DNA from: a virus
Taxonomy: Duplodnaviria; Heunggongvirae; Uroviricota; Caudoviricetes
Direction: 5' to 3' (one strand)
DNA: 64,000 nt
Virus record (IMG/VR): IMGVR_UViG_3300033155_000407
Of the stretch, positions 1 through 64,000 are shown one piece after another (the stretch's first letter is position 1; each line of letters starts with the position of its first letter). The translations under genes were made by a program, and so were the position numbers. Below the pieces are notes generated by a model. That model worked only from the letters and a program-made list of their open reading frames with translations. It had not been told where the DNA came from and did not search any database.

Positions 1-341
1 ATACCGTAAACGATATTATTCATATCGTCCTCACCATCATCTATATCTAGCAGGAATTTACGAATATCAATAATCTTATAGATTATGATACCTGCTAGTG
101 TAACGCTTTTACCGTCTTTCGTGGTTAGCGATTGCGGGTCTAAATATGAGGTTTGTCTAACGACAGTCTCATATTTTACTTCCTCAATTCCGAACGGGAA
201 AATAAAGCTAAGACCGGGATTCACTACGCGCTTAAACTTACCAAGACGTAGAACCACACCCTGCTCGTATTGGTCAATGATAACCCACGGAATTAACCAT
301 TCCCAAGCATCGGCTATAAAATCAAAGATTCGATCAAACAT
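1..341 (-). CDS. SPFH/band-7 (stomatin/HflK-like) domain protein, N-terminal part; the ORF runs off the window start
   Basis: Minus-strand translation from the ATG at 341 gives MFDRIFDFIADAWEWLIPWVIIDQYEQGVVLRLGKFKRVVNPGLSFIFPFGIEEVKYETVVRQ... with no stop before position 1, typical of an SPFH N-terminus; GGGAG sits 9 nt upstream. Absent from the ORF track because it has no stop inside the window. Confidence 0.45.
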   Translation of the reverse strand, partial: MFDRIFDFIADAWEWLIPWVIIDQYEQGVVLRLGKFKRVVNPGLSFIFPFGIEEVKYETVVRQTSYLDPQSLTTKDGKSVTLAGIIIYKIIDIRKFLLDIDDGEDDMNNIVYG

Positions 342-435
342 ACGGTATTGCTCCCATTGATTAAGTGCTAATCGTAGCACAATTACATTTATTACGCAAG
401 CGATTTATTTGAAATAAACGCTTGACACGGTGTTC

Positions 436-567
436 CACATCGGACACCCTCGCACCTGCGAGGGTGCCCAAATGCGAATGCGTCTCATTCGCATTTAGAT
501 TCCAAGCACACAAATGCGCGGGGGAGTTGACACCCCGCGACTTTTGTGCTAGGTCTTAAACCTAGCT
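436..567. promoter_or_regulatory. cluster of five consecutive GC-rich stem-loops (7-11 bp stems) in an intergenic region
   Basis: Hairpins read directly: ggtgttcc/ggacacc; ccctcgc-acct-gcgaggg; aaatgcgaatg-cgtctc-cattcgcattt (perfect 11-bp stem); cgcgggg-gagttgaca-ccccgcg; gctaggt-cttaa-acctagc. Confidence 0.5.
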
Positions 568-762
568 TGGGAGAACGTTGCGAACTTCTAGTGCTCGCCT
601 CAATTTATTTCTGTCTCTTTTACGAACAGTATTCAGTAGCAAGCCAAGCTCTTTATTGGTCATATCGGTAACACCACGATTAGACTTACGACCACCTATC
701 TTGTTTTTTATACGTATAGGCAAGTTCTTACCTCCCTTTACAAATTTTCGGTATTTCGGCAT
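562..762 (-). CDS. small, very basic protein (66 aa from the second ATG), possible DNA-binding protein
   Basis: ORF 562..777 on the minus strand; the internal ATG at 762 has GGGAGA 7 nt upstream; K/R-rich sequence MPKYRKFVKGGKNLPIRIKNKIGGRKSNRG... Confidence 0.3.
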   Translation of the reverse strand: MPKYRKFVKGGKNLPIRIKNKIGGRKSNRGVTDMTNKELGLLLNTVRKRDRNKLRRALEVRNVLPS

Positions 763-896
763 AATTGATTCTCCCATTTAATAATTAATTTTATCACGAT
801 TAACACTATTTGTCAAGTGCTCATTTACGCTAGTAATATACTGTAAAAGGCTGCGCTCAGTAACTGGCGCTAAAACATCAACTTATACTCATCCAC

Positions 897-960
897 CAAT
901 ATATAGTAATATTTGAATATACGAATATACGAATATTCTAATATTGTAATATACATACAG
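897..960. repeat. AT-rich iteron-like short direct repeats (gaatatac x2 plus taatattc/taatattg/taatatac variants)
   Basis: Read directly: aatatttgaatatacgaatatacgaatattctaatattgtaatatac. Confidence 0.4.
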
Positions 961-1146
961 GCCGATTAGTTTCACTTGAAACAGTTTCATATGTAACGGG
1001 TTAGTACACATCCCTGAATTGTCTCATAACCAAACGATCTATACAATAGTGGATAATACCTATATACATAGCTAGATATACGTGATACAATGGTAGTAGC
1101 GTATTGGCTCGGCGGGCGCGATATTGGTTTCAAGTGAAACCATTGA

Positions 1147-1186
1147 GGGTGTCCAAATGCGAATGATAATCATTCGCATCTGGGTG
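1147..1186. promoter_or_regulatory. second copy of the conserved motif GAGGGTGYCCAAATGCGAATG followed by a hairpin (atgcgaatg-ataatc-cattcgcat)
   Basis: Near-identical to 455-500 (gagggtgcccaaatgcgaatgcgtctcattcgcatt); inverted copies of gtttcacttgaaac flank it at 968-983 and 1127-1142. Confidence 0.45.
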
Positions 1187-1195
1187 AGCTTCCGA

Positions 1196-1510
1196 TTAGC
1201 TTGCTATTAGATCGGTTGGCGGGTTTGGCTTAACGGGGCAAGCGTAAATTTCCATCCTCAGATATGCTTTATATCTAAGATGTTCCGCTTGCGACAATGT
1301 GCAGTTCTCATCCGCAATACAAGTATCAATAAACTGCAATTGGTGTTTAGCAGTATTGCAATCCAGATATGAAAACCATATCGGGATGTATAGCAGCACC
1401 GCTGAAAACGTAAGGATTAAAGCTGCAAATCCCAATACCTCTTTTAAAGTTTCTCTAGTTCTGTATCTCATTACATATATCCTTGTAGTCGGTATCCTAG
1501 CAATTCGCAT
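1196..1510 (-). CDS. hypothetical membrane protein (one predicted TM helix)
   Basis: 104-aa ORF lying in the same orientation as the neighbouring minus-strand genes; it overlaps a plus-strand ORF, so it is uncertain. Confidence 0.25.
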   Translation of the reverse strand: MRIARIPTTRIYVMRYRTRETLKEVLGFAALILTFSAVLLYIPIWFSYLDCNTAKHQLQFIDTCIADENCTLSQAEHLRYKAYLRMEIYACPVKPNPPTDLIAS

Positions 1511-1689
1511 TGCTGTTCAATGTTAGCATCCATTGCGATGCGGTCCTGCTCGGCCCTCTCGGCCTCTTGCTCGGCCCACCATGCACCGTCAAGATAATTG
1601 TGTTCGTCAAAATCTAATGCTCGTTCCGCTGTCGCCTCAATCGCGTCAATCTCTTGAATCTCAATGTCTAATTCGCTAAAGTATCCCAT
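1471..1689 (-). CDS. small acidic hypothetical protein
   Basis: 72-aa ORF with AAGAGGA 7 nt upstream of its ATG; it lies in a locally GC-rich segment (1510-1860). Confidence 0.4.
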   Translation of the reverse strand: MGYFSELDIEIQEIDAIEATAERALDFDEHNYLDGAWWAEQEAERAEQDRIAMDANIEQQCELLGYRLQGYM

Positions 1690-1692
1690 TAT

Positions 1693-1860
1693 CTAATCCT
1701 CTTTCCAAAAGCCAAGTTCGTCTTTCTTCAGGGGAGCCATAACCGCGCCTATGCCTCTTGTCAGTTGATCGCGTGTCTTAGCCAGTTCTCGGTTTGCATC
1801 GTGCTCGTTTTCTACCTTGTTCGTGTCTGTCTTGAAAGGATTGTTGTTGTATGGGTTCAT
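1693..1860 (-). CDS. small hypothetical protein (55 aa)
   Basis: Minus-strand ORF MNPYNNNPFKTDTNKVENEHDANRELAKTRDQLTRGIGAVMAPLKKDELGFWKED; its stop overlaps the RBS of the downstream gene in an operon-like arrangement. Confidence 0.3.
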   Translation of the reverse strand: MNPYNNNPFKTDTNKVENEHDANRELAKTRDQLTRGIGAVMAPLKKDELGFWKED

Positions 1861-2089
1861 TTCGTTCTGCCTGTTCGCTTAGTCAATATAAGTAGTATAC
1901 GGATATTCACAGGATAATATATAGGTAGATATACCTATTGACAGTGTTGTCAAGAGGTGGTAGGGCGGTTATTAGACTCGGTCCAGGGTCCTATATTACA
2001 ACTATTCCACACGGCCTACAGACAAGGTTTTCATTTTCCCTTACCGGCGCTAACTATAAACTAATGCAGACCTAAGTCAAAAATAGTTC

Positions 2090-2118
2090 TTGACACCACG
2101 CACCCCATATGTTACACT
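2090..2118 (+). promoter_or_regulatory. sigma70-like promoter TTGACA-N17-TACACT with an A-rich upstream region
   Basis: TTGACA at 2090-2095, TACACT at 2113-2118, AGGAG RBS at 2127-2131, ATG at 2138; the extended motif AAAATAgTTCTTGACACcACGC recurs at 6258-6281. Confidence 0.5.
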
Positions 2119-2137
2119 AATATAATAGGAGATCAAA

Positions 2138-2368
2138 ATGAATTTTACACTAACTGACAAAAATAATACAGTACTCTTTAATGGATCAAAGCAGGAATGT
2201 ATGCATTTCATAAAGAGGCGTGCATTGAATCGCACTGAGATCACTTTACAATTGTCCGAAGATTATAAACCTTCCGTACATTATACAGTTCCGATCGAAT
2301 CTATGGAGCCCACAAATAGTAAGGGGGCAAGAACTAAGCCTTTTTATAAGAGAATATTTGGTAAATGA
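2138..2368 (+). CDS. hypothetical protein (76 aa)
   Basis: ORF with an AGGAG RBS, first gene downstream of the promoter. Confidence 0.5.
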   Translation: MNFTLTDKNNTVLFNGSKQECMHFIKRRALNRTEITLQLSEDYKPSVHYTVPIESMEPTNSKGARTKPFYKRIFGK

Positions 2369-2838
2369 CTGATTATAACATAGCCCCATATTCTGAGGAC
2401 GCGATGCCGGAAATTATTAGTCCTGAGGGCGCTCGCATTGCTAATACTTATTTAGCCAGCGCATGTTCTCTAAAGGACGCATCTCACAACTTGAATCTCC
2501 CTACGCACGAAATCGCGGCTACCCTACAAGACCCACTTGTAAAAACCTACGTTAATAGTATTCTAAGGGAAAATGGTTATAGGCACATGGTAAAAATAGC
2601 TGAGAAGCTAGATGATCTCGTGGACCTAAAATGGGCAGAACTTGAGGAAGCAGAAATGGGGTCCAACAAGGACATAGCTGAACTTCTCAATCTGGCCCAT
2701 AAGATGAGACTGGATATGTCAAAATTACTACAAACCGATATGGCCTCTAATGGGCCTACTTCATTAAAACAAACTCAAGTAAATGTATACGGGCCGGGTA
2801 ACTATGGTAAACTAATGGAGAAATTAATTGGCAATTAA
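2365..2838 (+). CDS. putative terminase small subunit (HTH-containing)
   Basis: 157-aa protein immediately upstream of terL with an N-terminal HTH-like segment; the assignment rests on position and size. Confidence 0.45.
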   Translation: MTDYNIAPYSEDAMPEIISPEGARIANTYLASACSLKDASHNLNLPTHEIAATLQDPLVKTYVNSILRENGYRHMVKIAEKLDDLVDLKWAELEEAEMGSNKDIAELLNLAHKMRLDMSKLLQTDMASNGPTSLKQTQVNVYGPGNYGKLMEKLIGN

Positions 2839-3022
2839 GGTAATAGGGGTAAATAGAAATTCTTCCCTAAGAGCACCAAATACTTTAGTATGTGATGCTG
2901 AAAATTGTGACGACGAGATAACACCTAACCCTAGATATAAAGATGTCAGGTTAGCTGCTGCTAGAGATCATGGTTGGAGTTTCGTAGACGGAAAAGATTA
3001 CTGCCCCAGGCACAGGAGATAA
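2828..3022 (+). CDS. small Cys-rich (zinc-ribbon-like) protein
   Basis: 64 aa with C-x4-C ... C-x-x-H-x-R (CDAENCDD...YCPRHRR). Confidence 0.35.
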   Translation: MAIKVIGVNRNSSLRAPNTLVCDAENCDDEITPNPRYKDVRLAAARDHGWSFVDGKDYCPRHRR

Positions 3023-3023
3023 A

Positions 3024-3341
3024 ATGACTAAGTATAGAGGTTTTGTACGCCCGAATAAAAGAATGGCACTAGTAGTGGAAGATTTAACTCTTTCAGGTGC
3101 AGTAGAGTTTCTAGAAGATCACTCGGATGGGGTTATTCTAGACGAAAATAATAAAGAATTAACACAAGAAGACCTAACAAATGTTAAGAGTTTCAGATCC
3201 CTCCCTGGAATTGGAGAAGATAGTTTCACTACCCGTAGATCAACGGTTTCTAAAGATTCCGATAGAAAACTATCTGTCTTTAATAGAGATAACACCGAAT
3301 CGAGTACAGAACGCGATAATAAACGGGATAAACAATCCTAA
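3024..3341 (+). CDS. ORF with a strong RBS overlapping the terL 5-prime end by 160 nt; either a separate small gene or a frameshifted N-terminal extension of terL
   Basis: AGGAGAT lies directly upstream of the ATG at 3024; the frame stays open to 3341, but the part after about 3180 is low-complexity (S/R/D-rich) and unlikely to be translated as written. Confidence 0.25.
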   Translation: MTKYRGFVRPNKRMALVVEDLTLSGAVEFLEDHSDGVILDENNKELTQEDLTNVKSFRSLPGIGEDSFTTRRSTVSKDSDRKLSVFNRDNTESSTERDNKRDKQS

Positions 3342-4542
3342 TTATCGCTTTATTACTGCTTGTGTTAGTCGAAGAGTCGGCAAAACATTTATAGCAAATA
3401 TAATCTTGCAAGTAGTAGCATTGATGCCAGGAGCGTCAGTGCTTATTATTTCACCTGACTATAACCTTTCGTCGATTAGTTGGGACCTACAACACATGTT
3501 AATGGATAAGTTTGATATTGAAACTGTCCGTGACAATGCAAAAGATCGCGTAATAGAACTAACTAATGGTTCTATGATTAAAGTCGCATCTGTATCGCGT
3601 GTAGACTCCGCAGTAGGTAGAAGTTATGATTTAATCATCTTTGACGAAGCAGCACTAAATGACAATGGTGGTAAAGCCTTCAACGTGGCTCTACTACCTA
3701 CTCTAGACAAGTACGCATCTAAATGCCTGTTCATCAGTACCCCTCGTGGAGACAACTGGTTCAGGCAATTTTTTGATCGTGGATTTAGCGATGATGTAGA
3801 TTTAAGCGAATGGCTGTCTATTCACGCCGATTATCATGAAAACCCCAGGGCTTCAGCTAAAGCTGTAGCTAATGCTAAGAGAACCATGTCTCATGCTGAA
3901 TTTGAGCAAGAGTACATGGCTAACTTCGTAACCTTCGAAGGTCAAATCTGGGCACTGGCTAATGAGTGTATACAGGATAAGACTGCCTTAATTAACGACA
4001 TTGTGGCTGCGCCACACAGGGTTGAGATAATTGCTGGGCTTGATGTAGGATTCCGAGATCAAACTGCTCTAGTAGTACTATACGTTGAAGAAGAGATGGA
4101 CGAGGATGGAAATGAATTAAAGACCTACTACTTACTAGATGAGTACGTAGCTCACGAACGCACTACAGCTAAACATGCGGAAGAAATAAGAGCACGTGTT
4201 GAATTGTATGATTTAGATTTCATATTCTGCGACTCTGCCGCAGCGCAGACAAGATTTGATTTAGCATCCATGTATGATATATCTACTGTGGCTGCTATCA
4301 AGAGTTTGACTGATGGAATAGGTGCCGTAGGTGCCGTAGTTGATAACGATAGATTGATCGTGCATGAAGAATGTGTAGAGTCAATTTATGCGCTTCGCAA
4401 CTATAAATGGAAGGGCGATGTAAACGATGGAGTCTGGACCATAGAAACTCAGAAACCAGAACATAATAGAGCATCTCACTGTGCAGATGCAATAAGATAC
4501 GCAATATATACATACGAAAGAAGTATGGGAGGAATTACATAA
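3181..4542 (+). CDS. terL: terminase large subunit (ATPase plus nuclease)
   Basis: 453 aa; Walker-A-like VSRRVGKTF, Walker-B-like LIIFDEAA, C-terminal nuclease-like acidic residues; sits upstream of the portal. Confidence 0.85.
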   Translation: MLRVSDPSLELEKIVSLPVDQRFLKIPIENYLSLIEITPNRVQNAIINGINNPNYRFITACVSRRVGKTFIANIILQVVALMPGASVLIISPDYNLSSISWDLQHMLMDKFDIETVRDNAKDRVIELTNGSMIKVASVSRVDSAVGRSYDLIIFDEAALNDNGGKAFNVALLPTLDKYASKCLFISTPRGDNWFRQFFDRGFSDDVDLSEWLSIHADYHENPRASAKAVANAKRTMSHAEFEQEYMANFVTFEGQIWALANECIQDKTALINDIVAAPHRVEIIAGLDVGFRDQTALVVLYVEEEMDEDGNELKTYYLLDEYVAHERTTAKHAEEIRARVELYDLDFIFCDSAAAQTRFDLASMYDISTVAAIKSLTDGIGAVGAVVDNDRLIVHEECVESIYALRNYKWKGDVNDGVWTIETQKPEHNRASHCADAIRYAIYTYERSMGGIT

Positions 4543-4886
4543 TGGCAGGACATACGAGCGAAAAACGCTGGGAAAACGTTAGTACAACAGCAAGCGGTAT
4601 AGTTGCACAATTAACAAGTATATTAATTAACACTGAAGAGTCTTATCAGCAAATGCTAGAGATTTATGCTTATGCTGGTGGTACAGATGAACTATTAGCA
4701 GAGTTACTATTTAAAGAAGATATAGCTCTAAGAGATTCACCAGACAACGTAGTTAGTACTGAGGAAATAGCAAAAGCTGGAGACTTAGTTAATGCTATGA
4801 CGTCGGCCCATCAAATTTATCAAGCAGCAAATAACGTTGTTGTAACTCAAGCCGATAGATTATCTGATTTAAGGAGAATGATTTGA
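4542..4886 (+). CDS. hypothetical protein
   Basis: 114-aa ORF, translationally coupled (TAATG overlap with terL). Confidence 0.45.
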   Translation: MAGHTSEKRWENVSTTASGIVAQLTSILINTEESYQQMLEIYAYAGGTDELLAELLFKEDIALRDSPDNVVSTEEIAKAGDLVNAMTSAHQIYQAANNVVVTQADRLSDLRRMI

Positions 4887-5515
4887 AATTTTTATACTTA
4901 CTACTATTATTACCTATGCTAGCATTTGGTGATGATTGTACAGGCAACCCACATCACTGTGATCATGGTGATCATACAGGACCTCCAGGAGTTGATGGAG
5001 TTGATGGAGTTGATGGAGTTGATGGAGTTGATGGTGCTCCTGGCGTTGATGGAGTTGATGGAAGAGATGGTCTTAATGGTATCGATGGGTTAAATGGTAT
5101 CGATGGGTTAAATGGTCTGAATGGAAGAGATGGTATAGTTTCAGAAACTTGGATCAAAGAAACTCGTAGTTTTCAAGAACGTTTCGGCAGATGGTCCGCA
5201 GCTAGTGAGGCTGTACAGATTTACTTACCCCAAGATCAAAATCAAAGATTAACTTTTGGTATAGGTAGAATGGCAGACCACACCGGTTATGGCCTCGGCT
5301 ATGCTTATAAAACTACTCGCGAAGACAGCTTAGCCTTCACTTTTGGCTTAGGTAAGAGCGGTAGTGAAGAAGTAGCAAAAGCCAGTTTTGGATTCGAATT
5401 TGGGGGAAGTACTAAGAAACCTAAGCTGACAGCCACTAAGTATAGAGCTGAATTGGAGTGTGCATACGTTGGTGGGGAACTAACCCTTTCTAATGAATGC
5501 GTGATAGACGAATGA
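4883..5515 (+). CDS. secreted collagen-like repeat protein (signal peptide, 17 G-X-Y triplets, C-terminal Gly/aromatic-rich domain)
   Basis: N-terminus MKFLYLLLLLPMLAFG is a signal peptide; GPPGVDGVDGVDGVDGVDGAPGVDGVDGRDGLNGIDGLNGIDGLNGLNGRDG; 9-nt tandem DNA repeats (ggagttgat) at about 4990-5060. Confidence 0.6.
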   Translation: MKFLYLLLLLPMLAFGDDCTGNPHHCDHGDHTGPPGVDGVDGVDGVDGVDGAPGVDGVDGRDGLNGIDGLNGIDGLNGLNGRDGIVSETWIKETRSFQERFGRWSAASEAVQIYLPQDQNQRLTFGIGRMADHTGYGLGYAYKTTREDSLAFTFGLGKSGSEEVAKASFGFEFGGSTKKPKLTATKYRAELECAYVGGELTLSNECVIDE

Positions 5516-6111
5516 ACTGGATATTTAAAGTTCCGGTATTCGTAACAATTTGGGCAGCTTATTTATTGGTGAAAATACCTACGGCATTATCGGGTTTCCT
5601 GGTAGTGCCCTTTTTGTGGAAGTACAGAGACACAGATTATCTTAATCTACCCTACTGGACTAAACCGTGGGCTAACCCCGAGGATTGGGACGGTGGACCT
5701 AGTAGCTATGAAAGTAGCTTACCAAAGTGGTGGGTTGATACTAGAGGTAAGGATTTGAAAGCATTCTATCAATATCACGCTATAAGAAACCCAGCAAATG
5801 GTTTACGTAGTTTTGAATTCATGGATTTAGACATAGACCCTAAAAAAGTAGAATTCAGAACTAATAAAGAATTTGTTAGATATGAGCCTAATACTTTAAG
5901 AGCATGGGACATGAAATTATCTTGGTACTTTGCGTGGCAAGGGTGGCGTGCTGGTATGAAGTTTATATATATTTGGAATGATGAAAGACATGCAGTTATT
6001 AAATTTGGTTGGAGGGTTGAACCCTCGGACGCCAAAGCTACTGATACAGAGGTTATGGGTTTAGCCGATGCTAGTTTTGCGTCTAAGGTATTACCATATA
6101 GGAAAGGCTAG
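5497..6111 (+). CDS. hypothetical membrane protein
   Basis: 204 aa with an N-terminal hydrophobic helix (IFKVPVFVTIWAAYLLVKIPTALSGFLVVPFLW); Trp-rich. Confidence 0.45.
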   Translation: MRDRRMNWIFKVPVFVTIWAAYLLVKIPTALSGFLVVPFLWKYRDTDYLNLPYWTKPWANPEDWDGGPSSYESSLPKWWVDTRGKDLKAFYQYHAIRNPANGLRSFEFMDLDIDPKKVEFRTNKEFVRYEPNTLRAWDMKLSWYFAWQGWRAGMKFIYIWNDERHAVIKFGWRVEPSDAKATDTEVMGLADASFASKVLPYRKG

Positions 6112-6242
6112 TGGGTTCTTTTATTGCAGGTTTTTTAGCACTAAGTTTATTTGGTTACATTTTGGTCCACGCTTTTGGGTGGGGGGCTTTCACTTGGTAT
6201 GTAGCACTAGCTTTAATAGTCATGTGGCTTACAGATGAGTAA
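6111..6242 (+). CDS. possible small two-TM membrane peptide (43 aa, GTG start overlapping the upstream stop as TAGTG)
   Basis: Translation VGSFIAGFLALSLFGYILVHAFGWGAFTWYVALALIVMWLTDE; below the ORF-track size cut-off. Confidence 0.25.
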   Translation: MGSFIAGFLALSLFGYILVHAFGWGAFTWYVALALIVMWLTDE

Positions 6243-6267
6243 CATAAACCTGAACTAAAAATACTTC

Positions 6268-6296
6268 TTGACACTACGCTAAAAATATGCCAGAAT
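6268..6296 (+). promoter_or_regulatory. second copy of the conserved promoter-like motif (TTGACA-N17-CAGAAT)
   Basis: aaaatacttcTTGACActacgc shares 22 of 24 positions with the 2076-2099 motif. Confidence 0.4.
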
Positions 6297-6344
6297 GGTT
6301 ATTAGGATGAAAAATAAAATACAAATGAAACATTTATAATTGTT

Positions 6345-6740
6345 ATGTCTACACTTAAAAGAATTCCAATTAAATATGTCCGGGATAGAGCTAAGAGCCG
6401 CTACATCAAAGACTCTGAGTGCTATGTGTGCCAGGTAGGTGGGTCGTTAGACTTCCACCACCTTTTAACTGTGGATATATTATTTGATAATTGGTTGAAA
6501 AAGAACAATCTAAAAATTAATACTGTAGAAGATATAATTGCAGTACGTGATGACTTTATAGAGAGTCACTTATACGAAATGTATGATTATGCTAAAACTC
6601 TATGTAGAACTTGCCATAAACGACTGCATTCTGTATACGGACAAAGACCTCTGTTGTCTACCGCCCCTAAGCAAGAACGCTGGTTAGATAAACAAAAGGA
6701 AAAGAAATGTCCGAAGAACAAGGTATCCTTAGTATTTTAA
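6345..6740 (+). CDS. HNH endonuclease
   Basis: CYVC...HH...CRTCHKRLH, a classic HNH zinc-finger/beta-beta-alpha-Me arrangement; lies between the terminase and the portal, as in HK97-type packaging modules. Confidence 0.7.
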   Translation: MSTLKRIPIKYVRDRAKSRYIKDSECYVCQVGGSLDFHHLLTVDILFDNWLKKNNLKINTVEDIIAVRDDFIESHLYEMYDYAKTLCRTCHKRLHSVYGQRPLLSTAPKQERWLDKQKEKKCPKNKVSLVF

Positions 6741-7303
6741 TCCAAGATTACGCTCTTTATGCTGTAGCAGTTAGCACTATTGTAGGGGGTTTAATAACCG
6801 TATATAAAAAAGGGGTAAAACCAGTGCTAAAACATTTTACAGAATGGTACGCCATGCAGGAAAAAATCAATACTATCTTCGATGAGATTACACCAAATGG
6901 TGGTACCTCCATAAAAGATAAAGTTGATCAAACGTATAAAGGTTTACACTTATTAGGTCAAATACAAGACGCTATGGCGGCAGATACTAAAGCTGCCCTT
7001 TTTAGAACCGATCCAGAAGGAAATTGCGTTTGGGTCAACCGTACTTACACTAGAACTGTTGGTAGAGATGTCTCTGAATTACTTGGTCACGGGTGGCAAA
7101 ATGCTATCGCGACCGAGGATAGAGAACATGTAGTAGCAGAATGGTATAGGGCAGTTGAAGAAAACCGTGACTTCGTAGTGGATTATAGATTTGAAACTCC
7201 TGACGGCAAGATAATATCTTGCAAGTGCAGAGGTTACAAAATGGTATGTCCAACAGGAGAATTATTAGGTTATCATGGAAACTGTGAGATCCTAAAAAAA
7301 TAA
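6707..7303 (+). CDS. membrane-anchored PAS-domain protein
   Basis: N-terminal TM helix (ILSILIQDYALYAVAVSTIVGGLITVY) followed by a PAS-like fold (EGNCVWVNRTYTRTVGRDVSELLGHGWQNAIATEDREHVVAEWYRAVEENRDFVVDYRFETPDGKIISCKCRGY); no output domain. Confidence 0.55.
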   Translation: MSEEQGILSILIQDYALYAVAVSTIVGGLITVYKKGVKPVLKHFTEWYAMQEKINTIFDEITPNGGTSIKDKVDQTYKGLHLLGQIQDAMAADTKAALFRTDPEGNCVWVNRTYTRTVGRDVSELLGHGWQNAIATEDREHVVAEWYRAVEENRDFVVDYRFETPDGKIISCKCRGYKMVCPTGELLGYHGNCEILKK

Positions 7304-7306
7304 TAT

Positions 7307-8515
7307 ATGAGTATATTAAAATCATTAGAATTTGCTTGGAAGCACAGAGGTCAACCAGGCATACAAAGAATAGAAGGTACTACTCACCAAAGTGAACGAA
7401 GTCGCTTCTTCTTTGAAAAAAGTTATGACCATATAGAAATAGTTAGACGTGGTGTAGATATGATAGTCGATTCTGCTACAGAAATCGATGTTAGTATAAC
7501 CGGGTCTTTAAATACTAATCCTATACATAAGGGTGGAAGACAACGCCAAAAAACACTATTAACAATACTTAATTTTCGTCCAAATAAAAATGAAGATGTA
7601 AGTACGTTTAGACGTGAATTAATTATGGATTTTGTTCTTACAGGTAACTGTTACCAATATTGGGAAAAAGAAACTAGTAGTCTATACTATCTTCCCGCTA
7701 AGTTAATGGAAGTAGTTACTTCTAGTAGTGACAAAGTAAGTCACTATGAATTTGAGGGAAAGACTAAGTTCTTTCCACATGAAATCATACACACCAAAGA
7801 CAACAGTGCAACTACTCAATATACAGGCAGATCTAGATTATTCTGTACTAAGAATACAATAAATATATTGAGAAGCATGTTAGACTTCCAAGAGAACTTT
7901 TTTGACAATGGGGCTATACCAGGCCTTATTATTCAAACGCCTAATATCTTAGGCAACAAGTTAAAAGAAAAAATGCTAGTACAATGGAAAGCAAGATTTA
8001 ATCCTAAGGATGGAGGGCGTAGCCCCATGATCCTAGATGGGGACTTAAAAGTTAATCCACTTAGTACTACTAAGATTAGTGAGCTAGATTTTGAAACATC
8101 TATTGATTCACACGAAACCAAGATTCTAAAAGCACTAGGCGTACCGCCTGTACTATTAAATTCTGGTAACAATGCAAATTTAAGACCTAATATACAATTA
8201 TTTTACGAAATGACAGTTTTACCGCTAGTATCGAAACTTATTAGTTCTTACGAAAGATTCTTCGCCTATGATATGGAACCAGAAGTAGTCAAAGTAAGAG
8301 CTCTACAGCCAGAATTACGAGATGCGGCACAGTATTTTACAGGATTAGTTAACGCGGGGATTATGACCGCGGATGAAGCGCGAATTGAGCTAAGGCTCGA
8401 TCCTATGAAGGATGGGGAATCGGATAAATTAAGGATTCCAGCCAACATTGCAGGTAGCGCGACAGACCCCTCAGAGGGAGGAGCACCACCCGACCCTGAG
8501 AATGAAGACGAATAA
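7307..8515 (+). CDS. portal protein (HK97-family-like)
   Basis: 402 aa with an acidic C-terminus, located between the terminase/HNH and the capsid gene. Confidence 0.7.
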   Translation: MSILKSLEFAWKHRGQPGIQRIEGTTHQSERSRFFFEKSYDHIEIVRRGVDMIVDSATEIDVSITGSLNTNPIHKGGRQRQKTLLTILNFRPNKNEDVSTFRRELIMDFVLTGNCYQYWEKETSSLYYLPAKLMEVVTSSSDKVSHYEFEGKTKFFPHEIIHTKDNSATTQYTGRSRLFCTKNTINILRSMLDFQENFFDNGAIPGLIIQTPNILGNKLKEKMLVQWKARFNPKDGGRSPMILDGDLKVNPLSTTKISELDFETSIDSHETKILKALGVPPVLLNSGNNANLRPNIQLFYEMTVLPLVSKLISSYERFFAYDMEPEVVKVRALQPELRDAAQYFTGLVNAGIMTADEARIELRLDPMKDGESDKLRIPANIAGSATDPSEGGAPPDPENEDE

Positions 8516-8536
8516 TTTTATTCGAGGAAAATATAT

Positions 8537-10504
8537 ATGCTAACAAAAAACAAAGTTCTAAAACTCAATGTACCCTTCACAAAGGAGTTACATGATGACG
8601 ACGAAGATAACGAAGAACTTATCATTTCTGGGCTAGCAAGCACTAACGATGAAGATCGTTCGGGTGATATCATTGCGTCTGATGCCTGGAAGAAAAAGAG
8701 CGCGTTAAGAAACTATCTTAAGAACCCTGTTATTTTAGCTTTTCATGATGATTCTAGACCAATTGGTAAGACTATACATCATGAAATTCAAGAGAACGGG
8801 CTAGCTATTACAGCTAAGATTAGTAAATCAGCAGGCGATATTTTAGACCTAATCAAAGAGGGAATACTTTCCGCTTTTAGTGTTGGGTTTATGATTAAAG
8901 ATGCAGACTTCGACCCTAAATCAGGGATTTTTATGATTAAGGAAGTAGAACTTTTCGAAGTTAGTGTTGTTTCTATACCTGCTAATCAAAACGCACTTTT
9001 CAGTGTAGAGAAAAACTTCTCTAATCCTGAAGATTACAAAGAGTTTAGGAATCAATTTATCAAAAATGAGGAAACTTTAATGGAAGATAAAACCGACAAA
9101 AAAGTAGAGCAAAAAATCGATCTAGCCGTATTAGCCGCTGAAATTTCTGCGCAAATTAAGGGCGACCTTAAAGCCGAAGAAAAAGCTGTAGCTGAGGCAG
9201 AAAAAGCAGCTCAGGATGAAGTTGCAAAGATGGACGCTACTGCTACAACAGCTGCTGAACGAGTTATTAAAGACTTACGTACAGAGCTAGATGAAAATAA
9301 CGCTTCCTTCACGGAAGCACTAGAGGGTATCAGAGATGCACTTAAGAAAGAAGCTGATGATGGAGAAATTCAAAAAGCTTTAAGCGCTGAAATCACAGAC
9401 AGTAAAATGTCATTCGCGGATGTTAAGTCTAGTATTGAACAAATACCTCAAGGCACACGTGATGGTATGATGTATGCCTCTAAGATTTTCGGTTGCAAAA
9501 TCGAAGATACAAAGACTTTCAAAAACTTAGTTACTAAGTCTAATATGGAACATTGGGACTCCGGTGTTACAGGTGAGTGGGAAGATGAGTATTCAACCCG
9601 TGTACAAAATGCTCTACGTGAGCAACTAGTAGTAGAACCCCTATTTACTAGTATCGCGATGACTACGCCTACTCTAAATATGCCGATTAACCCAGAAGCT
9701 GGTGACGCTACTTGGGTGCATAGTAATGCATTCCGCTCAAGCGGTAACCCTGCTGCTGAAACCGGTGATGGTACAGATACATCAACTGGCGCGGCTCAAA
9801 ACCACCAAATTGATGAACAAGTGTTGATTGCTTACAAGCTTGCAACACGTGAGTACATCGGTTATGAAGAAGAAGAAGATAGTATTGTAGCTCTTGCTCC
9901 AATCATCACAGACGCAGTTGTTCGCAGAATGGCTCGTGCTTCTGACCTATCTTTCCTACGCGGTGGAGGTGTTCTAACATCTGCAGCTTTTGATCCTATT
10001 CTAGGACTAGAAGGCCGTGGCGCTCTAACTACTGATGTAACAATCGCTGGTGCAGCAGCTTGGGAAGCTAACTTAACAGAAGATGTAGTAGCTACAATGC
10101 GTAGAAACCTAGTACTTTACGGTATTGATTCTTCACAATTAGTACTATTAGTATCTCATGACCTTTATTACGGTCTAATGACACTACCTCTGTTCAAATC
10201 TGTTGCAGAGTACGGCCCACAAGCGGCTACCGTTCACGTTGGTGAAGTAGGTAGTATCTTTGGTGTTAAAGTACTTGTATCACAAATGTTCGATAACGCA
10301 GCTATTACAACTGGAACATTAACAACAACACTTGGAATCATGTGTCGTCCAGCTAACTTCATACGAGGTGAGCTACGCGGAATCATGACTGAGGCTGATC
10401 GTGATATCATCAACCAGAAACGAGTTCTTGTTTCTAGTCGTAGATTTGCGTTCAACGATATTATCACAGGCCAAGGTACTGTGAACTTAGAAATCTCTTC
10501 TTAA
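8537..10504 (+). CDS. fused prohead protease (HK97 S78-like) / coiled-coil scaffold / major capsid protein (HK97 fold)
   Basis: N-terminal protease motifs (AFHDDSRPIGKT...FSVGF...EVSVVSIPANQNA), a central E/K/A-rich coiled coil, and a C-terminal 300 aa typical of an HK97-fold MCP. Confidence 0.8.
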   Translation: MLTKNKVLKLNVPFTKELHDDDEDNEELIISGLASTNDEDRSGDIIASDAWKKKSALRNYLKNPVILAFHDDSRPIGKTIHHEIQENGLAITAKISKSAGDILDLIKEGILSAFSVGFMIKDADFDPKSGIFMIKEVELFEVSVVSIPANQNALFSVEKNFSNPEDYKEFRNQFIKNEETLMEDKTDKKVEQKIDLAVLAAEISAQIKGDLKAEEKAVAEAEKAAQDEVAKMDATATTAAERVIKDLRTELDENNASFTEALEGIRDALKKEADDGEIQKALSAEITDSKMSFADVKSSIEQIPQGTRDGMMYASKIFGCKIEDTKTFKNLVTKSNMEHWDSGVTGEWEDEYSTRVQNALREQLVVEPLFTSIAMTTPTLNMPINPEAGDATWVHSNAFRSSGNPAAETGDGTDTSTGAAQNHQIDEQVLIAYKLATREYIGYEEEEDSIVALAPIITDAVVRRMARASDLSFLRGGGVLTSAAFDPILGLEGRGALTTDVTIAGAAAWEANLTEDVVATMRRNLVLYGIDSSQLVLLVSHDLYYGLMTLPLFKSVAEYGPQAATVHVGEVGSIFGVKVLVSQMFDNAAITTGTLTTTLGIMCRPANFIRGELRGIMTEADRDIINQKRVLVSSRRFAFNDIITGQGTVNLEISS

Positions 10505-10524
10505 TAGTTGAGGTATATTTGTTG

Positions 10525-10554
10525 AAAAAGTGGGGGAATTTTCCCCCACTTTTT
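10525..10554 (+). terminator. rho-independent terminator after the capsid gene
   Basis: aaaaagtggggga-attt-tcccccacttttt, a perfect 13-bp stem followed by a T-run. Confidence 0.75.
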
Positions 10555-10570
10555 ACTACGTAGGGATACT

Positions 10571-11173
10571 ATGACCGACTTAATAGATTTAGATTGTTAC
10601 AAAGAAGCCAAAGGAATCAAGAGTACTTTAAAAGATGGTCAACATCAGACTTTAATTACTCAGGTTAGTGCGCTTGTTGAAACATACTGTAATAGAAAGT
10701 TCATAGAACACTCTACCGTTCAAACTGCAATAACAGAATGGAAAGATGGTAAAACTAATTTAATTTATTTAGATAAGTTTCCTGTACTTAGTGTAGTTAG
10801 TGTAAAAACATCGCAGGATGGTGGCACTAATCAAACTACTTTAACTGAAGGAGATTCAGCAAAAGGTGGTTATTACGCGGATCTAGAGAATGGAACCGTA
10901 ATGACTCAGGTAGCACTAGAGAAATTTGTAGATACTTATGATGTATCTTACAGAAGTCTAGAGATCGTTTATACCTACGGTTATATAACAGGCAATTTAC
11001 CTAAAGAACTTGAATTAGCAATGGTTGATTTAGTACACTACTATGATAGTGGTGAAAATATACCTAGTAAGAGTTTGCTAGGTGCTACTGTTGATAATGC
11101 ACAACCTTATTTAGCTAATAGTTTCCCTCCACATATCCGCAGAATACTAGATCTTTATAGGTATTCCCCTTGA
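10571..11173 (+). CDS. head-tail connector (gp6-like adaptor) protein
   Basis: N-terminal pattern LIDLDCYKEAKGIKSTLKDGQHQTLITQVSALVETYCNRKFI is typical of gp6-like connectors; the position fits. Confidence 0.5.
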   Translation: MTDLIDLDCYKEAKGIKSTLKDGQHQTLITQVSALVETYCNRKFIEHSTVQTAITEWKDGKTNLIYLDKFPVLSVVSVKTSQDGGTNQTTLTEGDSAKGGYYADLENGTVMTQVALEKFVDTYDVSYRSLEIVYTYGYITGNLPKELELAMVDLVHYYDSGENIPSKSLLGATVDNAQPYLANSFPPHIRRILDLYRYSP

Positions 11174-12780
11174 GTGTTACAAATCCTAAATTTAAAGCAT
11201 TATTAAGAGCTATAGAGAGATCTTTAATACAAGGGGCAGCTCAGGCTTCAAGGGATAGAAAGGAAGCAAGAATTCAAGAAGTAGCTATAAATGCAACAGA
11301 GATTTTATCGGAAATTACTAGTATCTTTTCCCCCTTCAAAGTACCTGGTAGGGAAGTAAGTGATTCAGACTTAGGACCTATATCTAAAACAATAGCTAAT
11401 GATCTTTGGTCATTATTTAAAACACATACAAAAGGTAAGCATTTTGTCGTAGGACAAGAACGTGACTTCTTAAACCATGTGGGGATAGCCTTCTTATTCG
11501 ATGATGCTAGAAGAGTTATATTTGCAAAGAGTTCCAAATCTACAGATAATCAAGAAATATTCAGAGCTAATGCTATGAAGCCTGTTCAAGATGTGGTAAA
11601 AGGTAGAGGTTTAGGGGATCCCACTAATTTATTTATTAATAAACATCCGGAATATCAACAAAGATGGAATAATCTAAATAAACTTCTAACAGATGAATTT
11701 GATAAGTCTCCTGAAGGAAAAGCTTTACAAGGTAAAGAACATAGAAGAGCTTATATTAAGAAATTAGAAAATATAAGAAGCCCAAAAAGGGGGGCAGCTT
11801 TTGGTTCTTATCCGACCTTTTTCTGGAGTAAGAAATTTACAGATTTAAAAGCTGAGTTTGGATCAGTTAATTTAGGCGGAACCCAACTAGGCCATGCTTT
11901 CGGGGGGCAAGTAAGCATAGCTACTAATTTAGTAGAGAATAGGGATGATTTTTTACTGGCGGAAACCGCCGAAGAAATAAAGTTAATATCTACTATTCCA
12001 GCAAGTTTTGATACTTCAGCTTTAAAAGCTGGTATATTTAAAGTTGCTCAATCGGATGCTAATGTAGAATTCAAACGCACTAGTGTAAGAAATGAAATAC
12101 TTGGTGAAATAACTATTCTACTTCCAGAATTAAAAGATAAAAATCAAAAGGAAGGTTCTGACGCTCAAAAAGCCTTCAATACTCTTGTAGTACCAGAATT
12201 ATTAAAAATAAAGGAATTAATAGTAGATGCTAAAGGCAGTCTTAGTATTAATGATTTAATAACTGAAAGAATAGAACTTGAATTTTTAGGTAAGAAATCT
12301 AAAAATAGAACTTTTATAACAAGAGCTAAAATAAAAAGAAGAGAAGTTAGAGTACCTACTAATCGTATGCGTATAAAGGGTGCGCAGATGAAAGTCAAGA
12401 AGACTACTGGAAGACTTAGAGAAAATAAAGATGGTAGTCTAAACTTACAGTCTCTTATGGCGTTTCTAAATACAAAATTACACGATAAAATTAAAGAAAA
12501 TATGGGGAAGGGGACCTCTACTACTATCTTGAATTATAGAACTGGTAGATTTGCTAGATCGGCAAGAATAAAAGCACTATTGCCTAGCAAAGAAAAGGGT
12601 TCTATTAATGCTAGAGTTAAATATATGAGGAACCCCTATGGAGTATTTGAACCGGGTAACACTAAATTATCTAAGCCGGGTAGAAGTCCTGCAAGAATTT
12701 TTGGGAGAAGTATTAGACAACTTTTACAAGAAGAAAAAATCGCTACACTTAGAAGAGTAAAGGTAGAATTAATTGGCTAA
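11170..12780 (+). CDS. hypothetical virion-module protein with a highly basic C-terminal third
   Basis: 536 aa; K/R-rich C-terminus (RAKIKRREVRVPTNRMRIKGAQMKVKKTTGRLR...); function unknown. Confidence 0.45.
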   Translation: MSVTNPKFKALLRAIERSLIQGAAQASRDRKEARIQEVAINATEILSEITSIFSPFKVPGREVSDSDLGPISKTIANDLWSLFKTHTKGKHFVVGQERDFLNHVGIAFLFDDARRVIFAKSSKSTDNQEIFRANAMKPVQDVVKGRGLGDPTNLFINKHPEYQQRWNNLNKLLTDEFDKSPEGKALQGKEHRRAYIKKLENIRSPKRGAAFGSYPTFFWSKKFTDLKAEFGSVNLGGTQLGHAFGGQVSIATNLVENRDDFLLAETAEEIKLISTIPASFDTSALKAGIFKVAQSDANVEFKRTSVRNEILGEITILLPELKDKNQKEGSDAQKAFNTLVVPELLKIKELIVDAKGSLSINDLITERIELEFLGKKSKNRTFITRAKIKRREVRVPTNRMRIKGAQMKVKKTTGRLRENKDGSLNLQSLMAFLNTKLHDKIKENMGKGTSTTILNYRTGRFARSARIKALLPSKEKGSINARVKYMRNPYGVFEPGNTKLSKPGRSPARIFGRSIRQLLQEEKIATLRRVKVELIG

Positions 12781-13207
12781 CACACGAACACAGATAGTAG
12801 AGGCGATAAAAGACCTATTCGTAGCTAACTTAGATGGGACTAGCCCCTATACTACAAACGTATTTGAAAATGTAAAAGCTAAACAGATATTTTGGGATGA
12901 AATAGATGACTATCCCACTATATGTTTGTATTCCGGAATTGAAACTAGAGAGTATTTGCCCGGAGGATTTAGGTGGGCATTTTTAACAGTAAACATACGC
13001 GTCTATGTCCAAGATGAGGACGCAAAAGACAGATTAGAAGAAATTTTTGATGACATCGAAGTTGTATTAGATTCGAACAATGACCTTACAGTAGCGGGTA
13101 ATAACCTTAGCACTGACATAAGGATACTTTCGTTCAGCGACGATGAAGGATTATTAAGCCCTCTGGGAGTAGGAGAAATAGTTTTAGAGGTGCGATATGA
13201 AGTATAA
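12773..13207 (+). CDS. putative head-tail joining / tail terminator protein
   Basis: 144-aa acidic protein between the connector and the tube genes. Confidence 0.4.
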   Translation: MANTRTQIVEAIKDLFVANLDGTSPYTTNVFENVKAKQIFWDEIDDYPTICLYSGIETREYLPGGFRWAFLTVNIRVYVQDEDAKDRLEEIFDDIEVVLDSNNDLTVAGNNLSTDIRILSFSDDEGLLSPLGVGEIVLEVRYEV

Positions 13208-13224
13208 CACGAGGAGAAATATAA

Positions 13225-14448
13225 ATGGCATTTAGTTTATCCAGAAATGCTAAGTTGTTTGTAACAACTAGCCAAACTATTGCAGCAATGACCAACGCTA
13301 ATACCTGGGAAATACCTATCTTGGATGGTTTCTCATTTAGTGCTGCCACTGCTACGCAGGAAATTGAAATCAGTGAGGCGGGAACAACACCTGTTCGTGG
13401 CCAACAAGTTTTCACTACTGCTATTGAACCGGTAAATTGGAATTTGCAAGCTTATATGCGCCCAAGATTCAATACACTCAACACACAAGTTGACGCTGTA
13501 GAAAGAATTCTTTGGGAAGCTTTAGCAGCTTCAGGTACTACAAATTTAGTGGCTACCAATACCGATGGTAACGCCACAACAAGAAATGCTGGTGGAACCG
13601 GAGGTCTAGCTATAGATTTTACAGATTCAAACACAAACGAGCTATTGAAGCTATCCCTAGTATTTAATCTAGGAACTACTGGTACTCCAGTATGGTACCA
13701 TGTTGTAGGTGCTGTTGTAGATACTGCCGAAGTTGATTTCGCTATCGATGCTATTGCATCTATCTCTTGGACCGGTTTTGGTACAAGTGTAACAGAAGTG
13801 ACAGCGGGCGGAGATTTAACAGTACTATCTAACATGTTGACAGATGGTGCAACAGATGATTGGGAAAGCGGTGGTTTCCCCGACGGTACAGCAGGTTACT
13901 TACCTGCACCTACAGGTGTTCAAGCTTGTATTAGAAACAAGCTATCAACAGTATCATTAGTGGGTACATCTGGTAAAGCTTATAGTAACTCATACGTACT
14001 AGCTTTAACAGGTGGTACATTGACAATTGCTAATAACATTACGTTCTTAACACCCGAAGCTTTGGGTGTTGTAAATAACCCTTGTGGTCACTTTACAGGA
14101 CAGAGAACAATTAGTGGTAATATGACTGCTTACCTGAAAACTGGTGGAACAAACGACACCGCAGATTTATTGAGAGATATTACGACTCACTCTAATTCTA
14201 CGACTGGCGCAGATCCAACAGACTTTGAATTAACAATTAATGTAGGTGGTATAGCTCCGGCTTCACCATTCGATACACCAGTTGTACAGTTCTTAATGTC
14301 AGGTACACACTTAATCATTCCTACAATCAATATTGAAGATGTAGTTTCTGTTGATATTGGATTTAATGCTCTACCTTACACAGGTACAGCACCGGATCCC
14401 GCAGCATTTAATGAATTAACTGTTGCATATCACGCTAACGAAGGTTAA
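13225..14448 (+). CDS. major tail tube protein, paralog 1
   Basis: 407 aa followed by a strong terminator; paralogous to the next gene (TAEVDFAIDAIASISWTGFG vs TAEFRFDINGIAEITWSGRA; AYLKTGGTND...ELTINVGG vs FYLKTGDSPV...LVTINVGG). Confidence 0.6.
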   Translation: MAFSLSRNAKLFVTTSQTIAAMTNANTWEIPILDGFSFSAATATQEIEISEAGTTPVRGQQVFTTAIEPVNWNLQAYMRPRFNTLNTQVDAVERILWEALAASGTTNLVATNTDGNATTRNAGGTGGLAIDFTDSNTNELLKLSLVFNLGTTGTPVWYHVVGAVVDTAEVDFAIDAIASISWTGFGTSVTEVTAGGDLTVLSNMLTDGATDDWESGGFPDGTAGYLPAPTGVQACIRNKLSTVSLVGTSGKAYSNSYVLALTGGTLTIANNITFLTPEALGVVNNPCGHFTGQRTISGNMTAYLKTGGTNDTADLLRDITTHSNSTTGADPTDFELTINVGGIAPASPFDTPVVQFLMSGTHLIIPTINIEDVVSVDIGFNALPYTGTAPDPAAFNELTVAYHANEG

Positions 14449-14457
14449 TAAAGATAA

Positions 14458-14490
14458 TAGGTGGGGTGCAACGCCCCACCTATTTTATTG
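14458..14490 (+). terminator. rho-independent terminator
   Basis: taggtgggg-tgcaacg-ccccaccta followed by ttttatt. Confidence 0.7.
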
Positions 14491-14500
14491 AGGAATTAAT

Positions 14501-15520
14501 ATGGCTTTCTTTTATAAAAGAAACACTGATATATACATTTCAAAAGCTGCCGACGCTAGTGCTAATGCAACTAACACGGTACAGTTGAAAGTAAAAGATT
14601 TTTCTTATAATCAGAGTAGCCAGGTAGTAGGGGTAGGTAGAAATACTCTAGACCCTACTCAATCGAGAACACCGGTACCACATATAGCCAGTGTATCTCC
14701 GGTAACATTTACTTTTGTTACTTATGTACTTCCAGTAGTAGATACTAATGTAACTAGCCCAGAAGAATATCTATGGGTTAGTTTAATGGGAGTAGACACT
14801 CTGAGCAGTAATCCTACTAGCTCTACTATAGATTTTGCGAATGGCAATGTGGCCGAACTGCAAAATCTCACGATCTGGTTCGATCAACCAACTCATACCG
14901 AAGGAAATTACAGGTTAGATAACGCTATTGTAGATACTGCCGAATTTAGGTTCGACATTAATGGCATAGCTGAGATTACTTGGTCCGGGCGCGCACTTAA
15001 TATTACAGAAGATAATACTCCCCCTGATTCTACGGACCGTACTGCGGTTACTACTTATATTAAAAATAGACCATCTACTATAACTTTAAATATGAATTCA
15101 GTAGATTATACGGTAGCACTTACTGGTGGTAGTATAAAATTTGACAACCGAAATACTTTTTACGGTAGAAATGTTCTTGAAGCAACAACGGTTGCAGTAG
15201 GACATGTTACAGGTAATAGAGAAGTAAAAGGAACATTAGATTTCTACTTGAAGACTGGAGATTCTCCAGTAATCGGAACCGTGGACTTATTCAATGAATT
15301 ATTGAATAACGTTACAAATACAGACTATGAGACTACCCACGAAGCTCTAGTCACAATAAATGTTGGAGGAGTTACAAATACTCCTAGAGTTACATTTACT
15401 CTACCTCAGGCACTATTAGAATTACCCCGCCAAAATTTTGGCGAAGTATACACGATTAGTGTACCCTTCAGGGCCAAAGAACAAACCGGCAGTTATAATA
15501 CTGTCATTTATACAGCTTAA
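14501..15520 (+). CDS. tail tube protein, paralog 2
   Basis: 339 aa; shares motifs with 13225..14448. Confidence 0.55.
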   Translation: MAFFYKRNTDIYISKAADASANATNTVQLKVKDFSYNQSSQVVGVGRNTLDPTQSRTPVPHIASVSPVTFTFVTYVLPVVDTNVTSPEEYLWVSLMGVDTLSSNPTSSTIDFANGNVAELQNLTIWFDQPTHTEGNYRLDNAIVDTAEFRFDINGIAEITWSGRALNITEDNTPPDSTDRTAVTTYIKNRPSTITLNMNSVDYTVALTGGSIKFDNRNTFYGRNVLEATTVAVGHVTGNREVKGTLDFYLKTGDSPVIGTVDLFNELLNNVTNTDYETTHEALVTINVGGVTNTPRVTFTLPQALLELPRQNFGEVYTISVPFRAKEQTGSYNTVIYTA

Positions 15521-15534
15521 AGAGGTTTTTAACC

Positions 15535-15990
15535 ATGGACTTAAAAAATATGCTACTACCAGAAAAGGTGGTAACGTTCGAATTTCCTGGGTGCGAAGGT
15601 TTATCTTTCGACCTTGCTTTTTTATCTAAAGAAAGCAACCAGGCACTATACAAAAAATGTCAAAGAACTAAGTTTGACAAACAAAGGAATGAAGTTGAAG
15701 ACTTTGATGATGTATTGTTTCTTCAACTATACGTAAAATCTATCGTCAAGGGGTGGAAAGGATTTAAATTAAATTACCTAACAGAATTCGTATTAGCGGA
15801 TGTAGGTAGTCACGGAGAAGAAGAGTTAGATTTCTCAGATGAAAACGCTTTAGAGTTAATGAAGAACAGTGTACTGTTTGATAATTGGGTTAGTAAGGTT
15901 ATTGCAGACCTGGGAAACTTCACTACGAGCGTCTCGAAGACGAAATTGGAAGACTTGAAAGATACGTCAAAGAGTCCAGCTCGGGATTAA
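15535..15990 (+). CDS. tail assembly chaperone (G-like)
   Basis: 151-aa acidic protein immediately upstream of the tape measure; it contains the slippery heptamer G GGA AAC at 15912-15918. Confidence 0.55.
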   Translation: MDLKNMLLPEKVVTFEFPGCEGLSFDLAFLSKESNQALYKKCQRTKFDKQRNEVEDFDDVLFLQLYVKSIVKGWKGFKLNYLTEFVLADVGSHGEEELDFSDENALELMKNSVLFDNWVSKVIADLGNFTTSVSKTKLEDLKDTSKSPARD

Positions 15991-16319
15991 GTAAAGAACA
16001 ATATTTAGAAATGTGTGAAATGATGGGCAGTGAACCATTGGAAGAAGAAATGCCAGCAGAAAGAGGGGATCTATATATAGAAACTCAAATGGTATTAAAT
16101 TTGTATGATAAGCTGCCCGCTAAGTGGGAAGGAATGTCTGGAAGTTACTTAGGTAAGGACCTACTATTATTACCCATATTATGTGAAGAATTTGATATAG
16201 AAGATTGTATCAGAAAATATGCTTGGAATATTATACCCATAATAGATAGTTATGTGGCACAAGATATAGCCGAGAAAATAAAACGCCAATCGAAAGGAAA
16301 CACTAGTGGCTCAAGTTGA
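15897..16319 (+). CDS. T-portion of a predicted G-T -1 frameshift fusion chaperone (the -1 frame is open from 15897; the ATG at 16011 only if made independently)
   Basis: The -1 frame relative to G overlaps the G ORF by about 90 nt and contains a canonical X_XXY_YYZ site (GGGAAAC); this is the conserved lambda G/GT arrangement. Confidence 0.45.
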   Translation, partial: GYCRPGKLHYERLEDEIGRLERYVKESSSGLSKEQYLEMCEMMGSEPLEEEMPAERGDLYIETQMVLNLYDKLPAKWEGMSGSYLGKDLLLLPILCEEFDIEDCIRKYAWNIIPIIDSYVAQDIAEKIKRQSKGNTSGSS

Positions 16320-19300
16320 TCTAAAAGTATTTTTAAAAGCCGTCGGGATAAAACCCACTACTAAAGATTTAAAAGCTCTTAATGCTCAAATGGGTATTAC
16401 TGAAAAGAAAACTCGAGCCGTTAGTAAATCCGCCGGTGAATTAGACAGAAATATCAAGGGTACTGCGCAGATTACTAGTAATACAACTAAGGCATTCGCT
16501 AAACAATCTCAGGGTATGGGTGGTTTAATACAATCTTACGCTATAGTTGCTGCTCACGTATTTGCACTTAGCGCAGCTTTCCTAGTGTTACGTCGTACAG
16601 CAGATTTAAGTAGTATGATCAAGTCCGCTGAAAACTTCAGTACTAGATTTGGCGTTAGCGTTACACGTATCACTAAGCAAATGCAAGAAGCTAGTGGTGG
16701 TGCACTATCTTTTGCAGAGGCTTTACCTATTATTAACAAAGCGGTTTCTGCTGGGGTTCCAATTGAAAAAATGGAAGCTCTTACTAAAGCTGCTACTAAA
16801 GCTGCTCAAACTTTTGGTGGTTCTGCTACTGAAGCTTTAAATAGATTCATTAGTGCTTCACAGCGTGGTCGTGTGGAAATAATTCAAACACTAGGTGTTG
16901 TAATTAAAACTGAGGACGCATATAAAAGATACGCCGCTCAAATAGGAAAAACAGCACTAGAATTATCTGCCTTCGATAGACAACAAGCTATTCTAAATGC
17001 TACTATAGAAGCTAGTCAAAGTGTTTTCGACGGAGTAAAAATAGACCCTAATCCTTTCCAACAGTTACTAACTACTATTATAGATTTAAAAGATTCATTT
17101 GGAGTACTTCTTACAGATTTTCTAACTCCTATGATAGATCTATTTAATAAGTCTAAACTAGCCGCTGCAGGTTTTATAGGGGTAATAATACAAATAGTAT
17201 CCAGTCAATTATTTTCTGGAGCAGGTCAATTTTTCAAAGGCGTAGCAGCGTCGGGGCAAAAAGCTACTAGAGAAGTTAGAGCTTTAGGGAAGGCTAGTGA
17301 AGAAGTAGCAAAGAAGAGAGCAGCGGCCAATAAACTTGTTGCTACGGGTAGTACTAAATCCTTAAAAAGAGAAGTGTCGACTTTTGAAAATGCTCAAAGA
17401 AAAAAGGTAAATGCTCACGCTGACTTTGTAAAGAAAATTTTAACTCAAGAAGGTAAACTAAACAAGGGCGTATTATCTGGTAGAACTCTTGCATTACAGG
17501 CTAATATAGCAAATTTGAAAAAGGGTGGAAAAGGGGTTAAAGGTTTAGGTTCTATAGAAAGTTCCCAAAGACAATTAGCAGTATTAAAAGAACTTGCTTT
17601 ACGCGAAAAAATTGTAGGAACTTCTGCAGTAGCAAAAGGTTTTGATAGACAGGCTGCGGCAGCAAAAAGATTAACAGGTACTTTAGCTGTACTAAGTGCT
17701 AAACACGGTACGCTCAATATTTCAGTTAAAAAGGTAACTTCTGATATTAAAACAGGTTTTGCCCAAGGTTTTCAAATAGCTGAAGGTAGAGTAAGAAAAT
17801 CTATGAGGGGTATGTTGGTTGGTTGGAAAAAATTCGGCAGAGGTATGACTCAAGGTACACAAGGTATAAATACTAACTTATCAAACTTAGGAAAAGCTGT
17901 AGGTAGAACTGGTGGAATAATTGCGGGAATTGGTTCAAAAATACTTTCAAATTTGGGGTTATATATATTTGCGTTTACAATACTTAAATCAGCCTATACT
18001 TTTCTTGTAGATGCCCTTAATAAGGTAACTCCTGAACAGAAATTAATTAATGACGCTACAGAAGACTTTAAGGAGGGGATGGAGGCTGCCAACGTAACAT
18101 TAGCGAAAGGTATAGAACTATGGGGAGACAAGGCACCTAGTTCTTTAAAAGAATTTGGAGATTCCTTTACCTTTATAGGGGGAATTTTTGAAAGTGTGGC
18201 CAACGAAGTTAATAGATTTTCGCAGAAATCAGTAAAAGCCCTAGACGGTTTAACTGTAGACGGGGCATTAAAGGAATTAAATAAGTTAAACGCCAGAAGT
18301 CAAGAGTTACGAGCAAGCCCCAAACAAGAATTCGCATTAGGTTTACCGGAAGAAGGTACTACTACTACCATATCATTAGAAGCTCGTCGAGAACTTACAC
18401 AAACTACCCTTGCAGCAGAAAAACTAAATTCCACTTTAATAGGTATAGGTCAGGCTGATATCCTAAGTTCGTTAATAAATCAATTTAAATCTGCTACTGG
18501 TTTTGCTGAAGATCTTGGCATTGTGTATACTGAAGTATTTTTAGAAAGTGCTAAAGTATTTAGCGGTTTAAATTCAGAAATAGGGGTGTTCAATGCTTTA
18601 CAGTTGAGAGGATTAGCTGTAGCGGGAGATTGGGACGCTTTAAGATCTAGAGTTAGTGAGTTAAAAGAAGAATTTAAGGATAATGGGGCAGCTCTAGTTT
18701 TATTAAATACACTCACTATTAAGTTCTTTTCTAGCGCATCGGGGGAGATAACTAGTTTAAGTAGAAGCGCAGCTAATAGCTTAAAACAACTACAAGAAGT
18801 ATCTGTAAATTTCAATACCTTTCAATTAGGTCTAGAAAAATTAAAGTCTCAAAAATCTCCTTTTAAGGAAGTTTTTGGTTTTGCAATATCTGCGGAAAGA
18901 GCACTAAGAGATTTAATAGAAGTACAAAATGTCGCACCTAGTAAAACACTAGAAGAAGCTTTTGCTACAGGGGAGATATCTAAAGATCTAGAAGGTATAG
19001 CTGCACTATTAGGTAGTGGAAAACTTACATTAAAAGAAGCAGTTGCAGAAGCTGAGAGACAAAGAAAAATCTTCCAAGAACAACTAGAATTTCAACTGTT
19101 AGGTACTAAAAGATTAAAAGTTTTAAGTACTGATTTGGCTACTTTAAAATTAAAAGAAATTAAAAGTGACGAAGCTAGATTATCTATTATAACTGCCATA
19201 GAAAGTAAAGAAAAAGATATAAACACACAAAAACTAGCTCAGGCTGTATCTAATAGAAATGCAGCTCAAACTATAGTAGATAGCAGCAGTAAAGCAAATC

Positions 19301-20736
19301 TAGCAGACGCGGAAGCGACCTTAGCTGTATTTGAGGCAGAAGTAAGATCTTTAATAGAAAGGGGTAGAGTACTAGCTGCAAGTACTAAGAGAGAACAGGA
19401 AAGGCTAAAAATAGTTAGAGAAGTAATAAGTAACGATCAAGCTATACTGGCGGCAAGAAAATCTGTATCAAATATCAACAAAAAATTAGTCACTAGCACT
19501 GTAGCTTTCCTAGCCGAATCAAAAAAGATTTTCCTATTAGATAAGCAAAGATTAGCTAATAGTGTAAAAGATATAGAAGCTAGAAAGGAACAAATTTTAA
19601 TAGAACAAGACGCGGGCCCTTCTCGCGAAAGAGCCTTAGCTTTAGAAGAAGAAAAACTACTAGTATTAGAAGCTCAATCTAGAGAACTAGAACGTCAACA
19701 AATGAGCCGTAGAGCTAGAGAGGATGAACAAATCGGGGGTCTTACTGTATTTTCTGAAGAGGGTATAGGGAAAACTGTGGATTTCTTTATCATAGCTATG
19801 CAACAGGGTGTCAATAAACTAAAAAGCACCTTCGAAATACTAGGAAAAGGTTTTGCGGATACTATTAATGCTACCTTCGATAAAGCGGTAGACAACTTAC
19901 TGGAGGGCGGCCACGACTTTGGGCGTGCAGTAATAGAAACCTTGAAAGAGGGATTAAGGGAAACTTTTGGGGAAGCATTAAAGTCCAGAATTAGAGATTC
20001 ATTGAATACTATATTTAGCTCTGGTAGAGGAGACGAAAGTTTAAATAAACAACTACAAGCCTCTGAACAACTTACTTCAACTACTAAATTAAATACTTTT
20101 GCCTTAAACAAACTTACTACAGAACTTAAGGGTAATAGTGTACTTCCCAGTGGAGTAAAACCTGTCGAACAGGCTAAAGATTCAATTATAGCGCCTTTAA
20201 GTGATGTTTTAAGTGATAAATTAAATTTCGGAAAAACAGAAGATACTTTAGCAAGTATACAAGGTGTACTTGGTGAATCTAAAGATATAACTAAACAAGG
20301 CTTCTTAGATAATATAAAAACGTTAGGATTACTATTATTTGAAATGATTAAACAGGGTGCGAAAGCAATAGCTGGGGGTATAGGTTCGCTCTTTGGATTC
20401 GGTACTGGTGGTATTGCATCTGGAGGTTTCTCAAGTATACCTAAATTAGCCGCTGGCGCGATAGCTACTGGTCCAAATTTAGCTTTAATAGGTGAAGGTA
20501 GTAGAAATGAGGCGGTAGTACCACTACCCAATAATAGAGAGATTCCCGTAGATCTAAAGGGTGCCGTAGGAGATACTGTAAACATCGAACAAAACTTTGA
20601 TTTCCGAGGGGCCTCAACTGACGCTATACCACTATTAAGACAAGAAGCAAGAGCTATAGAAGATAGAACATTCGCTAGAGTATTTTCAGAAATCAACCGT
20701 GGCGGTAGAGCTGCACAAATAACAGGACGTAGATAA
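16306..20736 (+). CDS. tail tape measure protein
   Basis: 1476 aa, largely alpha-helical and repetitive, GTG start with an AAGGA RBS; the position fits. Confidence 0.85.
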   Translation: MAQVDLKVFLKAVGIKPTTKDLKALNAQMGITEKKTRAVSKSAGELDRNIKGTAQITSNTTKAFAKQSQGMGGLIQSYAIVAAHVFALSAAFLVLRRTADLSSMIKSAENFSTRFGVSVTRITKQMQEASGGALSFAEALPIINKAVSAGVPIEKMEALTKAATKAAQTFGGSATEALNRFISASQRGRVEIIQTLGVVIKTEDAYKRYAAQIGKTALELSAFDRQQAILNATIEASQSVFDGVKIDPNPFQQLLTTIIDLKDSFGVLLTDFLTPMIDLFNKSKLAAAGFIGVIIQIVSSQLFSGAGQFFKGVAASGQKATREVRALGKASEEVAKKRAAANKLVATGSTKSLKREVSTFENAQRKKVNAHADFVKKILTQEGKLNKGVLSGRTLALQANIANLKKGGKGVKGLGSIESSQRQLAVLKELALREKIVGTSAVAKGFDRQAAAAKRLTGTLAVLSAKHGTLNISVKKVTSDIKTGFAQGFQIAEGRVRKSMRGMLVGWKKFGRGMTQGTQGINTNLSNLGKAVGRTGGIIAGIGSKILSNLGLYIFAFTILKSAYTFLVDALNKVTPEQKLINDATEDFKEGMEAANVTLAKGIELWGDKAPSSLKEFGDSFTFIGGIFESVANEVNRFSQKSVKALDGLTVDGALKELNKLNARSQELRASPKQEFALGLPEEGTTTTISLEARRELTQTTLAAEKLNSTLIGIGQADILSSLINQFKSATGFAEDLGIVYTEVFLESAKVFSGLNSEIGVFNALQLRGLAVAGDWDALRSRVSELKEEFKDNGAALVLLNTLTIKFFSSASGEITSLSRSAANSLKQLQEVSVNFNTFQLGLEKLKSQKSPFKEVFGFAISAERALRDLIEVQNVAPSKTLEEAFATGEISKDLEGIAALLGSGKLTLKEAVAEAERQRKIFQEQLEFQLLGTKRLKVLSTDLATLKLKEIKSDEARLSIITAIESKEKDINTQKLAQAVSNRNAAQTIVDSSSKANLADAEATLAVFEAEVRSLIERGRVLAASTKREQERLKIVREVISNDQAILAARKSVSNINKKLVTSTVAFLAESKKIFLLDKQRLANSVKDIEARKEQILIEQDAGPSRERALALEEEKLLVLEAQSRELERQQMSRRAREDEQIGGLTVFSEEGIGKTVDFFIIAMQQGVNKLKSTFEILGKGFADTINATFDKAVDNLLEGGHDFGRAVIETLKEGLRETFGEALKSRIRDSLNTIFSSGRGDESLNKQLQASEQLTSTTKLNTFALNKLTTELKGNSVLPSGVKPVEQAKDSIIAPLSDVLSDKLNFGKTEDTLASIQGVLGESKDITKQGFLDNIKTLGLLLFEMIKQGAKAIAGGIGSLFGFGTGGIASGGFSSIPKLAAGAIATGPNLALIGEGSRNEAVVPLPNNREIPVDLKGAVGDTVNIEQNFDFRGASTDAIPLLRQEARAIEDRTFARVFSEINRGGRAAQITGRR

Positions 20737-21344
20737 TGGCAGCAATAGCTTTTCCTAGTATAGAGGCAGAGATACAAGATTTTGGTATATCTTATAATAC
20801 ACAAGTATCAAGTTCAGATATAAGTGGTGTTACACAAACCGTAGAATTACCAGGTGCACGGTGGGCAGGTAGTCTTAGTTATAGAGATATGACAGTAGTC
20901 GAATCCGCAACTCTAAAAAAGTTTTTATTGCAGTTAAGGGGTTCCTCGGGAAGATTCTTTTACGGAGATCGTACTCATACTGATCCATTTAATGTTGTAA
21001 CTGGTAGCCCAACTGTAACGGTTGTAGCGGGTAATAGAGGATTGATAAGAGTAACGTTGGGGGGTGGAAGCCCTGTATTCTCCCCCGGAGACTTCATTCA
21101 GATAGGTATCGATGACCAAAGAGAATTAAAGATGGTTCTAGCTTCAGCTATTGTATCGGGGGATACACATGAGCTAACTATAGAACCTTTAATAAGAAGA
21201 AATATTTATTCAGGGCAAAACGTAGTATATACTAGTCCTACAGGGGTATTTATGTTAAGTGCAAGTGATCAGGCTAAATGGGCATCAAGAACTAAGGCTC
21301 AATTATCTGATATGAGTATAAGTTTTATAGAGGTATTCTCGTGA
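20736..21344 (+). CDS. distal tail protein (gpM/Dit position)
   Basis: 202 aa directly after the TMP; the assignment is positional. Confidence 0.45.
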   Translation: MAAIAFPSIEAEIQDFGISYNTQVSSSDISGVTQTVELPGARWAGSLSYRDMTVVESATLKKFLLQLRGSSGRFFYGDRTHTDPFNVVTGSPTVTVVAGNRGLIRVTLGGGSPVFSPGDFIQIGIDDQRELKMVLASAIVSGDTHELTIEPLIRRNIYSGQNVVYTSPTGVFMLSASDQAKWASRTKAQLSDMSISFIEVFS

Positions 21345-22396
21345 TAAAGACCGTTAACTCTACAGTACAAGCTTCACTAGATAGTGAGAGTTTAGCTGGT
21401 GTAGTATTGGCTAAATTAGATTTTAGCCCTGCTGTAAGGTATACTAATGCTTATCAAAGTATTTACTGGGACGAAGCCGGTGGTGGAGAATTAGAGTATA
21501 TAGGTCTAGGAAATCTGGCAAGTATGTCCGTACTTAATGAGACTAGTGAGTTGGGTGCTACTACTATTCAATTAACTTTATCTGGTATTCCTAATGCTTC
21601 TATTACAGATATATTTAGTAATGAATATATTGGTAAACCCCTACAAGTATGGTATGCTACACTTGATAAAGATACTTATGCAGTAGAAGGGGGACAAAAT
21701 GGCCCAGTACTATTATTTGCAGGTAGAATGGATTTTGGTAATATAGAATTTGGGGAAACAGCAACAATAACAGTAAATGCAACTTCTAGGCTAGCAGATT
21801 GGGAAAGACCAAGGGGTGGACGATTTAATCATGCCTACCAAACTAGACACGTAGATGCTACTGATTTAGGTTTTAGGTGGGTTCAGGGTATACAAGATAA
21901 AATAATAAGTTGGGGTGGGGTTACTGTTGGAGATCCTGGTAATGGTCAAGATGATAGATTTAACGATATGTGCCCACATTGTTGCTTTACACCTGATACA
22001 CTTATTACAATGGCTGATGGAACTACACAAACAATCAATTTAGTACAATTAGGTGATTGGATTAAAGTAGTAACGGGTGTGGAAGAAGTGACTGATATTA
22101 TTACAAGAACAAACCGTCTTATGTATAAAATTACTTTTGAAGATAATACAATATTGAAAGCTTCTGAAGATCACCCACTATTTGTAGAGCATAAGGGTTT
22201 TGCTTCTATCAATCCAGATCCTAATATTAGTTATAAAGATCTTGGAGTTGCGAAACAGTTAGAAGTTGGAGACAGTGTAAAAACTGTAACTGGAGATACA
22301 GTTAAAATTATAGAAATGAAAACTATTCATTATCCAGAAACGGTGTATACATTTAGTAATTCGCGATTCTATGCAAATGGTGCACTAGTATACTAA
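21341..22396 (+). CDS. gpL-like tail tip protein with a C-terminal Hint (Hedgehog/intein-like) domain
   Basis: The N-terminal 200 aa resemble lambda gpL; from C215 (nt 21983) the sequence CFTPDTLITMADGTTQTINLVQLGDWIKV...SEDHPLFV... matches intein blocks A and B; the protein ends ...FYANGALVY. Confidence 0.6.
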   Translation: MIKTVNSTVQASLDSESLAGVVLAKLDFSPAVRYTNAYQSIYWDEAGGGELEYIGLGNLASMSVLNETSELGATTIQLTLSGIPNASITDIFSNEYIGKPLQVWYATLDKDTYAVEGGQNGPVLLFAGRMDFGNIEFGETATITVNATSRLADWERPRGGRFNHAYQTRHVDATDLGFRWVQGIQDKIISWGGVTVGDPGNGQDDRFNDMCPHCCFTPDTLITMADGTTQTINLVQLGDWIKVVTGVEEVTDIITRTNRLMYKITFEDNTILKASEDHPLFVEHKGFASINPDPNISYKDLGVAKQLEVGDSVKTVTGDTVKIIEMKTIHYPETVYTFSNSRFYANGALVY

Positions 22397-22797
22397 TGAA
22401 GAATTTAACTGATATTATATATCAATATAAAGACACAGAATTTAGTTGGGGAAATTTAGATTGCTGTATATTTACTGTAAAAGTAGTTGAAGAATACAAA
22501 GACATAACTCTTCCACTTTGGAGAGATGTAGTAACATATAAAAAAGAAAAGGGAGCAATGAAAGCTTTAATTAAATTAGGATGTAAAAGTATAGTAGATT
22601 TACCCTCTATTATTTTAAATACACCTAAAAAAGATATTTCACAAGTAAAATTAGGTTACCCAGTATACTATATTAATGAAGACAACATTGGTATACTTGG
22701 TGTATGCAATGGTGTTAGAACTTACTTCTTACAAAAAGGTGGGGGTCTAACAGCTAGAAATACGCAGGACTGTAAATATTGTTGGAGTATTGATTAA
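22396..22797 (+). CDS. hypothetical tail tip protein (gpK position; no His, so not an active NlpC/P60)
   Basis: 133-aa ORF between the L-like and I/J-like genes. Confidence 0.4.
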   Translation: MKNLTDIIYQYKDTEFSWGNLDCCIFTVKVVEEYKDITLPLWRDVVTYKKEKGAMKALIKLGCKSIVDLPSIILNTPKKDISQVKLGYPVYYINEDNIGILGVCNGVRTYFLQKGGGLTARNTQDCKYCWSID

Positions 22798-25700
22798 TGG
22801 TAACTGCAGCAGTTTTAGTAAATCTTTTTGTTGGTGGCGGAGCAGTAGCCGCGGCAGGTTTTGCGGGCATAGGTTTTGCAATTGGAGCTATAGTAATCAA
22901 TTTAGCTATAGCTGCTTTACTGGGGAAAATATTAGCACCAGATGCACCTAAAAGTGGTAGAGATACTAAGGGTATACAAAATGTAATTCGTAGCAATATA
23001 ATGCCACGTAGAATTATATACGGAGAAGCTGTAACTGGTGGACCCTATGCTGTATTAGAAACTATAGGTATTACTAATAGTATATTAAATATGGTTGTAG
23101 TAATATCTGCTCATCCTGTAGAAGATATTATTGGTGTATTTATAGATGACCAATACGTAAATATATCGGGTAAAACTAGTGGTTCTACCAATATTGATTC
23201 TAATGATTTAGATGTTAATTATTTCCTAAATACTGGGAAGTTTGGTACCGGTGCGGCCGAAGAGCACGTTAAAATTATTAAAGTTAATGGTTGGGGATTT
23301 GCAGATAATCAATATGTAACTGATGGGGGAACATCTACAGAAGCTGCGAGAGATAGAATTAAGGCCGGTTTAATACAAACCGCATTAACTACAGCATGGG
23401 GTGGAGCAGGAGCAACTAGAGACAGCGGTACAGGTTTATATACAGATAGTGGATATAAACTTACTAACTGTGCATATATTTTTGTAAGTATTAAATTCAA
23501 CAGAGATGTGTGGTCTGGTTTTCCAAGATTAAAATTTCATGTAAAAGGTAAAAGACTTTATAATCCTGAACAAGATCCAACAAACTTCACGGCAGAAGGG
23601 GCTGACGTTGGTGGTACTCATGTATTAAATGATCCCGATACATATACATGGTCTGAAGATTGGTCGTTAAGTATATTAGATTATCTATTAAATACTTCCT
23701 ACGGTTTGGGAGCAAAAATTTCAGGAACATTAATAGAGATAAATTGGACAGAAATGATCCAATCTGTTTTGGATTCTTCGGCGGTTGTTGATACTGGAAT
23801 CGATGCGGCCACCTCAGCTAGATACACAACTAATGGAGTACTAGAAACTAATAGTACTCCTATTTCAAATATGGAAGCGATGCTTACTTCTGGGGGAGGA
23901 GAGTTAATATATGCACAAGGTGCTTATAAATTACGTCCAGCTATATACAGATTACCGGACTCAATAAATGATATCATAAACGAAGATATGATGGTATCCC
24001 CTTTAAGTATAAGAACACATACCCCTAGAGGGGACTTGTTTAACAAAGCTGCTGGAGTATTTACGGATAAAGGTACTCTACCTCTTAGACCTAAGTTTGA
24101 ACCTTCAGATTTTACAATAGTAGATCCATTAGATAGTTCTGGACTTAATCCTTTTGAAGTAATTGACGATGAAGAGATAATAAGAGAGTTTGACTTCCCC
24201 TTCACAATTAGGGATTTTGAAGCGCAAAGACTTGCTAGAATACAGTTAGAAAGGGTTAGAAGAGGTTTGGCAGTTACTTTTGAAGCTAACTTAAAAGTAT
24301 TGAAATTTTCAGTAGGGGACACTGTATACTTAGAAGTTCTTAGTAATTCTAAGTATGCTAATGAAAGCTTTTTTAATAGGCTAGGCTTAGATGATACAGT
24401 ACAAAATCGTCCAGAGGCGCCTTTTACCGCATACTATAAACAATTCAAAATAGTAGATATGCAGTATACCAAAGATGCAACAATTGAAGTATCAATGATT
24501 GAAGAAGCAGAAGAAATATATGACTGGAATGATGGGGACGCTAGTGCTACACCTAATGCTTTAGAATCAGAAATTATAGCAGATGATCCAACCGGCGTTG
24601 TATTACAACCGGATTGGTTTGTAGCTAGTCCACTGACTGTATTTACAGAAGTCACATCTGCTACTTCGGGTTCCACAGTTACTACTTTAGTAAGATGGAA
24701 TGCAGCAACTAGGGGTACATTGATAAATGCTGTAGATCAAGTACATATATCTTTCTACACTCTAGAATATGGCATAGTTACCAATCCTTCTCTAGTAGGG
24801 GAACTTAGAGTAGATACTTGGATTCCTGCGGGAAATAAAACTTCTGATCATAGTCAAATTTTACAGGGGCCCATCCCTTTAGAAACTTTATTTAAAGACG
24901 CAGCAGAATACGATTTTAGAGTTTCTGCCACTACTTATGGTGGTAGAACATCTCTTTGGGCTTACCATAGTACAGATATTGGAACAGATTATCTTCCTGG
25001 AACTCCTCCAGCTTCGGTTGTAGATACTTTCTATATTAAACCTATAAATGGTACCGCTATAAAAAATGGTTTAGGTACTCTAACTGTAGAGGCTCATTCT
25101 ATTGTAGGTGGAATAGATACTTTACTTTCAGCAGGTACTATTCAATTATATGTGGGAACTACCTTAGTAGAGGTAGCTTCTCCCGGTAACTTTACATCTC
25201 CTTCAGATGGCTATACTGGCACGTTTGATATAGATGATATAACAGGTAGTATAATAGTAGAATTAAAAGATGGTCCAGCAGGAACTATTCTAGATACTAT
25301 TACACTTGTAGATATTGATGATGGGTTAGCTGGGGGGGACGCATTTTACGGATATATAGAAGCAACTAATGGTTTAGCTTGGACTCAAGCAACTAATGGT
25401 GGAGCTTGGAATCCCGGATCACCTACTACTCAACTTGACTTCACTGTAGTTCAAAATGGGAATATAGTAGCTCAAGATGCTTATTTAGTTACTAGAGATG
25501 CAGCAGGATTATTAACTGGAAGCGCGGCCACTCACAGTGTTTCACCGGGAGATTTTGCCGATTCACCTGGAAATATAGCTATAGTTCCTAGTGGTAGTGG
25601 AACTCAAGCTTTTACTGTAGTATTTGAATATACTAATGGGACGGACGGAATCTCAGTAGGAGAAACAGTACTTACATCTGTGGGGGCAGATGATGGTATT

Positions 25701-25841
25701 GCAGGTGGCACTGGTGTAGCGGTACGTCATGTTAATATGTATAATCTTAATGATAATACTGTAGCAGATCCTACTGGGGGCACCTTTGCTATACCAATCT
25801 CAGGCACTAACGCTAGTGATGGTTGGACATTAAATGTATAG
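22797..25841 (+). CDS. central tail fibre / host specificity protein (fusion of a gpI C-terminal-like segment and a gpJ-like protein)
   Basis: The Gly-rich hydrophobic N-terminus and KILAPDAP...PRRIIYGEAVTG resemble the lambda gpI C-terminus; YNPEQDPTNF...SEDWSLSILDYLLNTSYGLGAKI resembles the conserved gpJ region; the C-terminus runs into the 264-bp repeat array and stops at a TAG created by a 25-nt deletion. Confidence 0.75.
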   Translation: MVTAAVLVNLFVGGGAVAAAGFAGIGFAIGAIVINLAIAALLGKILAPDAPKSGRDTKGIQNVIRSNIMPRRIIYGEAVTGGPYAVLETIGITNSILNMVVVISAHPVEDIIGVFIDDQYVNISGKTSGSTNIDSNDLDVNYFLNTGKFGTGAAEEHVKIIKVNGWGFADNQYVTDGGTSTEAARDRIKAGLIQTALTTAWGGAGATRDSGTGLYTDSGYKLTNCAYIFVSIKFNRDVWSGFPRLKFHVKGKRLYNPEQDPTNFTAEGADVGGTHVLNDPDTYTWSEDWSLSILDYLLNTSYGLGAKISGTLIEINWTEMIQSVLDSSAVVDTGIDAATSARYTTNGVLETNSTPISNMEAMLTSGGGELIYAQGAYKLRPAIYRLPDSINDIINEDMMVSPLSIRTHTPRGDLFNKAAGVFTDKGTLPLRPKFEPSDFTIVDPLDSSGLNPFEVIDDEEIIREFDFPFTIRDFEAQRLARIQLERVRRGLAVTFEANLKVLKFSVGDTVYLEVLSNSKYANESFFNRLGLDDTVQNRPEAPFTAYYKQFKIVDMQYTKDATIEVSMIEEAEEIYDWNDGDASATPNALESEIIADDPTGVVLQPDWFVASPLTVFTEVTSATSGSTVTTLVRWNAATRGTLINAVDQVHISFYTLEYGIVTNPSLVGELRVDTWIPAGNKTSDHSQILQGPIPLETLFKDAAEYDFRVSATTYGGRTSLWAYHSTDIGTDYLPGTPPASVVDTFYIKPINGTAIKNGLGTLTVEAHSIVGGIDTLLSAGTIQLYVGTTLVEVASPGNFTSPSDGYTGTFDIDDITGSIIVELKDGPAGTILDTITLVDIDDGLAGGDAFYGYIEATNGLAWTQATNGGAWNPGSPTTQLDFTVVQNGNIVAQDAYLVTRDAAGLLTGSAATHSVSPGDFADSPGNIAIVPSGSGTQAFTVVFEYTNGTDGISVGETVLTSVGADDGIAGGTGVAVRHVNMYNLNDNTVADPTGGTFAIPISGTNASDGWTLNV

Positions 25842-26700
25842 TATATGTAACTACTAGAACATTTACAGATGATGCATCTTCACCACAGGATCCTAGTTGG
25901 TCTTCTACCTCTATATATGCTACAAGAGTAGATGGAGTAATAGGTCTTACCGGTCAAGCGGTACGTCATGTTAATATGTATAATCTTAATGATAATACTG
26001 TAGCAGATCCTACTGGGGGCACATTTAATACCCCAATCTCAGGCACTAATGCTAGTGATGGTTGGACATTAAATGTACCATCTTTGGCCTCAAATGGGGA
26101 CATAGTATATGTAACTACTAGAACATTTACAAATGATGCCGGATCTCCACAAGACCCTAGTTGGTCATCTACTTCTATATATGCCCAAAGAACTGATGGT
26201 GCTACCGGTGCTACTGGTGTAGCAACTCGTCATGTTAATATGTATAATCTTAATGATAATACTGTAGCAGATCCTACTGGGGGCACCTTTGCTATACCAA
26301 TCTCAGGCACTAACGCTAGTGATGGTTGGACATTAAATGTAATGCATCCTCTCCTCAAGACCCTAGTTGGTCAGCTACTTCTATATATGCTACAAGAGTA
26401 GATGGAGTAATAGGTCTTACCGGTCAAGCAGTACGTCATGTCAACATGTATAATCTTAATGATAATACTGTAGCAGATACTGCTGGGGGCACATTTAATA
26501 CCCCAATCTCCGGCACTAATGCTAGTGATGGTTGGACATTAAATGTACCATCTTTAGCATTAGATGGAGATATAGTATATGTAACTACTAGAACATTTAC
26601 AAATGATGCTGGATCTCCACAAGATCCTGCTTGGTCAGCCACTTCAATTTATGCTCAAAGAACGGATGGAGCTACTGGTGCTACTGGTGCTACAGGAGCA
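25698..26700 (+). repeat. tandem array of a 264-bp (88-aa) coding repeat, about 4.5 copies, two of them carrying deletions of 25 and 58 nt
   Basis: The unit-end motif ggttggacattaaatgta occurs at 25821-25838, 26060-26077, 26324-26341 and 26530-26547 (spacings 239, 264 and 206 nt). Confidence 0.85.
25820..26401 (+). pseudogene. repeat-only open frame linking the J-like gene to the giant fibre gene (frameshifted linker; no genuine start codon)
   Basis: The ORF-track M at 25823 is a TTG; the frame opens at 25820 immediately after a stop; its 192 aa are entirely repeat units. Confidence 0.4.
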
Positions 26701-29700
26701 GACGGATCCGTAGGTTGGGGTCACGATTTAATATTCTCTGTTGGTTCTTCTCCGGACGATCCAGCATTAGTAGTACAATGGACTTCAGGAACTATATGGA
26801 CAGCAGCTGGGTTAACTTTCCCTATAGATGCCGGAGACACCGGAGTAATGTCTGCTAGAACTTTTATATATTTTAACGGTGCTAGCCCTATACCAACTAC
26901 TATGTCTTTAACTACGAGTGCAGTAACTTCTGTAGGATTAGATAAAATATTAGTAGCAGTAGCAGAAAATACTACTACAGAAGCATTTTTCCAAGTATTC
27001 GGTGGTAGAGGTGGATTAAAAATTGCAGGGGACGAAATAGCGGCTAACTCTATAATAGCAAATAATGTTAATGCTAGTTTCTTTACAGGTAGAACCTTCC
27101 AAACTAGAGCACTTCTGTCAGAACAAACATCACCGTTTTCTACTAACCCTAGAGCTTCAATGCATGAAGGTGGATTTACTTTACAAGATGCGGAAGACAA
27201 CTCTGTATTTGAAGCAGATGCTACCGATGGACATTTAATAGTTGGTGGTACTTCTGATATTAATAATATTAGTGCCACTTCTATACAAGGTTGGGCTCAA
27301 TCAGCTATAGATGCTATAGCAGATAGATTAGGAACTGTAGGTCCTACAAATCCAACTGGTGGATCATTTACTTTCGCATCTTTACCCTTAGATATACCAG
27401 GTACAAGTGATGCAACTATTACGGGTGATACCCCAACTTCTGGGGTACTTAGTCATAAGGGTGGGGAAACTGTAAGTTTATCTTGCAGAGTATATGATGC
27501 TACTTTTGGATTCTTTTCTACTAACCAAAATTTTGTATCTCCAAGTTATGATGTTCAATTTAGAAGAGCTGTAAGTCCTTATACTGTTTGGGGAGATATA
27601 GGGGCACCACAAACTGTAACTGGAACATCTTTAAACGTGTTTGATCAGGAAATAGCAAAGTGGGAATGTTCCTTTAGAATAAATACAACAGCTTTAATGA
27701 CAGATGTTACTGGTGTTGACGCAACTGATTATAAATATCGAGCTGTTGTTTCGTATAATTCTGGATCCTTTAGTGCTATTAGTAGGATTACTGCTTTTAC
27801 TTATGCAGAACCAATATTTGGAGATGCTGCAGAAGGTAACGTCAGCAATACCGGAACACCACTCGACAATCAGATTGCTATCTGGACTAATTCTACGACC
27901 ATTGAAGGTGTTACAAACCTGACTTATGATGGTACAGACTTTGATGTAAATGCCAACCTCTTCATTGGTGGGGATGCTATAGGTCACTTTGAGACTGTTA
28001 GCGGGGTAGAAGGGTCAGTTCAAGCTGACGGAAAGGAGGGTTCGACTGGATTCTTTGCCGGCTATGCTGTTGGCAATAGATCCGGATTCTTCGACAATGT
28101 TGGAACGTTAACAACTAATCAGATCGCCGTATACGACCAATTGAATGCTCAGTATGTTCTAAGATATAACGGTGACGCGTCTAGTCATCGTGTAGCTCTT
28201 TATAATGACGGCACATTAAAATTCCAGACCTTAACAACTGGAGTCTTGGTTGTAGGGGACGTAGGCGCATCGACATTCAGTGGTGTAGCTTTAACTACCG
28301 CAGGTGCTGCAACTAACTTCCTTGATGAGACAGGTGCGTACTCTGTGCCTGGCGGCACAGGTGGAACAGTAACTACTGTTTCAGTTGTTTCTGCTAATGG
28401 TATCAGTGGTACAGTTGCAACAGCAACTACAACTCCAGCAATCACGCTTGCCTTAGATGATATTACTCCTGAGAGTATTGTAATTACTCCAGCTTCACCT
28501 CAAAATTTCACTGAAATTAGTAGTAGTATTGGTACATTTTTCATACGGCCAGCTAATGGTATATTAAGCGTATCTAAATCTGGTACACAATCTCGAGTTA
28601 GAGCGTATGGCCCTACAGCAGGTGGATTTCTTTATACTTCTATAACTCATAATGATACTGATGGGTGGGTAGAAAGTAATACCGGTGTACTAAACGTAGT
28701 AGGTGATAGTGATGTAGTTATAAGAACACAAGGAAATGAGCCTACTATCACGTGTACATCTGGTGGAGCAGTTACGATAAAGCATAATGTTAGTGCTAAA
28801 TTCGCAACTACTTCTACTGGGGTAGCTATAACAGGTGGTTTAACAACTACTACAACAGTTGCAGCTACGGGTAACGTTACGGGCGCGAACCTTTCAGGTT
28901 CAAACACTGGAGACAATGCGGGTGTAACAGCAGTTACAGGTGGCACAGGTGTAGATTCTACAGGAGGTAATACTCCAGATATTACACTAGATGTTGCTGA
29001 ATTAGCAGTTGGTGGTACATTACTTGCAACTGATCATCTTATAGCTGCTAATGCTGCGGTAAGTAATAAACAATTAATATCGTCTATACCTTTAAGTATA
29101 TTTAATGATGATATTGGTGCTGGTGGTGGGGGTACAGTTGGAGGTACAGGTACTGATAACTTTTTAGCTGTTTGGAACGGTACTGCTAACATTGATGCTG
29201 GGGATAGTTTTCTTGTAACGAATGCCGTTGACAAGTCTGCTGTAGAAGCTATCGCGGGTGCTTGGTCTTTCAGTGGATTAAACACAGTGACAGGTGGTTC
29301 ACTGCGATTCAACGACGGTGTAGACTGCATATTTGGAACTACCTCTGATGTTGCTATTAATTTCAATGGTGTTACTACCTTCGACATACAGATGATAAGT
29401 GGGGTAGACTTCCTTCTAAGGGGTGGAAGTGCGGGTTCAAAACCGATGATTGATGCTAGCTCCAATAGTCATGTGGCATTGTATTGGAACGGTAGTGTTA
29501 AGTTCATAACACAAACAACGGGAGTAGGTATAACTGGAACTTTGGCAGCAACAACTGTCACTGGTGCTAATGTAACTACGGGTGCTGATCCGGGGCATAC
29601 GCATACTACTGCTAGTATTACCGGACTATCGGGCACTAACACCGGTGACAATGCGGGTGTAACATCGGTTACAGGTGGTGTAGGTATTGATTCAACAGGG

Positions 29701-31992
29701 GGTACTACTCCAAGTATCACATTAGATGTTTCTGAATTAGGTCTCGGTGGTACATTACTTGCAACTGATCATCTTGTAGCTGCTAATGCTTCAGTAAGTA
29801 ATCGTCAAGTAATTTCATCTATACCATTAAGTATATTTAATAATAATTCTGGTTGGACAAGTAATACTGGTACAGTAACAAGTGTTACAGGTGGCACAGG
29901 TGTAGATTCAACAGGGGGTACTACTCCAAGTATCACATTAGATGTTAACGAGTTAGCAGTTGGTGGTACACTACTTGCAACTGATCACCTTATAGCTGCT
30001 AACTCTACAGTAAGTAATAAACAATTAATATCATCTATTCCACTAAGTATTTTTAATGATGATATAGGTGCTGGCGGAGCTTTCCTTCCTTTAGCTGGTG
30101 GCGCACTGACAGGTGCCACAAGCATCTCTGCTCAGTTTACGGTCTTACCACAGAACCTGATAATGCTAGATGCTGATGCAACGACACTTCGTTCGTATAT
30201 TGCAACGAAAGACGTAGCAGGAGTAGAGCGTAAGATTCTGGTTCGTGGTTCCTCACTCGATAGAATTAACATATCGAACGTGAACTTCGATACGAACATT
30301 CAGTACAAGACCCTTTTGATGTTCAATGGGTCGGAGAACCTCACGATTGGTGGTGACCTCAATATAGGGGGTGACGCTACAGGTCACTTTGAAACTGTTA
30401 GTGGGATAGAAGGTTCTGTACAAGCTGACGGAAAGGAAGGTTCCACTGGATTTTTTGCAGGTTACTCTGTTGGTAATAGATCTGGATTCTACGATAACGC
30501 CGGAACGTTGACAACTAATCAGATTGGCATATACGATCAACTGAATACTCAGTATGTTCTAAGGTATAACGGTGACGCGTCTAGCCATCGTGTAGCTCTT
30601 TACAATGACGGCACATTAAAATTTCAGACCTTAACAACTGGAGTCCTGGTTGTAGGAGATGTAGGTGCAACAACCTTTAATGGTGGAACTCTTTCAGGTT
30701 CAAATACTGGAGATAATACAGTTAACACCAGCGTAAACCTATCCGACTACTCTGGTGACGCAGACTCGGCAACCACTCGTGGTAACCGTCGTGTCAATAG
30801 CACAGCAACTAACATGCCTACGGCTAGTACCTTCTGGTCTATGATGACGTATGGCAATGGTTCAAATGTTGCTGCTCAGTTAGCTACACATTTTACGACT
30901 GGTGACACTTACGTTAGAGCATTCAATACGGTATGGTCTTCTTGGACCCAACTAGGTTCTGGCTCAGTAGCGTTTAATGATTTGACCAGTAAGACAAGTG
31001 GCACAGGTAATTACACAACTACAGGTGACTTCACCGCAGACAACTTCGAAGCTACTGGTCTTGGACCGAACAGTACTCCAGGAACTGATGATTCTTACTT
31101 TGGCGGGTATGGAGTGTTGGGTAGTCGTGCTAGTACTACTTACGTCAGTAATGTTGCTGGAGCCGTCTCACTAAATCACACTGGCATTCACGGCACTAAT
31201 ATAAAACTCGCAACGACTACAACTGGTGTTGCTATAACGGGGGGTATTACGGTTACGTCAACTACGCTGGTAACCAATCTAAATGCTGACAGACTTGACA
31301 GTGTTCACGGCTCTTCATTCCTACGATCAGATGCTGCGGATCAGAAGACCTCCGGCAACCTAAGATTCAATGACAACATTCAGTTGAATTTTGGTAATGG
31401 GGACGACGTTGATATGTACTTTAGTGGCGTAGACTTCTTTATTGATATGCCAGCTACGACATCAGACTTTAGAGTGCGTGGTGGCACTGGTGGCACTGAA
31501 GTAATGTTTGCTGGTATCGCAAACGGTCAGGCTATAATGTATTACAATGGTCTCCCCGGTATTCAGACTCAAAGTCATACGGCAACGGGTAACACTTCAG
31601 GGGGCACGGTTACAGATCATGAGAATAGTCCTAGAGACTTGGGATTCAATGATGTTAAAGTCACTGACAATAACCCTGCTTCCGTAACCCTTGCGGCAAA
31701 CCAGTGTGGTTCCTCAATCGTGATGGATGACAACACAGCATTCACAGTTACGCTGCCAGCATCGACCGGACTAGATTTCCCAGTGGGGGGAATGACTATA
31801 CTTATTAATGCTAATACTTCAGCAGTTAATATGACTATAGTGGACACAGCCTCTGCTACTTGTTACTATATGAGCGGTACTGCTAGGACTGATATTGCGG
31901 GTACTGCTACATTGGGTCCGGGTGGAGTTGCTACTATATACAGACAAGAAGCGGCCATATTTTTAATCTGGGGAACAGGTATAACACCATGA
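26326..31992 (+). CDS. giant tail fibre protein (1888 aa) with a repeat-derived N-terminus and internal duplicated modules
   Basis: The frame opens at 26323; the apparent start is TTG with no RBS; Gly/Thr/Ser/Asn-rich fibre-like composition; internal duplications at 27961-28284 and 30361-30687, and a triple repeat at 28900-29125, 29632-29860 and 29880-30080. Confidence 0.75.
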   Translation: MDIKCNASSPQDPSWSATSIYATRVDGVIGLTGQAVRHVNMYNLNDNTVADTAGGTFNTPISGTNASDGWTLNVPSLALDGDIVYVTTRTFTNDAGSPQDPAWSATSIYAQRTDGATGATGATGADGSVGWGHDLIFSVGSSPDDPALVVQWTSGTIWTAAGLTFPIDAGDTGVMSARTFIYFNGASPIPTTMSLTTSAVTSVGLDKILVAVAENTTTEAFFQVFGGRGGLKIAGDEIAANSIIANNVNASFFTGRTFQTRALLSEQTSPFSTNPRASMHEGGFTLQDAEDNSVFEADATDGHLIVGGTSDINNISATSIQGWAQSAIDAIADRLGTVGPTNPTGGSFTFASLPLDIPGTSDATITGDTPTSGVLSHKGGETVSLSCRVYDATFGFFSTNQNFVSPSYDVQFRRAVSPYTVWGDIGAPQTVTGTSLNVFDQEIAKWECSFRINTTALMTDVTGVDATDYKYRAVVSYNSGSFSAISRITAFTYAEPIFGDAAEGNVSNTGTPLDNQIAIWTNSTTIEGVTNLTYDGTDFDVNANLFIGGDAIGHFETVSGVEGSVQADGKEGSTGFFAGYAVGNRSGFFDNVGTLTTNQIAVYDQLNAQYVLRYNGDASSHRVALYNDGTLKFQTLTTGVLVVGDVGASTFSGVALTTAGAATNFLDETGAYSVPGGTGGTVTTVSVVSANGISGTVATATTTPAITLALDDITPESIVITPASPQNFTEISSSIGTFFIRPANGILSVSKSGTQSRVRAYGPTAGGFLYTSITHNDTDGWVESNTGVLNVVGDSDVVIRTQGNEPTITCTSGGAVTIKHNVSAKFATTSTGVAITGGLTTTTTVAATGNVTGANLSGSNTGDNAGVTAVTGGTGVDSTGGNTPDITLDVAELAVGGTLLATDHLIAANAAVSNKQLISSIPLSIFNDDIGAGGGGTVGGTGTDNFLAVWNGTANIDAGDSFLVTNAVDKSAVEAIAGAWSFSGLNTVTGGSLRFNDGVDCIFGTTSDVAINFNGVTTFDIQMISGVDFLLRGGSAGSKPMIDASSNSHVALYWNGSVKFITQTTGVGITGTLAATTVTGANVTTGADPGHTHTTASITGLSGTNTGDNAGVTSVTGGVGIDSTGGTTPSITLDVSELGLGGTLLATDHLVAANASVSNRQVISSIPLSIFNNNSGWTSNTGTVTSVTGGTGVDSTGGTTPSITLDVNELAVGGTLLATDHLIAANSTVSNKQLISSIPLSIFNDDIGAGGAFLPLAGGALTGATSISAQFTVLPQNLIMLDADATTLRSYIATKDVAGVERKILVRGSSLDRINISNVNFDTNIQYKTLLMFNGSENLTIGGDLNIGGDATGHFETVSGIEGSVQADGKEGSTGFFAGYSVGNRSGFYDNAGTLTTNQIGIYDQLNTQYVLRYNGDASSHRVALYNDGTLKFQTLTTGVLVVGDVGATTFNGGTLSGSNTGDNTVNTSVNLSDYSGDADSATTRGNRRVNSTATNMPTASTFWSMMTYGNGSNVAAQLATHFTTGDTYVRAFNTVWSSWTQLGSGSVAFNDLTSKTSGTGNYTTTGDFTADNFEATGLGPNSTPGTDDSYFGGYGVLGSRASTTYVSNVAGAVSLNHTGIHGTNIKLATTTTGVAITGGITVTSTTLVTNLNADRLDSVHGSSFLRSDAADQKTSGNLRFNDNIQLNFGNGDDVDMYFSGVDFFIDMPATTSDFRVRGGTGGTEVMFAGIANGQAIMYYNGLPGIQTQSHTATGNTSGGTVTDHENSPRDLGFNDVKVTDNNPASVTLAANQCGSSIVMDDNTAFTVTLPASTGLDFPVGGMTILINANTSAVNMTIVDTASATCYYMSGTARTDIAGTATLGPGGVATIYRQEAAIFLIWGTGITP

Positions 31993-32870
31993 GTATGAGT
32001 GTTTATCCCGTGTGTAATGCAGCACAACAGGGTTCCGTTGCCCCCCCACTGGTTAGTGCGTTAGGAAATGGGGATACTAATTCTGCTATTCTGTCCTCAG
32101 TTAAAGTAGGTGTGAGATTTGCTACTGATGGTGAGGAATATGAATTCCTTGCATCGGGTCCGCCTACTGCAACTATTGGTACTTGGCTGGATCAAGGTGT
32201 TTCTAGTGATGTCTGGGTTGAACACTTACGCACATCTGGAACCGAGACTAGATTTGCCGATCATCCTAATGCAACGCGCATTAACATAGCCTTAAACGCA
32301 AATTTTACACTTACAGATACCACTACAGGTGATGGTGCGAAGACCATCACAGGAACCTTTAAGTTCTGGGATGCAGCTAGTGGGGGTAACGTTTTAGATA
32401 CTACGTCAAGTGCCCAATATTCGGCAAATAGACTTGTTGATATGTGTCCTACTTGTTGTTTCACACCTTGGACGCTCATTACTATGGCCAATGGATTAAT
32501 GGCCAGAATTGTTGATATAAGGGAGGGGGATTTAATACAGGTTGAAGACGGGGTAGAGCCGGTTAAAAGTATTATTACACGTACAAATCGTGTTATGTAC
32601 CGAATTACATTTGCCGATGGTAGAGGATTAGAGTTGTCAGAGGATCACCCACTATATGTAGAGGGTAAAGGTTATTCTGCAATTAATCCGGATCCCGGTA
32701 TAGACTATAAAGACTTAGGTATTGCTGAACCTCTTTTAATAGGGGACAAGGTAAGAGATGTGGCAGGTAACTCTACTGCTATTAAAATCATAGATTGTAT
32801 TGAATATCCTAGCACAGTTTATACTCTTGAGAATTCCAAATTCTACGCTAATGGATTACTGGTATACTAA
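31989..32870 (+). CDS. fibre-associated protein with a C-terminal Hint domain (second copy)
   Basis: ATGA overlap with the fibre gene; from C157 (nt 32457) CFTPWTLITMANGLMARIVDIREGDLIQV...SEDHPLYV...FYANGLLVY, about 55% identical to the Hint domain of 21341..22396. Confidence 0.6.
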   Translation: MSMSVYPVCNAAQQGSVAPPLVSALGNGDTNSAILSSVKVGVRFATDGEEYEFLASGPPTATIGTWLDQGVSSDVWVEHLRTSGTETRFADHPNATRINIALNANFTLTDTTTGDGAKTITGTFKFWDAASGGNVLDTTSSAQYSANRLVDMCPTCCFTPWTLITMANGLMARIVDIREGDLIQVEDGVEPVKSIITRTNRVMYRITFADGRGLELSEDHPLYVEGKGYSAINPDPGIDYKDLGIAEPLLIGDKVRDVAGNSTAIKIIDCIEYPSTVYTLENSKFYANGLLVY

Positions 32871-32871
32871 T

Positions 32872-33360
32872 ATGGCAGGCATTTGTTTCTATTATGAAAA
32901 TTCAAACATAGATATATGTTCGGGAAAGGATTTGTTTGCATGGGACTACAATTGTAGGGCTGCCGAAGATATTGACAAGATGATTGTAATTAATCTGGCT
33001 AACTCTGTCCCCGAGAACCCCGGAGAGACTACAGGACGAACATATGATTTTAAGGTAGTACAATCACTAGAACAAGCAGAATTACTCATGAAAGGGGACC
33101 GTATTACACAAGTTGTATGTCCTTGGAATTTTGATCAACAAGTCACAGAGTTGTGGGATTATGATCACGAAACCGACTGGTACGTATTTGGTCCCGCACA
33201 AGGTTGGAGAGGTTATGATATGTATACTAACAAGATATCAATACCTGTATCTGAAGAATCGCCTATGTTCTCAGTTCATTCTGCAACTGTTATTCTTACC
33301 CATAGGTATAAAATAAATATAATTACAAAGCAACACGCTTTAAATACTAAACTTTCATAG
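32872..33360 (+). CDS. hypothetical protein (start moved to the ATG right after the upstream stop)
   Basis: ORF 32800..33360 in the track; the internal Met at 32872 avoids a 70-nt overlap with the upstream gene. Confidence 0.4.
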   Translation: MAGICFYYENSNIDICSGKDLFAWDYNCRAAEDIDKMIVINLANSVPENPGETTGRTYDFKVVQSLEQAELLMKGDRITQVVCPWNFDQQVTELWDYDHETDWYVFGPAQGWRGYDMYTNKISIPVSEESPMFSVHSATVILTHRYKINIITKQHALNTKLS

Positions 33361-33370
33361 GAGAAAGATA

Positions 33371-33595
33371 ATGACAAACGAAGAATTAACAAACGTAATT
33401 TTAGCAGGATTGAATACTCTATCCAGCGAAGATGTAAAAGTATCAGCTAGAGAAATAGAAACATTAGCTGGTTTTAAGGAGATACTACGAGCTATTCTGA
33501 GTGGAGAGCTAATATTAGCCACACCAGATAGGGTTCTTCCAGAAGGTGTTGAATTACCTAAAGAGGAAAAAACCCCCGAGGAAGATAGCTCTTAA
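33371..33595 (+). CDS. small hypothetical protein (74 aa)
   Basis: GGAGAAAG RBS; its 3-prime end is duplicated as a 41-bp tandem repeat. Confidence 0.4.
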   Translation: MTNEELTNVILAGLNTLSSEDVKVSAREIETLAGFKEILRAILSGELILATPDRVLPEGVELPKEEKTPEEDSS

Positions 33596-33637
33596 TACCT
33601 AAAGAGGAAAAAACCCCCGAGGAAGATAGCTCTTAAT
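33556..33637 (+). repeat. perfect 41-bp tandem direct duplication (acctaaagaggaaaaaacccccgaggaagatagctcttaat x2)
   Basis: Read directly; it spans the stop codon of 33371..33595. Confidence 0.9.
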
Positions 33638-33655
33638 TTTATAGGAGAAATATAA

Positions 33656-35650
33656 ATGACAATAGCAGACGACTTTAGTGTTGCAGTAAATGGGGACATA
33701 CGTCACATTTCAGGCACTACTAATTATACAGTACTAGCAATGCACAGATTTTTACAAGACTTAGCCGATGATGCGCAAGCTGCTGGTGATGATCTTGTAG
33801 ATATTACATCTAGTACGCCTTCTGAGCGTTCAACTGATAATATTATAACATTAATTAATAGTTATAATATTGATGATACCGCCGCAGAATTTTTATTCGA
33901 CGGATCTATCACTCAAGCGGGGGGAGCTACAGTATATTCAGGACTACAAGTACTTGGTGCTGTAAATTCAACTGCTAGTGGTGATTCTACTCAATTAATG
34001 GTAATTCAAGATAACGATCTTTACCAATTTACAACTACACCTGCTACGCCTTTCTGGGGTGATCAAGCTGCTGGCGGTTACAATGGTAATGCTACTGCAG
34101 GTATTTTAATGCAATGTATGATTAAAACAAGAGTTAATGGTGCAGACATTGACGGACAAAGAGTAAGATTACAAGCTAGACACTGGGGAGATACTTATGA
34201 CTTCTTCAACGTGGCTATGGGACAAGGTATCTCGGTTGCCGCTATCGGTACAACTCCTGATGCTCAAAATGATACTGCTCAGGTTACAGTTACTGCTTAC
34301 GCAGATGTACTTAACTCTGGTGGTACTGCTAATGCTCCAACAGGCGGATATCAATTAATTGATCTACAAAACGGTAATGGTACTCAACCTTACTATTCTC
34401 AATGGACTTTTGGTGCAAGAAACCTAAAAGCCCTTTGGGAGTACACAAAGGACCTATCTGGTAATGGAACAGCAAAAACTATAGATACACAACCAGGTGA
34501 GACATTTTTGGGCGTTACCCATGATTTAAACTTTGATCAAGATTCCGGTGCTGGTGCTTTCCAGGAAAGAGAAACAGTAGTCTGGGGCACAAAAATATTT
34601 TACAATACTCTAGTATCCGGTCCTTTTACTGCTGGCAACTATGTTACTATAGGTACTGGTGGTGCAGCGGGACGTGTAATGTTTGACGATGGTGTTGACG
34701 AGCTAATCGTAGCTCTTGAGGACACATCTATTACGCTACTAACTACTGACGTAATAACAGAGTTCCCTGGTCCAGGGGCCGGTGCAACTACTACTACTGC
34801 GGCAATCAATGTAACCGTTATAGATAATAACAGGTCCGGTGGTTCTGGATTACTATTGGCCCTTAATGATGTAGGTTTAACTGGTGATATTTGGATACAA
34901 CTATTAACAGGATCAGCCCCCGCAGATAATCTTCAATTGCGTGGAGTAACTTCTGGATCTGTAGCTTTAACAAACGGGGCTCCAGTAGCACGTACAATTC
35001 CTAAGATCTTTACTGGATCATTTACAGGTACTTATATTGGTGCCTTTGGTTTAGGTATTGATCCTAATGATTTAACAGCTAGTGATACTATTCAAGATTT
35101 ACTTGGTGTAACACAAACTCCACCTAACAATGTTACATTTACTGTAGGCGGATTAGTAACAGGTGAGGATTACGTTCTAGTAGGTCCACGTTTAGCCGGT
35201 ATACTTGACAAAGCTCAGTTCGGATTAGCTACACCAGGATTGTCTAGTGGTACTAATACTGCTATTCAAATAGATGCTACTATTCCTACTGATACTCCAG
35301 CTACTGGACAAACAGCAGATACTACACGTTTACGTGTACAAATGGATAGTGGAATATTTAGAAAACAAACTTACGAATCTTATGCGACAGATACGTTTAC
35401 TACACTATCTACAGATTATTCGGGCGGCAGTATAGCTGCTGCACAAAATGACGTATTCTTAGCCTATATAGATAGGTTAGTAACTAGTCCAGCTACTTCT
35501 TTATCCTTTACGGGTATTTATAGTGTTGACAGAGACTTGCTGGTAAGAGTTAGAGATGGTGGTGGAACACCAATTAAAACGTTTGAATTACCTGCTACAT
35601 TCGGTAATGCTAACGTAACCATTGCTGCTATTAGAACTTCGGATGCATAA
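33656..35650 (+). CDS. large putative tail fibre / baseplate structural protein
   Basis: 664 aa rich in G/T/S/N/D with low K/R, typical of fibre or spike proteins; translationally coupled to the next gene. Confidence 0.45.
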   Translation: MTIADDFSVAVNGDIRHISGTTNYTVLAMHRFLQDLADDAQAAGDDLVDITSSTPSERSTDNIITLINSYNIDDTAAEFLFDGSITQAGGATVYSGLQVLGAVNSTASGDSTQLMVIQDNDLYQFTTTPATPFWGDQAAGGYNGNATAGILMQCMIKTRVNGADIDGQRVRLQARHWGDTYDFFNVAMGQGISVAAIGTTPDAQNDTAQVTVTAYADVLNSGGTANAPTGGYQLIDLQNGNGTQPYYSQWTFGARNLKALWEYTKDLSGNGTAKTIDTQPGETFLGVTHDLNFDQDSGAGAFQERETVVWGTKIFYNTLVSGPFTAGNYVTIGTGGAAGRVMFDDGVDELIVALEDTSITLLTTDVITEFPGPGAGATTTTAAINVTVIDNNRSGGSGLLLALNDVGLTGDIWIQLLTGSAPADNLQLRGVTSGSVALTNGAPVARTIPKIFTGSFTGTYIGAFGLGIDPNDLTASDTIQDLLGVTQTPPNNVTFTVGGLVTGEDYVLVGPRLAGILDKAQFGLATPGLSSGTNTAIQIDATIPTDTPATGQTADTTRLRVQMDSGIFRKQTYESYATDTFTTLSTDYSGGSIAAAQNDVFLAYIDRLVTSPATSLSFTGIYSVDRDLLVRVRDGGGTPIKTFELPATFGNANVTIAAIRTSDA

Positions 35651-35652
35651 AA

Positions 35653-38190
35653 ATGGCAATCACAGTTAATGATGATTTTGTTACTATTCAAAGTTGTGAT
35701 TCTCTTGATGCTTCTCGTTTCAATACGGGAACAGGAGTAAACAACCCGAATAGTGCTGATACTGATATTTTCGTTCAAGGTACAGCTTCATGGCGTGCCC
35801 GTGTTACGGGTGCGTCATTGGGCGGTATTGGTGATGATTTCGCTACTTCCTCCTCTATGGTAGGGGGTAGTCATATTATGATATGGGCAAAAACTTTAGA
35901 TGCTGTATCTGTTGCTGATGGGTGGCGTATTCGATATGCCACTGGCGTTGATACAGAGGCAAACTATAGGGAAATTAGTGCGGGAGGATTGGATACTTCA
36001 CGTAATGTAGTAAAAGGATTCTTCAACTTCTGTGTTGATCCTTTGTTTCCACAAATGAATCAGAATGGTACACCCCCTACACTTGCTAATGGGCGTTCGT
36101 TTGCTATTTTAGCTAACCATACATCTAGTTCTTCTCGTGATACATTCTTTATGGATGAAATAAAACACGGTACAGGTATAACTGTTATAGGTGGCGCATC
36201 TGCCCCACGTGGTTCCCCTGAAATTTCAAGTAACGACAACACCAATGGTCGAGGTACTTTCGTTGATATTAACGGTGTATATTTCCTTCTGGGAAGCGTT
36301 ACAATTGGTGATGTTACGGCCGCAACAAACAGTACATATGAGGACAGCAACAAGGTTTGGGTATTTCAAAATGGATCATTTGCTCCCGATTTCCATAAGA
36401 TCGTATTTGTGGGTGGTACGGGTACAAATGTTGCAACGTTTGGTACAAAAGTTGGTTCAGGTATTACAGCAGTTGGTGCTGGTGGCAATTCGTTCTTGGC
36501 GGCTGGATTAGTACCATTTCATATCGTTGCCCTTGATTCTAATATTAACGTTAATATGTATGGTTGTAGTATCTTGGGGGTATCTGCTCCATATACTGGT
36601 CCATTCCGCGCTGTTGTCGCTGATGACGGTGGTGCGCAGACAGATGAAACGTTTGAAAATTCCAACACGACTGCTAATGACGGAACAGTTTTTCCTGCTG
36701 CCAAGGTAGCCAATGATGCTATCTACTTCGGTGCGGGCAACCAATTCAGCACTATGACACTTAATGTCGGCACAGCCAGTACTGGAACATATGACGTTAT
36801 TTGGGAATATTGGAATGGTGCGTGGGTTGCACTGGACGAAGTGACTGATGGTACAAATGGGTTCACGACTGGCGGTACAAACAATGTCACGTTCGAAACT
36901 CCATTAGATTGGACAAATACGACTATCAATTCACAAGGTCCATTCAAGTTTGTGCGCTGTCGTATCACTGCAGTTACAACTGCCGGCACTGCACCCCTAA
37001 CAACACAGTCACTAGTTAGTTCAGGTTGTCATGCTCACTTAGAGCACGCTAATTGTGATATTATTTCCAATACTTTTACAGGTATGGATCAAATTCACGT
37101 AGATAACGATGCAATATTTAGAAAAAATACTATAATTTCTTCAGTAACTAGTATAAAAGATGGGGCAATTGATTTAGGTGATGTCGCTCCTGCAACAGAT
37201 ACTTTTAGAGATATAAGTGTTCAGAACTGTAACTCTGGTGTACATATAAAAGGTCCGGGGACATGGACATTCCCCAATATCAAATTTGCCGGTAATACTA
37301 TTGATGTTATACAAAGTTCTAAGACTGTTACAGTAGACTCTTATGCTGAGACTAATCAAGACGCAACAACTTCACTGAATGGTACACTTTGGTATGTGGG
37401 TCAATCTTTTAATGGGGCGGCAGAAACTATATCCAGAGCGCGATTTATGCTTAGCAAATCTGCTTCTCCAACAGGCAACGCAGTCGCCAGTATTTATGCA
37501 CACTCAGGTTCATTCGGAACTACGTCAGTTGCCACTGGTTTAGCATTAGCTACTTCAGAGCCCGTCGATGTTTCCACACTTACTGGTACACTAGTAATGA
37601 CTGACTTTCAGTTTCATGATGAGTTTACAATGTCCTCTGCTACAGATTACGTTGTAACATTGGAATACACGGGTGGTGATGTTACGAACACAGTTAATAT
37701 AGGTACAGATACTAGTACACCCGGTCATAGTGGTAACTTTATTACTGGCGGGGATGATAAATTATGGGTAGCTGTTCCAGGTACTGATGCTATTTTTGAG
37801 CAACGTACTGGTGGAATAGCAACTATTAATATTACAGAAGGCGGAGATACCCCTGTAGTTAATACTCTATACGGTGCTACAATAGTTAATAATACTGTAG
37901 CAGTTAAAATAACTGTTTTAGATAAGAATAATGCACCAATACATAATGCCCGAGTATTACTAGAGGCTGCATCTGGCGGACCATTATCTGTAGGTACTGA
38001 TATACTTACAGGTTTAACGGATTCTTCTGGATTAATACAAGATTTAGGCTTTAACTTTATATCAATTCAACCTCTCCAAGGTTGGGTTAGAAAAAGCTCC
38101 GGCGCACCATTTTACATAACTACAAATTTGACTGGCAGCATAGTTTCTTCTGGATACGATGTTACAATAATTATGCCGTTTGATCAATAA
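35653..38190 (+). CDS. large putative tail fibre / tailspike structural protein
   Basis: 845 aa with similar composition and a beta-rich repetitive pattern. Confidence 0.45.
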   Translation: MAITVNDDFVTIQSCDSLDASRFNTGTGVNNPNSADTDIFVQGTASWRARVTGASLGGIGDDFATSSSMVGGSHIMIWAKTLDAVSVADGWRIRYATGVDTEANYREISAGGLDTSRNVVKGFFNFCVDPLFPQMNQNGTPPTLANGRSFAILANHTSSSSRDTFFMDEIKHGTGITVIGGASAPRGSPEISSNDNTNGRGTFVDINGVYFLLGSVTIGDVTAATNSTYEDSNKVWVFQNGSFAPDFHKIVFVGGTGTNVATFGTKVGSGITAVGAGGNSFLAAGLVPFHIVALDSNINVNMYGCSILGVSAPYTGPFRAVVADDGGAQTDETFENSNTTANDGTVFPAAKVANDAIYFGAGNQFSTMTLNVGTASTGTYDVIWEYWNGAWVALDEVTDGTNGFTTGGTNNVTFETPLDWTNTTINSQGPFKFVRCRITAVTTAGTAPLTTQSLVSSGCHAHLEHANCDIISNTFTGMDQIHVDNDAIFRKNTIISSVTSIKDGAIDLGDVAPATDTFRDISVQNCNSGVHIKGPGTWTFPNIKFAGNTIDVIQSSKTVTVDSYAETNQDATTSLNGTLWYVGQSFNGAAETISRARFMLSKSASPTGNAVASIYAHSGSFGTTSVATGLALATSEPVDVSTLTGTLVMTDFQFHDEFTMSSATDYVVTLEYTGGDVTNTVNIGTDTSTPGHSGNFITGGDDKLWVAVPGTDAIFEQRTGGIATINITEGGDTPVVNTLYGATIVNNTVAVKITVLDKNNAPIHNARVLLEAASGGPLSVGTDILTGLTDSSGLIQDLGFNFISIQPLQGWVRKSSGAPFYITTNLTGSIVSSGYDVTIIMPFDQ

Positions 38191-38199
38191 GGAAATATA

Positions 38200-38562
38200 A
38201 TGATAAAAATAGAAGAAATAAAATTACCGGATTTAAAGGTGACTCCTCAAATAGACTTTGGAAAGGATTTCGAAGCATTCGATACTGAACGAAAAATAAG
38301 ATACTTAAAAATATTTTCTAGTGCGATGAATCACACAGCAGATACGATACAACAAGAAAGGGATGCTGCACTTAATGAAATTAATAGAATGAAAAATGTA
38401 TTAGAGAATGCGGATCAAGCTGTAAGTATACAGAAAGATATAGTAGTAAGAGCTATTACAACACATAATGCAGAAAAACAAGATCTAATTAAGAGAATCC
38501 AAGAATTGGAATCTGAGGCTAAAAATTTAAATAGTATTATAGATAATCTTCAGGAGAAATAA
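38200..38562 (+). CDS. coiled-coil protein (possible fibre assembly or linker protein)
   Basis: 120 aa with heptad-like E/K/L/I content. Confidence 0.4.
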   Translation: MIKIEEIKLPDLKVTPQIDFGKDFEAFDTERKIRYLKIFSSAMNHTADTIQQERDAALNEINRMKNVLENADQAVSIQKDIVVRAITTHNAEKQDLIKRIQELESEAKNLNSIIDNLQEK

Positions 38563-40538
38563 TGGCTACTACAGTCACATGGAGTACAAAAGTTATTAAT
38601 GTTTTACGAGCAGATATGTTGCTTGTACAGTCCGTGCCAACTGAAATTAGAGAATTAGATACTGATTCTTTTCGTTTAGAATTAAAAGCTTTAGAGGCGG
38701 GTGAAGAGGGTATGCCTTTTATAGATACTCACACAAGTAACTCTCCTGTAACAGTAGGAGGCGTAACACTGGCGCGAACACTTGAAATTATTAATGGATA
38801 TACTGTTACGTTTGAAGATGGACAGTATGCTGTGAATTTAGCTGGTACTAATAATAATATTGGTGACGTTACAAATGTAAATCAGGTATCTATTAGATCT
38901 GCTAATTCAGCTGGTTTAACATTTTCTAAAGAAGTTGAAGATCAATCTTTTGCAGATGCAAGAGTTTGGGTAGATTCTGTAAATGGTTTACCCGGTACAC
39001 AATTTCCAAGAGGTACTCCAGGAGACCCTACTTTTAGCATACAAGATGCCGAAACTATCATAGCAGTTAGAGGTTTACCCCCTAGATTACATTTAAGAGG
39101 ACCATTTATTTTAACGGGGGCAGATAGTATAGCGGGTTATGATATAGAATCTGGATCAGCTAGACTTGCTGATATTAATTTTGGTGGTGCTGATACTACT
39201 GATTTAGTTATTTCTTCTACAGCTATTAGCGGGGTTGCTAATGGGGCCCTTACAGCGGATTCTACTTCATCTTTTTCTAACCTACAAAATTTTTCAGGAA
39301 AAATGGTTAATGGTGGAATAGAGGGAATCATTACTTTAGAGGGTATAGAAAGATTTGAATTTATTGATTGTCATTCAAGAGTTGGAGGGGATAATGTTCC
39401 TACACTTGATTGTATGGATTTAAATAATTTAGATCTACAAATAAGAGGTTATGACGGAGGAGTTAGATTAACTAATATTAGTACTTCTGGTGCAGTTGCA
39501 TCTATAGATTTAAATAGCGGACATGTTATACTAGATTCGACAGTTACTATGGGGGATATAGTAGTAAGAGGTTCAGGTTATATTACTGATAATAGTGGTC
39601 CTAATGTTACGGTAAATATACAAGGACTAAGTGCAGGAACTAGTGGTTTAACCGCTGCTGAAAGTTTACAAATAAATGAAATGCATGGTCAAGTTCGAAG
39701 ATCAGTATATATTAATACTGAAGCAATTGCAGCAGGAAATGGGTATCAACAAACACCTTTTAATACTTTTACAGCCGCAGTAGATTTTGCAGAAACCAAT
39801 GGTTTAACTAAATTAATTTTATTGGCTGATGCCACTGTAGATAGACAATTAAAGAATTTTATATTTGAAGGAATAGGAGATCCAGTACTAGATGTAAATA
39901 ATCAAATTATACATAAATCAGAATTTGAAGATTTAACTTTAGACGGTATTATAGCTGTTGGATCTACTATACACGCACATGATTGTACTTTAAATAATAA
40001 TTTAACTGGACTACAAGGTTCATTTATTGAATGTGGTATAGCCGGCAACTTAACTTTAGCTACTGGTTCTCAGACAGTATTGAATGAGTGTTTCTCTACA
40101 ATAGGGGGTGCAGGTAGACCACATATTAATGTTAATGGAGGTACAGCTAATGTTAGTATTAGAGCTTATGCCGGTGGTTTAACTGTAGGGGGTATGAATG
40201 ATTCAGGAGATCAAGTTACGGTATCAATGAGCACAGGCAAATTAACATTAGATAATACTAATACTTTAGGTTTTATTTCAGTAAGAGGAATGTCACAATT
40301 TACTGATAATACAGCAGGAACAGTAGTAGATAAGGATGGATTATTAGATACTTTTCAACAAGGCTTATTGGTTAAATTACTTAAGAATAGACTGGAGACT
40401 GATCCAACAACTGGAATACTAACAGTATATGATGATGATGATGTTACCGTATTATTAAGTGGAAATATTTACGAAGATGTATTAGCCGCACAAGTTTACA
40501 GAGGTAGGGGACTAGAACGAAGAGATAAATTAACATGA
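38562..40538 (+). CDS. putative tailspike with a right-handed beta-helix (pectate-lyase-like) region
   Basis: 658 aa with repeated short beta-rung motifs (NLTLATGSQTVLNECFSTIGGAGRPHINVNGGTANVSIRAYAGGLTVGG...). Confidence 0.45.
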   Translation: MATTVTWSTKVINVLRADMLLVQSVPTEIRELDTDSFRLELKALEAGEEGMPFIDTHTSNSPVTVGGVTLARTLEIINGYTVTFEDGQYAVNLAGTNNNIGDVTNVNQVSIRSANSAGLTFSKEVEDQSFADARVWVDSVNGLPGTQFPRGTPGDPTFSIQDAETIIAVRGLPPRLHLRGPFILTGADSIAGYDIESGSARLADINFGGADTTDLVISSTAISGVANGALTADSTSSFSNLQNFSGKMVNGGIEGIITLEGIERFEFIDCHSRVGGDNVPTLDCMDLNNLDLQIRGYDGGVRLTNISTSGAVASIDLNSGHVILDSTVTMGDIVVRGSGYITDNSGPNVTVNIQGLSAGTSGLTAAESLQINEMHGQVRRSVYINTEAIAAGNGYQQTPFNTFTAAVDFAETNGLTKLILLADATVDRQLKNFIFEGIGDPVLDVNNQIIHKSEFEDLTLDGIIAVGSTIHAHDCTLNNNLTGLQGSFIECGIAGNLTLATGSQTVLNECFSTIGGAGRPHINVNGGTANVSIRAYAGGLTVGGMNDSGDQVTVSMSTGKLTLDNTNTLGFISVRGMSQFTDNTAGTVVDKDGLLDTFQQGLLVKLLKNRLETDPTTGILTVYDDDDVTVLLSGNIYEDVLAAQVYRGRGLERRDKLT

Positions 40539-40783
40539 GTTATGCAGCATATGGGTATGGTAAGCACGGTGCAGTACAGGGGTTTGTAGCAGCTTTTGGA
40601 TTAGGAATACTAGCATTATTCCCCGAGGGTCTGGTACCTACTTTCACATGTGTAGTATCTGAGGAGATTAGAATAGAATTAGTAGGAAGAGAAATTCGTA
40701 GTATGGTCATGGAAGCCGATATTCGTGATGAATCAATTAAATTTGAAGATAGAATAATTTTACTAACTAAGAGAGATTCGTAA
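40535..40783 (+). CDS. small hypothetical protein (82 aa)
   Basis: ORF; its C-terminal 35 aa are paralogous to the adjacent 39-aa ORF. Confidence 0.35.
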   Translation: MSYAAYGYGKHGAVQGFVAAFGLGILALFPEGLVPTFTCVVSEEIRIELVGREIRSMVMEADIRDESIKFEDRIILLTKRDS

Positions 40784-40784
40784 A

Positions 40785-40904
40785 ATGTTAATAATAGTAG
40801 AAAAAGAGATTCGTATTATGTTGGTGAAGGTAGATACTCGTGATGAATCTATTAAATCTGAAAATAGAATAGTTTTACTAGCTGAAAGTGATGAAATTAC
40901 ATAG
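40785..40904 (+). CDS. 39-aa ORF, a tandem partial duplicate of the preceding gene's 3-prime end
   Basis: MLIIVEKEIRIMLVKVDTRDESIKSENRIVLLAESDEIT compared with ...REIRSMVMEADIRDESIKFEDRIILLTKRDS. Confidence 0.25.
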   Translation: MLIIVEKEIRIMLVKVDTRDESIKSENRIVLLAESDEIT

Positions 40905-40912
40905 GATAAAAA

Positions 40913-41608
40913 ATGGTTGGTTGGACGAAAGAAGATTACGATAATAATTATAGATTTCGTGTTGAAAGATATTTCGGTGGACACCCTAATACTCGACCAG
41001 AAGTTGTAGTTCGATATCACAGATGGGGTATGAAACCTATAATAGATGATATGTGGGCTACGTTGGTTCCAATTTTAGGGCTGAATCTTAATGATGCTAT
41101 ATGTGTCGTTGGGGCAGGCTTTGGTTGGGGCGTTGAAGCACTTATCACAGAGACTGGTGCTGCATTGGTTGGAATTGACATTTCAGACTACATTGCGGCC
41201 GAACAGACGGGTACAGAGGAAGCTGAGCTTCGCGCTGAGATAACAGCAGCGGGCCTTGATCCGGATACCGGAAGAGGCTTGGAGGTCATGGGCCATATTT
41301 ATGATGGGCTACCCAGATCGAATGTTATCGTACTGAACAATGATGCGTCTACTGGGCCTCAACGTAATGAGATCAGAACAGCATTAGGTGGAACTTGGCC
41401 GAGTGTTGTTATATACGAGGACATTGTAGATGACACATGGACCGACACCGATATTCTTAATGCGCGTAATGCGGGTAATGGTTTCGGTGGTGCACAGCGA
41501 TTAATCTGGATATACAATGGTACAGCAACACGATCACAAGCAGATTTACAAACAATTGCATTAGGTGCTGAGGTAATCTCTCGAGACGGTGAGAGGTACT
41601 TGACGTAA
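40913..41608 (+). CDS. class I SAM-dependent methyltransferase-like protein
   Basis: Motif I ICVVGAGFGWG, motif II ALVGIDISD (an acidic residue ends beta-2), motif IV-like NVIVLNND. Confidence 0.4.
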   Translation: MVGWTKEDYDNNYRFRVERYFGGHPNTRPEVVVRYHRWGMKPIIDDMWATLVPILGLNLNDAICVVGAGFGWGVEALITETGAALVGIDISDYIAAEQTGTEEAELRAEITAAGLDPDTGRGLEVMGHIYDGLPRSNVIVLNNDASTGPQRNEIRTALGGTWPSVVIYEDIVDDTWTDTDILNARNAGNGFGGAQRLIWIYNGTATRSQADLQTIALGAEVISRDGERYLT

Positions 41609-43851
41609 TGGCTGATACAGGGTGGAAATTCCCAGGCACAACGGACGGTTCTTTCTTCCTCGACGCCTCTCCATGGGTTAACCCAGATAACGTTAAAGCG
41701 GATGATGGTTCTAATACAACTAACTCCACAGCAATCACCGATGCTCTAGATTGGTTTCGGGCCTCTAACTTCGACTTTTCTAGTATCCCCTCAGGTGCGA
41801 CTATAGACGGCTTTGAAATACGAGTTGGTGATTACCTTGTTGATACCGTAAGTGGTACCCCTAGCTGGACTCTCTTAAATCTGGTAGATCAGAATGCGAC
41901 TCTTACAGGGATTAGTTTGCACGGCTCTTTGTCAGCCCACACAACTTCTGTTCAGACTGGTGACGTTTTCAATACTCAAATTGGGTGGGATACTAACCTG
42001 AATAGGGCAGTCGTTCAAGATATCGACTTTGGGTTTGTTTTAACGGCCAAACTCGTCTCAGCTGTCGCTACTAATTTTGAACTAGATTTTTTGCAAATGA
42101 GGGTATTTTATCACGAAGGTGTGCCAACAATAATACCTAGTGCCGTCGGTGTCCCCGGTTACCAGCCTCCTTTCAAATCTAGTGCAGACAACTATTATAC
42201 AGTTGTTCGCGATATACCGCTTCGTGATGAACACCTAGACGTTTACAAAACAGCTGACCCTACTACTGATACTTGGGTCCGGCAGGCGGCAGCTGGACCG
42301 GTACACGCAGGAACATCCGTTGAGGGTTTCTCCTGTACCCAAGCTGGGGATGTAATACATATTATCGCTTGGAGTAATGCATCATATGAGTATTACACTT
42401 TTAATATGGCTACTGATTTGTGGGCCATTGATGAATCGATGGAAGCCCCTACAAACGCCCCTACATTTATGTGGGCGTCAATAGCAGTACGTTCAGATGG
42501 TGATGTAGTTGTTGCCTATGCTGGTGACACTGATCAGGTCATGGGTGGCAAGAAAGAGCGGGTTGATTATAATGTAAGGACTGGGGGTACTTGGGGTGGA
42601 GCTCAAGCACTAGATGCTGCGGGGGATATTCATTACGGAAACCCGAACTGTGTACTGGGTACAAATGATTTTGTGCATTGTATCTGGCAAAGACGGACGA
42701 ATATTGCTGACCCGCCTAGCGCTTGGGATAATACACAAGGCAGAACCATCAGTCCTATTACTGATAATGCTTCGACGGTTGATGATAATACTGCCAGTAG
42801 TGGCCAAGCGGTTCTTGGTATTCAGCACATAATCTCTTACGATGATGTAGGCACACAAAGAATAATAGTCCCCGCCTTTCGAGAATCCACTACTTCTATG
42901 CAGACTGCTAGAGGAATTGAAGATGGCAGTGACAACCTGCTATTGGATGCCACCCGCATAAATACGACCCACACCGGTGGTTCGGTATTTACTGTTGGTG
43001 AGGCTAATCCTGTCACCTTTGCTGAATTAGACGGTGATATTTATGGCCTATATAGCGGTGGTGGTGCGGGTGGGGTAGATCAGGATTTATGGTATATTAA
43101 AAGTACAGATGACGGGAGCACCTGGACCTTACCGGTAGAAGAACTTGATGGTGTAACAGTTAATTCTGTATCGGCCTCTATATATTCGAAAGGCACCAGA
43201 TTGGTTACAGACTGGAAATTCCCCGGTACGATGGTTGGTAATCGTGCGATTGTTGGTTCAGATGCCGATTGGGTTAATGCAGATAATGCAAAATTAGATG
43301 ACGGAGTTCTTACAACTGTTGATCTTGTTAACAACCTAGATATCAGTTCAGGCTTAGCTGCTCAAAATTTCGATTTTTCAGTTATTCCAGTAGGATCTAA
43401 AATTGAGGGAATTGAGGTCAAGGTAGAGGGTTATTTTCTTAGTGCCACGCTCATGAGTTTTATTGACTGTAAATTAATAAATGCAGCTGGTGTAGATGGT
43501 GCTGAAGATAAGAATACTGAATTAACAGCTCCAACTACAAGCCCTCAAGAGTCTATAGCTGGAAGTCCTACAGATCTTTGGCAAGAAGACTGGACTTCGG
43601 CAGATATACTAGATATTGATTTTGGATTTTTTATTGGTGTAAACACGAACGCAACGAGAACTTTTAGCGTAGATTCTATGCAAATGCGAGTGCACTATAC
43701 GGTTCCACCGATTGTAATTGGTTATGTATATGAAGATAATGGAATAATGAAATATGGAGAAAAGACTTTAGTTGAAGCATTAGTAGATAATTTTCCATAT
43801 CACGTAATTGAACAAAGACTTAGAGAAATGAAAACCTTATTAACAATTTAG
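41608..43851 (+). CDS. BNR/Asp-box repeat protein (sialidase-like beta-propeller) with a duplicated flanking domain
   Basis: Canonical Asp-box S-T-D-D-G-S-T-W at 43102-43125; N-terminal and C-terminal domains are paralogous (TGWKFPGT...DFGF...LQMRVFYH vs TDWKFPGT...DFGF...MQMRVHYT). Confidence 0.5.
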   Translation: MADTGWKFPGTTDGSFFLDASPWVNPDNVKADDGSNTTNSTAITDALDWFRASNFDFSSIPSGATIDGFEIRVGDYLVDTVSGTPSWTLLNLVDQNATLTGISLHGSLSAHTTSVQTGDVFNTQIGWDTNLNRAVVQDIDFGFVLTAKLVSAVATNFELDFLQMRVFYHEGVPTIIPSAVGVPGYQPPFKSSADNYYTVVRDIPLRDEHLDVYKTADPTTDTWVRQAAAGPVHAGTSVEGFSCTQAGDVIHIIAWSNASYEYYTFNMATDLWAIDESMEAPTNAPTFMWASIAVRSDGDVVVAYAGDTDQVMGGKKERVDYNVRTGGTWGGAQALDAAGDIHYGNPNCVLGTNDFVHCIWQRRTNIADPPSAWDNTQGRTISPITDNASTVDDNTASSGQAVLGIQHIISYDDVGTQRIIVPAFRESTTSMQTARGIEDGSDNLLLDATRINTTHTGGSVFTVGEANPVTFAELDGDIYGLYSGGGAGGVDQDLWYIKSTDDGSTWTLPVEELDGVTVNSVSASIYSKGTRLVTDWKFPGTMVGNRAIVGSDADWVNADNAKLDDGVLTTVDLVNNLDISSGLAAQNFDFSVIPVGSKIEGIEVKVEGYFLSATLMSFIDCKLINAAGVDGAEDKNTELTAPTTSPQESIAGSPTDLWQEDWTSADILDIDFGFFIGVNTNATRTFSVDSMQMRVHYTVPPIVIGYVYEDNGIMKYGEKTLVEALVDNFPYHVIEQRLREMKTLLTI

Positions 43852-43861
43852 GAGAAAATAA

Positions 43862-44311
43862 ATGGGTAGAATGTATACCGCAACAGGTAGTTTAGCTACT
43901 TGGACTGCGGCAGGAGATATAGTAGAAATTAATGCTCCCGCAGATGGAATAGTAATTATACATTCCGTTCAAGTAACACAAAGTACATCGGAAACTGATG
44001 ATTCTACAGAGATAAGAATTTCAAGATTTGTTACAAGTGGTACCGGTGGAGCAACCCCCACCGCTAATCCAATGGAAGTGGGTAGTCCGGCTTTCGGGGG
44101 TACGATTGAAGAGGGAAGTACTGTAGATGCTTCAGGTACTGAAGCAGAACTATATTCGGAAGGTATTTCTTTATTAGCAGGATTTCAGAAAATCTGGACT
44201 CCAGATATGCGACCTATTATTCCACCTTCCGGACGTATAGTAGTTAAGACTATTGTAGCTGTAACATCTGTAACTATTAACTATGTAGTAGAATTTGAAG
44301 AGATAGGTTAA
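43862..44311 (+). CDS. hypothetical structural protein (149 aa)
   Basis: ORF with an AGGAGAAAATAA RBS region. Confidence 0.4.
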   Translation: MGRMYTATGSLATWTAAGDIVEINAPADGIVIIHSVQVTQSTSETDDSTEIRISRFVTSGTGGATPTANPMEVGSPAFGGTIEEGSTVDASGTEAELYSEGISLLAGFQKIWTPDMRPIIPPSGRIVVKTIVAVTSVTINYVVEFEEIG

Positions 44312-47100
44312 TGGCTAAGGGCTTATTTTATAGTAGAGATTTTGTATCTTTATACCTTAAACGTAGACGTACACGTTTTCCCCTTGCAGATACGGGTATA
44401 GTTGAAGGTTCAATTACATTTTCTACTACACACGATCAAGTACTTGTACAACAACTTACTGGTGAAGTTGCAGCAACTTTTTTAACTAATTTATCCGAAG
44501 CAAGAAATAATGTTAAAACTGTAACAGATACCATAGCTTTCAATGTAAGTTTAAATAAGTTACAATCTATCAATAAGTTAGTAACAGATTCTATCGCTTA
44601 TGGCTTAACCTTAGATCAATTAAATACTGTACAAAAAGTAGTAGATCATGCTGAAACTTTTGGTATAACATTAGATGAAATAAATACTGTAAATAAGATA
44701 ACTAGTGGTGCCGGTCTATTCGATTTAATTTTAGATATTGCGCAACTTAATGTTAAGACTACCGAGGGATCAGTAGCTTTCGATATTAATTTAGATATGT
44801 TACAATCTATTAGTAAATTAATAACAGATTCTATTAATTATGGCTTGACCCTAGATCAATTAAATACTGTACAAAAGATTGCCATTCATGCAGAAATTTT
44901 CGGTGTAACACTAGATGAAATAAACACTATAAATAAAATAGCAGGGGATGTGGGAGCATTTGATCTTGTACTAGATGAGACAAATGTAAATGTTAAGACT
45001 ACAGCACAAACGGTAGCTTTTGATATTAGTGTAGATCAAGTCAATCTTATAGGTGCTGTACTGGTAGGGGCAGTAACTTATGGCTTAACATTAGACCAAA
45101 TAACTACTGTACAAAAGATTGCTACTCATGCAGAAACTTTTGGTATAACTATGGAGGAAATAAATGCCTTCAATAGGATAGTTAACGAAGTAGGGGCTTT
45201 TGATTTAAGTTTAGATTATACTCTATTAAATGTTAAGACTACAGGGGAATCAGTAGCTTTTGATATTAACTTAGAAATGTTGAACACTACTGGCGCTTTA
45301 ATTTTAGAATCTATAACATATGGTTTAACATTAGATCAAATAACTACTATACAAAAGATTTCTACTCATGCAGAAACTTTTGGTATAACTCTGGACGAAG
45401 TAAATACTATAAACTTGATTGCAACTGGGGTAGGAGCATTTGATCTTGTTTTAGATACTACACAAACAAATATTAAAACTACAGCACAGACAATAGCTTT
45501 TGATATTAATTTAGATATGTTACAATCTATTAGTAAATTAATAACAGATTCTATTAATTATGGTTTAACATTAGATCAAATAAATACTGTACAAAAAATC
45601 ACGGCTAATGCAGAAACTTTTGGTATAACTCTGGACGAAATAAATACTTTCAACAGAATAGTTAACGAAGTAGGAGCTTTTGATTTAAGTTTAGATTATA
45701 CTCTATTAAATGTTAAAACTACAGGTGAAGCTGTAACTTTCGATCTTACGTTAAATCAATTAATTAGTCTTGGCAATGTTATAACAGAAGCTATCACTTA
45801 CGGTTTAACTTTAGATCAATTAAATACTGTACAAAAAGTAATAGATCATGCTGAAACTTTTGGTGTAACATTAGACGAAGTAAACACTATAAATAAAATT
45901 GCTGCTGAAACTGGCAACTTTGATTTAACACTAGATGCTACTCAACTAAATATTAAAATTATGTCAGAGTCAGATACTTTCGGTATTAATATGACAGAAG
46001 TAGAAACAAATACAGCCATAAGACCTGTAACTTTTTCCGCTAGTTTAGATCTAAATCAATTGGAATCTAATCAAGCAACTAGAGTAGCTTCGTATATACA
46101 GAATCTAGCATTAAGTCAAACGGAAAGTAACCTTAGAACAGTAAATGGTGTAATGACCTTTACTGCGAATATGGATTACAATATACTTAAACAACTATCT
46201 GCAAATCTAAGTATTAGTTTAGACACAACATTAGATGCTGAATTTACGAGTGCAGGTACTGGCATAGTTAATGCTGCTATCACTTTCTTAGCTAACATGG
46301 GTAAAATTGATAGTAACTTACTAACGACAAATAAAAGTATAGAATTTGCTGCCGAGATGGATCAAGTTACTACTAGAACTATAACGGTTGATAAAGCATT
46401 AAATTTAATATTAAACTTAGCACAACAAAATAACGTACAACTAGATAAATTGGGGGCTTTATCTTTAGTTATACAAGCAGCAGACGCATACACTTTCAAT
46501 AGGGAGATACACGAAAGTGCAGCGTTCGATATTCAAGTAGATGAAACTCAATTAAATACAGCAATCAGAGTCGGTCTACTAGCCTTCAATACTATATTAG
46601 ATGAAAATATAGGTACTGAAGGTAGCATATTTAATACGATAACTACTTTTGCTACAACTCTGGCAATGGCTATTGGCACGGCTGGAGATATACAAAGTGA
46701 TATATCGTACGGGTTAATATTGGATCAAAATAACCCTATACCTGAAAAAATTACAGAAGCCTCTTTAGGTTTTGATATTCAAGCAAATATAGTAACAACT
46801 ATTCATTTAATAGCAGATGGTCAGATATCACTATCCACTTTAATGGATCAAACAGAGCTTAAACAGTTAATAGGTGTTTCAGGAATAACATTTGGTCAAT
46901 TACAGGGTCTTTCTACTTTTGGTAGCGCTGATATAGGAGTTGATATAGCCTTTGGAACAATTCAAAATGTTGAACATACCGAATTCATTTTACGATTTGA
47001 AATCGTGACTCCAGCAGAAAGAATAATCAAGGTTATAATAGAAGATCGAACAGTTCTATTAGACGGTGAAAATCGTATTATTAGGACAAATAAAACTTAA
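44311..47100 (+). CDS. tandem-repeat structural protein (929 aa; about 6 copies of an 80-aa unit made of 20-aa sub-repeats)
   Basis: The 240-nt period is clear (YGLTLDQ(L/I)NTVQK starts at 44596, 44836, 45076, 45316, 45556 and 45796); copies are about 85-95% identical at the DNA level. Confidence 0.6.
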   Translation: MAKGLFYSRDFVSLYLKRRRTRFPLADTGIVEGSITFSTTHDQVLVQQLTGEVAATFLTNLSEARNNVKTVTDTIAFNVSLNKLQSINKLVTDSIAYGLTLDQLNTVQKVVDHAETFGITLDEINTVNKITSGAGLFDLILDIAQLNVKTTEGSVAFDINLDMLQSISKLITDSINYGLTLDQLNTVQKIAIHAEIFGVTLDEINTINKIAGDVGAFDLVLDETNVNVKTTAQTVAFDISVDQVNLIGAVLVGAVTYGLTLDQITTVQKIATHAETFGITMEEINAFNRIVNEVGAFDLSLDYTLLNVKTTGESVAFDINLEMLNTTGALILESITYGLTLDQITTIQKISTHAETFGITLDEVNTINLIATGVGAFDLVLDTTQTNIKTTAQTIAFDINLDMLQSISKLITDSINYGLTLDQINTVQKITANAETFGITLDEINTFNRIVNEVGAFDLSLDYTLLNVKTTGEAVTFDLTLNQLISLGNVITEAITYGLTLDQLNTVQKVIDHAETFGVTLDEVNTINKIAAETGNFDLTLDATQLNIKIMSESDTFGINMTEVETNTAIRPVTFSASLDLNQLESNQATRVASYIQNLALSQTESNLRTVNGVMTFTANMDYNILKQLSANLSISLDTTLDAEFTSAGTGIVNAAITFLANMGKIDSNLLTTNKSIEFAAEMDQVTTRTITVDKALNLILNLAQQNNVQLDKLGALSLVIQAADAYTFNREIHESAAFDIQVDETQLNTAIRVGLLAFNTILDENIGTEGSIFNTITTFATTLAMAIGTAGDIQSDISYGLILDQNNPIPEKITEASLGFDIQANIVTTIHLIADGQISLSTLMDQTELKQLIGVSGITFGQLQGLSTFGSADIGVDIAFGTIQNVEHTEFILRFEIVTPAERIIKVIIEDRTVLLDGENRIIRTNKT

Positions 47101-47116
47101 GTTTTAAGGAAATAAA

Positions 47117-47692
47117 ATGAAAGATATACAAACAATGGGAATGAGCCAAAATGCTACCTTAACTAGTAATAAACGAAGTGATGTGACAATCGGAATGATT
47201 GACTACTTCGATGTTACCTGTATTGATGCAGAAGGCAATTTCAAGTGGGAAGAAAGAATCCACAATTTAGTAACAAATGAAGGGTTGAGTTTTGTAATCC
47301 AAACTTGTTTTACAGGTCAGGATGCTAAACCTACCACGTGGTATGTAGGGCTAAAAGATACTGGTGCTCCGGCAGCAGCTGATGCAGCAGCCTCCCTACC
47401 TAACGTAGGTGCTTGGACAGAGTACGAAGAATATAGTGAAGGTACTCGCCAAACATTAACGTTGGCTAATGAGGCTTCTCAATCTACTAATAACTCTGCT
47501 TCTGTTGCAGCATTTACAATCGCTTCTCCAGCTCCAGATGTATTTGGTGTATTTGTAGTAGACGCTAATGCTAAAGGTTCTAATACTAGTGCCACAACGC
47601 TGTACGGAGTGGGTAACTTTGTTTCACAAAAAGTAGTAGATTTGAATGATACTCTAAACGTAACAGTTACCCTATCGGCTGCTTCAGCTTAA
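47117..47692 (+). CDS. hypothetical structural protein (191 aa)
   Basis: ORF with an AGGAAATAAA RBS. Confidence 0.4.
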   Translation: MKDIQTMGMSQNATLTSNKRSDVTIGMIDYFDVTCIDAEGNFKWEERIHNLVTNEGLSFVIQTCFTGQDAKPTTWYVGLKDTGAPAAADAAASLPNVGAWTEYEEYSEGTRQTLTLANEASQSTNNSASVAAFTIASPAPDVFGVFVVDANAKGSNTSATTLYGVGNFVSQKVVDLNDTLNVTVTLSAASA

Positions 47693-47703
47693 GGAGTAAT
47701 TAT

Positions 47704-47979
47704 ATGAAAACGTTTGTAAAGGACCCACAAGCTACGTTAGATTATGGATTCAACTGGGGGCCTTGGTTGGGTACGGACACAATTAGTAGTAGTGTGTGGA
47801 CCATAAACCAAAGCGGACTCAGTATTGTCATTGCCAGCGAAACTTTTGATAATACTACTACGTTATTATATTTAACTAGTGGTGCCGAAAATGAAAAGTA
47901 TATAGTAACTAATACTATAAGTACAGCTGCTAGTAGGACAGATGAACGTAGATTTGAGATAGTAATTAAACAAAGATAA
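47704..47979 (+). CDS. small hypothetical protein (91 aa)
   Basis: ORF with a GGAGTAAT RBS. Confidence 0.4.
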   Translation: MKTFVKDPQATLDYGFNWGPWLGTDTISSSVWTINQSGLSIVIASETFDNTTTLLYLTSGAENEKYIVTNTISTAASRTDERRFEIVIKQR

Positions 47980-47988
47980 TTGTTTTCC

Positions 47989-48020
47989 CCGCCAAGGACG
48001 GCAGGGCTTTTTAAGGAGAT
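47989..48020 (+). terminator. possible terminator (imperfect 7-bp GC stem followed by a T-run)
   Basis: ccccgcc-aaggac-ggcaggg with one C.A mismatch, then ctttttaagg. Confidence 0.35.
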
Positions 48021-48023
48021 TTT

Positions 48024-48446
48024 ATGGCAAGTTTTGGAAATAGCTCAAGAGAACAACTAAACACCTGCAGATCGGAAATAGTAGACACACTAGAAATAGT
48101 GGTTAAAGAGTTCGATATAACAGTATTAGAAGGCCGAAGGTCTTGGAAAAGACAGGCTGAACTATTAAGGCAGGGCAAAACTAAGGTAGGACCTGGCGGT
48201 TCTAAACATAACCCACCAACAGAAGATGATACCGAATGGTTATCTCACGCTGTAGATATAGCCCCTTATCCAATTGACTGGAACGATTCCAAGCGTTTTA
48301 TATATATGGCTGGTTTAGTTATTGGAGTAGGAAGAACCCTGGGTTATGACTTTAGGTGGGGAGGAAATTGGGATGAAGATCAAATCATTATTGACGATCA
48401 GAATTTTGATGATTTACCACACATTGAATACAGAGGAAGAATATGA
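48024..48446 (+). CDS. endolysin, peptidase M15 (L-alanyl-D-glutamate peptidase, T5 Lys-like)
   Basis: 140 aa; FGNSSREQLNTC...SKHNPPTEDD...HAVDIAPYP...DWND...RWGGNW...LPHIEY; the H/D/H zinc ligands and overall alignment match the T5 endolysin as I recall it. Confidence 0.8.
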   Translation: MASFGNSSREQLNTCRSEIVDTLEIVVKEFDITVLEGRRSWKRQAELLRQGKTKVGPGGSKHNPPTEDDTEWLSHAVDIAPYPIDWNDSKRFIYMAGLVIGVGRTLGYDFRWGGNWDEDQIIIDDQNFDDLPHIEYRGRI

Positions 48447-48652
48447 ATCAAGTAACAAGAGCAACAGGACCAACTATTGGAATGGCCTTAGGATACTTTG
48501 CCGTATTGTGGGGAGTTAATAGTGGTTATATTAATGCAACTGATCAAGCTGAAGCAGTAGCTATGGCAGGTATTGCTGGTGTACACGTAGTAAATGAAAT
48601 TAAACATTTTTTCGTTTGGTTTGCTTCGTTGTTTGCTAAAAAGGAAGAGTAG
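48443..48652 (+). CDS. holin candidate
   Basis: 69 aa with two hydrophobic helices and a charged C-terminus, directly after the endolysin with an ATGA overlap. Confidence 0.5.
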   Translation: MNQVTRATGPTIGMALGYFAVLWGVNSGYINATDQAEAVAMAGIAGVHVVNEIKHFFVWFASLFAKKEE

Positions 48653-49035
48653 TGTTTGGTATAGGTGGAATAGTCAAATGGGTAGCTATAGCAGGTATTG
48701 TAGCTTCTATAGGTGTAGGAATTAGTAAGGGTTATGAATACCACTTAGACCAGATAGATAAAGCAGTTATCTCCTCACAGAGACAACTGGCGCTGGCTGC
48801 TGCCGATAGATTACGCAAAACAGAAGCTGAATTACGTGCTATATCTATAGCAGATAAAGCTGTGATAGAAAAGGAATTAGTTGTTGAAAGAGCTAAAGTC
48901 ACGGACCTACAACGAATGTTACTGGTCGAGCATGACTTTGATAAGCTGCTACAAAGAAAACCTGATTCTATATTACGATTAGTAAATAAGGGCACGAAAG
49001 ACTACTTCAAGGAATTGGAGGAAACTACGCAATGA
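48652..49035 (+). CDS. i-spanin (Rz-like)
   Basis: N-terminal TM helix followed by coiled-coil periplasmic domains. Confidence 0.55.
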   Translation: MFGIGGIVKWVAIAGIVASIGVGISKGYEYHLDQIDKAVISSQRQLALAAADRLRKTEAELRAISIADKAVIEKELVVERAKVTDLQRMLLVEHDFDKLLQRKPDSILRLVNKGTKDYFKELEETTQ

Positions 49036-49361
49036 AGAAATACTTATTTTTATTATTGTTCTTATCTGCGTGTGGTCATACTCCAGAAATCGAAGTTTTA
49101 ACAGAGTTCGTCTATGTAGATGTGGTTTGTGAAGACTTCGGACATATAAATGGAATAAACCCTTTACCTGTGATTTTCGTAAAAGGAATCAGTGATAAGG
49201 GCTACAGAGTGCTAGGTTTACGTGGAGACATGTATTCGAATCTAGCTATTAACAGTGCGGATACCTTAAGGTATCTAAAAGAACAGACAAAAGCTATTGA
49301 TTACTATAAGAAATGCATCAGTGACCACAACGCTGTGCAAGACGAGGGGCCACCCAATTAG
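49032..49361 (+). CDS. o-spanin lipoprotein (Rz1-like)
   Basis: MKKYLFLLLFLSACGHT contains an LSAC lipobox; 109 aa. Confidence 0.6.
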   Translation: MKKYLFLLLFLSACGHTPEIEVLTEFVYVDVVCEDFGHINGINPLPVIFVKGISDKGYRVLGLRGDMYSNLAINSADTLRYLKEQTKAIDYYKKCISDHNAVQDEGPPN

Positions 49362-49378
49362 GGCGGCCCTTTTTTATT
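49340..49378. terminator. terminator hairpin at the convergent junction of the + late module and the - early module
   Basis: gggccaccc-aatta-gggcggccc (9-bp stem with one mismatch) followed by ttttttattt. Confidence 0.55.
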
Positions 49379-51395
49379 TAATGGGACAGGCACCGGTAGA
49401 ACAACCGTCGTCCTCTAACTCATCATAGGAATCAACCTTATGGTCAAAATTAACTTCTTGGAGGTGATCTACGTATTTCTGATATACATCCTTTGTAACA
49501 ACTTCTTGAGGGAGGTAATCGAAACCTAGATCACGAGCGTTTTTGGTGGGATCAGTTCTGAAAAGAAAACTAACAGCAACGTAAGAATCCCAATTTTGCA
49601 TCATCCAATCAATTATAGAAGGAACTTCATCTTTATCATAACTAATAGTATTAGAAACATTATGATCACAATAATGCGTTTGAATCTTGAGATACCTATT
49701 CAACTGTGAAATGGCACTCTCCAAGTTCACCTCGCATTCGACGCCCTTATCGAAGGTCTCGAATTCTATATGACTCCATTCTACGGGTAAACAGACGATA
49801 CAGCCTGTTGGGTCTGCGGGGTTATCAATTACACTATAATTAGCATTTTTTAATACATTAACAAGGGGATCTGACTTTGAAAAGTTAACCCAGTTGAAAA
49901 TATAACGCCCCAAAGGTTTATGTATTCCTTCCGTCGTATCCATGATCTTACTAACAGTTCCTGAAGGTTTAACAGTTGTAACATTCTTAGGGTGCTGGAG
50001 ATTGAGTTCTCTAGCCATGGATCTGGCAGCTGTAACGGCTGAGTATTTAAAAGACTTCCAATCGAACTCTGACAGATCCTCGCGTTGCACGATACCCGTC
50101 ACCCCAACACCACATAATCTTAGAAACTCGTTATTCAGATGCCAGGATTCCTGTAGTACACCGTCGCGGAAATCAACTACTGTCTGACGATAATTCATTC
50201 TAGCCGCTAGAGTTAAAGCTCTATGTAAACCAGAAGAGTCCAAGTAGTACTTAGCTACGTCTACTTCTACTAAATTACAGAAAGACTTATTACTAAGTAA
50301 TATCTCTGCACAGGGGTTCAACCCCTTAAACCACGGCGCTCGTTTCAGAGCAGCCTCTCCGTTAACCAGTCCTGGTTCGGAGCCTCCACTACGTACTATC
50401 ATATCAAACAGACTGACCAATTCTTCTCTTGACGGTTTTCTATAAAATACTAAAGAATTATTAGACTGTTGACGATGTTTAAATTCGTCTTCATAACAAC
50501 GTTCCTTAGCCGTAGCAAATTCGTGCCATTCAGCACTACCGTATTCACATAAAGCTATTTCAGCACTTCTCCGTGAACTCAGTACGGTTCCCAACCAATT
50601 CAATATATCAAGTAAATCAATTTTTGTTAGCAGCGACCCTGAACGTTTACTAAGGATTTCTGCAATAGCAGGGAATGCGACAGATATGGAGATGTCACCA
50701 GATGATATCCAACCGTAACCTTTAAGTCTTTCTCCAGCTGGTCGAATCTCGGAAAAGTCGAACACCAGTTTAGAACATTCATACTTGCCAGCAAGTAGTT
50801 TTCCAACGGACTTTGCCCAAGCCTCGGCCGAATCACCGATACATATTGTCCATACGTTATTTTCAAAAGTTTCTTCATTTCCTTCCTTACCCTTACCTTT
50901 TCTAGTTGATCTTATAATTTCTATTTCAGGTATAGGCTTTCTGAAACCTGTTAGGGTTCCAACAACGGGTGTGAAGCCTACGCCACAACCTTGCAGTAAA
51001 AGCCAGAAAGCATCTACTACATCATATACTGTTTCAATATTAGTATGTGAACAGTTAAACATACTAGCCTCGCGTGTTTTAGCTACCGTAGTTCCCCCTA
51101 ACCATAGTGTACGTCCAGCCGGCAATAATTTTCTTTGATATATAAGGTTGTATAATTCAGTAAGTTCTTCTGCCTGTTCCTTACTTAAACTTACCCACTC
51201 TTTCATATCGTCAGATAGATCATGTAGGGGTACTTCTGGACAAGCTTTATGGGTCATAGCTCTTTCCCATAACCAACACTGGTGCGCTATAACTCTTTGA
51301 CAGGTATCATCCCACGTTTCAAATTTTTCGCTACCATCTACTATAGGACGAGAATAAGTCCTTCTGGTGATAATATCTGCTCTAGTGCTAACCAT
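49374..51395 (-). CDS. ribonucleotide reductase, large catalytic subunit (class II-like, monomeric size)
   Basis: 673 aa; NPCAEI active-site-like motif with catalytic Cys; C-terminal Cys pair CSTGAC; no glycyl-radical motif. Confidence 0.6.
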   Translation of the reverse strand: MVSTRADIITRRTYSRPIVDGSEKFETWDDTCQRVIAHQCWLWERAMTHKACPEVPLHDLSDDMKEWVSLSKEQAEELTELYNLIYQRKLLPAGRTLWLGGTTVAKTREASMFNCSHTNIETVYDVVDAFWLLLQGCGVGFTPVVGTLTGFRKPIPEIEIIRSTRKGKGKEGNEETFENNVWTICIGDSAEAWAKSVGKLLAGKYECSKLVFDFSEIRPAGERLKGYGWISSGDISISVAFPAIAEILSKRSGSLLTKIDLLDILNWLGTVLSSRRSAEIALCEYGSAEWHEFATAKERCYEDEFKHRQQSNNSLVFYRKPSREELVSLFDMIVRSGGSEPGLVNGEAALKRAPWFKGLNPCAEILLSNKSFCNLVEVDVAKYYLDSSGLHRALTLAARMNYRQTVVDFRDGVLQESWHLNNEFLRLCGVGVTGIVQREDLSEFDWKSFKYSAVTAARSMARELNLQHPKNVTTVKPSGTVSKIMDTTEGIHKPLGRYIFNWVNFSKSDPLVNVLKNANYSVIDNPADPTGCIVCLPVEWSHIEFETFDKGVECEVNLESAISQLNRYLKIQTHYCDHNVSNTISYDKDEVPSIIDWMMQNWDSYVAVSFLFRTDPTKNARDLGFDYLPQEVVTKDVYQKYVDHLQEVNFDHKVDSYDELEDDGCSTGACPIK

Positions 51396-52242
51396 TTATA
51401 ATTCCTTCTATATCTTTTATATTTTTACTACCTATTGCTTCTACACAATATGTAGCCATATCAATTAATTCTATATTACGAAGTATGTTATCTCCGAATT
51501 CATTAGTATTTTTTATATATACAGCTTTACCGGGTATTGGGATCGCATCATATACTCCAAACGCATCCACGTATTGTTTTAGTAAAGTATGCGCCCGTTT
51601 AGGCCCTACCCCTGGTATACCTATTACATTATCTTTTCCACCCACAAGTACTTTAATACTTAGGGCCATTTCGTGTGGATACTCATAATGTTCTTCCCAA
51701 TTTTCAAGCGTATACTCTTTTCTAGTTACATAGGAGAATCTGTGTACATTATCTCTAAGTAGTAAGTCCCAATCCTTATCTGAAGAAATTAACCATATAT
51801 GTTTATCTGTATCCTTATATATATGTTCTGTAAGATAGGAAGCTATATCATCCGCCTCTACACCACGATACTTAAGTATTGTGAAACTATTCTTACAGTA
51901 TTCCATTGCCTTCTCAAAACCTTCCAGAAAATTTATAAAATCTTGTTTTTCTTCTTCTGTTTGTTGAGCTACTTTAGCCTCTCTATCAGCTTTATATTCT
52001 GGATAGAACTCTTTTCTCCAACTAGATTTGCCCCAGTCACAGGTTAGTATTACTTTACTTGCGCTATATGACTTAGCTAAGGATTTTACAGTTTTGTAAT
52101 AATCTTCCGCGAAATCTGTGCGTTTAACGTGTTTGTATCTAAATGCCAAGTTAAGAGAGTCAACAATAAGTATATTGTCATCTTCCGGTTCTTTATCCAT
52201 CTCTATACACGCTTCTAATTCATATATTGGTTTTCCTGTCAT
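51388..52242 (-). CDS. 5-prime to 3-prime exonuclease / flap endonuclease (T5 D15-like)
   Basis: KSLAKSYSA, GVEADDIASY and IWLISSDKDWDLLL are near-identical to conserved T5 D15 exonuclease blocks. Confidence 0.85.
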   Translation of the reverse strand: MTGKPIYELEACIEMDKEPEDDNILIVDSLNLAFRYKHVKRTDFAEDYYKTVKSLAKSYSASKVILTCDWGKSSWRKEFYPEYKADREAKVAQQTEEEKQDFINFLEGFEKAMEYCKNSFTILKYRGVEADDIASYLTEHIYKDTDKHIWLISSDKDWDLLLRDNVHRFSYVTRKEYTLENWEEHYEYPHEMALSIKVLVGGKDNVIGIPGVGPKRAHTLLKQYVDAFGVYDAIPIPGKAVYIKNTNEFGDNILRNIELIDMATYCVEAIGSKNIKDIEGIING

Positions 52243-52529
52243 ATTAATACTTTCCCTATTGGTACTATGTGTGGAGTAAAAGGTTCACCAAATTGAATTA
52301 TAGAACCTTCATATAACTTCTCTAAATTTAAAACATGCCAACCATCTACCAGTTCTACTATATAATCTGTGTACCTTATACTAGGTGTAGGGTCCAATAT
52401 GGTCATTGCAGGTCTTAAATCACTTTGATCTGCCAAATCTTGAAGTCTTCTGTGTAACTTTATTACTGTCATATCTTCGAGTATAGTTATGGCTTTTGTA
52501 CTTAGATTTATTTTTAAGTCTTGTATCAT
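52239..52529 (-). CDS. hypothetical protein (96 aa)
   Basis: ORF translationally coupled to its neighbours. Confidence 0.4.
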   Translation of the reverse strand: MIQDLKINLSTKAITILEDMTVIKLHRRLQDLADQSDLRPAMTILDPTPSIRYTDYIVELVDGWHVLNLEKLYEGSIIQFGEPFTPHIVPIGKVLI

Positions 52530-52978
52530 ACAAATCTCCCATACTTACAGAAATCGGTTAATAAACATATAGTTATTTCTTGTGGAAAAACTATAAGAGT
52601 TTTACATTCATTGTCCTGTAATTTTAAAGCTACATCGATATCTATAGTAGCAGCAAACCATTTAGAGCGGTTATGCTTAAATACTAATAGAGGTTTCTTA
52701 TTCATTTGTCCTGCTTCTCTTACTGTCTGTGCCCACCACTCATAGAATATACTTTTAGTTGTTAACAATTTAGTACTTACGTGATCATCGGCGTAATGCT
52801 TTATTTCTACACAGTACTTAGTATTAACTGTGGGTACATAAATATCACCCTTCATCATATGCTTGGCATCTAACGCACCACTCATTGGCGTACGCTCCCA
52901 CATCAGGCCCGTAAGTTTTCTCATTTCGTCCCTACACTTAAGCTCAGCAGTTCTGCCTTTTGCTCTACTATCTATCAT
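52526..52978 (-). CDS. putative PD-(D/E)xK nuclease
   Basis: GDIYVP ... CVEIKH is a D...E-x-K arrangement; 150 aa. Confidence 0.35.
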   Translation of the reverse strand: MIDSRAKGRTAELKCRDEMRKLTGLMWERTPMSGALDAKHMMKGDIYVPTVNTKYCVEIKHYADDHVSTKLLTTKSIFYEWWAQTVREAGQMNKKPLLVFKHNRSKWFAATIDIDVALKLQDNECKTLIVFPQEITICLLTDFCKYGRFV

Positions 52979-53058
52979 CGTTCATATACCTATATAGTAA
53001 GTAAACTAGTCTCCCTACTAATGTTATAGCTACCACTATTATTACACATACTATTGTT

Positions 53059-54864
53059 TCAGTCATTTTCAATCCTTGAGATATGTTTTTCTTTTGTTAT
53101 ATTAATACGGGGAATTAAGGGGTGGCTCCAATCGTGACTTACAATAAACGTATTCAAACTTTCTTGTAACAAAACTTCAGAAAGTTTTTCCTTCCCTTCA
53201 GCATCTATGACACCAATCACTTCATCAAGAAAAAGAAGATTTATTTTCGTGGAGGTCAGACTTGAAAGAATGCTTCGTATACTAAGAATTGTTGCTATAT
53301 TAACCCTAGCCCTTTCTCCGGAACTTAAATTTGAAATCGAAGTAATATTACCAACATCGTCGAGAACTTCAATGTTAAGTTTTTCCCCACTTAACTTAAA
53401 GTATATTTGAAAGTATGTTAGTTCAGATAAATATGAATTTATTTTCTTTTCAAGTTCTTTAACTGAAGATTCAATCTTATAACTAACTAAACCGTTAGTA
53501 CTGAAAGTCTTTTTAAGAAGTTCCAGTATACTAGCTAAATTTTCTTTTTCTATAAGTTCTACGTTCTTTTCCTTCAGATCCTTCTTCATCTGCGCTAGTT
53601 GAGATTGTACTACATCTACTTTAGAATTATGTGCAGAAATTTCTAAGTTTTTCCTTTCTATAGATTTTGCGCGTCTTTCAGCTTCAGAAATTAGAGCGGA
53701 AATATCTTTTAATTTCTTTCTTTGCTCTACTGGATCTAATGTTTGAGGTTCTAAAGCATTATCTATAAACCTGGTTAAACTTTCAAATTTTCCCTTTTGT
53801 TCTACAAATTTTCTAGTTTCTATTTCAATTTCTTCAACCTCAGAGATTTTAGACCATAGTTGTGCAACTTGTTCCTTAGCTAACTCACGATGTATAATCT
53901 CTGCATCTGCCATAGCGTTCTGCTCCTCCACATCTACTTCCTGTAAACATTCTGAACATTCACCTACTACTTTAAGTATTCTATTTATCTTAGTTTGTGA
54001 TGTTTGATAGTTATTTTCTTCTACACGTACCATAGTACGTAACTCATTACTATTAGGATTAGGTAGTGCGGGCGCAGTTCCCATATAATATTCTGGATCT
54101 AAGGCATTTAGTTCAGCTTTATATTGTTGATTAGTTGCAATTTTACGGTTGATACTATTAATATTATTAATATTTTCCTGTAGCCTAGCCTTTCTAACAT
54201 ACCAATCTGGATCAACTTCTTCAACTCCTTCCAGATTCTGTTTAACAAAGTCCATATCTTCGTTATTTTTTATCCAAGATTCAATAGTAAATATAATACC
54301 TTCGTCTCGATTAACGGCCAGATTAAGTACTCTAGCTTTGTCTTTGAATATTTCATGCAGCTCTAGGTATCTATCTAATTGTAATAGACTGATAAGGAAC
54401 TTCTTGCGGTTCGTATCAGTAGCAGTTAGGAAATCTAGGCTGTCTGTAGAGTGTTGATATATAAGCTGACAGAATATCTTAAAGTCAGAAACTCCAATAA
54501 TCTCAGCTAATGTTTTATAAGTATTCAAAGATGTGTGGCTAGATATATCCACGCCGTTTCGATATAACCTAAATTTCAAACTAGATTTACGATCTAACTC
54601 TACCAGGTACTCATCACCATCTTTATTAAAAGTTAAGCTAATGAAGTATCCCTTTTCACCTGTTTTATTATTGCCTATATCTTGCTTTTTAATGTTTTTA
54701 ATATTTTTGCCATAAAGTACTTCTTGCAGCATAAGTGATATAGAAGTCTTACCCGCACCATTTGTACCAACTAATTGGGTTAAGCATTCTTTATCAAAGT
54801 GTATTATATTATCTTTTCCATAAGAAAAACAATTGTCCCAACACATAGTTTTAAATGTTAGCAT
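53059..54864 (-). CDS. SbcC/Rad50-like recombination ATPase
   Basis: Walker A GTNGAGKTS, long coiled-coil middle, C-terminal signature/Walker B (LLFLDEVIGVID). Confidence 0.8.
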   Translation of the reverse strand: MLTFKTMCWDNCFSYGKDNIIHFDKECLTQLVGTNGAGKTSISLMLQEVLYGKNIKNIKKQDIGNNKTGEKGYFISLTFNKDGDEYLVELDRKSSLKFRLYRNGVDISSHTSLNTYKTLAEIIGVSDFKIFCQLIYQHSTDSLDFLTATDTNRKKFLISLLQLDRYLELHEIFKDKARVLNLAVNRDEGIIFTIESWIKNNEDMDFVKQNLEGVEEVDPDWYVRKARLQENINNINSINRKIATNQQYKAELNALDPEYYMGTAPALPNPNSNELRTMVRVEENNYQTSQTKINRILKVVGECSECLQEVDVEEQNAMADAEIIHRELAKEQVAQLWSKISEVEEIEIETRKFVEQKGKFESLTRFIDNALEPQTLDPVEQRKKLKDISALISEAERRAKSIERKNLEISAHNSKVDVVQSQLAQMKKDLKEKNVELIEKENLASILELLKKTFSTNGLVSYKIESSVKELEKKINSYLSELTYFQIYFKLSGEKLNIEVLDDVGNITSISNLSSGERARVNIATILSIRSILSSLTSTKINLLFLDEVIGVIDAEGKEKLSEVLLQESLNTFIVSHDWSHPLIPRINITKEKHISRIEND

Positions 54865-55789
54865 AATAAGCCTCCAGCACCTCTTCTATCTCAGGTTTAG
54901 ATAATTTAGTTATCTCTCCTAGATACTTTTCTAATTCTTCTTCTATTGTCATATCTGCCAGATCTAATGAAGCCTTCTGTTCATTATGAATAATTTTCTT
55001 ATCTAGCAGATCAGAGTCTTTATCTATTTTAGCTAAATCTAAAACATTACCAGTTAGTTCATATATAGTATGGTGAAAATCTGTCTTCACCATATCTTTA
55101 GGATCATCAATAGTTTTTCTAATTAGTTGTGGTACATCTATCTGTAGCCACTCCCATTCTTCGGGTTTATCTGTATCAAATACAATAACGCCCAACTTTA
55201 CTTCATTTCTATGAAATGTAACGGTACGGGGTGAACCTGGATAAACTATATTTCTTTGGGAATTTCCGTGTGCGTGGAGATCTCCGGCAAATACTATATC
55301 CCACTTATCGAATAAATCAAGGTCTACCTCTGGTTTAACATGTGGGGGAATTTCTCCCCGTACATGCGTTAACAATATTTTGTGATCCCCCCTTGCAGAT
55401 TTTAATTTATGTAAATCTGTGTAGGGTAATATATCAAAATAGTCACGATAGTTTCCTAAACCATTACATAGATTAGTCTCGTCTGGCAACATAGGAGCTA
55501 GATACTTAAGAAAAGTATCTCCCTTCTTTGTAGCTTCGTGGTTTCCATCATAGAGTACTCTACGTCTGTTTGGATATCGCCATAAGTAACCTATATAGAT
55601 AGATAGTTCTTCCATTGTAGGTACTTTATCAAATATATCTCCGCCGTGTACTTCTATATCACATTTATTATCATAAAACACACGATCTAATTCCTCAAAC
55701 ATTATATTATATTGTTTCAAGGCCCACTCTCTGGGAATGTTCTTTTGACCTATTCTTATGTGTAAGTCTGCTGTGAATAGTACTTTCAT
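54851..55789 (-). CDS. SbcD/Mre11-like metallophosphoesterase nuclease
   Basis: Calcineurin-like motifs DLH, GDIFD, GNHE, GDLH. Confidence 0.85.
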   Translation of the reverse strand: MKVLFTADLHIRIGQKNIPREWALKQYNIMFEELDRVFYDNKCDIEVHGGDIFDKVPTMEELSIYIGYLWRYPNRRRVLYDGNHEATKKGDTFLKYLAPMLPDETNLCNGLGNYRDYFDILPYTDLHKLKSARGDHKILLTHVRGEIPPHVKPEVDLDLFDKWDIVFAGDLHAHGNSQRNIVYPGSPRTVTFHRNEVKLGVIVFDTDKPEEWEWLQIDVPQLIRKTIDDPKDMVKTDFHHTIYELTGNVLDLAKIDKDSDLLDKKIIHNEQKASLDLADMTIEEELEKYLGEITKLSKPEIEEVLEAYYANI

Positions 55790-55909
55790 TTAAATTCCAT
55801 AAAAATAATCATATACTAACATTGCAAATATAAATACACCCAGATAAATGAATGGCCATAAATATACTGTTTTACCCATAATTGTCCAGTGTTTATACAT
55901 TAGTTTCAT
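55790..55909 (-). CDS. small membrane peptide (39 aa) with a strong RBS
   Basis: MKLMYKHWTIMGKTVYLWPFIYLGVFIFAMLVYDYFYGI; GGAGAAG 5 nt upstream; stop abuts the sbcD-like start. Confidence 0.35.
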   Translation of the reverse strand: MKLMYKHWTIMGKTVYLWPFIYLGVFIFAMLVYDYFYGI

Positions 55910-55920
55910 ATAACTTCTCC

Positions 55921-55950
55921 AATTAAAATGGGGCCCAATTAAGGGCCCCA
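55921..55950 (-). terminator. intrinsic terminator (ggggccc-aattaa-gggcccc) with a U-run on the minus strand
   Basis: Perfect 7-bp GC stem; the minus-strand downstream sequence is auuuuaauu. Confidence 0.5.
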
Positions 55951-55957
55951 ACTACTA

Positions 55958-56623
55958 TTATTGAGGTATGTCGTCGTCCATTTCCTCAAGTTCAGTTACA
56001 GCTTCTTCGTCTGCTTCAGGCTCTTCAGGTAGAACATAAGTTCGTAGGAACTTCTCTTGTTCATCCGCTGTAGGCAGTTTAGTAATATCTTCAATACTAC
56101 CAAACGACTCCAGAGCTTCTTCAATAGCTTTCTTGTCTTCATCAGTCAGAGCTGAGTTTTTCAATTCAAATATTTCTAAGCTATACTCTACATTGAATGT
56201 CTTAGGTCCAGTTTTCTTCTTTGTGAATACCACGTCCCAACCATCAACTTCATGTGTGGGATCCCCAAGTTTTTTCTTAGCTGCATCAAGAATTGATTCA
56301 AACAATCTTTTCTTGTGGTCACAAAGTTTCACTACACCATCTTCTCTGTCAATAATTAGAGATTGGTATGCCCAAGAACATTTCATATCTGGGAAAAATT
56401 CTCTAACTGGATCTCGTTGTTTATTCTCAAACTTTTCTGTTTCACGATTAAAAGATAGACAGTCCGCAGGTACGGGTGAATTATCTCTTGTTCTTAACCA
56501 GTACTTATAACCTGGTACTACATTTCCGATAATGCGGATTCTATTCTCACCAAATACTGGTTTAAATCTAGTGGGTCCTGATTTGGAAGCTTTGCCCTGT
56601 AAATCTGTAAATTTAACAGTCAT
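55958..56623 (-). CDS. putative ssDNA-binding protein with an acidic C-terminal tail
   Basis: The C-terminus ...EEPEADEEAVTELEEMDDDIPQ resembles the SSB acidic tip (DDDIPF); sits in the replication module. Confidence 0.4.
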   Translation of the reverse strand: MTVKFTDLQGKASKSGPTRFKPVFGENRIRIIGNVVPGYKYWLRTRDNSPVPADCLSFNRETEKFENKQRDPVREFFPDMKCSWAYQSLIIDREDGVVKLCDHKKRLFESILDAAKKKLGDPTHEVDGWDVVFTKKKTGPKTFNVEYSLEIFELKNSALTDEDKKAIEEALESFGSIEDITKLPTADEQEKFLRTYVLPEEPEADEEAVTELEEMDDDIPQ

Positions 56624-57030
56624 TCTGTTTTCTCCTGTTCATATTTAAAATAAATATTATTCTTTTCTATATTTAATAAAGGGTTTAATGCAACCCATTC
56701 TACCATATATTCTTCAACCATTGCTAGGGGTAAGTGTGTTATTCCCCTGATGTGGTAATCGAATATATTTCTTTTACTTGCTAATTCTAAGTACATATAT
56801 AATTCATTGGGCGCTGTAGCACCGTTTAAAACATCATCTATATTTAAAATAAAGCAAGGTCCTTTAACGTAAGGTTGGCTTGCTACCAACTTAACATTCT
56901 TAGGGATTTTTCTGTGTAAGTAAGGTGGAATATCTATCCCTTGTCTAAGAAAAAAATATTCTAATACACTAGGTGCGTTCCACTTTAACTTATCGTTAAT
57001 TTTTTTCCACGAAAATTTTATCATCATCAT
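56620..57030 (-). CDS. hypothetical protein (136 aa)
   Basis: ORF in the replication operon. Confidence 0.4.
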   Translation of the reverse strand: MMMIKFSWKKINDKLKWNAPSVLEYFFLRQGIDIPPYLHRKIPKNVKLVASQPYVKGPCFILNIDDVLNGATAPNELYMYLELASKRNIFDYHIRGITHLPLAMVEEYMVEWVALNPLLNIEKNNIYFKYEQEKTE

Positions 57031-57073
57031 TTCATATTATAACAACAATTTAGCAGCATGTCAAGAACTAATT

Positions 57074-58366
57074 TTACGTCAGGTCGATGTGTGTAACTTT
57101 ATATCCGTTCCTAATATAAAATGCAGCTCTGTTACGCGATTGCTTTTTGGCTGTTGCTCCTTTTAATACTATATCTACTATTATAGGTGTAAGTTTACCG
57201 GGATGTTCTCTTAAAACTCTACCTATCAACTGTTCTAATAATGGATCATTATTAATAGGAGTAGCTAATACTAAACAACTTAAATAATTCAAAGATATTC
57301 CCTCTTTATATATTGAAATAGAACCATATAATATGTCCCTTTCTCTTCTTTCTAATTCTGCATGTAATTCATCACGTTCCGGGGTAGGACCAATAATTAC
57401 TATAGCTCTATCCCCAGATCTATTATTGCACCTATCTAAAAATTCGGTTCTATCAGATACTACTAATACCATATGTTCCAAATCCGCATATCGTTCAGCT
57501 ATACTAGATATTAAATCTATATACTCTGGACGATCACATAGTTCATTAATTCTTAGCGCCCAGGGTATCATATTGTTGGAACTGAACATAATACCAGATT
57601 GTATCATCACAACCTCAGGAGTCATTTGATTCTCCTTGGGTGGCGTATATATTGTTTTACTAAAGTAGTCCGGTATCACTACGTGCATGAAATCCTTTCT
57701 CTTAAGCGTAGCTGATAATCCTATTTTATATCTAGCTTTCATACCTGTCACGCACGCAGCAAATATGCTGGCAGGGGCGTGATGTACTTCATCTAGTATA
57801 ACCGTACCAAACTCATTTTTTAATGTATTGATGTGCTTTCTTAAAGTTTGGACGTTAGCTACTACTATAGGTGTATTCTTGTAATCTAGTAGTCCGCTGC
57901 CTATAATTCCCGCTTTTATACCCAAGGTCTTTTTTATTTCTTTAATCCATTGATCCCGTAGATTAACAGTATGTGTTATAATTAAAGTCTTTTGACCTAA
58001 TTTATGTGCTATAGCTATTCCAGTAAAAGTCTTACCCCAAGATGTATTAGCGTTAATTAAACAATTATCAACTACGGCATCGTGTATAATTTGCTGGCTT
58101 TTTCTAAGTTTAAATTTAAACTCAGGAAAATTTGCTGAATTTTTTACTCTGACGTCTACTACTTCGTAATCTTTTGGAATTAAGTCCTGTCTACCTATAG
58201 GTAGGATTATAAATTTATGTTCTAATAAACTATATGTACGAATAGTAGTAGGTGGATCCCCCGGTATTTTACTGGGTATTTTATAAGTTAGTTCTTCTTT
58301 AATTTTTAAGTATAATTCTTCATTGAAGTTTAAGTATATTCGATCACTTAATACGGCTTTCTTCAT
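57074..58366 (-). CDS. SF2 DEAH-box DNA helicase
   Basis: Walker A-like ANTSWGKT, DEVH box (ILDEVHHAPA), motif VI-like QLIGRVLR. Confidence 0.7.
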   Translation of the reverse strand: MKKAVLSDRIYLNFNEELYLKIKEELTYKIPSKIPGDPPTTIRTYSLLEHKFIILPIGRQDLIPKDYEVVDVRVKNSANFPEFKFKLRKSQQIIHDAVVDNCLINANTSWGKTFTGIAIAHKLGQKTLIITHTVNLRDQWIKEIKKTLGIKAGIIGSGLLDYKNTPIVVANVQTLRKHINTLKNEFGTVILDEVHHAPASIFAACVTGMKARYKIGLSATLKRKDFMHVVIPDYFSKTIYTPPKENQMTPEVVMIQSGIMFSSNNMIPWALRINELCDRPEYIDLISSIAERYADLEHMVLVVSDRTEFLDRCNNRSGDRAIVIIGPTPERDELHAELERRERDILYGSISIYKEGISLNYLSCLVLATPINNDPLLEQLIGRVLREHPGKLTPIIVDIVLKGATAKKQSRNRAAFYIRNGYKVTHIDLT

Positions 58367-58872
58367 ATTTTTCTGCGATAAGGTTCATGATATTTATTTG
58401 TTAAGTCGTATAAGAATGGGCCCCACCTTGTTCCCATAACTGAAGCATACGTAGTAGTGGGCAACATTGTTTGCCCAACCAAGTATGGTTGTTCGAAACC
58501 TTCTAAGTATATAACCGTCCAGTTTCCATGTTCCACCTTTCTATTTATCTTTATGGACTTAATTTGAAATAACTTAGTGCTTTTACTATATTTTAATATA
58601 TTGCCATTAAAGTCAACGAAAGTAGTACCTGATTTATACTTCACTAATTGTCTCAAGTACATTACTCTTTCTTTTAATTTATATATTTTCTTTCCCGGAT
58701 AATGCAAAGCTAAGTTACTTCTGCGTTCTTCAAAATCTCCCTTTAAATTAATATCATCGAATATATATTCACCTTTAATAGTGGTAATTTTAACTAATCC
58801 CAAAAGGTTGGTGTCTATGTTTAAATAAGATCTTAACTTATAAAGTGGAAATTTTATTTTGCCAAGATCCAC
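58363..58872 (-). CDS. hypothetical protein (169 aa)
   Basis: ORF coupled to the helicase and polymerase genes. Confidence 0.4.
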   Translation of the reverse strand: MDLGKIKFPLYKLRSYLNIDTNLLGLVKITTIKGEYIFDDINLKGDFEERRSNLALHYPGKKIYKLKERVMYLRQLVKYKSGTTFVDFNGNILKYSKSTKLFQIKSIKINRKVEHGNWTVIYLEGFEQPYLVGQTMLPTTTYASVMGTRWGPFLYDLTNKYHEPYRRKI

Positions 58873-61082
58873 TATCCTGCCTCAGCATAACTTGGTCCAA
58901 ATCCAAAGTCTACACCAATTGGTGCTCCTGGAATACTAACTCCACGATCTTTCTGTGTAATACGCTTTAATATTTTTCTTACGTTTTCTACATCGTCTTT
59001 GTGACATTGCCCAATAATGGAGTCATGTACTAGACCAAATATTTCGGCCCTTACAAAACCTTTCTTAAACTCATCGTGAGCATCCATAGCGGCCATTAAA
59101 TTAATATCACTAGCTACAGATTGCACTGTAAAGTTCATTGCCGATCTTAAAGCGTGTCCCTGTTCGTAATCGTCAACACTGAATACATTGGGTACTCTAC
59201 GTTTACGTCCGAAGTGTGAATAAATATATCCGTTAGAATTAATCTCATCCCTTGTTCTTTCTAACCATTTGTCTAACTGTGCGAACTGTCCAAAATATCT
59301 ACGAATAATAGTCTTGGCTTCACTGAAACTAATCTTAGCTTCGGAAGCTACCTTAGCGGCACCAGCACCGTATAGAATACCAAATGATATAGCTTTTGAT
59401 GCTTGTCTCAAGTCTGGGAATTTTTCTTTAATATCCTTCACAGCGCACGCTATATTGAATGTCATCTTTGCTATAGAACTATGGAAGTCTCCAGTCTTGC
59501 TTTTAAATACTTTACCTAGATTCTGATCCTTAGAAAGTGCTCCAGCATAATACATTTCTGCTGTTTGTAAATCTTGACTGAATATTACCCAGTCTTTCTT
59601 AGCTCGAATACATCTCTTAACCGTTTTATCGTCTCGCGGCAACTGTTGCATATTTAACTTTCCCGAACTAGAAAGTCTGCCACTAGTTACTGTATGTAAG
59701 TGGAATCCCGCACGTAAACGTCCGTCCAAATCTATTCCGTTAAGTACTTTGATTATATATGTAGAACGTAGTTTAACCTTACTGCGTATATCCGATATTA
59801 TGCTTGGTATCCCATGAAGCTCCGCCAAACGTTTTAATTCATCAACATCTGTGCTGTATGCTCCACCGGCTGTCTTACGTCCAGTTGGCAGGTTTAATCT
59901 ATCATAGAATAGAACCGCTAGTTGGGCAGGAGATCCAGGATTAAACTTTTCGCCCCGTTCTTCCTCGAACTCATGAATCTCCCTAAATTTATACAATTCT
60001 TGTTTAAGCTCAAAAATTTCCTTTTCAAAAACTTTATTGGCCTTCTCAAGATAATCTTTGTCGAAGGGCACACCTGTCTCTTCCATTTCCATTAAGAACT
60101 GGGTACCTCTAAGCATTACATTTTCATATAACCACTTAAAATGTTGTTCTATAATAGGGGCGAATTTATTGTACAATCTCATAGTGGCATCCGCATCCCC
60201 ACAAGCATAGGGCCACATAGTATCAAAAGGTATTAAGTCATATGTAAAATCACCCAATTTAATACCGTTAGTTTTGCAATATTCCCTCTTGAATACATCT
60301 AGCTCGTGATCATAATCACCCATCTTAGTGTACTTCATAGCTAGGAATTTAAGATCATGAGCTTCGTTTTCATTCAGTAGATAGTGCATAAGCATAGTAT
60401 CGTGCCAGTTTGGAAATTCAAAATTGAAATGGTACATTAACCATTTCATATCGAATTTAGCGTTATGGAATACGACAGTTTTGTTGATAAACAATTTCTG
60501 CATCATATATTCCACTTCTTCATCTATACAGTCTGATTCAATATATACCCCAGACATAGCTTCTATAGACATAGCAATGCCTAACGCATAACCTTCTCTT
60601 GGGAAGAAGGAAGAACACTCTGTATCCACAACTAAAGCTTTTTTCGTATGGGCACGTAATGCTTGGGTAAGCCACTCTTTGGCACGACTGGCGCTGGTAA
60701 TTCCCTCGTAATTACCAAGGACTTCTTTATAGGAACCGTCAATATGCTTATGAAGTTTAGCTAGAGCACCATTTAGGGTATCTTTAATGCCAGGATTGAA
60801 TTTAACCGCTACTGGGTTAATCATGGGAATATATTTATCTTTAACTATATGCCCGGCAAACTTAGTAACGTTTCCACACTGAGCAATAAATTTGCAAGGT
60901 TCCTTGCCTATAAGTACTACTAGATCATAGTCCTCAAAGTCTTCTTCAAGGGTTATGTCCCTTTTTAAAATTTTTGTTTTATTGGAATTTACTAGCTGAA
61001 ATCTATCATACTCAAAATTGAAGTATTCCTTGTATGGATCAGCATAACCCATTTTAGCTTTTTCAACTACTGCTATTTTCAT
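58872..61082 (-). CDS. family A DNA polymerase with a 3-prime to 5-prime exonuclease domain
   Basis: Exo motif (VVDTE...), Pol motif A (LVHDSI..), motif B RQASKAISFGILYG, motif C HDE-type. Confidence 0.9.
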   Translation of the reverse strand: MKIAVVEKAKMGYADPYKEYFNFEYDRFQLVNSNKTKILKRDITLEEDFEDYDLVVLIGKEPCKFIAQCGNVTKFAGHIVKDKYIPMINPVAVKFNPGIKDTLNGALAKLHKHIDGSYKEVLGNYEGITSASRAKEWLTQALRAHTKKALVVDTECSSFFPREGYALGIAMSIEAMSGVYIESDCIDEEVEYMMQKLFINKTVVFHNAKFDMKWLMYHFNFEFPNWHDTMLMHYLLNENEAHDLKFLAMKYTKMGDYDHELDVFKREYCKTNGIKLGDFTYDLIPFDTMWPYACGDADATMRLYNKFAPIIEQHFKWLYENVMLRGTQFLMEMEETGVPFDKDYLEKANKVFEKEIFELKQELYKFREIHEFEEERGEKFNPGSPAQLAVLFYDRLNLPTGRKTAGGAYSTDVDELKRLAELHGIPSIISDIRSKVKLRSTYIIKVLNGIDLDGRLRAGFHLHTVTSGRLSSSGKLNMQQLPRDDKTVKRCIRAKKDWVIFSQDLQTAEMYYAGALSKDQNLGKVFKSKTGDFHSSIAKMTFNIACAVKDIKEKFPDLRQASKAISFGILYGAGAAKVASEAKISFSEAKTIIRRYFGQFAQLDKWLERTRDEINSNGYIYSHFGRKRRVPNVFSVDDYEQGHALRSAMNFTVQSVASDINLMAAMDAHDEFKKGFVRAEIFGLVHDSIIGQCHKDDVENVRKILKRITQKDRGVSIPGAPIGVDFGFGPSYAEAG

Positions 61083-61255
61083 TCGTATTTCACCTTGTCA
61101 CAAATAGAACATACATATTTAAATCTAAGGGAATGGACATTATCAATGAAATCATGTTCACATATCTTTTGTGCTGTATATATTAGATGCCTTAATTCAT
61201 CTATCTCATTTAAATTATCCTGTAATTTTTCTTTAAGTTGTTTCACTGTTTTCAT
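61079..61255 (-). CDS. small Cys/His-containing ORF (58 aa) overlapping the polymerase start as ATGA
   Basis: MKTVKQLKEKLQDNLNEIDELRHLIYTAQKICEHDFIDNVHSLRFKYVCSICDKVKYE (C-x-H ... C-x-x-C). Confidence 0.3.
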   Translation of the reverse strand: MKTVKQLKEKLQDNLNEIDELRHLIYTAQKICEHDFIDNVHSLRFKYVCSICDKVKYE

Positions 61256-62099
61256 TACCGTATAATCCTATCATTAATGTTGCTATATCGTGCTCTGTTA
61301 AATCGCCCGGGTCCATGCCGTCAGGCAACTCAATTCTTTCCGCATTAAATCCATTTGAATTTAATACGTTTTCTAATTTCTCAGCGGCTTCTCGGCCCGC
61401 TTTATCCCCATCAAACATTATATAAAATTTATTTACCCCTAAAATTTTATAATGTGACAATCTCTTTTTATATGTTTTCAATAGTGTATGCGTACCAAAA
61501 GCACTTAATACATTATGACAACCTTTATCCATCATATTTAAAGCATCAAATATACCTTCCACTAGAATTAACGAACTCTTCCAAATTTCTGGGTGTGCCG
61601 GAAATAGTGGCGGAGTCACGCCTTTTGGAAAGAATAAGTATTTATCTTCTATATCTGAGTGTAATGACCTTCCAATAAATACTTTAATATTACCTCTAAT
61701 ATCTCGTAAGGGAAATATTACTCTGTCTTTAAATTCATCTTCTTGATTAGAGGTAAAAGCGTCCGCCTCTAAGTATGTGTGCTTAGATAATTCTCTATAA
61801 TCTCTATTAAATGGTACCGCATCTGCTGGCATCGTTAAATTTTTATCACTAAGCATGTCTCTTACTTTACTCTGTAGTTTAGATATTTCTATATCTAAAT
61901 AATTTGGTTCTGCCCCAAACTTTTCAAATATGTTACCTTTATGTCCACAACTAAAACAATGAAATACTCCAGTTATCTTATCTATACGCATACTAGGATT
62001 ACTGTCTTCATGTTCGGGGTTTATACAAACTATTTGATAGTCCTTTCCCGCCTCACGATATTTAATACCTCTTTCTACTAATATGTCTATTACATTCAT
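61233..62099 (-). CDS. DNA primase (CHC2 zinc finger plus TOPRIM-like)
   Basis: CINPEHEDSNPSMRI...FHCFSCGHKGN zinc-binding motif; acidic TOPRIM-like region LVEGIFDAL...DGDKAG. Confidence 0.75.
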   Translation of the reverse strand: MNVIDILVERGIKYREAGKDYQIVCINPEHEDSNPSMRIDKITGVFHCFSCGHKGNIFEKFGAEPNYLDIEISKLQSKVRDMLSDKNLTMPADAVPFNRDYRELSKHTYLEADAFTSNQEDEFKDRVIFPLRDIRGNIKVFIGRSLHSDIEDKYLFFPKGVTPPLFPAHPEIWKSSLILVEGIFDALNMMDKGCHNVLSAFGTHTLLKTYKKRLSHYKILGVNKFYIMFDGDKAGREAAEKLENVLNSNGFNAERIELPDGMDPGDLTEHDIATLMIGLYGNENSETT

Positions 62100-63445
62100 A
62101 ATTTCAAATCATCCTTCGATTCATCTTCTTCTGTATTTTTAGCTTTCTTAGTCTGATTCTTTACTAATTCTATATTTTTATCTGCGTATATTTTCAATGT
62201 GGGCCAATGTATTTCTGAAGCAAAATCTATCGCCTGATCTCCACGAGACTTTTTACACTCAAATTCAATTGCACCATAGTCGCCATCATGTACTGCGGAT
62301 AAGTTGAACGCCCAGTTTGGAGAATCCAATATACCTTTAGCGAATCGGACTTTACCCTCTTCGCTTGTTTGGAACGGCGTCACCATTACTACATCGTGCT
62401 TTCTTGCTAGCGCCTTCAATTTTTTAGATAAGTCGATCTGTACTTGCCAATTATATGGGTCCTTAGAAGTAATTTGGTTAATATAATCAACTACTACTAC
62501 TTTTAAGTTATCTTCTAACATCGTTTTATATGTGTGGATCGTTGCATCTATATTAGCTATAGTCAACGTAGAGTTATCTATTGTAATTATCCTGTTATCA
62601 CTGGTTAATGGTCTATCAATTAACTTTCTTTCAAAAGTATTAAAATCACCATCGTTTTCAAACTGTTCTATTAAATCCATAGAACCGTCCGCAGTCATTT
62701 TAGCTCTTGTTTTAGCAATAGCTAATTTTTCCATATCTGTAAGATTACCACTTCTGATATTCTTTTCAGGAACCTCAGTTAATATAGATATATATCTATT
62801 ATATAATTCTCTACCACTCATTTCTATACTGAAATATAAGGCCGAACTGCCTTGCTGATATTGATTACATACTATATTAGCACATATAACCGATTTACCA
62901 GAACCTCTGTGCCCACCAATCATGATGAACTCCCCTGGAGCCATTCCTAGGCTCATCCTATCAAAGTCATTATTCAGGCCTAGAGGTACTCTAGATAGAA
63001 TAGTATCTCTGTCAATAGTAAGGAAATCATTCATTTCTACTATCTGTTCTGATACTTCAGTTTTTTCTTCAATATCTATTGAGATAGTAGATAAATCCTC
63101 TACTATCTCTCCTACATCCTTAAATACCAGGTTATCTAAATATCCACCTAATTGCTTTAATACTTCTCTTTGGGCATATTCATTTATAAGAGCTTGGAGA
63201 ATAATTTCAATATCCAAGTCTTCTGGTACGTTTAATTCACTTAATGCTGTTATATAATTAGCACTCTTTTCATCGCGTGTAACTACTTCTAATTCATCAA
63301 ATGAGGGTAATTTGTCAAACTTCTGATAAAACTTGTTTATCAGCATATATATTTCAGTGTACGGTGCTTCGAAGAACTCTTTTCGTAATCTTGACCAAGC
63401 TTCTAGGTCCTGATTAGCTAGTACTTTGTGTAAAATTAAGTTCAT
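62096..63445 (-). CDS. DnaB-like replicative helicase
   Basis: Walker A GGHRGSGKS, Walker B VVVDYI, RecA-like C-terminal domain. Confidence 0.8.
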   Translation of the reverse strand: MNLILHKVLANQDLEAWSRLRKEFFEAPYTEIYMLINKFYQKFDKLPSFDELEVVTRDEKSANYITALSELNVPEDLDIEIILQALINEYAQREVLKQLGGYLDNLVFKDVGEIVEDLSTISIDIEEKTEVSEQIVEMNDFLTIDRDTILSRVPLGLNNDFDRMSLGMAPGEFIMIGGHRGSGKSVICANIVCNQYQQGSSALYFSIEMSGRELYNRYISILTEVPEKNIRSGNLTDMEKLAIAKTRAKMTADGSMDLIEQFENDGDFNTFERKLIDRPLTSDNRIITIDNSTLTIANIDATIHTYKTMLEDNLKVVVVDYINQITSKDPYNWQVQIDLSKKLKALARKHDVVMVTPFQTSEEGKVRFAKGILDSPNWAFNLSAVHDGDYGAIEFECKKSRGDQAIDFASEIHWPTLKIYADKNIELVKNQTKKAKNTEEDESKDDLKL

Positions 63446-63493
63446 TAAGTTCTCAATTGTGCCCTTTAATTCCCCAATTAAACGGCTGAATCA

Positions 63494-63542
63494 TGAATGC
63501 GAAAAAAAGAGGGATCATAGATCCCTCTTTGATTCAGTTAAT
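63494..63542 (-). terminator. intrinsic terminator for minus-strand transcription (aagagggatc-ata-gatccctctt, 10-bp perfect stem, nested in ctgaatca/tgattcag)
   Basis: The minus-strand hairpin is followed by uuuuuuu. Confidence 0.7.
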
Positions 63543-63554
63543 CCCCTTAAGAGA

Positions 63555-64000
63555 TTAAGCCGCTTTCTTTACTTTAGCTTTATAATCGGAAGCCTCGTAA
63601 CCGCGACGTGTGATAATTGTTTTAACACCACGTACTGTCTTACCGGATTTTTCTGCAATTTCTGCAACAGACAAACCAATCAAAGCACCTGCATTAAACA
63701 GTTCTTCGATAATGTCAATTTTAGTTGCTGCATGGGATTCACGCTGTGCGGGAATATCTAGTTGCTGTGTGCGGTTAAGACTTAGAGCCTTACCACGTAC
63801 AGACGCTAAACTCTTACCTAGAGCATCAGCAATATCTTCTAGATATTTACCAGAGTTTGCCATTGCTACGAATGTAGCTTCTTCTTCATCAGAATAAGTC
63901 TTTACAGACTCTTTCTTAGGTGTAGCTTTAACAGAACCTGTCAGTTCTAAGCTAAGTACCTTGCCCTGAATTTGCTTAGCAGAGAATTCTCCACCACCAA
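63555..64000 (-). CDS. DNA-binding-like protein, C-terminal part; the frame stays open upstream to the window end, so the gene continues beyond 64000
   Basis: The ORF-track start at 63863 is an internal Met; the in-frame minus-strand translation of 63864-64000 has no stop (...GGGEFSAKQIQGKVLSLELTGSVKATPKKESVKTYSDEEEATFVA-MANSGKY...). Confidence 0.5.
   Translation of the reverse strand, partial: GGGEFSAKQIQGKVLSLELTGSVKATPKKESVKTYSDEEEATFVAMANSGKYLEDIADALGKSLASVRGKALSLNRTQQLDIPAQRESHAATKIDIIEELFNAGALIGLSVAEIAEKSGKTVRGVKTIITRRGYEASDYKAKVKKAA

Follow-up and report, generated by a model that had tools for sequence, protein, structure and literature searches.

For phages, the time at which they lyse the host is a central trait of their life history. 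To our knowledge, few ways of making lysis timing conditional have been described, namely lysis inhibition in T4 and N4, and quorum-sensing receptors in some temperate phages. In T4 lysis inhibition, the antiholin RI/RIII exemplifies accessory proteins that make holin activity dependent on a signal (PMC11413866). In vibriophage VP882, VqmA-Phage, a quorum-sensing receptor built from a PAS and an HTH domain, uses its PAS domain to sense a cue on which the lysis decision depends (PMC8284805). Mycobacteriophages encode holin-like proteins with a single transmembrane (TM) helix and N-out/C-in topology (LysF1b/Ms6 gp27 class; DUF2746, PF10874, phrog_404), and deletion of LysF1b results in severe lysis defects (PMC13056207). 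Proteins of this class end in a helical tail on the cytoplasmic side that is rich in charged residues (30-50% DEKRH) and needed for complementation, and LysF1b has been reported mainly from phages of Gram-positive hosts (PMC13056207). Triggering of lysis by energy poisons is a further trait of the class.

The protein analyzed here is encoded at 6707..7303 of the window (the whole 64,000-nt stretch of viral DNA; all features described below are on the + strand). It starts with ATG, is 198 residues long and comprises a TM helix, a PNGG motif, a linker helix and a PAS domain. With bacterial membrane-associated PAS sensors (Aer, NifL PAS1, LOV proteins, sensor kinases) it has the canonical PAS fold in common, but identity to them is only 12-22%, the PAS domain is placed at the C-terminus, and kinase, HAMP/MCP, GGDEF and HTH domains are absent. 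VqmA-Phage also contains a phage-encoded PAS domain, but it is soluble, acts as a transcription factor and comes from a temperate phage. The PAS protein, by contrast, is anchored in the membrane and lacks a DNA-binding domain, and its phage is T5-like and presumably virulent. RI is, like the PAS protein, a single-pass membrane protein with a globular domain, an analogy that is functional only; the sensing domain of RI is periplasmic and not of the PAS type, and no similarity to the PAS protein in sequence or fold was found. The LysF1b class agrees with the PAS protein in topology (one N-terminal TM helix, N-out/C-in) and in the size of the membrane part, but in place of its charged C-terminal tail the PAS protein has a globular PAS domain.

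The gene and its surroundings

As described in the original prediction, the open reading frame is located between an HNH and a portal gene. It overlaps by 34 nt with the 3' end of the gene for an HNH nicking endonuclease of the T5 type (6345..6740), and its stop is placed 4 nt ahead of the ATG of the portal gene (7307..8515; Phage_portal, 7e-48). A Shine-Dalgarno-like AAGGA (6696..6700), read from the sequence, is found inside the nickase 3' end, 6 nt 5' of the PAS ATG, and this placement suggests translational coupling of the two genes. The upstream HNH gene is 36% identical to the SSP1 gene that adjoins the SSP1 portal gene, and its orthologues carry PF26848. In a DNA search with the head region, the terminase gene alone established a link to T5-like phages. 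No terminator was found from the nickase gene to the end of the capsid gene, so that late expression of the PAS gene is probable. A scan for promoters gave no enrichment over shuffled sequences.

A membrane-anchored PAS domain

The only hydrophobic segment in the hydropathy profile is the TM helix (6749..6805, residues ~15-33). It is preceded by an acidic tail (MSEEQG) and followed by a basic stretch (YKKGVKPVLKH), which places the N-terminus outside and the C-terminus inside. Among 176 family members, Lys and Arg residues flanking the TM helix numbered 0.30 versus 3.66, and 96.6% of the proteins fit the positive-inside rule.

The PAS domain (6974..7291, residues ~90-195) is predicted to be cytoplasmic. 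It was matched by the Pfam profiles PAS_3 (E-value 6.8e-10, 39.5 bits, cut-off 25.6), PAS (1.4e-8, 35.2 bits, cut-off 22.6), PAS_4 (6.9e-7, 29.9 bits, cut-off 23.1) and PAS_9 (2.3e-6, 28.3 bits, cut-off 27). All four matches exceed the curated cut-offs and span residues ~90-190. The AF2 model has a pLDDT of ~95 at residues 90-195, with strands and helices in the order expected for PAS, and the 572 PDB matches obtained with Foldseek at an E-value of at most 1e-3 were all PAS/LOV domains (target TM-scores 0.73-0.83). Membership of this region in the PAS superfamily, with a five-stranded antiparallel β-sheet and flanking helices, is thereby confirmed. In the Pfam search with the 198-residue protein, no domains other than those of PAS families were found at an E-value threshold of 1, and in particular no transmitter or output domain (HisKA/HATPase, HAMP-MCP). 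Profile search and structure prediction, two of the checks that the original prediction had proposed, thus bore out its description of one TM helix and a PAS fold without kinase, GGDEF or other output, the PAS_4 and PAS_9 profiles it had named included.

The closest structures according to Foldseek are the FAD-binding PAS domain of NifL (2gj3), LOV domains and ARNT PAS-B, and the best, marginal, PDB sequence matches are BMAL2 PAS-B and Aer PAS. Residues N111, R112, T113, E124, G127, G129, W130, N132, R139, W146 and R154 of the domain are invariant in the family. The LOV motif GxNCRFLQ was not found in the family, which has GHGWQN instead, the FAD contacts R57 and H58 of Aer are not conserved, and there is no conserved His in the Fα helix. 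An attempt to assign a cofactor or ligand yielded none: the best structures are flavin PAS domains, but the flavin-contact motifs are missing and the PDB sequence matches are marginal.

A widespread membrane module with a PNGG motif

The original structural reading was correct in what it described, but it overlooked an invariant motif downstream of the TM helix, and also that helix and motif together form a separate module that is widespread in phages, mostly in lysis cassettes. The motif, identified from alignments and a phrog_9869 match, is located at 6875..6919 (residues 57-71, I-F-x-E-I-T-P-N-G-G-T-S-I-K-D), with the core P-N-G-G-x-S-[ILM]-[KR]-D at residues 63-71. It is found ~31 residues past the TM helix (interquartile range of the spacing 28-35), is invariant in 24 of 24 close homologues and is kept across 146 cluster representatives. 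The phrog_9869 profile matches the protein at residues 52-75 (E-values 6.7e-5 and 1.1e-5). In the AF2 model, the PNGG region is a low-confidence break between two helices.

TM helix and motif form a portable module (phrog_9869) with ~1000 clusters at 50% identity. Stand-alone module proteins have 63-160 residues, and their genes adjoin those for endolysin and holin in the lysis cassettes of actinophages. Alignment of the N-terminal module of the PAS family to the stand-alone PNGG family with hhalign gave a probability of 99.8% and an E-value of 9e-29 over 80 columns, and judged by this profile comparison the N-module is clearly homologous to the stand-alone phrog_9869/phrog_15431 proteins. These proteins share with the PAS protein the short acidic N-terminal tail, the single TM helix, the basic stretch, and (E)(L)xPNGGxS(I/L)(K/R)D ~31 residues past the helix. 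They differ in ending with a short coiled coil where the PAS protein has its PAS domain, and in belonging to lysis cassettes of actinophages, whereas the PAS gene is part of the head module in a phage of a Gram-negative host.

The stand-alone module was found in lysis cassettes of five separate actinophage lineages. In one locus (L006), the module gene is followed by an endolysin gene (phrog_21357, 4e-46) and a two-TM holin-like reading frame. In Streptomyces phage mu1/6, endolysin gp50 and holin gp51 precede gp52 (phrog_9869, 2e-32), in Arthrobacter phage Sonali gp22 is followed by endolysin and holin, and in Thermobifida phage P1312 gene 040 is followed by an amidase gene. In Arthrobacter phage LiSara, gp70 (phrog_15431, 1e-100) itself carries a holin annotation. 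Such "holin" labels of stand-alone PNGG proteins in databases are positional guesses, and no experimental study of phrog_9869/phrog_15431 stand-alone proteins was found in the literature. In the majority of 53 IMG/VR loci, a tail gene, the module gene, a gene for a protein of 150-195 residues and genes for small TM proteins follow each other, and for one of these (L041) the protein downstream of the module gene was verified as an endolysin (5e-66). Many stand-alone module genes have a phrog_32486 gene 3' of them, for which no identity was found. One protein with five stretches resembling the motif (P0150, 1181 residues) was rejected, as it is a repeat protein in which the occurrence of APNGGS is fortuitous.

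The module resembles the LysF1b/DUF2746 proteins at the sequence level, homology being unproven. Both have a comparable conserved motif past the TM helix (EIHEQTVNTHDTNMRDDLDEI in Che8 gp35 versus KIFEEITPNGGTSIKDKVDQT), and the LysF1b gene is paired with a gene for a two-TM holin-like protein, as is the case for mu1/6 gp51 and gp52. The DUF2746 profile match extends colinearly over TM helix and motif, but with hhalign probabilities of 27% (A2) and 58% (A5) it is not significant as a direct match. Its score of 30.1 compares with 10.1 ± 1.9 for column-shuffled controls, of which 0 of 120 reached 30.1, and with 21.1 for the reversed profile. In the Pfam search, PF10874 did not match the PAS protein at an E-value threshold of 1.

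Contexts of the fused genes and a possible role in lysis

At its C-terminal end, the module is recurrently fused to PAS alone: 94 of the 146 cluster representatives carry PAS_3, and no second recurrent fusion domain was found among them. Of roughly nine fused lineages, one is demonstrably located in a lysis cassette (L031/L032), where a two-TM holin-like reading frame, the PAS fusion, spanin-like reading frames and Peptidase_M15_4 (2e-10) were found. Contexts in the fused family are mixed and include the head module, a position between RNR and Mom-like genes, the tail-fibre region and isolated genes. Some fused genes (L035-37 and L081) have a 70-aa TM protein, a 307-aa protein and a ~110-aa TM protein as neighbors, for which PHROG, Pfam and PDB yielded nothing but a match to papain below threshold. 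These loci look like lysis cassettes, but were not counted as such since the neighbors matched no profile above threshold.

The phage itself has a lysis cassette at 48024-49361 that already looks complete. It comprises an endolysin of the T5 L-alanyl-D-glutamate peptidase type (48024..48446; phrog_465, 6e-29; PDB 2mxz, 3.6e-7), an adjoining holin candidate of 69 residues (48443..48652) with 2-3 hydrophobic segments and a charged C-terminus, for which there was no profile match, and two Rz-like spanin genes (48652-49035, phrog_739, 8e-5, and 49032-49361, phrog_812, 2e-6), which indicate a Gram-negative host. The PAS gene is thus outside the cassette and not adjacent to the endolysin gene, and its product had no holin match among PHROG and Pfam profiles, in contrast to canonical holins (classes I-III). 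A place in a lysis cassette is typical of the TM-PNGG module but does not define it. The distance of 41 kb to this complete-looking cassette, the mixed contexts of the fused genes and the weak link to LysF1b/DUF2746 count against a role in lysis.

With the PAS domain in terminal position and enzymatic and DNA-binding outputs absent, the output must be the membrane module. We tentatively predict that the PAS protein senses a signal in the cytoplasm and thereby modulates a membrane module of the lysis type, a function to which we give somewhat less than an even chance. It is an accessory, probably late-expressed, bitopic protein of the inner membrane with N-out/C-in topology, in which the PAS domain stands in for the usual charged coiled-coil tail of the module. 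An intracellular cue (a ligand, the redox state or the energy state) would change the dimerization or the conformation of the PAS domain. Passed on through linker helix and hinge (the PNGG region), this change might alter the oligomerization of the TM module or its interaction with the holin of the phage (candidate at 48443-48652), and so tune the timing or efficiency of lysis. Architecture, topology, fold, conservation, accessory status and the homology of the N-module to lysis-cassette proteins are established by the data; the effect on lysis, the partner and the signal are predictions. The endolysin may be the pathway partner of the PAS protein and the 69-aa candidate holin the target of regulation. 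A role in sensing the state of the host, as the original prediction had suggested, is plausible. For the TM-PNGG-PAS proteins in general, it is a more doubtful proposition that they regulate the holin machinery in a signal-gated manner or form part of it, with PAS reading redox, energy or metabolite levels and a LysF1b-like module timing permeabilization.

The data suggest, but do not prove, that in some lytic phages an event at the membrane, for instance the timing of lysis, depends on an intracellular signal. If the prediction is true, fusion of PAS to a membrane module of the lysis-cassette type would be a compact device for linking an intracellular cue to a membrane event. If the more doubtful proposition of signal-gated holin control holds, virulent phages would have a second way of making lysis timing conditional that differs in mechanism from T4-type lysis inhibition, and uncultured phages of Gram-negative hosts would use it widely. 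The analysis defines the PNGG module as a very widespread family with an invariant motif, and ties it tentatively to the recently proposed class of single-TM N-out/C-in holins, which would extend this class from actinophages to phages of Gram-negative hosts.

Possible alternative roles in head assembly or host takeover

T4 gp40 promotes portal assembly at the inner membrane. By analogy, the PAS protein might serve head, portal or packaging functions as a tether to the membrane or as a chaperone, with the PAS domain binding portal, nickase or terminase, but we consider this improbable. In the closest relatives the order nickase, PAS, portal is strictly kept, with overlapping or abutting reading frames, and the PAS gene is co-transcribed with head genes. 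Moreover, three relatives without the PAS gene (L108, L109, L112) have the slot filled by proteins with a TM helix and a coiled coil, which are also bitopic and N-out/C-in, and this retention points to selective pressure to keep a membrane protein in the slot. The replacement proteins scored below 7 bits against the PNGG and DUF2746 profiles, and were therefore treated as architectural analogues only. Against an assembly function, the slot is empty in T5-type phages that share the nickase, portal and capsid genes, the nickase gene there abutting the portal gene, and in two relatives (L107 and L110) the PAS gene is broken and an invariant Trp lost. The PAS gene is thus accessory in the T5-like clade, and an essential role in portal assembly is unlikely. 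The interval from TerL to the portal gene is a variable region in the clade that contains other accessory envelope proteins, homologues in other phages are in quite different gene contexts and not beside portal genes, and the relatives of the N-module are found in lysis cassettes, not in head modules. The earlier suggestion of assembly at the membrane, drawn from gene position, is weakened by these observations. Accessory status fits a modulator rather than a structural necessity.

PAS domains commonly work through homo- or heterodimerization. A protein with such a domain and no output could be a host-takeover or protection factor, either as a decoy that pairs with host sensor kinases or chemoreceptors, or as a membrane protein for superinfection exclusion or anti-defence. 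The patchy distribution, like that of a moron gene, the company of other envelope-targeted accessory genes and the heterogeneous genomic contexts across phages are in agreement with this possibility, which we nevertheless regard as unlikely. No cellular PAS domain is close to that of the protein, and all matches of the protein at an E-value of at most 1e-3, among 5.8 billion proteins searched, belong to the phage family, so that nothing points to a recent acquisition from a host sensor that it could mimic. In addition, PAS and PNGG module are kept together across very different phages, which argues for a phage-intrinsic partner, and a host-directed role leaves the location of module relatives in lysis cassettes unexplained.

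Conservation and distribution

The search of 5.8 billion proteins identified 37 full-length homologues with 39-82% identity, ~100 clusters have the same TM-PNGG-PAS architecture, and comparison with six orthologues gave dN/dS ratios of 0.18-0.34 (dS 1.5-2.3). The gene is under purifying selection. There is virtually no chance that the reading frame is random or an artefact of the HNH/portal gene overlap, a concern of the original prediction that has nothing but the 34-nt overlap in its favor and is already refuted by the conservation data, together with the PAS profile matches and the confident fold.

No relatives of the PAS protein were found by tblastn among 50,697 GenBank phage records, which indicates that no cultured phage carries the fused protein, and no description of the TM-PNGG-PAS family was found in the literature. 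The claim that PAS sensors are rare in phage morphogenesis modules therefore stands for this protein specifically. Some public annotations are misleading and were corrected, among them "minor tail protein" and "sensory protein kinase CreC".

Architecture of the PAS protein

The PAS ORF (6707-7303, + strand) has an ATG start, with AAGGA 6 nt upstream of it, and encodes 198 amino acids. It overlaps the end of the upstream T5-type HNH nicking endonuclease (nickase) gene (6345-6740, + strand) by 34 nt, and 4 nt separate its end from the portal ATG at 7307. Hydropathy indicates one TM segment at residues ~15-33. Residues ~90-190 exceed the curated cut-offs of four Pfam PAS models (best PAS_3, 6.8e-10), with no Pfam domain other than PAS at E ≤ 1. 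In an AlphaFold2 model, computed from an alignment of 24 homologues, residues 90-195 have a pLDDT of ~95. Foldseek returned 572 PDB matches at E ≤ 1e-3, without exception PAS or LOV domains, the top ones (NifL FAD-PAS 2gj3, CPS_1291 PAS 3lyx, CagFbFP LOV and ARNT PAS-B) at 12-22% identity. Hydropathy, profiles and structure prediction thus bear out the original prediction of one TM helix and a PAS fold, without output domain, between the HNH and portal genes.

In a large protein database, 37 full-length homologues were found (39-82% identity, all of them metagenomic), and comparison of the gene with six orthologues gave dN/dS of 0.18-0.34 (dS 1.5-2.3). By these comparisons an artefact of the HNH/portal overlap, which the original prediction had named as a possible refutation, is excluded, the chance left to it being negligible.

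A juxtamembrane motif shared with stand-alone proteins

The protein has a third element, which the original prediction overlooked. Between TM helix and PAS domain, I57, F58, E60, P63, N64, G65, G66, S68, K70 and D71 are invariant in the family alignment, and this stretch alone matches phrog_9869 (function unknown). The AlphaFold2 model places the TM segment within a long helix (3-61) and shows a further helix (69-90) leading to the PAS domain; the invariant stretch forms a break of low confidence between the two (residues 62-66, pLDDT < 50).

The N-terminal 92 residues were used as profile query. By word-indexed search, many stand-alone proteins (63-136 aa) emerged that share the TM helix and the 'ELKPNGGTSIKD' motif and continue into a short coiled coil. 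When 1.84 billion cluster representatives were searched exhaustively by HMM, 1009 clusters reached E ≤ 1e-3. As consensus of the motif we obtained [DE]-x-[IL]-x-x-E-[LFIV]-x-P-N-G-G-x-S-[ILM]-[KR]-D; we refer to TM helix and motif together as the PNGG module. Among the top 146 cluster representatives, 112 were at least 180 aa long, and the extra domains were PAS_3 (in 94), PAS (86) and PAS_4 (82), with no recurrent non-PAS partner (other families in at most 3 each). Profile-profile comparison of the N-terminal module of the PAS family with the stand-alone family (99.8%, E 9e-29, 80 columns) shows at the sequence level that the two are homologous. Actinophage stand-alone members (loci L013, L017, L018 and L019; protein P0055) have a further conserved element, 'PARPGVPARPGV'-like, between TM helix and PNGG, which is missing from the PAS-fused family.

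Counted over 176 members, Lys+Arg average 0.30 in the 15 residues that precede the TM helix and 3.66 in the 15 that follow, and 96.6% of members satisfy the positive-inside rule for N-out/C-in topology. The median N-tail length is 8 residues, and the Asn of the motif is reached 31 residues beyond the TM helix (interquartile range 28-35). Judged by the charge pattern, both motif and PAS domain should be cytoplasmic.

The fusion comprises at least ~100 clusters at 50% identity. G-x-G-W, D-R-x-x-V-x-x-x-W and the following Arg are conserved throughout the broad fused family, which suggests that PAS domain and module were fused once and have been retained together since. In the literature searched, no description of the TM-PNGG-PAS architecture or of the PNGG motif was found. 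Among BFVD entries from uncultured phages, a few uncharacterised ~200-aa proteins labelled 'PAS domain' have the same overall shape. VqmA-Phage and other known phage PAS proteins are soluble regulators of the PAS-HTH type (PMC8284805), in contrast to the membrane-anchored form described here. PAS domains and the lysis-type single-TM module are known parts; what is new is their fusion, how widely it occurs, and that a T5-like phage of a Gram-negative host carries it.

Gene settings of stand-alone and fused forms

The stand-alone form was found within lysis cassettes of five separate actinophage lineages. In uncultured actinophage (L006-8), a minor tail gene is followed by the module gene (P0101), an endolysin gene (phrog_21357, 4e-46) and an 83-aa two-TM holin-like ORF. 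In Streptomyces phage mu1/6, gp52 (phrog_9869, 2e-32) overlaps the holin gene end in the order endolysin gp50, holin gp51, gp52, and in Arthrobacter phage Sonali gp22 precedes endolysin gp23 and holin gp24. Gene 040 of Thermobifida phage P1312 (L017:4833-5276) overlaps the amidase gene start, and gp70 of Arthrobacter phage LiSara (phrog_15431, 1e-100; phrog_9869, 1e-18) is annotated 'holin'. The public label of P1312 gene 040, 'sensory protein kinase CreC', is an annotation error for a stand-alone TM-PNGG protein. At 53 IMG/VR loci the stand-alone gene nearly always lies between a tail gene (635-735 aa) and a gene for a 150-195 aa protein, itself followed by small TM proteins; where identifiable, the protein 3' of the module is an endolysin (L041, 5e-66).

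Settings of the fused form vary across 22 IMG/VR loci and further contigs. In the T5-like clade (L001, L002, L004, L016, L021-25) the order is nickase, PAS, portal; elsewhere the gene lies between ribonucleotide reductase and Mom-like genes (L026-28), close to DNA polymerase III genes (P0037), or last in a late operon after a ~1500-aa protein (L014, L029). In L031 and L032 it is inside a clear lysis cassette, right after a 103-aa two-TM holin-like ORF and followed by a 149-aa N-TM coiled-coil protein, a 153-aa protein with signal peptide and C-terminal TM helix, and a Peptidase_M15_4 endolysin (2.3e-10). At L033:3856-8229 it is directly 5' of a phrog_1084 tail-fibre-assembly-like gene and a giant protein, and stand-alone P0121 (L009:6001-11305) has the same arrangement, with large proteins of 1100-1460 aa; these like loci suggest that the two forms are interchangeable. 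In a variant (P0037 and P0143) the coiled coil before PNGG is longer and PAS is followed by a C-terminal tail rich in Pro and Arg; the encoding phage has a 'Volactin' gene and split genes for DNA polymerase III alpha.

Comparison with LysF1b

LysF1b of F1-cluster mycobacteriophages has 124 aa and one N-terminal TM domain (N-out/C-in), and an ATGA overlap joins its gene to the two-TM lysF1a upstream; deletion causes a severe lysis defect, the protein is required for energy-poison-triggered lysis, and it was placed in Pfam DUF2746 and proposed as a new holin class (PMC13056207, 2026). In the F1-cluster phage Che8 it corresponds to gp35 (L020:7205-7579; phrog_404, 2e-45; PF10874 in its homologues). 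Proteins of this class (phrog_404) are widely mislabelled 'minor tail protein' in public records.

The PNGG module resembles LysF1b solidly in topology, motif placement and gene pairing. The post-TM motif 'EIHEQTVNTHDTNMRDDLDEI' of gp35 resembles, and aligns in register with, 'KIFEEITPNGGTSIKDKVDQT' on the PNGG side, and several stand-alone PNGG proteins weakly match phrog_404 (down to 2e-5). With hhalign, the stand-alone family matched the DUF2746 profile colinearly from TM helix through motif (probability 58%, E 1e-4, score 30.1), and the PAS-family module reached 27%. Column-shuffled DUF2746 controls scored 10.1 ± 1.9 (maximum 16.2; 0/120 reached the observed score). A reversed profile scored 21.1, so the signal is partly compositional. 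Homology to LysF1b is probable but unproven.

The PAS gene is an accessory gene

Loci encoding relatives of the window portal were collected, and the family HMM and the nickase served as queries for the regions 5' of the portals. What lies between nickase and portal depends on how near the relative is. The PAS gene is intact in the 7 loci with portal identity of at least 73%. At 71% (L107:1073-1683) it is split into 123-aa and 71-aa ORFs, and what remains at 66% (L110:2201-2697) is a frameshifted N-terminal piece of 37 aa and a PAS piece of 115 aa. These two contigs, from different samples, are disrupted in different ways and have both lost the otherwise invariant Trp146; this is apparently pseudogenisation, with assembly error as another possible cause. 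At 60-68% the gene is absent and a 94-, 86- or 82-aa protein occupies the slot (L108:251-535, L109:1802-2062, L112:3715-3963), with short acidic N-tail, one TM helix and cytoplasmic coiled coil; these three proteins have neither the PNGG motif nor significant PNGG/DUF2746 profile similarity. The slot appears to be kept for a membrane protein that is bitopic and N-out/C-in. In T5-type relatives (41-46%), nickase and portal genes abut and the slot is empty; the cultured T5-type phage SSP1 shows the same pattern.

The TerL-to-portal interval also varies among relatives (L002, L004). In the window it encodes, on the + strand, a 210-aa collagen-like protein within the head module between TerL and nickase (4883-5515; signal-peptide-like N-terminus MKFLYLLLLLPMLAFG, G-x-D repeats, Collagen 7.7e-10, weak YadA-anchor match), and a 204-aa DUF7338 membrane protein with a 43-aa two-TM ORF (5497-6242). 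The PAS gene included, the interval has four envelope-targeted accessory genes in a row. Loss, replacement and disruption in relatives, together with the variable interval, indicate that the PAS gene is accessory, clade-specific and losable, and so speak against its being essential for portal or prohead assembly. A membrane tether serving head or packaging functions is accordingly an improbable reading.

Genome setting and possible role

The window phage is T5-like (Demerecviridae-like; GC 37.9%). T5-type small terminase, TerL, several accessory genes and the nickase precede the PAS gene, and portal (Phage_portal, 7e-48), protease-capsid fusion and tail genes follow, with replication genes on the opposite strand. 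The nickase is 36% identical to the product of the SSP1 gene adjoining the SSP1 portal, and its orthologues carry PF26848. No terminator-like site was found in the window from the nickase gene to the capsid gene end, so the PAS gene is probably a late gene transcribed together with the head genes.

A complete lysis cassette lies 41 kb from the PAS gene, on the + strand: a T5-type L-Ala-D-Glu peptidase endolysin (48024-48446; phrog_465, 6e-29; PDB 2mxz, 3.6e-7), a 69-aa ORF (48443-48652) and two Rz-like spanin genes (48652-49361), which point to a Gram-negative host. The 69-aa product, encoded between endolysin and spanins, with 2-3 hydrophobic segments, a charged C-terminus and no PHROG or Pfam match, is a likely holin.

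As for the signal, the LOV motif GxNCRFLQ is not found in the PAS family (GHGWQN is aligned there), the Aer FAD contacts R57 and H58 are replaced by Ala and Gln, and the F-alpha helix lacks a conserved His. PAS domains of solved structure are matched marginally at the sequence level (BMAL2 PAS-B, 1.7e-3; Aer PAS, 7.5e-3), and at E ≤ 1e-3 the large protein database contained phage-family members alone, with no near cellular PAS.

PAS domains typically signal by dimerisation changes relayed along N-terminal helices. Since the PAS domain is terminal and no output domain is present, the membrane module itself would be the effector: the cytoplasmic PAS domain would respond to an intracellular cue and act via helix 69-90 and the PNGG hinge on how the TM module oligomerises or contacts the holin, and would thereby tune lysis timing. 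We tentatively favour this reading. That the protein is instead a host-signalling decoy or exclusion factor seems unlikely.

Two further genes of the window deserve mention. The 655-aa ORF at 8537-10504 (+) is a prohead protease (Peptidase_S78) fused to the major capsid protein, a fusion present in all relatives of this clade and represented by two separate genes in the T5-type phage SSP1. The 91-aa product of 47704-47979 (+) matches PF23148, 'podophage GP4 fiber-tail adaptor gp77' (6e-22), a podophage adaptor family, in a T5-like and presumably siphovirus genome.

Follow-up and report, generated by a model that had tools for sequence, protein, structure and literature searches.

Repeats are known to cause both mis-assembly and contig breakage in short-read metagenome assembly with de Bruijn graphs. 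Phage tail genes themselves can also be split or read in two frames: in the laboratory strain of lambda, the side tail fibre gene stf is divided into two ORFs by a real single-base mutation that is fixed in the lineage, and the tail assembly chaperones of the lambda G/GT type are made by programmed −1 frameshifting. Moreover, phage antireceptors such as the host-specificity proteins of Streptococcus thermophilus phages carry collagen-like or tandem-domain spacers, and spacers of this type vary by in-frame homologous recombination between repeats.

The locus analyzed here lies in a 64,000-nt stretch of a tailed phage genome (IMG/VR record IMGVR_UViG_3300033155_000407), hereafter the window. As assembled, it shows a J-like ORF, a repeat-only ORF and a fibre ORF in three different frames (Table 1). 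The coordinates of the ORFs modulo 3 agree with the steps from frame 0 to 2 to 1 described in the original prediction, which correspond to a −1 shift at each of two gaps of 25 and 58 nt (frame 0 to −1 to −2). The shifted frames remain open for the sole reason that they are those of in-frame repeat modules. The 192-aa and 1888-aa ORFs are each listed with a TTG start that immediately follows a stop codon. In the fibre ORF, an in-frame ATG occurs first at 26446, within a repeat module and with no SD-like sequence, and no credible start or RBS was found for either of the two ORFs; the earlier claim that the fibre lacks an independent start thus holds for the window. Outside the window, neither the 1014-aa nor the 192-aa product is recorded in any assembly. 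Exact-pattern scans for the junction motif in the collections metagenome_contigs and viral_contigs, neither of which includes the contigs compared here, likewise gave 0 hits.

Both the copy spacing and a TRF analysis agree with the 264-nt coding repeat proposed for the tract at 25698-26700. The copies are spaced by 239/264/206/264 nt, which gives a period of 264 nt with gaps of 25 and 58 nt, and the TRF score of 756 with 85% matches is far above chance expectation. Where about 4.5 copies of an 88-aa repeat had been counted, the protein register shows four complete 79-aa modules (RHVNMY...IYA[T/Q]R[V/T]DG) with 9-aa Gly-rich linkers between them, so that module and linker together make up the 88 residues. 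Two module types alternate, resulting in a higher-order period of 528 nt. Modules 1 and 3 share an exact repeat of 119 nt, whose two copies lie 528 nt apart (positions 2929-3047 and 3457-3575 of the restored gene described below), and differ only sparsely beyond it; in the window, copy A retains only 114 nt because the 25-nt gap removes its last 5. Both gaps start at a common motif, TTAAATGTA, located 5 nt short of the exact repeat's end. Searches of Pfam and PDB sequences with the module and the fibre N-terminus gave nothing credible, and an AlphaFold model of one module, built on an alignment of eight rows, was of low confidence (mean pLDDT 61, three beta strands, 34 of 96 residues below 50). 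No Rfam family was detected in 24500-28000 and no tRNA in the window.

Table 1. Features of the locus in window coordinates, and lesions of each assembly counted inside window 25688-26887 (del, deletion of the given number of nt).
Feature	Position	Strand	Remarks
J-like ORF, 1014 aa	22797-25841	+	coordinate mod 3 = 0
Repeat-only ORF, 192 aa	25823-26401	+	coordinate mod 3 = 2
Fibre ORF, 1888 aa	26326-31992	+	coordinate mod 3 = 1
Putative J-like (central tail fibre / tail tip) N-terminal part	22797-25724	+	up to first Gly-rich linker
Repeat module 1 (type B to A junction)	25725-25936	+	window copy interrupted by 25-nt gap at 25838/25839
Exact repeat copy A	25725-25838	+	119 nt in restored sequence, 114 nt in window
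Repeat module 2	25964-26200	+	intact, 79 aa, RHVNMY...IYAQRTDG; identical across all assemblies
Repeat module 3	26228-26406	+	window copy interrupted by 58-nt gap at 26341/26342
Exact repeat copy B	26228-26341	+	identical to 25725-25838 in window
Repeat module 4	26434-26670	+	intact
Collagen-like hinge GATGATGATGADGSVG	26668-26715	+	joins module array to fibre proper
Fibre proper, ~1,760 residues	26716-31992	+	begins with WGHDLIF...FQVFGG...DEIAAN domain
Lesions, window			del25 + del58
Lesions, L003			del24 (1 nt different from that of the window) + 16-nt tandem duplication
Lesions, L004			del41 + del37
Lesions, L005			del55 + del68 + del56
Lesions, L007			del23

The same phage is represented in further samples, and four other JGI assemblies cover all (L003, L004, L005) or most (L007) of the tract. 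L003, L004 and L005 come from three other samples, and L007 and a further contig, L008, from two more (IMG samples 3300033142, 3300033143, 3300033148, 3300033153 and 3300033388, besides the source of the window). The samples seem to be part of one project, as judged from their consecutive IMG ids, and a literature search for the six sample ids found no publication. Over 12396-25688 and 26887-32893, L003, L004 and L005 match the window with 100.000% identity, free of substitutions and of further indels; thus, three of the four sister assemblies show no point difference in about 19 kb of flanking sequence. Within the tract, in contrast, the five assemblies carry five different lesion sets, ten lesions in total, and none of the five is free of lesions; the four that span the whole tract (the window, L003, L004 and L005) have two or three each. 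For every lesion site, at least two other assemblies have the intact sequence. At the gap site in module 1, L004 and L007 read CCATCACTTACTATAGATGGGGAT in frame, and the 58 nt absent from module 3 of the window are present in frame in L004, L007 and L008. The view that the gaps belong to the genome of the phage, and not merely to the assembly of the window, was not confirmed.

The lesions are tightly placed. All of those on the right side start at the repeat end −4 (the del25 of the window was placed at −6 and can be slid to −4), all of those on the left side end at the repeat start +2 to +4, and within one assembly both repeat copies are hit on the same side. The contigs of L007 and L008 start inside the tract, at positions 2934 and 3462 of the restored gene; each start lies 5 nt into a repeat copy from its left edge (copy A for L007, copy B for L008), and these start points correspond to the boundary of the repeat copies where the deletions of L004 and L007 end. 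Altogether, nine of the ten lesions and both contig starts lie at most 5 nt from the edges of the exact repeat. The exception is the del56 of L005 (window 26832-26887), which removes unique sequence with no repeated 12-mers nearby and is not explained by the 119-nt repeat. Lesion sizes range from 16 to 68 nt with 0-2 nt of junction homology; only one of the ten is divisible by 3, and none by 264. Elsewhere on the window contig we observed a second small lesion: a 41-nt stretch is perfectly duplicated in tandem (33555-33637), where assemblies L006, L007 and L008 have it once.

Pooling the assemblies removes all lesions. Once the 16-nt duplication is left out, their union is the window with 25 and 58 nt added, i.e., 25 nt of the CCATCACTTACTATAGATGGGGATA type after 25838 and the 58 nt CCATCTTTAACTATAGATGGGGATATAGTATATGTAACTACCAGAACATTTACCGACG after 26341, and forms a single ORF of 9,279 nt and 3,092 codons without internal stop. 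Re-adding only these 25 and 58 nt restores perfect repeat periodicity, and the ORF obtained with sequence from a sister assembly fits the earlier expectation of about 3000 aa. The restored intact tract is a composite of assemblies. We conclude that the two gaps are very probably mis-assemblies and that the phage has one 9,279-nt gene encoding 3,092 aa, the second of three options that had been put forward for the tract. The lesions differ between assemblies of one genotype, their breakpoints fall at exact-repeat edges and contig termini with the exception of the L005 del56, and correction yields an intact periodic frame, all of which marks an artefact. We infer that the assembler is the cause; a shared wet-lab or pipeline step is possible as well. 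Short-read assemblers would be unable to thread a 119-nt exact repeat present twice at a distance of 528 nt, and would stop or misjoin there. Such misjoins could drop or duplicate a few tens of bases beside the repeat, and the 25-nt and 58-nt gaps of the window would be two of them. If they are two wrong joins, the picture of three ORFs in three frames is an artefact.

The single gene would encode, in this order, a lambda J-like tail-tip part, four 88-residue modules, a short collagen-like hinge and, finally, some 1,760 residues of fibre. Its predicted product would be one protein of roughly 330 kDa, including ...WTLNVPSLTIDGDIVYVTTR... across the fusion. Translation would run on from the J-like part into the fibre, which would make up the C-terminal two-thirds of the product and thus require neither a start codon of its own nor a frameshift or switch. 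Homology and gene position identify the J-like part as a probable lambda J-like central tail fibre or tail tip protein: residues 223-517 match phrog_5616 'tail fiber protein' (E 2.6e-32), and tblastn gave 20-27% identity (E down to 2e-20) to proteins of E. coli, Pelagibacter and Roseobacter phages that are annotated as 'central tail fiber J' or 'host specificity protein'; no Pfam family passed for this part. Upstream, the genes for the tape measure (16306-20736), a distal tail protein (20736-21344), a tail protein (21341-22396) and DUF6950 (22396-22797) precede it. The fibre proper contains an internal repeat of 216 nt in 1.8 copies (29668-30057) and gave no match in Pfam, PHROG, PDB or cultured phages; likewise, tblastn of the fibre region 26701-29400 against phages and megablast of 22797-32000 against cultured phages returned nothing.

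In the two nearest relatives, L001 and P0001, the J-like part and the fibre also share one frame. In L001 (51-57% aa identity), a single ORF of at least 1,716 aa begins at the J-like start, crosses the hinge and continues into the fibre. P0001 shows 50-61% aa identity over aligned segments, 72% in the best one, and joins the J C-terminus to the fibre via the hinge without any modules. The equivalents of the hinge, GPTGDPGDPGADGADGEVG in L001 and GPQGPIGATGKTG in P0001, are each in one frame with both flanks. What the hinge region contains varies from no modules in P0001 and four in the window phage to an unrelated insert of about 580 aa in L001, showing that hinges gain and lose inserts between relatives. 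The WGHDLIF...FQVFGG...DEIAAN domain recurs in 11 metagenomic fibre genes. In more distant relatives it is also found in stand-alone fibre proteins, which have their own N-terminal regions of 130-490 aa; we rejected an independent fibre gene in the window phage on the grounds of these N-termini and of the fusion in near relatives. Thus, the first of the three earlier options stands in one part: the fibre would be made as a J fusion because the J-like part and the fibre are one gene, as in L001 and P0001. Its other two parts, a frameshift and a repeat-mediated switch, are not supported.

A switch or comparable variation would require that the deletions are real. The tract could be a hypermutable hotspot, with each sample dominated by a different mutant with a truncated or missing distal fibre, serving as an on/off or length switch or as an escape from host targeting. 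We consider this improbable. It is true that all assemblies are hit at the same few sites, that the hinge has changed readily in evolution, and that a tail tip could in principle still be formed by a J-like protein that stops at 25841. However, each of the four whole-tract assemblies would have acquired its lesions independently while the flanks of three of the four sisters stayed free of point differences, and once the frame is broken, further lesions would be neutral and should be few. Furthermore, the lesions are not unit-length and lack junction homology, two of them differ by 1 nt, one is a 16-nt tandem duplication, and they coincide with contig termini in two other samples. That the same side is hit on both repeat copies of an assembly is an algorithmic rather than a mutational pattern. 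Slightly less probable still is the specific outcome that a deletion hotspot beside the two 119-nt repeats yields phages whose J-like tip lacks its 2,000-residue distal fibre; if the lesions were real, this would be a stochastic fibre-on/fibre-off polymorphism, kept in nature and fixed differently in each sample. Phase variation by unit slippage was rejected, since no lesion measures 264 or 528 nt, and so was a DGR target: the aligned window and L003-L005 show no adenine-specific substitutions and differ in one mismatch column in about 9.2 kb, at a lesion edge. We also considered a single ancestral 25-nt deletion that was later copied with the 528-nt super-unit (58 = 25 + 33); both sites are intact in the sister assemblies, and the idea was dropped because the boundary shared by the gaps is the edge of the exact repeat.

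Very unlikely is a reading that takes the gaps as genuine and either regards the fibre part as a pseudogene inactivated not long ago, the third of the earlier options, or has the locus encode three separate proteins. Three ORFs are indeed what the window as given shows, and the WGHDL domain does occur in stand-alone proteins. Yet those homologues bring N-terminal regions of their own, whereas the 192-aa and 1888-aa ORFs lack a credible start or RBS, stop codons or substitutions have not accumulated, and the lesions differ among otherwise identical genomes; a pseudogene would need a distinct set of one to three independent deletions in every sample, next to about 19 kb of flank without point mutations in three of the four sister assemblies. 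Hardly credible, finally, is a correct sequence in which the fusion arises by two programmed −1 ribosomal frameshifts at the motif ...ACA TTA AAT GTA: both steps are −1 and both overlap windows contain the same A-UUA-AAU sequence, which we take to be loosely similar to a slippery site of the U UUA AAU type, but the motif is common to both gaps because it lies at the end of the exact repeat, no heptamer of the form X XXY YYZ occurs in 25815-25841 or 26320-26401, folding of the 100 nt downstream (−12.6 and −15.7 kcal/mol) is weaker than that of shuffled controls (z = +1.8 and +1.5), no Rfam family was matched in 24500-28000, and L001, P0001 and the sister assemblies read through the corresponding sites in one frame.

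Overall, the original interpretation of the locus is partly supported, and with mis-assembly of a single gene as the preferred explanation it provides a caution: in a metagenomic phage contig, three frames without a start may be striking, yet the pattern disappears on comparison with sister assemblies. Annotation of the window contig would wrongly split one gene of 3,092 aa into three (1014, 192 and 1888 aa), and the split gene calls of the sister contigs, which include 1214+1848, 965+172+1936 and 1034+126+180+1702 aa, are misleading likewise. What remains is modestly useful, namely a very large J-fibre fusion, an uncharacterized 79-aa module and a post-hinge domain that recurs in fibres of uncultured phages.

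Compared to known systems, the predicted protein resembles the S. thermophilus phage antireceptors in that Gly-X-Y and repeated modules lie at a hinge which varies among related phages; in contrast to these, no unit-length variant was seen among the assemblies compared. Like lambda gpJ, it follows the tape measure, distal tail and small tail-tip genes and shows remote homology, but at 3,092 aa it is about three times as long and adds the module array, the collagen-like hinge and a ~1,760-aa fibre for which no homologue was detected in cultured phages. Overlapping tail-module ORFs related by a −1 shift are also a feature of lambda G/GT; however, the window phage has neither a slippery heptamer nor a stimulatory structure, and the shift is not conserved in its relatives. 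As in lambda stf, an indel makes one tail-fibre gene look like successive ORFs in different frames, but here the lesions differ between assemblies of one genome and vanish on pooling. In contrast to a classical collapse, which loses whole units, 16-68 nt beside the repeat are lost or duplicated while the unit count is kept, and the L005 del56 falls outside any repeat. In all other respects noted, the locus resembles repeat-induced mis-assembly: the trouble is limited to a tandem array with an exact repeat of about read or k-mer length, contigs end at the repeat edge, and small indels vary from assembly to assembly between identical flanks.

Tandem Repeats Finder recovered the 264-nt repeat array of the original prediction (period 264 nt, score 756, 85 % matches) together with a 206-nt variant across 25838-26547, and the array is real and protein-coding. 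Copy spacings of 239, 264, 206 and 264 nt, from ungapped repeat families, bear out its two short copies, from which 25 and 58 nt are missing; the motif TTAAATGTA immediately precedes both gaps. As also proposed, the ORF list places three ORFs in three different frames, and three-frame translation shows that the repeat peptide carries on across them, each step being a -1 shift. Both downstream ORFs lack a credible start of their own, as had been claimed for the fibre: their listed starts are TTG codons immediately after a stop. In the fibre ORF, an in-frame ATG first appears at 26446, within a repeat module, and has no SD-like sequence, unlike many neighbouring genes, which carry AGGAG or GAGG motifs. 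Gly-rich linkers of 9 aa lie between the four modules, which have the pattern Y.LN..GTF...W..VP.L..NGD.VY..TR.FT.D..SPQ..W..P.IYAQRTDG (25725-26670); two module types alternate, resulting in a 528-nt super-period.

Features of the tail module and lesions of the repeat tract. Lesion and contig-start coordinates refer to the restored gene (nt 1 = window 22797), all others to the window.
Feature	Coordinates	Detail
Tape measure	16306-20736	phrog_3779
Distal tail protein	20736-21344	phrog_1302
Tail protein	21341-22396	351 aa; phrog_2048
DUF6950	22396-22797	
J-like ORF	22797-25841	1014 aa; ORF list
Repeat-only ORF	25823-26401	192 aa; ORF list
Fibre ORF	26326-31992	1888 aa; ORF list
Complete module 1	25725-25936	79 aa in protein register
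Complete module 2	25964-26200	79 aa in protein register
Complete module 3	26228-26406	79 aa in protein register
Complete module 4	26434-26670	79 aa in protein register
Collagen-like hinge	26668-26715	GATGATGATGADGSVG; directly after module array
Window, 25-nt deletion	3041-3065	
Window, 58-nt deletion	3571-3628	
L003 (= L009), 24-nt deletion	3043-3066	sample 3300033148; 1 nt off the window's
L003, 16-nt tandem duplication	3554	TTGGACATTAAATGTA
L004 (= L006), 41-nt deletion	2891-2931	sample 3300033143
L004, 37-nt deletion	3425-3461	
L005 (= L010), 55-nt deletion	3043-3097	sample 3300033388
L005, 68-nt deletion	3571-3638	
L005, 56-nt deletion	4118-4173	
L007, contig start	2934	sample 3300033153
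L007, 23-nt deletion	3439-3461	
L008, contig start	3462	sample 3300033142; lesion-free
L011		sample 3300033151

Exact-protein look-up with the neighbouring DUF6950 protein, and then with the 293-aa and 202-aa neighbours, identified contigs of the same phage (L003-L011) in other JGI samples, which seem to come from one project. BLAST showed L003-L005 to be 100.000 % identical to window 12396-25688 and 26887-32893, with zero mismatches and zero other indels. The MAFFT alignment of the whole gene from these contigs and the window contained a single mismatched column, which sits at the edge of a lesion; its gap columns number 273 and are confined to window 25687-26887. The gene calls at the locus are all unlike (1014+192+1888 aa in the window; 1214+1848, 965+172+1936 and 1034+126+180+1702 aa in the sister assemblies), and neither the 1014-aa nor the 192-aa product of the window is on record, as an exact match, in any other assembly. 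The distal tail protein was also found, identical in sequence, on short MEGAHIT-style contigs (k141_...; L026 and L027, from ENA ERZ27227316 and ERZ27227323), indicating that the phage is present in datasets beyond the JGI project.

At 119 nt, copies A and B (2929-3047 and 3457-3575 of the restored gene; offset 528) form the longest exact repeat of the tract. All right-hand lesions begin 4 nt ahead of a copy's end (the window's 25-nt deletion is placed 6 nt before it by the aligner and can slide to 4 nt), all left-hand lesions finish 2-4 nt past a copy's start, and the L007 and L008 contigs start 5 nt into copies A and B, respectively. In any one assembly, the damage is on the same side of the two copies: the right in the window, L003 and L005, the left in L004, L007 and L008. 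Only one of the ten lesions has a length divisible by three, and no lesion length is a multiple of 264. Chance alone would place 11 of 12 events within 5 nt of four positions of a 1.3-kb tract with a probability that we roughly estimate at far below 1e-9. The sole lesion unrelated to a repeat is the 56-nt deletion of L005, which has more lesions than any other assembly; around this deletion no 12-mer is repeated, and thus the 119-nt repeat does not account for it. This deletion (L005 14396-14397; window 26832-26887) breaks the frame in unique fibre sequence and is seen in that sister assembly only.

Every lesion site is undamaged in at least two other assemblies; no single assembly carries the tract both in full and lesion-free, the intact version being pooled from several. 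The gene was restored from real sister contigs, not from a repeat consensus, as the column-wise union of four full-length copies minus the L003 duplication, and comprises 9,279 nt (window 9,196 + 25 + 58). Adding back the 25 and 58 nt, a check put forward with the original prediction, indeed yields a single ORF of 3,092 codons with zero internal stops and exact 88-aa periodicity across the array. We consider it very probable that the frame breaks are assembly artefacts at the 119-nt exact repeat and that the true gene encodes one 3,092-aa fusion of J-like tail tip and fibre; we infer an assembler, scaffolder, gap closer or polisher as the cause. In line with this, the suggestion of a collapsed or mis-assembled tract is upheld by lesions that are assembly-specific and located at repeat edges with identical flanks. 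Window and sister contigs should therefore be annotated with one gene at this locus.

Real hypervariable deletions, or a genetic switch at the repeat tract, are improbable, requiring two to three independent, mostly frame-breaking, non-homologous events per sample in an otherwise invariant genome, and moreover same-sidedness and positions that match the contig ends of other assemblies. A DGR was rejected on zero substitutions. Programmed frameshifting would also yield the fusion, but an X XXY YYZ heptamer is absent from both overlap windows, folding of the 100 nt that follow each junction is weaker than in shuffles (z = +1.8 and +1.5), Rfam gave no match, and relatives and sister assemblies stay in frame. 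Of the proposed frameshifted or recombinationally restored fusion acting as a switch, the fibre as part of the J-like protein stands, in the single restored ORF, whereas frameshift and switch do not. A recent pseudogene, or three separate genes, is very improbable, as starts and decay are absent and the lesions are unshared between assemblies.

The region is a siphovirus-type tail module. The J-like ORF matches phrog_5616 ('tail fiber protein', E 2.6e-32), and by tblastn this part has remote relatives only (20-27 % identity), in E. coli, Pelagibacter and Roseobacter phages, labelled central tail fiber J, host specificity protein or tail protein. The fibre part had no match in cultured phages, Pfam, PHROGs or PDB sequences, and the region no nucleotide-level relative in the phage collection. 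Weak, sub-cut-off Hint, AXH or Vint-type Pfam matches (E 4e-5 to 9e-3) of the 351-aa tail protein and the 293-aa protein (31989-32870) may reflect a shared beta-rich fold or chance.

Three further repeats were noted in the window. One within the fibre (29668-30057; 216 nt x 1.8, 84 % identity) is called identically in all assemblies, consistent with trouble being restricted to places with long exact repeats. Another tandem coding array (44509-45958; about 6 x 240 nt or 3 x 480 nt) in a 929-aa ORF (44311-47100) is in frame and unbroken, with 72-74 % identity between copies; it falls within a series of large ORFs that are putatively fibre-like and follow the main fibre (664, 845, 658, 747 and 929 aa). 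The third is a perfect 41-nt tandem duplication (33555-33637; TACCTAAAGAGGAAAAAACCCCCGAGGAAGATAGCTCTTAA x2) across the stop codon of a 74-aa gene (33371-33595); L006, L007 and L008 have just one copy, and the duplication is probably a contig-join artefact of the window's assembly.

The 79-aa module has no Pfam, PHROG or PDB match, and its AlphaFold model has a mean pLDDT of 61. Tandem in-frame copies (...Y.LN..GTF..P...W...P.L...D.VY....W..P.I.AQRTDG) were found in three proteins (P0002-P0004) from a TARA ocean sample, a Victivallales MAG and an ENA contig; the module is a candidate new phage-fibre repeat domain. The post-hinge domain (26716-27120; WGHDL[IT]F...FQVFGG.GGL...DEIAAN, about 125 aa), without a Pfam family, recurs in 11 more distant, unrelated metagenome loci (L012-L022; two copies in L022) and looks like an uncharacterised conserved fibre-shaft or attachment domain after the collagen-like stretch. 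Its hosts there are stand-alone fibre proteins of 578-1,591 aa with their own N-terminal regions of 130-490 aa, indicating that separate fibre genes occur in the wider family, none of which resembles the window's startless ORF.

The only IMG/VR relative (L001/L002; 51-57 % aa identity) has a single ORF of at least 1,716 aa, which begins with an ATG at 9986 and reaches the end of the contig; in alignment its residues 6-946 correspond to the J-like part and residues 1529-1716 to the start of the fibre. The hinge of this relative reads GPTGDPGDPGADGADGEVG; in place of the window's modules, about 580 aa of unrelated insert are present. The 642-aa fragment P0001 (best local alignment to the query 72 % identical; 61 % identity to restored residues 719-973 of the J-like part) runs in one frame with zero modules (...ETVLTAIGGDEG-PQGPIGATGKTG-WGHDLTFS...). 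Thus, the near relatives are built as J-fibre fusions, and their differing hinge contents indicate that the hinge is a site where inserts are gained and lost.
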